A stretch of DNA of 30,676 nt from a virus (IMGVR_UViG_3300031673_000330), one strand, 5' to 3'; counted from the first letter of the stretch, positions 1 to 30,676 are shown. The notes: generated by a model not told the origin, from the letters alone. Numbers and translations: made by a program.

Positions 1-140
1 ATATAATATGATATCGAGCTACACTACTTTTTTACCTACTTTTCTTTTTCACTTGGGGTGTACTTTCTGGATAGGGGTGTTTTGTCAAATGTAACACTTA
101 TTATTTAAAATCAATAACTTAGTTCAACCAGATATGTCAT
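1..140. repeat. Left inverted terminal repeat (ITR-L), 140 bp
   Basis: The reverse complement of 30537..30676 equals 1..140 except one mismatch at position 128 (c versus t). Identity stops abruptly at 141. The window begins exactly at the repeat. Confidence 0.95.
82..111 (+). promoter_or_regulatory. Sigma70-like promoter inside ITR-L, pointing inward
   Basis: TTGTCA (82..87), an 18-nt spacer, then TAAAAT (106..111). The -10 matches the one recurring in other intergenic regions of this genome. Confidence 0.5.
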
Positions 141-317
141 GTAACAATTTCTTACAATTATCTAGTAAATAATTACAAAAAGGATAGATTAATAAGTTAA
201 GATAATATATACTTATATTTCACTGAGTAAATAAATAAGTTAGTAAATATTTAAGAAACCAGTGGAAGAATAGTTTAAAATAAAATATACTTAAAACACT
301 AACCAATGGAGAACTAA

Positions 318-638
318 ATGAAATCAGCTACCAAACTACAAAACTACGCACCGGAAACAGAAGCTACACAACGCAGAACAATAGAGAAAGACCTCATGCA
401 ATCATACGAAGCTAACCAAGTAAATCCAGGTAGGGATGAGAAAATTTCCGAGATAATTATGAAGGAAAAAGTAGTTTACAAAGAATATACACAAGATAAG
501 AAAGAACTTACACCAACACAACAAGCAAACCTATCTAAAACAGCGTTAGAAGCAGAGTTATCACTTTTAAAGCTTTACGAAGGAACAAAGTTTGGAAATC
601 AAATTCAACACTCCCTACAAATAAGAGGATTACTATAA
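318..638 (+). CDS. Hypothetical early protein (106 aa)
   Basis: First ORF of the rightward arm. GGAG lies about 8 nt upstream of the ATG, and the stop overlaps the next start (ATAATG). No motif recognised. Confidence 0.6.
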   Translation: MKSATKLQNYAPETEATQRRTIEKDLMQSYEANQVNPGRDEKISEIIMKEKVVYKEYTQDKKELTPTQQANLSKTALEAELSLLKLYEGTKFGNQIQHSLQIRGLL

Positions 639-1075
639 TGAATTATGAGGAAGCAACACAGGAGTTGGAGGATGCCACTATAGCGTTGTCCCAAGCTATG
701 ATTAACAAAGTATCATCTAGGGAGTTAGGGGTAGCTCAAGCTAAGTTTAACAAGGCTAAGAAGAAGAAACATATGGCTCATATGAATAACCTCTCTAAAT
801 TAGCTAGAATAGTTAACAAGGGTAACTCTTATGCTTCTAACCACGTTGTTACCGAGGAACATAAAGCTAAGGTTAGAGAGGCTAACTCTCATCCACAAAC
901 TGAAGAACACAAAGAAAAACGTAGATTAGCCATGATAGGGAAGAATATTGCCTCTAAGCCTATCGTGTCCTGCCCCCATTGTGATAAAGAAGGTGGTGTT
1001 AATATGATGAAACGTTGGCACTTCGATAATTGTAGACTGAGCCCTAACTTCGATCCACGTACAAGAGGAGAATAA
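638..1075 (+). CDS. NUMOD3-repeat plus Cys/His zinc-finger DNA-binding protein with no recognisable nuclease domain
   Basis: Two TEEHKxK(V/R)R motifs (NUMOD3-like), followed by CPHCDKEGGVNMMKRWHFDNC. That C-terminal motif is typical of phage GIY-YIG/HNH homing endonucleases. No catalytic motif was seen. Confidence 0.55.
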   Translation: MNYEEATQELEDATIALSQAMINKVSSRELGVAQAKFNKAKKKKHMAHMNNLSKLARIVNKGNSYASNHVVTEEHKAKVREANSHPQTEEHKEKRRLAMIGKNIASKPIVSCPHCDKEGGVNMMKRWHFDNCRLSPNFDPRTRGE

Positions 1076-1076
1076 A

Positions 1077-1460
1077 ATGTTTAATTTCACATACGCAATA
1101 TCAGTTATAACTGGGTTTAAGAAGGCTAAGGAAATAGAAGATAATATTCAAGAGGAACTGAGAGCCAATGATAAGAAATTCGAAAAAGAGAAATCCAAGT
1201 ATGAGTTAGAGAAAGAAGAACGTAGATTAGTCTGGGAAAAAGAAAATGATCTAAAGAAGAGGATTGATGCTTGTTATCTTGGATTTAGACATGAGGCGTT
1301 CTATGGAACATATGAGGAATTCTTAAATAGAACTAATAGGTTTATGCCTATCCCTAATATGAATAATATGTTCAGGGATCAGAGTTTAGCTAATGCTCAG
1401 GCAGCAGCGTATAATCGGTATGTATATAACCCTACCAATGGCTCTTGTTTTCCATTCTAA
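1077..1460 (+). CDS. Hypothetical protein with a charged coiled-coil N-terminal half (127 aa)
   Basis: The ORF is tightly coupled to the upstream gene (TAAAATG). It has a K/E-rich helical segment. No motif recognised. Confidence 0.55.
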   Translation: MFNFTYAISVITGFKKAKEIEDNIQEELRANDKKFEKEKSKYELEKEERRLVWEKENDLKKRIDACYLGFRHEAFYGTYEEFLNRTNRFMPIPNMNNMFRDQSLANAQAAAYNRYVYNPTNGSCFPF

Positions 1461-1543
1461 GGGGCCTACAACGCATCAAAACCTAGTTAAGGTACCTTCA
1501 CCCCTTCTAGGTTAAAACTAAGTCTTAAACAAGGATTAAAAGC

Positions 1544-2110
1544 GTGGATAACTTCAAACCAACATACTTATACATAAAGCAACACGAAGTAACTGGATTA
1601 CAGTACTTTGGTAAAACTACTAGAAAAAACGTAGAAGGATATCTTGGATCTGGAAAACACTGGAAAAGACATATTCGTAAACATGGAACTAACTATGTTA
1701 AGACTACTTGGTATATGCTTTTCACTAACTCCGTTGATCTTACGGCATTTGCGCTTAAGTTCTCCCAAGATAACGACATAGTTGAATCAAAAGAATGGGC
1801 TAATCTCATAGAAGAAAATGGAATTGATGGTGGATTTACTGGTAGTTACGCGGGCTGCTTTAAAAAAGGTGTCCGTAATAGTCCAGAAACAGAGTTTAAG
1901 AAAGGTGAATGTAAAGGAAATCCACGTATAGGACCTTGTTTAAAATGTGGATCAGAAGAACGAGGACCTAAAGGATGTTGTAAGCCCTGTAAAAAAGTTA
2001 TGGATGCAGCTTGGAAGAAGGAAAACAAAGGGAAACATAATGCTTATAACGCAATTTACAATAAGGCTACTAAACTACAGAAGGAATTCAATGATCTTAT
2101 ATTTAATTGA
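1544..2110 (+). CDS. GIY-YIG-like homing endonuclease with a C-terminal Cys4 zinc ribbon and AAWxKxNK repeats
   Basis: GTG start. The N-terminus reads YLYIKQHEVTGLQYFGKTT...YLGSGKHWKRHIRKHG, the pattern of phage GIY-YIG-type endonucleases. The C-terminus reads CLKCG..CCKPCKK followed by AAWKKENKGKHNAYN and AIYNKATKLQKE, the same module as in the three HNH genes. Confidence 0.6.
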   Translation: MDNFKPTYLYIKQHEVTGLQYFGKTTRKNVEGYLGSGKHWKRHIRKHGTNYVKTTWYMLFTNSVDLTAFALKFSQDNDIVESKEWANLIEENGIDGGFTGSYAGCFKKGVRNSPETEFKKGECKGNPRIGPCLKCGSEERGPKGCCKPCKKVMDAAWKKENKGKHNAYNAIYNKATKLQKEFNDLIFN

Positions 2111-2116
2111 TAATTC

Positions 2117-2125
2117 TGTTAAAAT
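2117..2125 (+). promoter_or_regulatory. Extended -10 promoter element TGTTAAAAT
   Basis: TGTTAAAAT lies at 2117..2125. The predicted +1 is 7 nt after the -10, at 2132. That is the A of the second in-frame ATG of the downstream ORF. No Shine-Dalgarno sequence is present. Confidence 0.45.
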
Positions 2126-2350
2126 ATGGTAATGAACCTAACTTCCATTAAAACAGTACTAAAAGGTGCGCTGACCGAACAAGACGGCAAAACCTTCTGT
2201 CTAATATCGCTATTCATCTATATAGCTATGGCAGCTGTAACCTATAAATTCCTAACCGGAGGGGCAACAACGTATCAAGACTACGCTTTATCTATGACTA
2301 TATTAGCCGGTGGAAAAGCTATTAAGTATATGTCTGATTCCCAAAATTAA
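2126..2350 (+). CDS. Small membrane protein (74 aa, or 72 aa from the ATG at 2132)
   Basis: Hydrophobic segment FCLISLFIYIAMAAVTYKFL. The gene sits immediately behind the promoter element. Confidence 0.6.
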   Translation: MVMNLTSIKTVLKGALTEQDGKTFCLISLFIYIAMAAVTYKFLTGGATTYQDYALSMTILAGGKAIKYMSDSQN

Positions 2351-2352
2351 CC

Positions 2353-2766
2353 ATGGCTATAGTTACTCTAAACCCAGAAGATTACTCCCTACCAGACTTT
2401 GTAAGAGAAGCCTGTGAAAAACCTATTGTTAAAGTCAACGAAACTATAGTAGAAGCTATGGCTGAGAAGGGGGCTACGTGGGAAACCTTGGAAGCTAAAT
2501 TCCTAGTTCATAAAGAGGATTTACAGAGGATAGTATCAGTTGCGTATACACAGGGTAGAGAGAGGTTCAAAGACGAGATGCTACGGAAGATAATCGACGT
2601 TGCAACCGAGGATCGTAACCCAGTGCTCTTGAAGTTTATAGGATCAACGTTGCTTGATCTAAATGAAAAAACCACGATTAAAACTGAGACTGAGACTGGG
2701 CCAGTAGATGAGGAAGCATTGAATATAAAGATAAATTCCCTATTAAAAAAACATGCTAAAAAGTAA
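2353..2766 (+). CDS. Hypothetical DNA-binding-type protein, a possible small terminase subunit
   Basis: 137 aa. The segment RNPVLLKFIGSTLLDLNEKT resembles the conserved N..m.IF..kn.LG..dK region of small terminases. The gene is not adjacent to terL, so the call is weak. Confidence 0.35.
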   Translation: MAIVTLNPEDYSLPDFVREACEKPIVKVNETIVEAMAEKGATWETLEAKFLVHKEDLQRIVSVAYTQGRERFKDEMLRKIIDVATEDRNPVLLKFIGSTLLDLNEKTTIKTETETGPVDEEALNIKINSLLKKHAKK

Positions 2767-2795
2767 TAAATAAGATAGTAAATAATCTTTGAGTA

Positions 2796-2804
2796 TGTTA
2801 AAAT
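2796..2804 (+). promoter_or_regulatory. Extended -10 promoter element TGTTAAAAT
   Basis: TGTTAAAAT lies at 2796..2804. The predicted +1 at 2811 is exactly the A of the ATG of the next ORF, and no SD is present. Confidence 0.5.
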
Positions 2805-2810
2805 ACATAT

Positions 2811-3029
2811 ATGAACAAAGTAAATAAATCTTTCGAGGATCATATGGTAACTAAAGAAGATGTAGCAGCAAATAACTTTCTCCACGCTCAATTCATAGCT
2901 TCAGGCTACGATTATATCGACGGAGAATACCAATCCAAACCCTATCAGGCAATGTTAGCACTCAATGCTCAAGCCCTGAAACTAACAGAAGAAGCTAATA
3001 AACTAATCGAGGAAATTAAACGTGGTTAA
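2811..3029 (+). CDS. Hypothetical protein (72 aa)
   Basis: ORF directly behind the promoter element. No motif recognised. Confidence 0.6.
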   Translation: MNKVNKSFEDHMVTKEDVAANNFLHAQFIASGYDYIDGEYQSKPYQAMLALNAQALKLTEEANKLIEEIKRG

Positions 3030-3225
3030 TCCAACAGAGTACATTGTTACGATTAGACTGGGTTTAAGAGACGACGATAATAACTTAGTTGCAGGCCAGG
3101 CAGGGGTAGATGCGTTATTAACTACGACTAGTAAAGGTCACTTAGTATTTCCGCATGATATCTTCGTTTCAGCAAGAGATATTCTAATCAAAGAATATGA
3201 AAAACAAGAAGTAGAAGCAAAATAA
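3022..3225 (+). CDS. Hypothetical protein (67 aa)
   Basis: GTG start overlapping the upstream stop. No motif recognised. Confidence 0.45.
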   Translation: MVNPTEYIVTIRLGLRDDDNNLVAGQAGVDALLTTTSKGHLVFPHDIFVSARDILIKEYEKQEVEAK

Positions 3226-3252
3226 TAACTTAACCCTTAAAGGAAAATATAA

Positions 3253-3435
3253 ATGTCACAGAATCAAACAGTAACTTTCTCACTTGAACAGATCAACCAA
3301 ATCATTGCTACACTAGGAGAAATCCCAGCTAAATATTCAGCTAATCTGCTTATGTTCGTAGCAGAAGTAACCAAGGCCCAAGTAGCTCCAGCCGAGGCTG
3401 CACCAGCACCAGTAGAAGTGGAAGCAGCAGTTTAA
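3253..3435 (+). CDS. Hypothetical protein (60 aa) with an A/P/E-rich tail
   Basis: AAAGGAA Shine-Dalgarno upstream. The stop overlaps the next start (TAATG). Confidence 0.6.
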   Translation: MSQNQTVTFSLEQINQIIATLGEIPAKYSANLLMFVAEVTKAQVAPAEAAPAPVEVEAAV

Positions 3436-3824
3436 TGGCCACTCATAGATTAGCAGGTAAACCCACTACCTCCTGGCCTGTGGAACTTAGACGTGAAACC
3501 ATAGACCTGAACAAAATAACGCTACTAGGTAAACGGCTAGTACTATTCCAGTTTGTGGACGAACTGGAGGGTCAGCAAGAGTTTAAAACTAGTTTTGGCC
3601 TAGTCATAGAGCGGAAACTGAATAAAAACAAACCACGCTGGGGCAAGTGCATTAAATCTACGTCTGATTCTGAGATTAAAGTCGGGGAGTATTTCTTACC
3701 TGAAAATACGATAGAGCCATTTGGCTGTAATATTAATGGTGTAGAACTCTGGCGCTGTAAGGACTCAGATATAAGCTTGGTTGCCGATAGCCTAGAGACT
3801 ATTAACGAGTATAACGAGGAGTAG
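3435..3824 (+). CDS. GroES/Cpn10-like co-chaperonin candidate
   Basis: The pattern LLGKRLVLFQFVDE..EFKTSFGLVI....KPRWGKCI....IKVGEYF......DSDISLVAD parallels E. coli GroES (RVIVKR..ETKSAGGIVL...RGEVLAVG...VKVGDIV...ESDILAIVE). Confidence 0.45.
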   Translation: MATHRLAGKPTTSWPVELRRETIDLNKITLLGKRLVLFQFVDELEGQQEFKTSFGLVIERKLNKNKPRWGKCIKSTSDSEIKVGEYFLPENTIEPFGCNINGVELWRCKDSDISLVADSLETINEYNEE

Positions 3825-3827
3825 TGT

Positions 3828-4031
3828 ATGACAACCCTAGCCGAGGACCTGCCAAAGGAGATAGCACGAGTTAGGGTTATTCTTGGTCACTACGAAGAAC
3901 TGGGCCATCCTGGAATGTTTGGTGCTGCGTTTATTAGAAACGATATTGAAGAGGCTATAGAAGCGATTATATCAGGGGATGTAGTTAAGATGATAACCTC
4001 GTTTAAAACGTTGCAAGAAATAAAAGACTAA
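3828..4031 (+). CDS. Hypothetical protein (67 aa)
   Basis: ORF coupled to the downstream gene (TAATG). No function recognised. Confidence 0.6.
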   Translation: MTTLAEDLPKEIARVRVILGHYEELGHPGMFGAAFIRNDIEEAIEAIISGDVVKMITSFKTLQEIKD

Positions 4032-4531
4032 TGAATACAACGAAGACTAAAACTATGGTTAAACCTTGTGTAAAATGTGGTGCTCAGGACAGAAATAAGC
4101 GTGGGCAGTGTAAACCCTGTAGGAAGGCTATGGCTGCAGCCTGGTACCTAGCCAACAAGGAGCGGGCTAAGTCTAAGGCTACGAGCGCAGCCTGGCGTAA
4201 AAATAACCCTGAGAAGGCTAAGGCTAAGGATGCAGCTTACAGAAAGGCTAATCTTTATAGGCGTAATACTCACGAAGCCAAACGCAGAGCTGCCAAGCTT
4301 AATGCAGTACCAACCTGGGGAAACAACTGGTTAGATAAAATCAAAATTCAGGAGCTATTTTTAATAGCTAAAATTAGATCAAAGGTAGAAGGCATTCAAT
4401 ATCAAGTCGACCATGCAGTTCCACTCCAGTCAGATCTAGTCTGTGGGTTACACTGCTTTAACAACCTACAGATTTTACCAGCCTCCGAGAATATCTCTAA
4501 AGGTAATAGAACTTGGCCCGACATGCCTTGA
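4031..4531 (+). CDS. HNH endonuclease paralog 1 (zinc ribbon, 3 helical repeats, HNH domain), immediately upstream of terL
   Basis: CVKCG..CKPC zinc ribbon. Three AAW(Y/R)xxNxE-type repeats. The C-terminus reads VDHAVPLQSDLVCGLHCFNNLQILPASENISKGNRTWPDMP (H-N-N/H core). Confidence 0.85.
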   Translation: MNTTKTKTMVKPCVKCGAQDRNKRGQCKPCRKAMAAAWYLANKERAKSKATSAAWRKNNPEKAKAKDAAYRKANLYRRNTHEAKRRAAKLNAVPTWGNNWLDKIKIQELFLIAKIRSKVEGIQYQVDHAVPLQSDLVCGLHCFNNLQILPASENISKGNRTWPDMP

Positions 4532-4533
4532 TT

Positions 4534-5952
4534 ATGAATAATCTATCCATACCCGAAAAGTTAGAATTGCTGCGCAGCCTGGAAACCTTAGACTACATAA
4601 AATCCGGTCGTAAGGTAGATACCATATTTGCCACAGAAGAGGTGCGTAGTCAATACCCCAAGCATATGGAATGGATTAAAGCGACGTCTGACCATTCTCA
4701 AGTATTGGCATTAGGAGCAAATCGTTGCGGAAAGACAGTACTCGGTGCATTTGCTATAACCTGTTTTTTAACAGGGGTATACCCCGATTGGTGGAACGGA
4801 ATTCGTTTCGATACCCCAGTAAATATCTGGGTCGCAGGCATTAGCAATCGTACAGTAAGAGACATTCTGCAGTTTGAATTGCTAGGTCCAATAGACGATC
4901 TTGGAACCGGAATGATCCCAAGGGACAATATAGGACCATATTCTAAATCGTCTGGGGTCTCGGATTTAATCGACGTTATTGATGTACTACACACCTCTGG
5001 TGGTAGATCCACGCTTGGTTTCAAAAGTTACGAATCGGGTAGAAAGAGTTTCCAAGGAACTGCAAAACAAATTATTTGGCTAGACGAGGAATGTCCCCAG
5101 GAGATTTTTGAAGAGTGTCTATTGCGCACTATGACAACTAGTGGGGTAGTGTTGTTGACTTTTACTCCATTATTTGGAATGACTCAACTTGTGCAGGACT
5201 TCATCTCCGCTGAGGATAATTCTGGTAAGGCAACAATCTCAATAAATTGGGATGATTGTGGTCACTTAACCAAGAAACAAAAAGACGCTATGTTCCTGGC
5301 TCTACCACCTCATCAAAGAGATGCTAGGTCTAAGGGTATACCCTCTCTTGGCGCAGGTGCTATATATCCAGTCCTAGAGGATAACTTCGTTATAGCTTCG
5401 TTCGAAATACCTAAACATTGGAAGAAAGTGGCAGGTTTTGACGTTGGTTGGAACTGGACTGCATGTGTTTGGTTAGCTATAGACCCAGAATCTGATACAA
5501 TGTACATTTATAGTAGTTATAAGCAAGGTGAACAACTTCCATTGTTTCACGCAGACGCATTGAAAGCTAGAGGTAAGTGGATTCCAATATGTATTGATCC
5601 GGCAGCTAGGGGAAGATCGCAGATTGACGGCATGAAAATCATAGACCAATATAAGGAACATGGTTTAAATTTATCAATTGCTAATAACTCAGTTGAGGCT
5701 GGGATATATTCTGTGTGGGAAGCTTTGAGCACGGGAAAGCTTAAAATATTTAATACGATGCCTAACATCTTAGAAGAATTTAGAATGTATCGTAGAGATA
5801 CTAAAGGTAAGGTAGTTAAGAGTAACGACCACCTTATGGACGCAATGAGATACGCAGTTATGACCAAGGACAAAGCTACGACTGACTTAGTTAAAGTCGT
5901 GGATCCATACCAATACACAACTATCAACCAAGGAACTAGAGTGACACTCTAA
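4534..5952 (+). CDS. terL: Terminase large subunit
   Basis: Walker A LGANRCGKT, Walker B IIWLDEE, and the C-terminal nuclease-domain motif DHLMDAMRYAV. The first ATG is at 4534. The tracked ORF opens at a TTG at 4513 that overlaps the HNH gene. Confidence 0.9.
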   Translation: MNNLSIPEKLELLRSLETLDYIKSGRKVDTIFATEEVRSQYPKHMEWIKATSDHSQVLALGANRCGKTVLGAFAITCFLTGVYPDWWNGIRFDTPVNIWVAGISNRTVRDILQFELLGPIDDLGTGMIPRDNIGPYSKSSGVSDLIDVIDVLHTSGGRSTLGFKSYESGRKSFQGTAKQIIWLDEECPQEIFEECLLRTMTTSGVVLLTFTPLFGMTQLVQDFISAEDNSGKATISINWDDCGHLTKKQKDAMFLALPPHQRDARSKGIPSLGAGAIYPVLEDNFVIASFEIPKHWKKVAGFDVGWNWTACVWLAIDPESDTMYIYSSYKQGEQLPLFHADALKARGKWIPICIDPAARGRSQIDGMKIIDQYKEHGLNLSIANNSVEAGIYSVWEALSTGKLKIFNTMPNILEEFRMYRRDTKGKVVKSNDHLMDAMRYAVMTKDKATTDLVKVVDPYQYTTINQGTRVTL

Positions 5953-5964
5953 TAGGAAAATAAA

Positions 5965-8223
5965 ATGGCAACCAAACCTAAAGAAGAAAATTCTGAAGAA
6001 TCAAAGATATTACGTGAAGCTAAACAACGTTTTAGCATAGCTCAAGAAGCTTGGAGTTCATTCTTCAAGGAATACAAAGATATAATGAAGTTCCTGAATG
6101 GGGACCAATGGGATCATCAACTAAGACAGAACCGTGAGAGTGCTGGTATACCTGTACTTTCAGTTAATGTACTTCCTACATATCTTCGCCAAATAACAAA
6201 CGAATCTCGTCAGAATTGCCCAGCTATACAAGTAGACCCTAAAGATACAGATGCTGACCAAGAAACAGCCGAAGTTTATTCTGATCTAATTCGTGGTATT
6301 GAACAAGACTCTAACGCAGCTACAGCCTATGATAACGCATCTTGGTACGCAGCTGGGACTGGTCTAGGCTTCTTCAGAGTTATATCTGAGTATGAAAGCC
6401 CTACTTCTTTCTTCCAGAAGCTGGTAATTAAGGGTATAGATGATCCTGAGACAGTTCTTATGGACCCTAATCATAAGTGTGTCGACGGTAGTGACTCAGA
6501 ATATTGCTTCGTTGTAACTACGTATACCAAAGAAGAATATAAGCGTCAGTTCTCCACCTCTAAATTAGCTACAGACATAGACGTAAAAGGGTTCTCAACT
6601 AACCAATCACAGTGGATACGTGAAGATGAAGTAGTTGTAGCAGAGTACTACTACAAGGACCATAAACCTGGTAAATTATATAAAGTCTTTAATACTAAAA
6701 CACTTGAGACAATTGTTGCCAGTGAAAAACCAAGCGAAGACTTAGTTAAAAGCGGCGTTTTAGTCGTGGTTGATACCCGTGTTATAGACGAAATTACAAT
6801 TAAATGGGCTAAGATAAACGACGTTGAAATCCTAGAAGAAACGTCTTGGCCTGGTGAATTCATCCCAGTCATAGCTGTAAAAGGTGATGAGTCTTGGGTA
6901 GATGGTAAACGTCACCTTAAAGGTGCAGTTAAGGATGCTATAGACTCGCAACGTGCATTTAACTACTTCTTCTCCTTACAGGCTGAGTTACTAAGCCTAG
7001 CTCCTAAAGCCCCGTTTATAGGTGAAGTTAGACAGTTTGCTAACTACGAACATATCTGGAGGGATGCTAATACTGCTCCTTCTGCTTATCTGCCCTATAA
7101 CGCCGTAGAATCTGCTAATGGACAAACTTTACCACCTCCAATGCGTCAGACAGCCGAAGTTCCAATCCAAGCTGCTATGGCTATGTGTGGTCAGGCCAGA
7201 GATAACATTAAGGGGGTGTTTGGAGTATTCGATGCTTCTATGGGGGCACAGGGTAACGAAGTTTCAGGCAAAGCTATACTGGCACGCACTGAGCAAAGTC
7301 ATACAACTACGTACCACTTCTACGACAACTTAGCTAAGGCAGTTCAGCAAGCTGGTCGTATATTGGTGCAAAGTATACCTACGTTCTACGCAGATGAAAG
7401 AAGTGTTCAACTTATTAAGCGTAATGGTCAATCTTCTACATCTCGTATAAATGATGGAAGTCCTGAACGCGATATAAACAAGGGTAACTACGGTGTAGTC
7501 GTAGAAACTGGTCCTAGTTATGCAACCCGTAGACAAGACTCAGTTGCCCATATGATTACTCTTGGTGAAGCTTATCCTCAAGCTATGCCTTTAATCGCAG
7601 ACTTAATCGCATCTGAAAGTGATTGGCCTGGTAGCAAAGCTATTGCAGCTAGGTTACGTATGGCTCTACCTCCTGAAATACAGCAACAAGAAGCTGCTAG
7701 TGGCAAAGGTATTACTCCAGAAGCCCAAGCTCAAATGGCAATAAGCCAAGTTAAACAACTTACTGGTCAACTACAACAATTACAAGGACAGGACCAGAAG
7801 GCCCAGGAACTTTTAAAGAATGCTGACGAGGAGATTAAGTTGCTTAAACTTAAATCTGGCGTAGAGTTAGCTAAGGCTGATAAAGACTTTGAGATTAAAG
7901 AGAAGCAAATGATGTTGGATGAACTGGAAGCCGAGCTAAGCTATAAGGTTAAATTAAGGGAATTAGATCTACAGAAAGAACAACTGGATATAGAAAGAGC
8001 TAAAGTTGGTATTAAAACCGTAGAGACTATGAGCGATCTAAATGATAACATGCATGACCGTACGATGGCTCATATCGACAAGGTAACTAAGGTTATAGAC
8101 GTGCCAGCACCTACTAAGCCTCATACTGATTCTGTATCTGAGAACGTAAGCCCATCAGGTAACTTAGAGGGTATTGATAAGTCCTTCCAAACCATGTCAG
8201 GTGAAGACGTTACTAATGGATAG
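5965..8223 (+). CDS. Portal protein, P22-like with a long C-terminal coiled-coil barrel
   Basis: 752 aa, placed directly after terL. It has a long Q/E/K/L heptad-like C-terminal helix (QQLQGQDQKAQELLKNADEEIKLLKLK...), as in P22 gp1. Confidence 0.85.
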   Translation: MATKPKEENSEESKILREAKQRFSIAQEAWSSFFKEYKDIMKFLNGDQWDHQLRQNRESAGIPVLSVNVLPTYLRQITNESRQNCPAIQVDPKDTDADQETAEVYSDLIRGIEQDSNAATAYDNASWYAAGTGLGFFRVISEYESPTSFFQKLVIKGIDDPETVLMDPNHKCVDGSDSEYCFVVTTYTKEEYKRQFSTSKLATDIDVKGFSTNQSQWIREDEVVVAEYYYKDHKPGKLYKVFNTKTLETIVASEKPSEDLVKSGVLVVVDTRVIDEITIKWAKINDVEILEETSWPGEFIPVIAVKGDESWVDGKRHLKGAVKDAIDSQRAFNYFFSLQAELLSLAPKAPFIGEVRQFANYEHIWRDANTAPSAYLPYNAVESANGQTLPPPMRQTAEVPIQAAMAMCGQARDNIKGVFGVFDASMGAQGNEVSGKAILARTEQSHTTTYHFYDNLAKAVQQAGRILVQSIPTFYADERSVQLIKRNGQSSTSRINDGSPERDINKGNYGVVVETGPSYATRRQDSVAHMITLGEAYPQAMPLIADLIASESDWPGSKAIAARLRMALPPEIQQQEAASGKGITPEAQAQMAISQVKQLTGQLQQLQGQDQKAQELLKNADEEIKLLKLKSGVELAKADKDFEIKEKQMMLDELEAELSYKVKLRELDLQKEQLDIERAKVGIKTVETMSDLNDNMHDRTMAHIDKVTKVIDVPAPTKPHTDSVSENVSPSGNLEGIDKSFQTMSGEDVTNG

Positions 8224-8240
8224 CATAGTTATAAATAATA

Positions 8241-8249
8241 TGTTAAAAT
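8241..8249 (+). promoter_or_regulatory. Extended -10 promoter element TGTTAAAAT upstream of the scaffold gene
   Basis: Exact TGTTAAAAT in the portal-scaffold intergenic region. Confidence 0.5.
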
Positions 8250-8335
8250 AATGTATTCGTAGCAGCAAGTTTACTGGTTCTTGTACCACCCAAAAAACCA
8301 GGATTAACTACTTTAACTAAAGGAAGAAACAAAGA

Positions 8336-9208
8336 ATGACAACCGAAAATCAAGCAGTAGAAGCAGCAACACAGGTAGGTGGAGTACCCGCAGAACAAGA
8401 AGTAACAGAACAAGTAGTACCAGGACTAGGTGCAGACGAACAGGGAACTGAGCAAGTAGCTAAGACTGATGAAGAAGTAGCAGCAGAAGCCCAGGCTGAA
8501 ATAGAACACGAAGAAAAGCAGAAGAAATCTGGGTTTGAGCGTAGAGTACAGAAGCTTAATAGTAAGATAGAAGCAGCTAAGAACGAAGCAGAATACTGGC
8601 GTGAACAAGCCTTGAAGAATTCTAAGGCACAGGACGTTCAACAAGCACCACAAGAGGCCCAAGAGCAAGCTCTAGCTAAACCAGCTATGGCTAACTACTC
8701 TAATATCGAGGAATATACAGAGGCTCTAACAGATTATAAGTTAGCCTTGCGTGACCAGCAACAGGCACAGCGTAATGAGCAAGCTCAACGTCAAAAAGCA
8801 CTGGATAACTACAACGCTAAAGTCAAGGACTTCGTTAAGACAACACCAGACTTTGCCGAAGCACTAGACGATGTTTCTGACATGGCTATTGCACCTGAAA
8901 TTCATCAGGCTATTCTTGGTAGTGATGCTGGTCCACAACTAGCTTATTACATGGCTAAAAACGTAGATGAAATTGATAGAATCAATAGTCTCAGTCCCCA
9001 ACGTAGACTAATTGAAATGGGTAAAATAGAGGATAGGTTAGCCAAGACAGCACCAGTTGTTGCACGTGTAACTAAACCTGCTCCAGCCCCAGTTAAGCCT
9101 GTCGCTGGTGGTGCTCCGATATCTCAAAAGTCTGTATACGAAATGACAGCGCAGGAACTCATGCGGCACCGAAATGAACAAGAGGGTCGTATTGGAAGAC
9201 GTCGCTAA
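8336..9208 (+). CDS. Scaffolding protein
   Basis: Lies between portal and coat. Highly charged, A/E/Q-rich and helical, with a basic C-terminal end (RIGRRR). Strong SD AAAGGAAG. Confidence 0.7.
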   Translation: MTTENQAVEAATQVGGVPAEQEVTEQVVPGLGADEQGTEQVAKTDEEVAAEAQAEIEHEEKQKKSGFERRVQKLNSKIEAAKNEAEYWREQALKNSKAQDVQQAPQEAQEQALAKPAMANYSNIEEYTEALTDYKLALRDQQQAQRNEQAQRQKALDNYNAKVKDFVKTTPDFAEALDDVSDMAIAPEIHQAILGSDAGPQLAYYMAKNVDEIDRINSLSPQRRLIEMGKIEDRLAKTAPVVARVTKPAPAPVKPVAGGAPISQKSVYEMTAQELMRHRNEQEGRIGRRR

Positions 9209-9321
9209 ACCTAGAAATTACGTGGCCCTAGCTTTGTCTAAGCGTGGTGGTAAAGGGCCACATATTAAATCAACTAAGTCTAAACGTAGATTAAGCAAGG
9301 TTAAACTAAAGGAAGAAGATC

Positions 9322-9483
9322 ATGGCAAAGAGTAAGTTTAAGAAACTAGAAGAAAAAATAGATAAACAAAAGGGTATTGATAAGGACTCAGCTGCTGCTA
9401 TAGCTGCTTCTATAGGACGCAAGAAGCTAGGAGAGAAGGAAATGGTCCGTAGGGAAAAGACTGGTATTAAAAAGGCTAAATGA
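9322..9483 (+). CDS. Small basic protein (53 aa), absent from the ORF track
   Basis: ATG at 9322 preceded by AAGGAAG. The TGA overlaps the ATG of the HNH gene (ATGA). Sequence: MAKSKFKKLEEKIDKQKGIDKDSAAAIAASIGRKKLGEKEMVRREKTGIKKAK. Confidence 0.5.
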   Translation: MAKSKFKKLEEKIDKQKGIDKDSAAAIAASIGRKKLGEKEMVRREKTGIKKAK

Positions 9484-10040
9484 TAAAACCCTGTGTAAAA
9501 TGTGGTAGCACAGATAGGTATAAGAATGGGGCTTGTAAACCTTGTGCAAAGGCTGGTATAGCAGCCTACTACCAGGCAAACAAAGAGAGTATTAAGACTA
9601 GGCATACAGCTTACAGAAAGGCAAATCCTGAAAAGCATAATGCTAGGAATGCAGTCTGGGCTAAGGCAAATCCCGAGAAGGTTAAGGCTAAGAACGCAGT
9701 TATTTACCAGGAAAACAAAGAGAATATTAAGACTAGGCATGCAGCGTATAGAAAAGTTAATATACACAAATATAATGCGCTAAGCGCAAAACGTCGCTCA
9801 GCTAAGCTTAATGCAATCCCAGCCTGGGCCAATAACTGGTTAGAGAAATTAAAAATCCAGGAGCTATTTCTAATAGCTAAAGTTAAATCGGAGGTAGAGG
9901 GAATACCCTACCACGTCGATCACATAGCTCCCCTTCAATCTGACTTAGTCTGCGGCTTACACTGTTTTAATAATCTAAGAGTAATACCAGCCTCTGAGAA
10001 TATCAGCAAAGGCAACAGAACTTGGCCGGATATGCCTTAA
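9480..10040 (+). CDS. HNH endonuclease paralog 2 (zinc ribbon, 5 helical repeats, HNH domain), inserted between scaffold and coat genes
   Basis: CVKCG..CKPC zinc ribbon. Five 15-aa repeats (AAYYQANKESIKTRH and similar). The C-terminus reads VDHIAPLQSDLVCGLHCFNNLRVIPASENISKGNRTWPDMP. Confidence 0.85.
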   Translation: MIKPCVKCGSTDRYKNGACKPCAKAGIAAYYQANKESIKTRHTAYRKANPEKHNARNAVWAKANPEKVKAKNAVIYQENKENIKTRHAAYRKVNIHKYNALSAKRRSAKLNAIPAWANNWLEKLKIQELFLIAKVKSEVEGIPYHVDHIAPLQSDLVCGLHCFNNLRVIPASENISKGNRTWPDMP

Positions 10041-10051
10041 TAATAAATATT

Positions 10052-10081
10052 TTTACAAATATGGAATTTATGTGTTAAAAT
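10052..10081 (+). promoter_or_regulatory. Strong sigma70-type promoter for the coat-gene transcription unit
   Basis: TTTACA (10052..10057), a 17-18 nt spacer, then the extended -10 TGTTAAAAT (10073..10081). Confidence 0.6.
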
Positions 10082-10295
10082 AAGGTATAGAATTAAAGTT
10101 ACTGGACTTACAACCAGGCTAATAACAAGTTTCTAACTTGGTCTAATAGTAATACCCTCAGCTGCAACAAAGTTAATACTTTGTTTGGAACAGTATCCAG
10201 ATCTCAGCAATCGGAAATTCGGTAATACAAAACAAACAATACAGTAGCTAAGAAAGCTACTTACAATTAACTTTATAAGAAAGGTAACAAATATT

Positions 10296-11525
10296 ATGGC
10301 AAACCAACTTTTAACTATTAGTATGATCACGGCCGAATCTGCACGTGTGTTGGGTAACAACATCGTTCTGGGTAAAACTGTAAATCGCGACTACGACGAG
10401 GACTTCGCTGTCAAAGGCGCCAAGATAGGTCAGTCAACCAACGTTCGTAAACCTGCACGTTATAAAACACGTACTGGAGCTGTCGTAGACATCCAAGCTC
10501 AAAATGAGACTTGGGCACCACTGACTTTCGTAGATCCAATCGGTGTCGATCTTGCGTTTACTTCGCAAGAACTGACATTCTCGTTGGATGATTTCTCTAG
10601 CCGTGTTGTTAAACCTTCTGTTGTGGCTATTGCCAACCAGGTGGATAATCTAGGTTTTGACCTGGTTAAACAAGCATTTAACTACGTTGGTGCTCCTGGT
10701 ACTGCTATTACTGCTTCTACTGCACGTACAGCCGTACTGCAAGCAGCTGCTAACCTGTATGACAATGACGCTCCTGTAGGTGGAGAGGACCTTCATTTCA
10801 TCTCTGGTTCTAGCTTTAACGCAGTTCTTTCTGATTCTAATTCTTCGTTGTTTAACCCAATGAAAGAGATTTCAGAAATCTACGTTAAAGGTATGCAAGG
10901 CGAATTTGGTGGTTTCAAACACTACATGGACCAATTAGTTCCTAGCCATACTGCTGGTACTTACACTGCTAAAGGTACAACTCTGACTACTGGTTCCCCT
11001 CAGTCTGGTTCTACTCTGAACACTGTAGGTTGGACTTCAGGTGGTACTAGCCTTAAAGCTGGTGACGTGTTCACCTTGGCAGGTGTGTATGCTGTTAATC
11101 CACAAACCAAATCGGCTTATAGCTGGCTGCAACCATTCACAGTTACTGCTGATATCTCGGACACAACTGGTGCAATCGCAGCTCTGCCAATCAGCCCAGC
11201 AATAGTTGGACCTGGTAATCCGTTACAAAACGTATCTGCACTGCCTGCTACTTCGGTTCAAATTAACCTGGTTGCTGCTTCAGGTAATGTATCTCAACAA
11301 GCTATCGGCTTCCACAGAGACGCATTCATGCTGGCAAACCAAGAGTTGGTTCTTCCGATGGGCGTAGAAAGAGCTGATTATGTTCGTGATGAACAAACTA
11401 AGGTTGGTATCCGTGTGGTATCTCAGTTCGATATCAGAACTAACCAGCACATCACTCGTTTCGATACGATGGTTGCTTGGGCTACTCTGTATCCTCAACT
11501 GTGCACAAGAGTATTCACAAACTAA
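10296..11525 (+). CDS. Major capsid protein (P22-coat-like family, PF11651 type)
   Basis: The N-terminal pattern ITAESARVLGNNIVLGKTVNRDYDEDF..KG..IG.STNVRKPARY is typical of that coat family. Position after the scaffold gene, 409 aa. Confidence 0.8.
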   Translation: MANQLLTISMITAESARVLGNNIVLGKTVNRDYDEDFAVKGAKIGQSTNVRKPARYKTRTGAVVDIQAQNETWAPLTFVDPIGVDLAFTSQELTFSLDDFSSRVVKPSVVAIANQVDNLGFDLVKQAFNYVGAPGTAITASTARTAVLQAAANLYDNDAPVGGEDLHFISGSSFNAVLSDSNSSLFNPMKEISEIYVKGMQGEFGGFKHYMDQLVPSHTAGTYTAKGTTLTTGSPQSGSTLNTVGWTSGGTSLKAGDVFTLAGVYAVNPQTKSAYSWLQPFTVTADISDTTGAIAALPISPAIVGPGNPLQNVSALPATSVQINLVAASGNVSQQAIGFHRDAFMLANQELVLPMGVERADYVRDEQTKVGIRVVSQFDIRTNQHITRFDTMVAWATLYPQLCTRVFTN

Positions 11526-11530
11526 GAAAT

Positions 11531-11550
11531 GGCCTGGGGAAACCCAGGTC
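11531..11550 (+). other. RNA stem-loop with a GAAA tetraloop just after the coat stop codon
   Basis: GGCCTGGG-GAAA-CCCAGGTC forms a 6-8 bp stem. No U-tract follows, so it is more likely an mRNA-stabilising or processing hairpin than a terminator. Confidence 0.5.
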
Positions 11551-11586
11551 ACTCTAACTAACTAATTAACTAAAAAGGAACTTATT

Positions 11587-11787
11587 ATGTCAGCACCAAA
11601 TATTGAAATTTCGAGCAACCCAGATATCGTCTCTGGTGGTGGAGTTAATGGCTTCGGGGCAGGCTTCGCAGCTTACCTAGATGCTGATGCACCTCCTTAC
11701 GCACCTGGTGTCATCTACTTTAGTCTTACTGATAATAAACTAAAAGTAGGCGGAGCTACTGCGTACGAAACTATAACCTCTGCTTAA
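11587..11787 (+). CDS. Small G/A-rich protein co-transcribed with the coat gene (66 aa), a possible head decoration or accessory protein
   Basis: Strong SD AAAAGGAA. It lies between the coat gene and the terminator. Confidence 0.5.
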   Translation: MSAPNIEISSNPDIVSGGGVNGFGAGFAAYLDADAPPYAPGVIYFSLTDNKLKVGGATAYETITSA

Positions 11788-11818
11788 TCTTAGATTAAAC
11801 TAGGTTTAAAACAAAGCT

Positions 11819-11852
11819 AAAGGACTAGGAGTTAAAAGCCCTGGTCCTTTTT
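11819..11852 (+). terminator. Rho-independent terminator closing the coat transcription unit
   Basis: AAAGGACTAGG, a 10-nt loop, then CCTGGTCCTTTTT. The stem is 8 bp G/C-containing with one G-T wobble, extended by A-T pairs, and is followed by a T-run. Confidence 0.7.
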
Positions 11853-11868
11853 GCATAAGGGTTATATA

Positions 11869-12009
11869 ATGCCTATACAGAAGTCCAAGTCTAACAAAGC
11901 TGTTAGCAAAAACATTAAAATAGAAATAGCTGCTGGAAAACCACAGAAACAAGCTATTGCTATAGCCTTGAGCGTTCAACGTGAGGCAAAGAAGAATAAA
12001 AGGAGATAA
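11869..12009 (+). CDS. Small basic protein (46 aa), absent from the ORF track
   Basis: Sequence: MPIQKSKSNKAVSKNIKIEIAAGKPQKQAIAIALSVQREAKKNKRR. The KQAIAIALS motif recurs in small phage and bacterial proteins. The ORF ends 3 nt before the adaptor gene. Confidence 0.45.
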   Translation: MPIQKSKSNKAVSKNIKIEIAAGKPQKQAIAIALSVQREAKKNKRR

Positions 12010-12012
12010 CAT

Positions 12013-13032
12013 ATGTCGTCCACTACGAGAGAACTAATTACAGGGGCACTACGACTAATCAACGTTGTGCAGGCTAATGAAACGCCTAGCCCAGACGACA
12101 TGAACATAGCTTTATCTGCTTTTGATGCTATGATTGATTCGTGGGCTAATGATAAGCTCATGGTATATTCTATTAAGCCATACCTATTTAATACAGTAGG
12201 GGGTCAGCAGGATTACTTTTTAGGTCCTGGTAATCCAGTTCAAATCTTAGATCCAACCTCATTAACTACTGGATTGGGATACGTGGATGGTATCTACTCT
12301 AATGTACCTCTTACTGGATCTGCTACCGGATCTGGGGCATTAGCTACGGTTATCGTAGCTGGTGGTGTAGTAACCTCAGTTTCAATTCCTCCGTCTAATC
12401 AAACACCTGGTAATGGTGGAACTGGCTATGTTGTAGGCGACGTTTTAACTGCGTCTAATTCGAATCTGGGGGGTAGTGGTATTGGATTTAGTATAACTGT
12501 TCTAACAGTAGGACCAGGAGATTGGAATATAACTCGTCCGTTAGTAATAGAACAGGCATTCGTTGTGTGGAGTTCTGGAGCACAAACCGTAGATTTACCA
12601 GTAGCTCTGTTAAATGATTCCCAATTCGCCTCTATAGCAGTTAAAGAAACTCCTAGCAGCTTCCCCTTTGCCATGTATGATAATGGTAATTTCCCCATTA
12701 AGACAGTATCTGTATGGCCTGTTCCTACAGTTTCAACGCCTATGCGTTTATGGCTGCGTGAACCATTACTTGATATGGCTAACCTAGATTCTGTCATAGT
12801 TTACCCTCCTGGCTATGAAAGAGCCTTCCGATTCAACTTAGCTGTGGAATTAGCACCTGAATTTGGTAAAGCAGTGGCACAATCAGTTTCCGCAACTGCG
12901 TTATCATCTAGGTTGGCTATAGCTAGACTTAATGCTACACCACAGTATTCTATAGGGGATGGTGGATTAAATGCCCAGCGTTCCCCTTTCAATTATATCA
13001 CTGGTGGATTTTTGCCTTTAACTAGGTTTTAA
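12013..13032 (+). CDS. Head-to-tail adaptor, P22 gp4-like, with a large internal insertion
   Basis: The N-terminus LITGALRLINVV...SPDDMNIALSAFDAMIDSW parallels P22 gp4 (LVRAALRKLGVAS...SMQDAVDDLEAMMAEW). At 339 aa it is about twice the size of gp4, owing to a duplicated GxGYV.G...LT insertion. Confidence 0.65.
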   Translation: MSSTTRELITGALRLINVVQANETPSPDDMNIALSAFDAMIDSWANDKLMVYSIKPYLFNTVGGQQDYFLGPGNPVQILDPTSLTTGLGYVDGIYSNVPLTGSATGSGALATVIVAGGVVTSVSIPPSNQTPGNGGTGYVVGDVLTASNSNLGGSGIGFSITVLTVGPGDWNITRPLVIEQAFVVWSSGAQTVDLPVALLNDSQFASIAVKETPSSFPFAMYDNGNFPIKTVSVWPVPTVSTPMRLWLREPLLDMANLDSVIVYPPGYERAFRFNLAVELAPEFGKAVAQSVSATALSSRLAIARLNATPQYSIGDGGLNAQRSPFNYITGGFLPLTRF

Positions 13033-13034
13033 TC

Positions 13035-14504
13035 ATGGCTGAGAATAAGACCCGCTTCCCAGAATTCGTTGGACCTTCTAATACTCTACGAGTAGAGCGT
13101 TTTGATAATCAACGTACGGTTAATATGTACCTTGAAAAGGATCCCCTTGGCTCAGGTAAAGGAGGAGAACCTTATGCGTTAGTAGGGACACCTGGATTAA
13201 AAATACTAGCTGGGTTACCTAGTGGAATTGGTACTGGTCCTATACGTGCTGTGTATTCTGTATCACTTAATAACGCAGTTTATGTCGTATCAGGAGCTGA
13301 GATATATAAACTAGACTCAAACTTAGATGATCCTGTTCTAGTAGGACCTATGCTCACATCTACTGGTTTTGTATCAATAGCTGATAACGGTAACTCCGGT
13401 AACGAGATTGTATTCGTAGATGGACAGTATGGTTATTATTCCAACCTTATTGGTATTCCAACTCTTACTAATATCATCGACCCCAACTTCTATCCAGCTT
13501 CTACAGTGTCTTACCAAGATGGATACTTCATCTTTTGTCAAACGGGGACTAGCTACTACTTTATCTCTGATCTATATAGTGTTAATTTCTTGCCACTAAA
13601 CCAAGCTAATAAAGCTGGTGATAGCGATGTTTTAATTGCCACCATATGTAATAACCGTATCCTATACTTGCTTGGTCAAAATACTATTGAAACCTGGTGG
13701 GATTCTGGTCAGTCAGGTTCTACACCATTTGCAAGACAAGATGGACAGTTTGCACAGACTGGTTGTACTGCCGTAGGTTCTGTAACTAGAATATTCAATA
13801 CTATAATGTGGTTAGGCACTAACCCTCAAGGTGGTGGTATTGTGTATATGATGGAAAACTCGCAGCCTATAAGAGTTTCTAACCACGCTATAGAATACTC
13901 TTTACAAAATGCCGGAGACTTATCCGGTAGTACTGCTTACTCTTGGCAGATAGAAGGACACTACTTCTATGTTCTAAACGTTCCCGGTCTAAATACAACC
14001 TGGGTTTATGACATAGCTACACAACAATGGTTTGAACAACAATCAGTAAGAAACGGAAAAGTAGGTAAACATCTAGGAGGGTGTCATACGTTTTATAATG
14101 GTACTCACTTGATAGGGGACCAAAACTCTAACCTAGTTTATGAATATGATTTTGATACCTATACCGATAATACTCAGCCAATTGAAAGACTTAGACAATC
14201 TCCACATATTAGCCAAGGATTAAATCGTATCTTTTATAAGTTATTCCAGGTAGATACTAGCCCTGGGGTTGGCTTAGCCGATGGTACTGATCCCCGTATA
14301 ACGTTAACTATATCTAACGATGGTGGAGAGACTTGGGGTAATCCTATTTTTGCATCTCTGGGTAAACAAGGTAAATACTTCACACGTGCTCGTTGGCAAC
14401 GTCTTGGTAGTTCTAGGGACAGAGTCTTTAGGGTTACTTGCTCAGACCCAGTTAAATTCAATTTATTATCTGCGTATTTAGACGTAGAAGCAGGGGAAGC
14501 TTAA
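13035..14504 (+). CDS. Tail hub / DNA-stabilisation protein, P22 gp10-like
   Basis: The pattern RTVNMYLEK......ALVGTPGL......IRAVYSVSLNNAVYVVSGAEIYKLD parallels the P22 gp10 N-terminus (PVNMLATPKE...LRSFPGI...RGVEYNTAQNAVYRVCGGKLYK). Size and gene order agree. Confidence 0.7.
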   Translation: MAENKTRFPEFVGPSNTLRVERFDNQRTVNMYLEKDPLGSGKGGEPYALVGTPGLKILAGLPSGIGTGPIRAVYSVSLNNAVYVVSGAEIYKLDSNLDDPVLVGPMLTSTGFVSIADNGNSGNEIVFVDGQYGYYSNLIGIPTLTNIIDPNFYPASTVSYQDGYFIFCQTGTSYYFISDLYSVNFLPLNQANKAGDSDVLIATICNNRILYLLGQNTIETWWDSGQSGSTPFARQDGQFAQTGCTAVGSVTRIFNTIMWLGTNPQGGGIVYMMENSQPIRVSNHAIEYSLQNAGDLSGSTAYSWQIEGHYFYVLNVPGLNTTWVYDIATQQWFEQQSVRNGKVGKHLGGCHTFYNGTHLIGDQNSNLVYEYDFDTYTDNTQPIERLRQSPHISQGLNRIFYKLFQVDTSPGVGLADGTDPRITLTISNDGGETWGNPIFASLGKQGKYFTRARWQRLGSSRDRVFRVTCSDPVKFNLLSAYLDVEAGEA

Positions 14505-15355
14505 TGAGCGCTGATTTAAAAGTAGTTGAAACCAAGTTTCCTACCGTAGATGAACTAGAGGTATTTATGCTAGAGCAGGAACAAGCTGAATGTCCAGTGA
14601 GACATATATTCGGTGATGGGTTATATATACGTGAAGTTACTTTTAAGGCTGATACTTGGGCCATAGGACACCATCAGAAGTTTACCCAGATGAATATAAT
14701 GATCAAGGGTAAGGTTAAGATGTATAATAGTGATGGTACTACTAAAATCCTAGAAGCCCCACTAACATTTATGGGTCCTCCTGGGCGTAAAGCAGGATAT
14801 ATCATAGAAGACACAGTGTGGCAAAACGTATACGCAACCAACGAAAAAGACGTAGGGAAATTAGAAGACTATTTCTTAGATAAAAGCGAGGCTAGTCTGT
14901 TAAAATATAAAGAGGATACCTTACTTCTAGAAGATAAATCAGACGACATTAAAGACTACGAACTACTCCTAGAAGAACTAGGTATGACGGAGGATCAAGT
15001 TCAGAACCAGGTTCAAAACTTGGAAGATAGAATTGATCTACCAAACGGTAATTATAAGTTTAGATCTGCTAAGTCTAATATAAGTGGTGAAGGTGTATTT
15101 GCCACATCATCTATTAAGCCTTGGGAGATAATAGGCCCGGCTAAAATAGATGGTTTAAGAACAATACTTGGTTATGGTGTAAACCATAGCACCAATCCTA
15201 ATGCTATAATGATGGAAGAAGGCGGGGATGTATTCCTCGTTTCTGTCGTGGATATAGCTGGGTCTACTGGTGGTAAACTAGGAGATGAAATAACCATCTC
15301 ATATAGAGAAACAATAAAAGCATTAAAAGATAATGAGAAGAGAGAACTAATATGA
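14504..15355 (+). CDS. Cupin-like N-terminal domain fused to a C-terminal SET-domain (protein-lysine methyltransferase-like) domain
   Basis: The C-terminal 90 aa read SGEGVFATSSIKPWEIIG...GYGVNHSTNPNA...GKLGDEITISY. These match the SET signatures GxGVFA, NHSxxPN and EEITISY of chlorovirus vSET. The N-terminal segment (aa 25-110) is beta-rich with GHH and looks cupin-like. Confidence 0.7.
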   Translation: MSADLKVVETKFPTVDELEVFMLEQEQAECPVRHIFGDGLYIREVTFKADTWAIGHHQKFTQMNIMIKGKVKMYNSDGTTKILEAPLTFMGPPGRKAGYIIEDTVWQNVYATNEKDVGKLEDYFLDKSEASLLKYKEDTLLLEDKSDDIKDYELLLEELGMTEDQVQNQVQNLEDRIDLPNGNYKFRSAKSNISGEGVFATSSIKPWEIIGPAKIDGLRTILGYGVNHSTNPNAIMMEEGGDVFLVSVVDIAGSTGGKLGDEITISYRETIKALKDNEKRELI

Positions 15356-16209
15356 GTGCAGTCGCTACAGCTATCATTGGAGGCTCAGTAATAACTGGTT
15401 ACATGGGAAGTAAAGCAGCTAATGGGGCAGCTCAAACACAAGCTAATGCAGCTAATAACGCAGCTCAGTTACAGAAGAAAACTACTGAGGAACAACTAGC
15501 CCAACAGAAGCAGATGTATGACCAGAACGTTGCTAGAATGCAGCCTTGGGTAACATCTGGACAAACCGCTAATAACACCCTTGCAGACCTTATGGGTACC
15601 AGTGGAAATTCTTCTGCTACAGGATATGGTTCTCTAGCTCATCAGTTCAATGCATCTGATCTTAATGCCAATATGGCACCTAATTATCAGTTTATGCTAG
15701 ATCAAGGTTTACAGACTCTTCAATCCAGTGCAGCTGCCAGAGGTGGACTACTTACAGGGCAAGGAGCTAAGGATATTAATAACTATGCTCAAAACGTAGC
15801 TCAAGGTGGGTATCAACAAGCGTATAATAACTACACTAATAACCAGAATCTGCTGTATAACAAACTTAATGGTATTAGTACTTTAGGTCAAAATTCAGCT
15901 ACTGGAGTTGGGGCACAGGGAACACAAGTAAGTTCTAACATGGCTAATACAGCTATGAGTGGAGTAGGAGCACAGAATAATTATACGACTAGCGGAGCTG
16001 CTGCTTCTGCTGCTGGTCAGATGGGAGCTGCAAATGCTTGGTCTGGTGCTTTAAACTCAGGTATAAACAACTATAATACTCTACAATATCTAAATGGGAT
16101 GAATACTACTGCCGCAATACCTTCTAATGCAGCGTATAATCCTTATAACCAGGTTAATCTAGGAAATAGCTCACAATATATGAACGGTTTACCAACACCG
16201 ACTTATTAA
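15352..16209 (+). CDS. Putative internal virion / ejection protein (Q/N/A/G-rich, 285 aa)
   Basis: Hydrophobic N-terminus AIIGGSVITGYMG, low-complexity Q/N/A composition, and a position equivalent to the P22 ejection proteins. Confidence 0.5.
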   Translation: MSAVATAIIGGSVITGYMGSKAANGAAQTQANAANNAAQLQKKTTEEQLAQQKQMYDQNVARMQPWVTSGQTANNTLADLMGTSGNSSATGYGSLAHQFNASDLNANMAPNYQFMLDQGLQTLQSSAAARGGLLTGQGAKDINNYAQNVAQGGYQQAYNNYTNNQNLLYNKLNGISTLGQNSATGVGAQGTQVSSNMANTAMSGVGAQNNYTTSGAAASAAGQMGAANAWSGALNSGINNYNTLQYLNGMNTTAAIPSNAAYNPYNQVNLGNSSQYMNGLPTPTY

Positions 16210-16225
16210 TAAAGGTAATTAAATC

Positions 16226-17437
16226 ATGGCATTAGATCCAAATATCGCACTAGGTTTCGCACCTACACAACTAGGCTTAGACGTAGGGCAATCTGCGCTT
16301 ATTGGTGCTGACTATCAAAATAAGATGGCTCAGATACCAGTAGCACAAGCTCAGGCTCAACTAACACAAGCACAAGTTCCGTTAGCTCAGGCTGACACTG
16401 CTATGGTTAACGCTAATATACCAGGTGCTATAGCAGATGCTGCTACTAAATCTAGAACCTTATCTGCCCAACAATGGTATGGGCGTAATGCTAATACCTG
16501 GACTGAGACAGATCCTACTACTGGTAAACCAGTTATAGACCCAGTTACAAACTTACCAAAAGTAGATTACTCCAAGCTTATGGCTGCTGCTAATACTGCT
16601 GGATTCTCTGATTTAGCACCTGAAATAGCTCAGAACTATCTTGGTACACAAGCTAAGATTTTATCTAATGCTACCTCTAGTACTGATCTTAATATAAAGA
16701 AAACAGACGCTGGTAATGGATATATTGCTTTAGCAGTTCAAGAAGCTAAGAACCTATCTCCTGCTGCACAAAAACCGTTTATGGTTAATGCGATCTCTCA
16801 TGCCGTTAGCTTATTTGGTTCTACTAATAACACTGATACCTTAACAGCAGCAGTAAATAACCCTGATCCTACGGCACTGCCTTCTACTATTGATGCTATG
16901 TATAAGGGTGAAATACCTGCTGAACAACAAACTAAGTTGAATCAGAATCAAGAAGGTATAACAATGGCAAAAAATGAACAGTTTGCTACTTCTACAGAGG
17001 CCTATAATGCCTCTATTACAGAAGGTAGTAATGCTAACCAATTAGGAAAAGTAAATGATGCTTTAGCTAACTTAAAAGGTCCTCCAATAGCAGCTAATTC
17101 TACTGACCTAGGTAAAAGACTAGGTTTAGGTTCTAATGTTATAGACGCTACTACCGCTATCATAAAACAAGAAATACCAGGATCTAATCCTAGTTTAGCT
17201 GACCTTGCTGGTTATAAGCAACTAGCTGCACAAGCCTTAGCTATAGCTAGGTCTAGGCAAGGTATATATAAAAGTAAAGGGGATATATTAAGTAATGGTA
17301 GTTCTATCAAACCCCAAACCCAATACACCCCTCCTCCTACTCCAACCCCCGCTGGTAATGGTCTAGAAGAGGGTTCTACAAGTACATATAAAGGTGCACC
17401 TATTATATTTCATAATGGAAAATGGCAATACAAATAA
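16226..17437 (+). CDS. Putative internal virion / ejection protein (403 aa)
   Basis: A/Q/T-rich composition and position in the ejection-protein block. No catalytic motif recognised. Confidence 0.45.
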   Translation: MALDPNIALGFAPTQLGLDVGQSALIGADYQNKMAQIPVAQAQAQLTQAQVPLAQADTAMVNANIPGAIADAATKSRTLSAQQWYGRNANTWTETDPTTGKPVIDPVTNLPKVDYSKLMAAANTAGFSDLAPEIAQNYLGTQAKILSNATSSTDLNIKKTDAGNGYIALAVQEAKNLSPAAQKPFMVNAISHAVSLFGSTNNTDTLTAAVNNPDPTALPSTIDAMYKGEIPAEQQTKLNQNQEGITMAKNEQFATSTEAYNASITEGSNANQLGKVNDALANLKGPPIAANSTDLGKRLGLGSNVIDATTAIIKQEIPGSNPSLADLAGYKQLAAQALAIARSRQGIYKSKGDILSNGSSIKPQTQYTPPPTPTPAGNGLEEGSTSTYKGAPIIFHNGKWQYK

Positions 17438-19170
17438 TGGCTAATATAATTCCAGATGGCCCTATAGTAGCCCCTTCAGGGTTAAATATTACTCCTGATG
17501 GTCCTATAGTTGCGCCTTTATATAATAGAGATACTACACCACAGGATCAGTATAATATACAACCTAGTGGGGGGGTTATAGCTACACCAAGTCAAGTAGG
17601 TCCAGTTAAATCCTCGTTTGATCAAGTATCTTTTGCTCCTGGTTCTTCCGCTAATACAGCTCTAGAAGGTCTTGGGCAAGGTATAACTGGAGGTTTATTA
17701 AATAATATAGCTGCTACTTATGCCCACGCTTTTGGTCCAGCTCAAGGTGTTAATACGGGTAGTTATTCTGATTACCTAAAAACAGCCCAGGATATAACCA
17801 ACCAAGATTATAATGCCCACCCGTTGATTTATTCTGGGACTTCTGCCGTAGGTAGTTTACCTCTTATAACAGCACTAGGACCTACTGCATCATCACTATC
17901 TAAGTGGAAGCAGGGATTAACTATTGGAGGGGAACTAGGGGCCTTACAAGGCGCAGGGGAGACTAATAACCAAGGTGAAGCTCCTAGCGTAGGGGAATTT
18001 GTTGGTAATGTAGCTAAACAAGCTGCTATAGGTACTACAATAGGTGGAGTTACCCAAGGACTTGGTAAAGTGTTTGATGCTGGTAGAACAAATGGACTAA
18101 GATCATTGGGTATAATTCCCCCAAAGGGAACATTTTTACCTAATGGGGCTAATGCTGCTGATACTGCTAGATTTAATACATCTCCTTTAGGAAAGGAAAT
18201 AGCTGCTGGTGAAGTTCCTGGGGCAGGAGTAGATTATAATAATGAGCAAGCTGGGAATATATTAGATAACTTTCTTAATGAACCTAATCCTGTTGTAAAC
18301 CCTTCTGGACTAGGTTCTACACCCAACATAGGAAGTACAAGTAGTCAGGCTATAGAACAGGCTGCTAATGATCATGCTAATATGATTACTGGGTTGGATC
18401 CTTTAAATATAAGTAACAGAAGAGATCAAGCCGCATATGATGCCGCTAGAGAATCTTATTTATATTTACAGGGTAACCCTACTATGGACAGTAGTATGGT
18501 GGCTGCAGCCCCCGTATCTGAGGCTGGGTCTACCTTAGATCCTCTTAGACAGACACATGCCGGGGCTTTATACGACTATGAAGCTAATAAACAGTCATTA
18601 GTATTTAATGGCCTAGTTAAATCGTGGGAAGAAACTCACCCAGGTGAATATCCTACTTCTGCTCAATATCAGGGATTTCAGGATCAAGCTAAAACTACAA
18701 TAAATAACACCAATACTGATTTTGCTAAACAAGCTGCAAAGTTCATAGCACTACAGATAGGTGTTCCGTTAGGGGGTTATTTGACCGGTATGGCAGCACA
18801 AACTGCTGGATTTCCTAATATAGGAAACTTTACCCCTCCACAATACATGGCTGGGGCAACCGATTTATTATCTAATATGGCGACTATAAGAAGTTCTGGT
18901 AATTTACTTAATACTGGTGTTAAAGCTATAGCCCCATATTTATCCAAGATTATACCGGAGACAAATATAACTAGCTCTCCATATATAACTATATTTCCTC
19001 ACTCAAACCCTATATTACCCCCTGGTGGAGCTGGGCTTGCTACATCTTCTGCTTTTAATGGAACTAACTCTAATGTATCACCACCCCAATTTCTTACTCC
19101 AGATGGTCCAATAATTCCCCCTGTACAAATCGGAGATAGATTAAAAGCTTTAAATAATAGTACACAGTAG
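17437..19170 (+). CDS. Putative internal virion / ejection protein (about 577 aa) with terminal PDGPI(V/I)xP repeats
   Basis: The ATG at 17437 overlaps the upstream stop (TAATG). The tracked ORF opens at 17422. PDGPIVAP occurs twice near the N-terminus and PDGPIIPP once near the C-terminus. Confidence 0.45.
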   Translation: MANIIPDGPIVAPSGLNITPDGPIVAPLYNRDTTPQDQYNIQPSGGVIATPSQVGPVKSSFDQVSFAPGSSANTALEGLGQGITGGLLNNIAATYAHAFGPAQGVNTGSYSDYLKTAQDITNQDYNAHPLIYSGTSAVGSLPLITALGPTASSLSKWKQGLTIGGELGALQGAGETNNQGEAPSVGEFVGNVAKQAAIGTTIGGVTQGLGKVFDAGRTNGLRSLGIIPPKGTFLPNGANAADTARFNTSPLGKEIAAGEVPGAGVDYNNEQAGNILDNFLNEPNPVVNPSGLGSTPNIGSTSSQAIEQAANDHANMITGLDPLNISNRRDQAAYDAARESYLYLQGNPTMDSSMVAAAPVSEAGSTLDPLRQTHAGALYDYEANKQSLVFNGLVKSWEETHPGEYPTSAQYQGFQDQAKTTINNTNTDFAKQAAKFIALQIGVPLGGYLTGMAAQTAGFPNIGNFTPPQYMAGATDLLSNMATIRSSGNLLNTGVKAIAPYLSKIIPETNITSSPYITIFPHSNPILPPGGAGLATSSAFNGTNSNVSPPQFLTPDGPIIPPVQIGDRLKALNNSTQ

Positions 19171-19207
19171 GTATACTAAAATAAGAGTACATTATTTACA
19201 GATTATA

Positions 19208-19216
19208 TGATATAAT
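19208..19216 (+). promoter_or_regulatory. Extended -10 element TGATATAAT
   Basis: A perfect TGnTATAAT lies 30 nt upstream of the small-ORF ATG at 19246. Confidence 0.4.
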
Positions 19217-19245
19217 AGTTCTTTAAATATCGAAGGAGAAGCAAA

Positions 19246-19416
19246 ATGTTATATATTATATTTTTCTTTGCAGTATTCACTATATACACTATATTAGCGG
19301 CAGCACTTATAGATAATAGCGTTAAAAAGCTTAATGCCCTGAATGAAGATTGGTTTAAACTCGGAATGCCTTACATGTGTAAAGATATAAATGGTAATTT
19401 CATTAACAAAAAATAA
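19246..19416 (+). CDS. Small N-terminally anchored membrane protein (56 aa), absent from the ORF track
   Basis: GAAGGAG SD. Sequence: MLYIIFFFAVFTIYTILAAALIDNSVKKLNALNEDWFKLGMPYMCKDINGNFINKK. Its architecture resembles that of the next ORF. Confidence 0.5.
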   Translation: MLYIIFFFAVFTIYTILAAALIDNSVKKLNALNEDWFKLGMPYMCKDINGNFINKK

Positions 19417-19427
19417 CGGAGTTACAA

Positions 19428-19628
19428 ATGACATTCATTATATTAGCAGTACTAATTTTTATCACAATATGGGCTGGCATCCTAGCTGATGCAGCTACAG
19501 TTAGGTATAATAACAAAGTAGAAGAGAATGCTAAAATACAAAGAGAATATAGAGCTGAAGTTATAAAGATGGCTAATTCATTCAGTAACGATATACCGGT
19601 AGGTGGTGTATATAAACGTAGAGGATAA
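19428..19628 (+). CDS. Small N-terminally anchored membrane protein (66 aa)
   Basis: TM segment FIILAVLIFITIWAGILADAA followed by a charged tail. It lies in tandem with the 56-aa ORF. Confidence 0.6.
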   Translation: MTFIILAVLIFITIWAGILADAATVRYNNKVEENAKIQREYRAEVIKMANSFSNDIPVGGVYKRRG

Positions 19629-19663
19629 TATCCTATAAAATTCAGCGTAGATACTGAAAAACA

Positions 19664-19671
19664 GTTAAAAT
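19664..19671 (+). promoter_or_regulatory. -10-like element GTTAAAAT upstream of the first tail-fibre gene
   Basis: AGTTAAAAT shares the TTAAAAT core but lacks the TG. An AAAAAGGAA SD follows. Confidence 0.35.
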
Positions 19672-19696
19672 AAGAGATACTTAAAAAGGAAATAAC

Positions 19697-21466
19697 ATGG
19701 CTTCAGTTTCATTATGCCCAATATATAACGCTTCTACGATCCTAGATAATAATGGAAACATATTAACTGGTGGATTTTTATACACGTATATTGCAGGGTC
19801 TACGTCTGCACTACAGACAACATACCAAGATTCAGCAGGGACTACACCAAATACTAACCCTATTGTGGTTAATAGTTCTGGTAGGCTCAATAGTGAAATC
19901 TGGATAGACACAACCAAGACTTATAACTTCGTTTTAACCTTAGCTGATGGAACAAGTGTTCTTCAGTCTACTGATAACGTTTCTACTACTGGCTTTGTTG
20001 GTGGTAGTGGTGGTGGCGTTGTTACTTCACTTATAGCAGGTCCGGGTATTGGTATAACCGGTACTGGTGTGGTAACAATATCTAATACTCAAACAGAATG
20101 GGTAGATGCTCCTACCACACCTACTTATATATCATCTACCTCTTTTTCTGTAACCGGTAATCAGACAGTAACGTATAACCCTGGTCGTAGATTTAAAGCT
20201 CTATGTACTGCTGGACTAGTATACGGAACTATAATTTCTTCTGTATCAACTACTCTAACTACAGTTAACGTAGTTTGTGATGGAACTTCTGCGTTAGACT
20301 CGGGTTTAGTAGCAGCAGTTTCCTTAGGCATACTTAATGGAACACCAACCTCTGCTCCTGCAGTGTTTGGCACTCAACCTATAACTTTAGCTGCTGCTGC
20401 CACCGTTAATATAGGTGCTGCTCCGACTTCTACCGTAGTTATTACTGGGACTACCGGTAATGTAGTTATAAATGCATTTGATACTGTCAATGCTGGTGTT
20501 ATTCGTAACGTAGTTATTAGCTTGGCTGCATCAACAGATACAATAACCCTAATTTACAACGCCACTTCTATGCTTCTTCCAGGTGGAGTAAGCTTAGTAC
20601 TATATAATGGTGATACCCTTACTATGACCTCTAAAGGGTCTGGTAATTGGCAGTGCACTTCTTATCAACCAGCATCTGGATATATCCTACAAACCCCAGT
20701 AACTAATTTATTTCCTATAGGAGCAACGTCTGCAGGTAACGCTATTACCCTTAGCCTATATCCGTGTTCTTTCTACTTTAGAGATACTATGGCCCAAGGG
20801 GATGTAGTCTTCGAAAGAACTATAGGTACAGTAATTAACTTAACAGTTCCCTATACCGCTACCCTTGGAACAGTTAATAATTCTACTGTTAGATTAGTTC
20901 TAGTAGCAATATATTATGGAGGACAGGTTGAACTAGCAGTTACTAATATGGCTGGGTATGGTGTTTTTGATGAAACCCAACTTATAAGCACAACTACTAT
21001 ATCTGCCTCTTCTTCTGCAAATAATCTATTTTATTCAACTACTGGTAGAACATCGGTTCCATATAAAGTTTTAGGTGTTGTAGATTTACAAATTGCTACT
21101 GCTGGAACCTGGGCGTATCCACCTTCGTTAATACAATCTTCTGGCGGAAATACTATTGTCAGATCTTTACCAGAAGTAATTACCTCTACTGCTGCTGATA
21201 CTGGAACTATAACTAGATCACATGTTGGTCCTGTATTGATCCACTATAGTGCCTATTGTTTTACTGGTGGTAATAACGCTTTGAACTGGGATTTCTACTT
21301 TGATGGGGCGGCGGTGTGGTCTCAGCATAACAGTGTTAATTACCAAGTTATGGCTAACCCAACCCATGATGTATCCTTTATATCTAATGGGTCTTTCTCA
21401 TTTAGAACATTGTGTTATGGGGATTCGGGCCAGTACCATTCACAGTTTACTATAACCTACTTATAA
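19697..21466 (+). CDS. Tail fibre/spike protein 1 (589 aa)
   Basis: The N-terminus NNGNILTGGFLYTYIAGSTSALQTTYQDSAGTTPNTNPIVVNSSGR matches the common podovirus fibre N-terminal pattern (G.PL.GG.lYTY.AGT.T...TY.D..G...NtNPi.ld..G). The remainder is T/S/V-rich and beta-type. Confidence 0.65.
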   Translation: MASVSLCPIYNASTILDNNGNILTGGFLYTYIAGSTSALQTTYQDSAGTTPNTNPIVVNSSGRLNSEIWIDTTKTYNFVLTLADGTSVLQSTDNVSTTGFVGGSGGGVVTSLIAGPGIGITGTGVVTISNTQTEWVDAPTTPTYISSTSFSVTGNQTVTYNPGRRFKALCTAGLVYGTIISSVSTTLTTVNVVCDGTSALDSGLVAAVSLGILNGTPTSAPAVFGTQPITLAAAATVNIGAAPTSTVVITGTTGNVVINAFDTVNAGVIRNVVISLAASTDTITLIYNATSMLLPGGVSLVLYNGDTLTMTSKGSGNWQCTSYQPASGYILQTPVTNLFPIGATSAGNAITLSLYPCSFYFRDTMAQGDVVFERTIGTVINLTVPYTATLGTVNNSTVRLVLVAIYYGGQVELAVTNMAGYGVFDETQLISTTTISASSSANNLFYSTTGRTSVPYKVLGVVDLQIATAGTWAYPPSLIQSSGGNTIVRSLPEVITSTAADTGTITRSHVGPVLIHYSAYCFTGGNNALNWDFYFDGAAVWSQHNSVNYQVMANPTHDVSFISNGSFSFRTLCYGDSGQYHSQFTITYL

Positions 21467-21470
21467 TATA

Positions 21471-22946
21471 ATGGCTACTGTAACTGCTGCTCAAATACCA
21501 CAGTTACCGTTATCCACCGCAATTGTAGGGTCTAACGGTCTAGTAACAGCCCCCTGGTCCTTCTGGTTTACTAACATAGCTAATCAGGTTCCTGTAACAG
21601 GGGGCCCAGTATTGTCTATTAATGGTAGAAATGGCAACGTTATCTTAGTAGGTTCTGATATTACTAGAGCCTTAGGATTTACCCCAGTTAATAACTCGTC
21701 TCCAGCATTTACCGGTATACCTACTTCCCCTACAGCTATATTTGGTACTAATACTAATCAGATAGCAACTACTTCCTTCGTTCAAACTGCGTTATCAGCT
21801 GGGTTAGGTGGTGGATACTTACAAGGTTATGGAACTGGTTCTGGCAGTGATACTGCTCTATTCTTATATAATGGTATAATTAACAATTCTTATACCGTAG
21901 AGAATAACGATAATGTATTCACTATGGGTGATATCACCATAGAACCAGGTAGTACTGTAACCTTACTTGGGGATTCTAATTGGACTGTGGTTGAAACTGA
22001 GTTACCTAACCTAGTTTCAATAGCTAAGACAACGTATGCCCTCGATTCGGCTACAACTACTGTTAATACTAAGTTATCCCCGGCTCCAGCAGTTGGTAAT
22101 ATATTAAGAGCAACAAGTAGTACAACAGCTACATGGCAGACGTTTAACCCATTCACTTATCCTAGTGCCGGTATAACTAACTCAACTGGAACAGCTTGGG
22201 GAACTCCTTACTCTACAACAGGATCAGGAACGGTTCTAGCACTAGCTACAAGCCCCTCCTTTACTACTCCTATACTTGGTACACCAACTTCTGGTAATTT
22301 CTCTACAGGGACGTTTACCTGGCCTACCTTTAATCAAAATACAACTGGTAATGCCGCTACGGCAACGACTGCAACTACGTCTGGAACTACGTCTGCTCTA
22401 CTTTCAGCTACAACTACAGTCAACGTTTCAGCTTCGGCTGCTCCTTCAATAGGTCAGATACTAACTGCTACTAGTGGCACAGCTGCTACTTGGCAGACAC
22501 CGGCTATTAATCCTAGTCCGGTATTTAAAGCATATTTACCAACTACTAATCAGTCTATATCTACTAATACTGATACTCAGATTAACCTTACTGCTACTTC
22601 ATTTGATTCTAACTCTTTCTTTAATACTACTAGTAGTGTGTTTCAACCTACAATAGCAGGATATTACCAAATAAATTGGGCTGTGTATCTTACTAATGGA
22701 ACTACTAATGCTATGACCTATGCTGAGAGTTATATAAAGAAAAACACTACTATTAATTCCGCTGGGAATTTGCTAAGTACGAATTCTACTACTTCTGATG
22801 TATTAGTGTTTACCTCAGTTGGATCTGATATAGTGTATTTAAATGGAACTACAGACTACGTATCTTTATGGGTATTTGCTACCGGTACTTCATTAACAGC
22901 AAATTATGGATCTCAAAACACATTCATGAGTGGCGCTCTAGTATAA
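21471..22946 (+). CDS. Tail fibre protein 2 with a C1q/TNF-like C-terminal head
   Basis: Fibre motifs PAFTGIPTSPTA..GTNTNQIATTSFV and NQNTTGNAATAT. Two GQILTATSGTAATWQT-type repeats. The C-terminus (FKAYL...FDSNSFFN...FQPTIAGYYQINWAVYL...VYLNGTTDYVSLWVF...NTFMSGALV) follows the gC1q jelly-roll pattern. Confidence 0.75.
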   Translation: MATVTAAQIPQLPLSTAIVGSNGLVTAPWSFWFTNIANQVPVTGGPVLSINGRNGNVILVGSDITRALGFTPVNNSSPAFTGIPTSPTAIFGTNTNQIATTSFVQTALSAGLGGGYLQGYGTGSGSDTALFLYNGIINNSYTVENNDNVFTMGDITIEPGSTVTLLGDSNWTVVETELPNLVSIAKTTYALDSATTTVNTKLSPAPAVGNILRATSSTTATWQTFNPFTYPSAGITNSTGTAWGTPYSTTGSGTVLALATSPSFTTPILGTPTSGNFSTGTFTWPTFNQNTTGNAATATTATTSGTTSALLSATTTVNVSASAAPSIGQILTATSGTAATWQTPAINPSPVFKAYLPTTNQSISTNTDTQINLTATSFDSNSFFNTTSSVFQPTIAGYYQINWAVYLTNGTTNAMTYAESYIKKNTTINSAGNLLSTNSTTSDVLVFTSVGSDIVYLNGTTDYVSLWVFATGTSLTANYGSQNTFMSGALV

Positions 22947-22960
22947 TTCTAGGGAAATAT

Positions 22961-22989
22961 TTGTACCTTCTGGTACAATACATTAAAAT
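22961..22989 (+). promoter_or_regulatory. Promoter (TTGTAC-N17-TAAAAT) whose -35 lies in a perfect 7-bp-stem palindrome
   Basis: TTGTACC-TTCT-GGTACAA spans 22961..22978, and TAAAAT lies at 22984..22989. The hairpin could also act as a weak terminator or operator between fibre genes 2 and 3. Confidence 0.45.
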
Positions 22990-23013
22990 AGTAAATACAT
23001 AACAGGAACCTAG

Positions 23014-26000
23014 ATGAGCACTCTAACAATAAATAACCTACAACTTGGTCAGAACGTTGTACCAAGCAACAACTTTACTCTACGTAATAACAACGTAGGT
23101 GGGTTGATATTCTCCGTTGGTAACTCTGGTGCTACAACCCTTGATATCCTTACTATGGATAATCTTGGTAATTTGTCATTCCCTGGTGTTACTAATCTTA
23201 GTATATCTGGAACTGTAACTGCTAATACCTTTGTAGGATTCAGTGTAACTCAAAACCCTGGTGATAATACCCTTAGCCTAGCTACTACTGCATTCGTATC
23301 TGCTGCTGTAGCTGCTTCTACGGTTGGTGTAAGTACTTTCAATACTAGATCTGGTAACGTTACCCTAAGTTCACTAGACGTAACGAATGCTTTAACTTTT
23401 ATACCACCATCAGTAACTGGTGCAGGTGCTAGTGGTAACTGGCCTATAACTATTACTGGTAATGCGGCTACTACCTTAGTGGCTTCTAATTCTTCTAATG
23501 CTTCTTTTTATCCAGTATTTACTAGTGCTACAGATGGTACTTTCGTAACTTTAACTAACTCAGGGTTATCATTTAATCCAAGTACTGAAACCTTAACTAC
23601 GACTAACTTCGTTGGATCGTTGACTGGAACTGCGTCTGGAAACTTAGTTGCTGGTGGTGCTTTAGGTACTCCAACTTCTGGTAATTTCTCTACAGGGGCC
23701 TTTACTTGGCCTACGTTTAACCAATCTACGACTGGTAATGCTGCTACTTCTACCATATCTACGAATACTAATGGATTAAACTCTGCTACAACTTCGATAA
23801 ATGTAAGTTCTGCAACTGCCCCAACTTCTGGGCAGATACTTACTGCTACTAGTGGTACTACGGCTGCTTGGCAAACACTAATTGCTTCATTTGCAGATGG
23901 TTTGAATTTCTCAGGTACTATACTTAATACTAGTGGAGCTTATGCCCCCACCGCTGGACAGATACTAACTGCTACAAGTTCTACTAACGCCTATTGGCAA
24001 GATGGGGTAAATGCTCTTAATACTGCTACTGGAATAGTTAATATAGGAACTTCTACTGCTCCTACAGCCGGGCAGATATTAATAGCTACTTCTGGAACTG
24101 CCGCAACCTGGCAGACATTAACTGTTTCCGGGGCTGCGACTGCTTTAAAATCTAACTCTACTACTATAGACGTTAGTTCTGCGGCTGCACCTGCTGCTGG
24201 ATATGTACTTACTGCTATAAATAGTACAAGTGCTCAATGGGCGCCTGGTGTGGCTGCGTCTACAACTAATGCTATTTCTTCTGCTACAACTACGATTAAC
24301 GTTAGTTCAGCTACTGCTCCATATGCAGGTCAGATCTTAGTTGCTGCCTCTGGTACAGCTGCCTTTTGGGGTAATAACATATTAGGGGAAGCTGGTTATA
24401 CTTCTGGTTTATACTCATCTAATGGTGGTATAGTAGATATTGGTCTAGGTGGAACTCCTACTACTGGTCAAGTTCTAGTTGCTACAAGTGGTACTACTGC
24501 TACTTGGCAGAGTATTACTGCTACTACTGCATTGACTTCCCACGCATTAAGTTCGGCTACAACCGTAGTTAATGTAAATACTGCAGCTGCCCCCTCAAAT
24601 GGACAGGTACTAACTGCTACATCTAGTACTTCTGCATCTTGGCAGACACCTGGTGCTGCATTAATGATATATCCAGGTGTTGGAATAGCTAACTCTACTG
24701 GAACTGGTTGGGGTACGTCTTACTCTACAACTGGAACTGGAACTGTTATTGCCTTAGCTACTAGCCCAACTTTTGTCACTCCAATATTAGGAACTCCTCA
24801 GTCTGGTAACTTCTCCACTGGAACATTTACTTGGCCTACGTTTAATCAAAATACAACTGGTACTGCGGATTCTTCCATCAACGCTAATAACACATATGTT
24901 AACGCTACTTCTGCTACTACTGGTATATTCTATATACCTTTCTTTAGTTCTAATGCTGGTGGATATCAACAGCCCTTTGTTAGTACTGCTAGTAAGTTAT
25001 CCTTTGATATTGCTACTAATACTCTATCTGGTAATATAAATGGCAATGCTACTACGTCTACTGCTACTAGTGGATTACAAAGTACAACAACAATAGTTTC
25101 TGTCTCAGCTGCTACTGCTCCTGCATCGGGTCAGGTACTTACTGCTACTTCTGGTACAGCTGCATCTTGGCAGTCTCTTCCTACTGGTTCTGGTACTGTT
25201 ACAAGCGTATCGGGTACGGGTACTATTAGTGGTATTTCTTTAAGTGGAACTATAACCACGACAGGATCGTTGACTTTAGGTGGAACTTTAGCAGTAACCC
25301 CATCTAATTTCTCTTCACAGGCTGCTAATACCTTCCTAGCTGCTCCTAACGGTGCTGCTGGTGTTCCTACGTTTAGAGCTATGGTTGCAACTGATATTCC
25401 TGTGCTTAACCAGAATACAACTGGTAATGCTGCTACAGCTACAAACGTAGCTTATACAGGTTTAACTGGTACAGTACCTACTTGGAATCAAAGTACAACT
25501 GGTAATGCAGCTACAGCTACAAACGTAGCTTATACAGGTTTAACTGGTACAATACCTACTTGGAATCAAAGCACAACTGGTAATGCTGCTACTTCTACAA
25601 CTACTAACGGTCTAAGTTCAGCTACTACTACAGTAGTTGTTTCTACCGCTACTGCTCCTACGTCTGGTCAAGTATTAACTGCTACTTCTGGAACTGCTGC
25701 TACTTGGCAGACTCCTTCTACGTTTGTGTACCCAGCTTCTGGAATAGTGAGTTCAACTGGTACAGCCTGGGGTTCTGCATATTCCACTACTGGTACTGGT
25801 ACTGTAATAGCCCTAGATACAAGTCCAACCTTTGTTACTCCTATACTTGGAACCCCGACTTCAGGTAATCTGGCTAATTGTACTTTCCCAACGCTTAATC
25901 AAAGCACAACTGGGTCTGCAGCTACTCTTACAACTCCTAGAACTATAAATGGAACTAGCTTTGATGGATCCGCCAATATTGTTATAGGTCAGATACCAAG

Positions 26001-26304
26001 TAATAGCCAAGTTGGAACTACATACACCTTCGTTTTAAGCGATGCTGGTAACTTCTGCTCATTCAACAATGCCGCAGCTGTGACTGTGACTGTTCCACCA
26101 GCTAGTTCTGTAGCCTTCCCAACCGATACTCAAATAGAATTAGCACAATACGGTGCTGGTAAGGTTACTATAGCAGCTGGGGCTGGGGTTACCATTAACT
26201 CTCTAGCAGGTAATCTAAGTTTAGCTGGGCAGTACGCTGGGGCTATGTTAGTTAAAACACCTACTGCGGATACGTGGACTCTTATCGGTAACTTAATAGC
26301 CTAA
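23014..26304 (+). CDS. Tail fibre protein 3 (1096 aa), highly repetitive
   Basis: Nine copies of a ~35-aa repeat ending xGQ(I/V)LTATSGTAA(T/S)WQ(T/S). Several NQ(N/S)TTGNAAT(A/S)T fibre repeats. TPRTINGTSFDGSANI matches the Phage_fiber_2 type. The C-terminal domain reads YTFVLSDAGNF...VTVPPASSVAFPTDTQIELAQYGAGKVTIAAGAGVTINS. Confidence 0.85.
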   Translation: MSTLTINNLQLGQNVVPSNNFTLRNNNVGGLIFSVGNSGATTLDILTMDNLGNLSFPGVTNLSISGTVTANTFVGFSVTQNPGDNTLSLATTAFVSAAVAASTVGVSTFNTRSGNVTLSSLDVTNALTFIPPSVTGAGASGNWPITITGNAATTLVASNSSNASFYPVFTSATDGTFVTLTNSGLSFNPSTETLTTTNFVGSLTGTASGNLVAGGALGTPTSGNFSTGAFTWPTFNQSTTGNAATSTISTNTNGLNSATTSINVSSATAPTSGQILTATSGTTAAWQTLIASFADGLNFSGTILNTSGAYAPTAGQILTATSSTNAYWQDGVNALNTATGIVNIGTSTAPTAGQILIATSGTAATWQTLTVSGAATALKSNSTTIDVSSAAAPAAGYVLTAINSTSAQWAPGVAASTTNAISSATTTINVSSATAPYAGQILVAASGTAAFWGNNILGEAGYTSGLYSSNGGIVDIGLGGTPTTGQVLVATSGTTATWQSITATTALTSHALSSATTVVNVNTAAAPSNGQVLTATSSTSASWQTPGAALMIYPGVGIANSTGTGWGTSYSTTGTGTVIALATSPTFVTPILGTPQSGNFSTGTFTWPTFNQNTTGTADSSINANNTYVNATSATTGIFYIPFFSSNAGGYQQPFVSTASKLSFDIATNTLSGNINGNATTSTATSGLQSTTTIVSVSAATAPASGQVLTATSGTAASWQSLPTGSGTVTSVSGTGTISGISLSGTITTTGSLTLGGTLAVTPSNFSSQAANTFLAAPNGAAGVPTFRAMVATDIPVLNQNTTGNAATATNVAYTGLTGTVPTWNQSTTGNAATATNVAYTGLTGTIPTWNQSTTGNAATSTTTNGLSSATTTVVVSTATAPTSGQVLTATSGTAATWQTPSTFVYPASGIVSSTGTAWGSAYSTTGTGTVIALDTSPTFVTPILGTPTSGNLANCTFPTLNQSTTGSAATLTTPRTINGTSFDGSANIVIGQIPSNSQVGTTYTFVLSDAGNFCSFNNAAAVTVTVPPASSVAFPTDTQIELAQYGAGKVTIAAGAGVTINSLAGNLSLAGQYAGAMLVKTPTADTWTLIGNLIA
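25423..25578 (+). repeat. Near-perfect 78-bp tandem duplication inside fibre gene 3
   Basis: Unit 25423..25500 and unit 25501..25578 differ at only about 3-4 positions. Each encodes GNAATATNVAYTGLTGT(V/I)PTWNQSTT. Confidence 0.9.
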
Positions 26305-26319
26305 GGCTAGGGGTAAACT

Positions 26320-27060
26320 ATGTTTGGATCTATGATTTTTGGGTATTCTTCAGTATCTTCTAATTTTGTGTATAACAAAAATATTTCTACTTCTATACAA
26401 AACTATGATATGTATGCAGATGCCTCGGCAAATGGGTGGGATACAACTAGTATACTAAATATGACTGTTACGGTTACCAGTACTGGCATAGTGGGGGGTA
26501 CTTCTACATATGCTTTAACTACTAATGCTAGTGGTACTTTTCCTGTAGGATCTACTCTTTCTCTAGTTATAATGTCTGGTGGGTATATAGTAGGTAAGGG
26601 TGGTAATGGTGCAAATAGTAGTAATAATCCATCCCCAGGAGCCCCAGGTTTAAATGCGATAAATGCTACTTATGCTATAAGCATAAATAATAGTGGTACT
26701 ATAGCCGGAGGGGGTGGAGGTGGTGGAGCTACTTATGGATCCTCAGGTAGTCAGGATGGTTGTGGTGGTGGTGGAGGAGCAGGTTATTCTGCAGGAACAG
26801 GGGGTAGTGGTATATACAACACTGCGGATAATGGAAGTTCTGGTACATTAACTACCGGTGGTATTGGTGGTAATGATGCTGCCGGCAGTCTGTCAGATAC
26901 TGGTGGTAACGGTGGTAATTTAGGGGTTGCGGGATCAGCCGCTAACGATGTTTCTAATCCTGGATATGGTTCTAATGGTGGATCACGAGGTTATTATGTA
27001 GTAGGAAATTCGCTAGTCACCTGGATAGCTACTGGGACATTACTTGGTGCCCAGTCCTAA
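26320..27060 (+). CDS. Glycine-rich protein downstream of the fibres (246 aa)
   Basis: GGGGGGGATYGSSGSQDGCGGGGGAGYSAGTGGSG and further GG(N/S)G runs. The N-terminal 90 aa are beta-type. A fibre-associated or fibre-tip role is inferred from position only. Confidence 0.5.
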   Translation: MFGSMIFGYSSVSSNFVYNKNISTSIQNYDMYADASANGWDTTSILNMTVTVTSTGIVGGTSTYALTTNASGTFPVGSTLSLVIMSGGYIVGKGGNGANSSNNPSPGAPGLNAINATYAISINNSGTIAGGGGGGGATYGSSGSQDGCGGGGGAGYSAGTGGSGIYNTADNGSSGTLTTGGIGGNDAAGSLSDTGGNGGNLGVAGSAANDVSNPGYGSNGGSRGYYVVGNSLVTWIATGTLLGAQS

Positions 27061-27241
27061 TACCTTAAAATATAATTATAAACAGACCAAAACTGGAACC
27101 CCACCTATTACAATAACTGGTATAACCTGGTTCGGAATACAGTTATCTGACTTGGCTCTTATAAACAATAACACATTCTTTCTAAATGGGGACAGTAGTA
27201 ATGATAGACTTGATTCAAGACTTAATACAATGGATACATGA
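27044..27241 (+). CDS. Doubtful ORF with no ATG or SD, containing a PPxxxT.I.WFG..LSD.AL motif paralogous to the next gene
   Basis: The ORF opens only with TTG/GTG inside the end of the glycine-rich gene. Its motif PPITITGITWFGIQLSDLALI is paralogous to PPVVVTSINWFGYHLSDIALF in 27186..27515. Confidence 0.3.
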   Translation: MVPSPNTLKYNYKQTKTGTPPITITGITWFGIQLSDLALINNNTFFLNGDSSNDRLDSRLNTMDT

Positions 27242-27515
27242 TAAAACTAACACACATCCAGTTATTGTAGCAACTACAAGCGCTACCCCTCCTGTCGTTG
27301 TAACAAGCATAAATTGGTTTGGTTATCATCTCTCCGATATAGCTTTGTTTTTAACTATTGTTTATACATCCTTGTTAATAATAGTGTTACTAGTAACTAA
27401 TGTTATTAAGCTTATTAATTTTATAACCAAAGAAAAAGCCCCGGAAACCGAGGCTGAATCTTTAGAAGACTTGAAAGAGGCTGTTAAAACTCTTCAAGAT
27501 GAGATTGAAGGCTAG
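27186..27515 (+). CDS. Single-pass membrane protein with a charged C-terminal tail, a holin or membrane-effector candidate
   Basis: TM segment IALFLTIVYTSLLIIVLLVTNVI followed by KEKAPETEAESLEDLKEAVKTLQDEIEG. It is the last gene of the rightward arm. An alternative ATG lies at 27201. Confidence 0.45.
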   Translation: MGTVVMIDLIQDLIQWIHDKTNTHPVIVATTSATPPVVVTSINWFGYHLSDIALFLTIVYTSLLIIVLLVTNVIKLINFITKEKAPETEAESLEDLKEAVKTLQDEIEG

Positions 27516-27898
27516 GCTGTAATCTTCGTTTTAGTCTTGGTTTTAGTCTCTGCTTCAACTTCCTTAATTTCCTCGACCTTTTCTGTTTCCTTATATTTAA
27601 CCATTACCTGTATAGTTAAGTATATAGCACCACCATCATGTTTTAGCATGGGATCCCTATATGGTTGAAACCCATAAGAAATATGCTTATTAATCTCCTC
27701 TTCTCCAGCACAGACCACGTAGTTAGTAACCTCTCGTTCTGAATCTAAGTTTTCTCCCCTAATCATCGGCTGTATAATTATGTTCTTGTTCCCGTTGCTC
27801 TTTAACATAGGTGAGCCATAGGGCTGCATGCCATATAATAAATATTGTTTGACCACTTCTGCACCTTCTATCACCACGTACTCTGTTACTCTACTCAT
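27512..27898 (-). CDS. Tandem DUF1737-like repeat protein (128 aa)
   Basis: Internal duplication: EYVVIEGAEVVKQYLLYGMQPYGSPMLK and NYVVCAGEEEINKHISYGFQPYRDPMLK. The C-terminal tail is TKTKTKTK. Confidence 0.5.
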   Translation of the reverse strand: MSRVTEYVVIEGAEVVKQYLLYGMQPYGSPMLKSNGNKNIIIQPMIRGENLDSEREVTNYVVCAGEEEINKHISYGFQPYRDPMLKHDGGAIYLTIQVMVKYKETEKVEEIKEVEAETKTKTKTKITA

Positions 27899-28091
27899 CT
27901 TTAGTTTCCTTTTCTAGTTTTAATCTTAGTCTATATTGACGTTGGTACTCTCTGTTATATCTACGCATCCTATCCAGGTTATCAGCAAAATATTCTTTGT
28001 GATACTCCGCAGCTTTGCCTAGAAATTCTGGATCCTTTAACTTACGCTTCTCGTGTAAAGTTAATTTTGGTTTTTCTTCTTCTTCACTCAT
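27891..28091 (-). CDS. Small charged helical protein (66 aa from the ATG at 28091)
   Basis: The ATG at 28091 is preceded by AAAGGAAAG. The tracked ORF opens at a TTG at 28127 inside the upstream gene. Confidence 0.5.
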   Translation of the reverse strand: MSEEEEKPKLTLHEKRKLKDPEFLGKAAEYHKEYFADNLDRMRRYNREYQRQYRLRLKLEKETKDE

Positions 28092-28092
28092 A

Positions 28093-28488
28093 TTACTTTC
28101 CTTTAATAACGAGGGTAAACTCGTCAATACCTTCTAGTTCCTTCATGAACTCATCAAATGCTTTCTCTGATTCTAGAATCATAGTATCATTCCTAGATTC
28201 CCCTAGTAGAAAGCACCCTTCTGAATCTTTGTTGTAATTACCTTTGTGGAACAATATACCTGTATGCCCCTGAACATTGGTAACCTCGAAGGTAATAAAG
28301 GGATCTCCATGTTCCAACTGGTGTTGGCCTCGTTTACATATATACGCGTCTGGTTGTGTTGCAGGATAAGGCGGGGATTGATCTATGAAAGCGTGGGTTA
28401 GAACTGAGAATTTAGTCCCTGATTCCATTACTAGTTCTCCGAAGATCCCGTCTTCGTTATAGTCTGTGTATGTTAGTATGTTTAACAT
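28093..28488 (-). CDS. DUF5675-like protein, a candidate cell-wall peptidase (putative endolysin)
   Basis: GIFGEL....FSVLTHA...ICKRGQHQLEHGDPFITFEVTNVQGHTGILFHKGNYNKDSEGCFLLGE matches the DUF5675 pattern. The H-x9-SxGC arrangement recalls the YkuD-fold active site. The gene lies within the lysis cluster. Confidence 0.5.
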   Translation of the reverse strand: MLNILTYTDYNEDGIFGELVMESGTKFSVLTHAFIDQSPPYPATQPDAYICKRGQHQLEHGDPFITFEVTNVQGHTGILFHKGNYNKDSEGCFLLGESRNDTMILESEKAFDEFMKELEGIDEFTLVIKGK

Positions 28489-28814
28489 TAATTGGTTCCT
28501 GTTATGTATTTTGATACGGCTGGGTCATTATCCTCGAATATCGCTATTAGGCCATGAGCAAGTGCTGTTACTTGAGTCTCGTTTAGTTCTAAGCACATAG
28601 TATCTGATAGGGCGTGGATTGTTTCGTGTAGGAATGTATCTCGTTCTTCTAATTTCTCCTGGCCTTCCCTTATATTGATCACCATGCTGTTGTATTGCAT
28701 AAGACCTAAGGTAATCATCCCATCATCTAAAGCTGTGTATTTAACATTGAAATCTCTTCCTAGTATCCTAACGTGCTCTGGTCTACTTACTTTAGTTCTA
28801 CTCACTTTTATCAT
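28488..28814 (-). CDS. Minimal HExxH zinc-metallopeptidase-like protein (108 aa)
   Basis: FLHETIHALSD contains HExxH. Its small size is comparable with minimal zincins. It is translationally coupled to both neighbours. Confidence 0.5.
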   Translation of the reverse strand: MIKVSRTKVSRPEHVRILGRDFNVKYTALDDGMITLGLMQYNSMVINIREGQEKLEERDTFLHETIHALSDTMCLELNETQVTALAHGLIAIFEDNDPAVSKYITGTN

Positions 28815-28941
28815 TCCTATGTATAAATATCTGATATAAAACGAAGATTACTGCTGCGACTACTACTAAGGTAATTCCCCCAGCTAGTTCTGCGAATGGG
28901 CGAAGGAACCAAAACCAGAAGCTATCACTGCATGTCGTCAT
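28798..28941 (-). CDS. Small single-TM protein (47 aa), absent from the ORF track, a holin candidate
   Basis: The ATG overlaps the o-spanin stop (TAATG), and the ORF end overlaps the start of the HExxH gene. Sequence: MTTCSDSFWFWFLRPFAELAGGITLVVVAAVIFVLYQIFIHRNDKSE. Confidence 0.5.
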   Translation of the reverse strand: MTTCSDSFWFWFLRPFAELAGGITLVVVAAVIFVLYQIFIHRNDKSE

Positions 28942-29189
28942 TATTTTAACCCTCTCAATATATTCTCTAACTGTAGAGAGTAAAGCATTAGAGAATTCTC
29001 GTCTAACTCAACGCTTTTTAGTACCTGGTTATAATCTCCTTTTCCATCTGAGATTAGAGTTGGTCTCCTAGGAATAATAATGTTAGGCTTAGTGTATACA
29101 GGTACATCCACTACCTTCGGTATATCCGACGCACAGCCTGCTACTGATAGAAGTGTTAAAACTATTATTGCTATTACCCAGTGATTCAT
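28941..29189 (-). CDS. Outer-membrane spanin subunit (o-spanin lipoprotein)
   Basis: Signal peptide with lipobox LSVAGC, a short proline-rich mature part, and an ATGA overlap with the upstream i-spanin. Confidence 0.8.
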   Translation of the reverse strand: MNHWVIAIIVLTLLSVAGCASDIPKVVDVPVYTKPNIIIPRRPTLISDGKGDYNQVLKSVELDENSLMLYSLQLENILRGLK

Positions 29190-29557
29190 TTTTGTACCCC
29201 ATTGAATTCTGTTGATATTTTATTGGCCACAACACTAAGATTAGATACCGCCTCTTCACAAGTCTTGGCTTTAGGCTGATTTTTAATCTCGGTAATCAAC
29301 CTACTGTTTTTATTAGATAAATCTTGGTTCTCGGAGTTAGCGTCGTTTAGCTTATTTTGAGTATCTTTAGCAGCAGATGCCTCTGTTATAACAGCTGCGT
29401 TCTGAACTTCGATCTTTGAACTAAGTTCTGATATGGTAGCTTTCTGGGAGATAACGACGTTATGAAGGTGATAAACGTATATGACCCCAATTAGACTAAC
29501 TATGCCTAAAACCATAGCTATAGCTATTTTCACCTCCATTGTTATTTGATCTAGCAT
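29186..29557 (-). CDS. Inner-membrane spanin subunit (i-spanin)
   Basis: N-terminal TM IAIAMVLGIVSLIGVIYVY followed by a coiled-coil periplasmic domain. It lies immediately upstream of the lipoprotein gene. Confidence 0.75.
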   Translation of the reverse strand: MLDQITMEVKIAIAMVLGIVSLIGVIYVYHLHNVVISQKATISELSSKIEVQNAAVITEASAAKDTQNKLNDANSENQDLSNKNSRLITEIKNQPKAKTCEEAVSNLSVVANKISTEFNGVQK

Positions 29558-29582
29558 TTTATTTCCTTTTAGTTAGGGTATG

Positions 29583-30254
29583 TTATGGCATGTCTGGCCA
29601 AGTGCGATTGCCTTTGCTTAGATTTTCTGAAGCTGGTATTACTCTTAAGTTATTAAAGCAGTGTAACCCACAGACCAAGTCAGACTGTAAAGGCACTGTA
29701 TGGTCGACGTGGTAGGGTATACCAGTGTGAATTGACTTTTCCTTTGCAAACCAATAAACAAAGTCTATAAGGTCCTTTTCTTCCTTAGTCTTAGCCCAGG
29801 CTGGGATTGCTTGAAGCTTAGTTGAACGACGTCTGGCAGCTAGAGCATTCACTTTGTCTGGGTTGGCTTTTTGGTAGGATGCCATATTTGCCTTAATATT
29901 CTCTTTGTTTGCCTTCTGCCAGGCTGCTACAGTAGCTTTAATCTGTTCCTTATTTTCCTGGTAGTAGGCTGCCTTATTTGCCTTAATATTCTCTTTGTTT
30001 GCCTTCTGCCAGGCTGCCATATTAGCCTTAACTTTGTCTAGGTTGGCCTTCTGCCAGGCTGCATTCATAACCTTAATATTCTCTTTATTTGCCTGGTAGT
30101 AGTCTGCCGTATTAGCCTTAATATTTTCTTTATTTGCTTTATACCATGCTGCATTAGTAGCCTTTGCACACGGTCTACAATTCCCAGACTTGTTACGATC
30201 TGTAGCACCACACTTAACACAAGGTTTACTTTGTTCGCCTAACATTCTTTTCAT
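29583..30254 (-). CDS. HNH endonuclease paralog 3 (zinc ribbon, 7 helical repeats, HNH domain)
   Basis: CVKCG..CRPC zinc ribbon. Seven 15-aa repeats (AAWQKANKENIKANx and similar). The C-terminus reads VDHTVPLQSDLVCGLHCFNNLRVIPASENLSKGNRTWPDMP. Confidence 0.85.
   Translation of the reverse strand: MKRMLGEQSKPCVKCGATDRNKSGNCRPCAKATNAAWYKANKENIKANTADYYQANKENIKVMNAAWQKANLDKVKANMAAWQKANKENIKANKAAYYQENKEQIKATVAAWQKANKENIKANMASYQKANPDKVNALAARRRSTKLQAIPAWAKTKEEKDLIDFVYWFAKEKSIHTGIPYHVDHTVPLQSDLVCGLHCFNNLRVIPASENLSKGNRTWPDMP
29885..30017. repeat. Perfect 43-bp direct repeat, 90 bp apart, inside the HNH-3 repeat array
   Basis: TATTTGCCTTAATATTCTCTTTGTTTGCCTTCTGCCAGGCTGC occurs at 29885..29927 and again at 29975..30017. 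The offset equals two 45-bp coding repeat units. Confidence 0.85.
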
Positions 30255-30275
30255 CTTTCTGTCTACGTTTTACCT

Positions 30276-30304
30276 ATTTTAACACATTTAAAAATTATTT
30301 ACAA
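30276..30304 (-). promoter_or_regulatory. Sigma70-type promoter for the leftward operon
   Basis: On the minus strand: TTGTAA (30304..30299), a 17-nt spacer, then the extended -10 TGTTAAAAT (30284..30276). Confidence 0.55.
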
Positions 30305-30536
30305 AGATTATTATTATAGCTAGGTTTATTCCTAATCTGTGATCTAGGTTAGAAAACTATTCTATGTAGGTATCAACATAGAGAAATTATAGCCCTAGGA
30401 GGGGTTTTAAGGGTGGTAGAAGACGTCGGAGGGTAGTAGGTGAGGTAAGGCCTACCTTGGGGTAAACTTGGTCTAGAATCGCCTTAAAATGAATTAGTCT
30501 AGGTTTTAGGATATGTTTTAAGCTTGGTTTTAGTAT

Positions 30537-30676
30537 ATGACATATCTGATTGAACTAAGTTATTGATTTTAAATAATAAGTGTTACATTTGACAAAACAC
30601 CCCTATCCAGAAAGTACACCCCAAGTGAAAAAGAAAAGTAGGTAAAAAAGTAGTGTAGCTCGATATCATATTATAT
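30537..30676. repeat. Right inverted terminal repeat (ITR-R), 140 bp
   Basis: Mirror copy of 1..140, matching at 139/140 positions. The window ends exactly at the repeat. Confidence 0.95.
30566..30595 (-). promoter_or_regulatory. Sigma70-like promoter inside ITR-R, pointing inward
   Basis: Mirror image of the ITR-L promoter on the minus strand, directed toward the leftward operon. Confidence 0.5.

Follow-up and report, generated by a model that had tools for sequence, protein, structure and literature searches.

A phage genome with a P22-like virion module and no recognisable replication genes, whose apparent terminal repeats belong to an inverted repeat inside the genome

The window (the whole stretch of DNA that we analysed, 30,676 nt) contains, near its left end, a region, 141-4031, that consists of a leader/promoter, a lineage-specific block of five small ORFs (A-E) and a conserved packaging block (F, then G-K including J), which ends at an inserted HNH gene and terL. 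Related genomes used for comparison are designated L095, L099, L101, L104 and L105. The left part of the window contains the following features.

1..143, plus strand: left arm of an inverted repeat that is internal to the genome and no terminus (from the repeat match and the k141 assemblies)
144..317, plus strand: AT-rich (84%) non-coding leader/promoter region before the first ORF
318..638, plus strand: ORF A, 106 aa, orphan, with a GGAG ribosome-binding site
638..1075, plus strand: ORF B, 145 aa, basic, matching phrog_655 (profile positions 107-232 of 343)
1077..1460, plus strand: ORF C, 127 aa, orphan; hydrophobic at the N-terminus, then charged and helical
1544..2110, plus strand: ORF D, 188 aa, interpreted from its sequence as a homing endonuclease
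2126..2350, plus strand: ORF E, 74 aa, small, hydrophobic, probably a membrane protein
2353..2766, plus strand: ORF F, 137 aa, HTH protein, interpreted as a terminase small subunit
2811..3435, plus strand: ORFs G (2811-3029), H (3022-3225) and I (3253-3435), 60-72 aa, acidic
3435..3824, plus strand: ORF J, 129 aa, a neighbour of terL in L095, L101 and L105 (37-46% identity)
3828..4031, plus strand: ORF K, 67 aa

Judged by sequence, two of the five orphan ORFs A-E are homing-endonuclease derivatives. ORF B matches the DNA-binding part of homing endonucleases (NUMOD3-like plus Zn-finger). No nuclease domain was detected in ORF B, and the first ~100 positions of the phrog_655 profile were uncovered. 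ORF D has a GIY-YIG-like N-terminus (YLY-x10-YFG, read by eye) with a weak match to phrog_314, and its C-terminal Zn-ribbon and repeat module is common to three HNH paralogs (E 1e-11 to 1e-12). The string GLQYFGKT in ORF D (1544-2110), the one match to the Walker A pattern outside terL, is the proposed YFG half of the GIY-YIG-like motif. The AF2 model of ORF A is a low-confidence four-helix protein for which we found no fold or family match.

We interpret ORF F as a putative terminase small subunit, based on its AF2 model (pLDDT = 86) and on its linkage to J and terL, which is kept in three relatives (L095, L101 and L105). Its BFVD fold matches were mostly uncharacterised; the named ones were 'Terminase small subunit' and 'Homeodomain phBC6A51-type' (E 1e-3 to 0.6). 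ORF F had no match in PDB, Pfam or PHROGs. ORF H has a partial match in L101 (56% identity). ORF J is probably a packaging or morphogenesis accessory protein; a guess that it is GroES-like found no support.

The remainder of the window carries packaging, virion and lysis genes.

4031..4531, plus strand: HNH endonuclease paralog 1 (phrog_1035 / phrog_26577)
4513..5952, plus strand: terminase large subunit, terL (Terminase_6N/6C)
5965..15355, plus strand: P22-like head and neck module
9480-10040: HNH paralog 2, inserted between scaffold and coat
15352..19170, plus strand: ejection-protein block
19697..27060, plus strand: tail fibre/spike genes (589, 491, 1096 and 246 aa)
27186..27515, plus strand: holin (phrog_920)
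27512..30254, minus strand: right arm, read inward from the right repeat arm, without a replication gene
29583-30254, minus strand: HNH paralog 3, first in order in the right arm
30534..30676, minus strand: right arm of the internal inverted repeat, followed in the full genome by a 176-nt AT-rich spacer and then window position 1

We found that the virion genes are P22-like. The head and neck module holds portal, scaffold, HNH paralog 2, coat, adaptor, a gp10-like stabilisation protein and a 283-aa tail protein. PHROG matches included phrog_156 (portal, 1.5e-119), phrog_283 (coat), phrog_578 (Hc3) and, for the 285-aa protein of the ejection block, phrog_598 ('DNA ejection'). Precomputed Pfam matches were to PF16510 (P22-type portal) and PF11651 (P22 coat), and the order of the virion genes is syntenic with P26218 and MW202573. 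The P22-like phages that we compared (Rhodoferax phage P26218, Vibrio phage VvAW1, Thalassomonas phage BA3 and the uncultured MW202573; 33-40 kb) are short-tailed and share the order terL, portal (PF16510), scaffold, coat (PF11651), adaptor, gp10-like Phage_stabilise, ejection proteins and fibres, with 30-40% identity in the virion module. The 491-aa and 1096-aa fibre genes have internal repeats in common. In the right arm, HNH paralog 3 is followed by i- and o-spanin-like ORFs, a 47-aa membrane ORF, a 108-aa HExxH protein, a DUF5675 protein (131 aa), a 78-aa basic ORF and a 128-aa double-DUF1737 protein.

We regard HNH paralog 1 as a probable homing-endonuclease insertion rather than a cofactor of the terminase. 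We read it as an insertion because L095 and L105 have no HNH gene at terL, and the two further HNH paralogs in the genome point to a mobile homing endonuclease. L095 also lacks the HNH gene between scaffold and coat.

In line with the gene-content claim of the original prediction, the genome gave no sign of a polymerase, primase, helicase, loader, initiator, recombinase or integrase in searches of PHROGs, Pfam, NCBIfam and PDB sequences, in a scan for Walker A motifs or in tblastn searches with the replication proteins of relatives. No replication, recombination or integration family was matched in PHROGs (40 ORFs), Pfam (20 ORFs) or NCBIfam (10 ORFs). Neither P22/lambda-type initiators and helicases or loaders (gp18/gp12, O/P) nor an integrase or repressor family was matched in any ORF, no protelomerase or integrase-like match was found among the ORFs, and nothing in the genome resembled the relatives' DnaB or PolA genes in tblastn searches. 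The only genuine P-loop in the genome is that of terL. Profile searches of the early ORFs and of the ejection block (15352..19170), which the original prediction had proposed alongside structure searches, gave no polymerase, primase or terminal-protein signal; of the orphans, ORF A was the one modelled. P26218 encodes a DNA polymerase and two helicases and MW202573 a DnaB-type helicase, whereas this genome, 4-8 kb smaller than the P22-like phages compared, encodes none of these. An unrecognised replication protein may sit among the nine of eleven left-arm ORFs that have no assigned function.

The size arguments of the original prediction fared unevenly. All ORFs left of the HNH/terL pair are indeed 188 aa or shorter, and all ORFs above 280 aa fall within the P22-like virion module by family matches or synteny. 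The statement that no ORF is large enough for a protein-primed polymerase was wrong: phi29 polymerase has ~575 aa, and ORFs of 582 aa and 589 aa are about that size. We exclude these two as polymerases because of their content and synteny, not their size. The 589-aa protein shares a homologous N-terminus with the fibre paralogs of relatives, indicating a tail fibre. The 582-aa protein and the neighbouring 403-aa protein are low-complexity, rich in Ala/Gly/Pro/Thr, at the syntenic position of P22-type ejection proteins, and without a PDB sequence match. No family match to a family-B protein-primed polymerase was found (all ORFs with PHROGs; subsets with Pfam and NCBIfam), and none to a terminal protein, a class whose fast divergence limits sequence search.

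We found that the DNA continues beyond the two ends of the window, which are unlikely to be physical genome ends. The inverted repeat at 1-143 and 30534-30676 is 143 nt long with 99% identity and a single mismatch (window 128 vs 30549). Its perfectly matching part, which ends at the mismatch at position 128, is 127 nt, the same as the top k-mer of metaSPAdes, the assembler of the JGI workflow (k <=127). The proteins of the window are on record from JGI, Logan and ENA, and near-identical copies of the genome have been assembled from at least five samples. Two MEGAHIT contigs from independent assemblies (k141_3271208 and k141_2750625, 30,993 nt each) match the window at all but 2 positions. In both, one and the same 176-nt spacer, identically oriented, leads from the right end of the window to its left end. 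A 141-nt end overlap, the hallmark of a circular contig, was verified for k141_2750625, and the real length is thus 30,852 nt. The spacer is unique, non-palindromic, AT-rich and non-coding. Because it lies between both window ends, the apparent ITRs are arms of an internal inverted repeat; in the full genome, arms of 143-152 nt face one another over the spacer. The window represents 99.4% of the 30,852-bp genome and lacks 176 non-coding nt.

These results show that the apparent ITRs were produced by an assembler breaking a circle at the 127-nt exact inverted repeat; the setting k = 127 would account for the break. Logan contigs begin at window 98, 30 nt short of the end of the exact repeat, which is consistent with a break at the same repeat provided that Logan used k = 31. 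In CheckV, >90% completeness was found for 33.2% of ITR contigs vs 90% of DTR contigs.

A linear genome with true ITRs, replicated by protein priming or another end-specific mechanism with a cryptic polymerase or terminal protein or by a new strategy, now has almost no likelihood. The position of the 143-nt repeat exactly at both window ends and the two ORFs near polymerase size had spoken for it. Against it are the unique spacer between the supposed ends in two independent assemblies, one of them with verified circular overlap; the coincidence of exact repeat length and assembler k-mer; the lack of any PolB, terminal-protein or protelomerase signal; the assignments of the 589-aa and 582-aa proteins given above; and terL itself, since a nuclease-bearing terminase (Terminase_6N/6C) implies that a longer DNA substrate is cut. 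phi29/Salasmaviridae and PRD1/Tectiviridae share with this genome only inverted repeats that appear at contig ends; here the repeats are internal, no family-B polymerase or terminal protein was found, and there is a terminase with a nuclease domain and a P22-like virion module. The genome also differs from N15-type hairpin phage-plasmids, having no protelomerase match and a non-palindromic spacer.

A genome that assembles as a circle would pose no end-replication problem and require no special end replication, and the question of a terminal protein is moot with the window ends internal. The description of the genome as ITR-bounded therefore falls, and with it the premise that a terminal protein, an end-binding factor or some new way of replicating the ends is needed. 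Recruitment of host functions, which the original prediction had also offered, stays the best reading. That prediction had named incompleteness of the contig as refuting evidence. The contig is incomplete by 176 nt, which removes the ITR premise; the missing piece is non-coding, so the argument from gene content is unaffected. The phage probably depends on the replication machinery of its host.

The junction of the two window ends comprises the spacer and the repeat arms. The left arm carries one copy of a 21-mer, ATATAATATGATATCGAGCTA, at 1-21 and two copies of the motif GGGGTGT (55-61 and 74-80). The spacer and arm tips together contain four copies of the 21-mer, two direct and two inverted, of which three are exact and one matches at 17/21 positions. 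These copies flank the AT-richest 100-nt window in the genome (86% AT), and clustered repeats beside an AT-rich element are the arrangement of an iteron-type origin. Two identical sigma70-like promoter-like sites point away from the spacer: TTGTCA-18-TAAAAT at 82-111, directed into the left arm of the genome, and its mirror at 30595-30566, directed into the minus-strand right arm. They would serve transcription of the left arm (plus strand) and of the right arm (minus strand), respectively. The leader (144-317) contains two 60-nt imperfect direct repeats. We found no DnaA-box cluster at the junction and no replication-type skew at four-fold sites, and the leaders matched no Rfam family.

We think it reasonably likely that the window is a linearised circular genome of an uncultivated P22-like podovirus whose DNA is copied by the host replisome, with the junction as the likeliest origin. 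Copying would be left wholly to the host replisome, acting on circularised DNA or on concatemers, and the iteron-like 21-mers and AT-rich core between twin promoters would mark the origin. The direction of the promoter-like sites, away from the AT-rich core, weakens the origin reading, as do the lack of a DnaA-box cluster, of replication-type skew and of a structured leader or Rfam match. The junction could equally serve as a cos/pac site or an operator region.

The features of the junction also fit a possible, if unlikely, alternative, that it is mainly a packaging site (cos/pac) and that host-dependent replication starts elsewhere. ORF F would then bind the 21-mers and the terminase, perhaps with the adjacent HNH protein, would cut the AT-rich core, giving linear virion DNA with sub-terminal inverted repeats. 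The 21-mers in both orientations around a partly symmetric AT-rich core form an arrangement that we take to resemble lambda cosB/cosN. ORF F is a predicted HTH, small-terminase-like protein, an HNH gene adjoins terL, a position that would suit HK97-type HNH-assisted cos packaging, and many virulent podoviruses have their genome ends just upstream of early promoters. However, ORF F is encoded 2.3 kb away from the junction, no HNH gene adjoins terL in the closest relatives (L095 and L105), and pac of P22-type phages is located within the small terminase gene.

Alternatively, no phage initiator may be needed and replication would be started by the host, through R-loops at the strong twin promoters or, on recombination intermediates formed by host RecA, through PriA-dependent restart. 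We found no candidate initiator fold, and promoter-like sites flank an easily melted AT-rich core. Nevertheless, we consider this start unlikely: transcription from the promoter-like sites would run away from the core, the leaders had no more RNA structure than shuffled sequence, and we found no phage recombinase that could supply recombination-dependent replication.

Our preferred reading, host replication with the junction as origin, resembles lambda-type origins in having four 21-mers beside the AT-richest 100 nt and in the probable dependence on host polymerase. It differs in that no O-like initiator or P/DnaC-like loader was found, and the repeats of this putative origin are two plus two inverted, intergenic, between divergent promoter-like sites and outside an initiator gene. 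Any phage-encoded origin-binding factor would be among orphans A, B and C, and ORF B is the sole one of these with a recognisable DNA-binding module.

The closest full-length relative is L095 (ENA ERZ28573527, BUSI22-1 scaffold_1138, 32,324 nt, uncultivated). Its coat, portal and terL are 70%, 56% and 55% identical to those described here, it has homologs of F and J, and gene order is common. Directly upstream of its F homolog, L095 encodes a 319-aa primase and a 556-aa DUF5906 primase/helicase, a position occupied here by the orphan and homing-endonuclease ORFs. In L099 (31.5 kb), no primase or helicase was found in the 18.5 kb examined, and only small ORFs are at the cassette position. Relatives without replication genes are provisional, as the last ~13 kb of L099 and ~9 kb of L104 were outside the comparison. 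L104 encodes a serine recombinase and an RNase_T exonuclease. The replication module in this clade looks like an exchangeable cassette.

The presence of the L095 primase/helicase at this position might also suggest that the phage has lost such a cassette and, satellite-like, draws on the replication functions of a helper phage in the same cell. This is very improbable. The virion, packaging and lysis set is complete, near-identical copies come from at least five samples, no remnant of an L095-type cassette is present in the genome, and another relative also appears to lack the cassette.

More specifically, a virulent ~31-kb tailed phage without its own helicase, primase, polymerase or known initiator might use an orphan protein of 145 aa or less to recruit the host replisome to the junction, a proposal that we regard as doubtful. 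The origin would be the quasi-palindromic arrangement of four 21-mers around the AT-rich core, between twin divergent promoters, and the best candidate recruiter would be ORF B, a DNA-binding remnant of a homing endonuclease. If so, phages would have a new and minimal type of replication module that can be exchanged for the L095 primase/helicase cassette, and other members of the clade, such as L099, may replicate likewise.

We found that the terminal inverted repeat of the window is real and that the ends it appears to bound are not. As the original prediction had described, the two ends carry an inverted repeat (143 nt, 99% complementary). Its sole mismatch is at position 128, leaving an exact portion of 127 nt, which equals the upper k-mer setting of metaSPAdes in the JGI metagenome workflow. 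A contig that runs from one 127-mer to its reverse complement is what a de Bruijn graph yields if an assembler breaks it at an internal inverted repeat.

The window's proteins have entries from JGI, Logan and ENA, and exact matches to the proteins of its first and last genes located the same phage in other assemblies. Two MEGAHIT contigs from different samples (ena:ERZ27256808:k141_3271208 and ena:ERZ27256847:k141_2750625) are each 30,993 nt long and have different genome start points. Both pass directly from the right-arm HNH gene to the ORF at 318-638, and 176 additional bases, identical in sequence and orientation, separate window position 30676 from position 1 (L088, 4054-4229). In ena:ERZ27256847:k141_2750625 the first 141 nt recur as the last 141 nt, as is characteristic of circular contigs from MEGAHIT. 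Removing this overlap gives a genome of 30,852 bp, exactly 176 nt more than the window. Because the spacer is unique and non-palindromic, reading through a hairpin or joining ITR ends head to tail could not have produced it. Comparison of the assemblies gave no evidence that the spacer inverts (flip-flops) between the repeat arms. Logan contigs start at window position 98, 30 nt short of the end of the exact repeat, as expected of a break at this repeat too, provided that the Logan k is 31. Neither the ITR and spacer sequences nor the expected 430-nt complementary contig was found in IMG/VR or among JGI metagenome contigs.

The "ITR-bounded genome" is thus an assembly artefact resting on a real internal inverted repeat. 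The idea of a linear ITR genome replicated by protein priming is in effect refuted by the two assemblies that run through both "ends" by way of the spacer, one of them circular. What had been most striking in the original prediction, an ITR genome without a polymerase, is likewise an artefact. The contig lacks only 176 bases, all of them non-coding. More generally, a metagenomic viral contig can owe its "ITR" label purely to the assembly graph. If the exact repeat is as long as the assembler's k-mer, such a contig represents a circle, or a larger genome, opened at an internal inverted repeat, and biology drawn from "linear with ITRs" is then unfounded. The CheckV authors found more than 90% completeness in only 33.2% of ITR contigs, versus 90% of DTR contigs.

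Two further features of the assemblies were noted. Logan contigs from two runs (L085 and L089) end at window position 19211, in the AT-rich stretch that separates the 582-aa ORF from the small ORF after it, and no repeat at this site explains the break. The window differs from the MEGAHIT assemblies at 2 bases only, 9891 and 29935 (G versus A), both within HNH paralogs that are ~70-80% similar to each other. These differences could be assembly cross-talk between paralogs or genuine gene conversion.

The absence of recognisable replication genes held up, now for a complete podovirus genome of ~31 kb. Profile searches (PHROGs, 40 ORFs; Pfam, 20; NCBIfam, 10) detected no replication, recombination or integration gene. 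They recognised terL, a P22-type portal, scaffold, coat, adaptor, a gp10-like protein, a 283-aa tail protein, one ejection protein, fibre genes, a holin, spanins and three HNH paralogs. The genome has complete sets of virion, packaging and lysis genes. Of the large ORFs, three gave no family match and can be placed in the virion set by homology or position. The N-terminal ~100 aa of the 589-aa ORF are common to the N-termini of fibre genes of relatives, including gp26 of the P22-like phage P26218. The 403-aa and 582-aa ORFs, which are low-complexity, rich in Ala, Gly, Pro and Thr, and without a sequence match in the PDB, directly follow the phrog_598 ejection protein, the position of P22-type ejection proteins. 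A six-frame scan for the Walker-A pattern gave two matches only, terL and GLQYFGKT in ORF D; this argues against a helicase, loader, DnaA-like, SF3 or RecA-like protein. The ORF D match was rejected as a P-loop, being the proposed YFG half of a GIY-YIG-like motif. No remnant of the primase, primase/helicase, PolA, helicase or DnaB genes of relatives was found in the window by tblastn, even at E = 50, and inspection of the small ORFs by eye revealed no HUH rolling-circle motifs.

All plausible genes to the left of the HNH/terL pair encode proteins of 60-188 aa, as originally described:

144-317: AT-rich leader
ORF A: 106 aa, orphan
ORF B: 145 aa, match to a homing-endonuclease profile confined to the NUMOD3/Zn-finger part in its middle
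ORF C: 127 aa, orphan
ORF D (1544-2110): 188 aa, GIY-YIG-like N-terminus as read from the sequence
ORF E: 74 aa, hydrophobic
ORF F: 137 aa, conserved
ORF J: 129 aa, conserved beside terL in the metagenomic relatives L095, L101 and L105
ORFs G, H, I and K: small proteins without assigned function

ORFs A-E lie in an orphan block of 2 kb (318-2350) and have no homologs in any related locus, except for a short match in the Zn-finger region of ORF B. An AF2 model of ORF A is a four-helix fold of low confidence (pLDDT 68), and all of its Foldseek matches were meaningless (E >= 1). A search of 1.84 billion representative proteins gave 18 homologs of ORF F; a word-indexed search returned only F itself. 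The protein has a weak HTH signal and an AF2 model with pLDDT 86. Most of its BFVD fold matches are uncharacterised, and those that carry a name are 'Terminase small subunit' and 'phBC6A51-type homeodomain'. In L095, L101 and L105 the F gene is linked to ORF J and terL. We read ORF F as a putative small terminase subunit, not an initiator. A GroES-like assignment for ORF J was dropped: BLASTP did not align it with the Cpn10-like protein of the relative L099, and it had no PDB, Pfam or PHROG match.

A nucleotide search of 50,697 phage records with 25 kb of the window gave no match, and the closest cultured phages are distant (coat <=40% identical, portal <=38%). These P22-like phages are 33-40 kb and, unlike the window, have replication genes: P26218 a polymerase and helicases, and MW202573, another P22-like genome, a DnaB-type helicase. 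The closest full-length metagenomic relative is L095 (32,324 nt; coat 70%, portal 56% and terL 55% identical). Directly upstream of its F homolog, L095 carries a 319-aa primase (phrog_9765) and a 556-aa DUF5906 primase/helicase. In contrast, the window has orphans and homing endonucleases at this position. L099 (31,486 nt) has only small ORFs ahead of terL (GIY-YIG, GroES-like, lysozyme and unknowns). L104 (31,238 nt; terL 52%, coat 37% identical) is temperate and carries an RNase_T exonuclease and a serine recombinase. The large serine recombinase and an integrase-like fragment lie at L104 1-1258 and 7658-8251, and the wider clade therefore includes temperate members. Nothing suggests lysogeny for the window phage itself. 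A search for a host, made with the coat protein against 185,579 species genomes, gave no relative.

These comparisons suggest that the replication module is an exchangeable cassette within this clade. Missing replication genes are not rare among metagenomic phages with orphan early genes, and as it stands the present case is the ordinary one of early genes of unknown function. The contrast with the primase/helicase of its sister genome L095 makes the orphan block and the junction (the two repeat arms plus the spacer, 462 nt in total) a small, defined and testable target for asking how such phages capture the host replisome.

The repeat arms measure 143 nt (99% identity) in the window; in L083 they measure 152 nt (97%). 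The features of the junction are:

window 82-111, plus strand: promoter-like site TTGTCA-18-TAAAAT, 10/12 matches, directed away from the spacer
window 30595-30566, minus strand: promoter-like site TTGTCA-18-TAAAAT, 10/12 matches, directed away from the spacer
genome 30808-30828 and window 1-21: direct copies of the 21-mer ATATAATATGATATCGAGCTA
30656-30676 and 30691-30711 (17/21 match): inverted copies of the same 21-mer

Two GGGGTGT motifs lie upstream of the promoter-like site in each arm. From their sequence, the arms look like twin promoter modules that would serve two divergent operons: on the plus strand, the left arm with the virion genes that follow it, and on the minus strand, the right arm with HNH, spanins, DUF5675 and other genes. 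All four copies of the 21-mer in the genome are at the junction, where they flank a ~96-nt core containing the AT-richest 100-nt window of the genome (86% AT).

We suggest that the DNA circularises or forms concatemers and is then copied by the host replisome, in which case there would be no end-replication problem. The best candidate origin would be the junction, with its iteron-like 21-mers around an AT-rich core, and any phage-encoded origin-binding factor would be ORF A, B or C. Alternatively, the junction might be a cos/pac site bound by ORF F, a role compatible with that of an origin. Replication might also begin without any phage initiator, or the phage might rely on a helper phage. If no phage protein, or a very small new one, suffices for replication by the host replisome, this would add to the known phage replication modules. 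DnaA boxes were found at 12 scattered sites, each with one mismatch, with no cluster and none at the junction. A ColE1-like structured primer RNA in the leaders was unsupported: the leaders are not significantly structured (z-scores -0.85 and -1.21), and no tRNA or Rfam family was found at the junction or leaders. Four-fold degenerate sites showed no replication-type skew switch. Cumulative GC skew peaks near 16 kb, probably an effect of the amino-acid composition of the fibre genes.

Just inside the right repeat arm, the untranslated leader contains three copies of GGTTTTAG / TGTTTTAA with 12-nt spacing (window 30496-30539).

Homing-endonuclease-derived genes, including ORF B, make up ~8% of the genome. 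The HNH paralogs are:

window 4031-4531: HNH paralog 1
window 9480-10040: HNH paralog 2
window 29583-30254, minus strand: HNH paralog 3

All three share with the C-terminus of ORF D a DNA-binding module (E 1e-11 to 1e-12), a Zn ribbon followed by 15-aa 'AAWxKANxEK' repeats; thus one targeting module is fused to two nuclease types. The HNH genes adjoining terL and between scaffold and coat are absent from L095 and L105, and they appear to be insertions rather than part of a conserved HNH-terminase pair. HNH paralog 3 contains five tandem 45-nt repeats (window 29844-30164). The coat gene and HNH paralog 3 are preceded by promoter-like sequences that resemble each other (TTTACA or TTGTAA, N17, TGTGTTAAAAT; window 10040-10082 and 30275-30317, respectively). 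Each adjoins an HNH paralog, and this sequence may travel together with the endonuclease gene. A pair of overlapping and very basic ORFs, each of 53 aa (window 9174-9483), immediately precedes HNH paralog 2; these may be remnants of a degraded endonuclease N-terminus.

The adjacent tail-fibre genes (21471-22946 and 23014-26304) have in common 11 copies of a repeat 57-107 nt long, whose translation was read as resembling PxxGQ(I/V)LTATSGT.A.WQ, as well as longer segments of 112-197 nt. The common segments suggest duplication or exchange of modules between the two genes. The lysis cassette (window 28093-28814, minus strand) has spanin-like genes without a canonical endolysin. Candidates for the endolysin are a 131-aa DUF5675 protein and a 108-aa HExxH protein (phrog_1233); the 'SEGC' motif of the former is reminiscent of L,D-transpeptidase-type active sites. 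In a 128-aa ORF (window 27512-27898, minus strand), two DUF1737-like halves precede a TKTKTK tail, and the coding sequence of this tail includes a periodic sequence (window 27497-27564) similar to that in the leader inside the right repeat arm.
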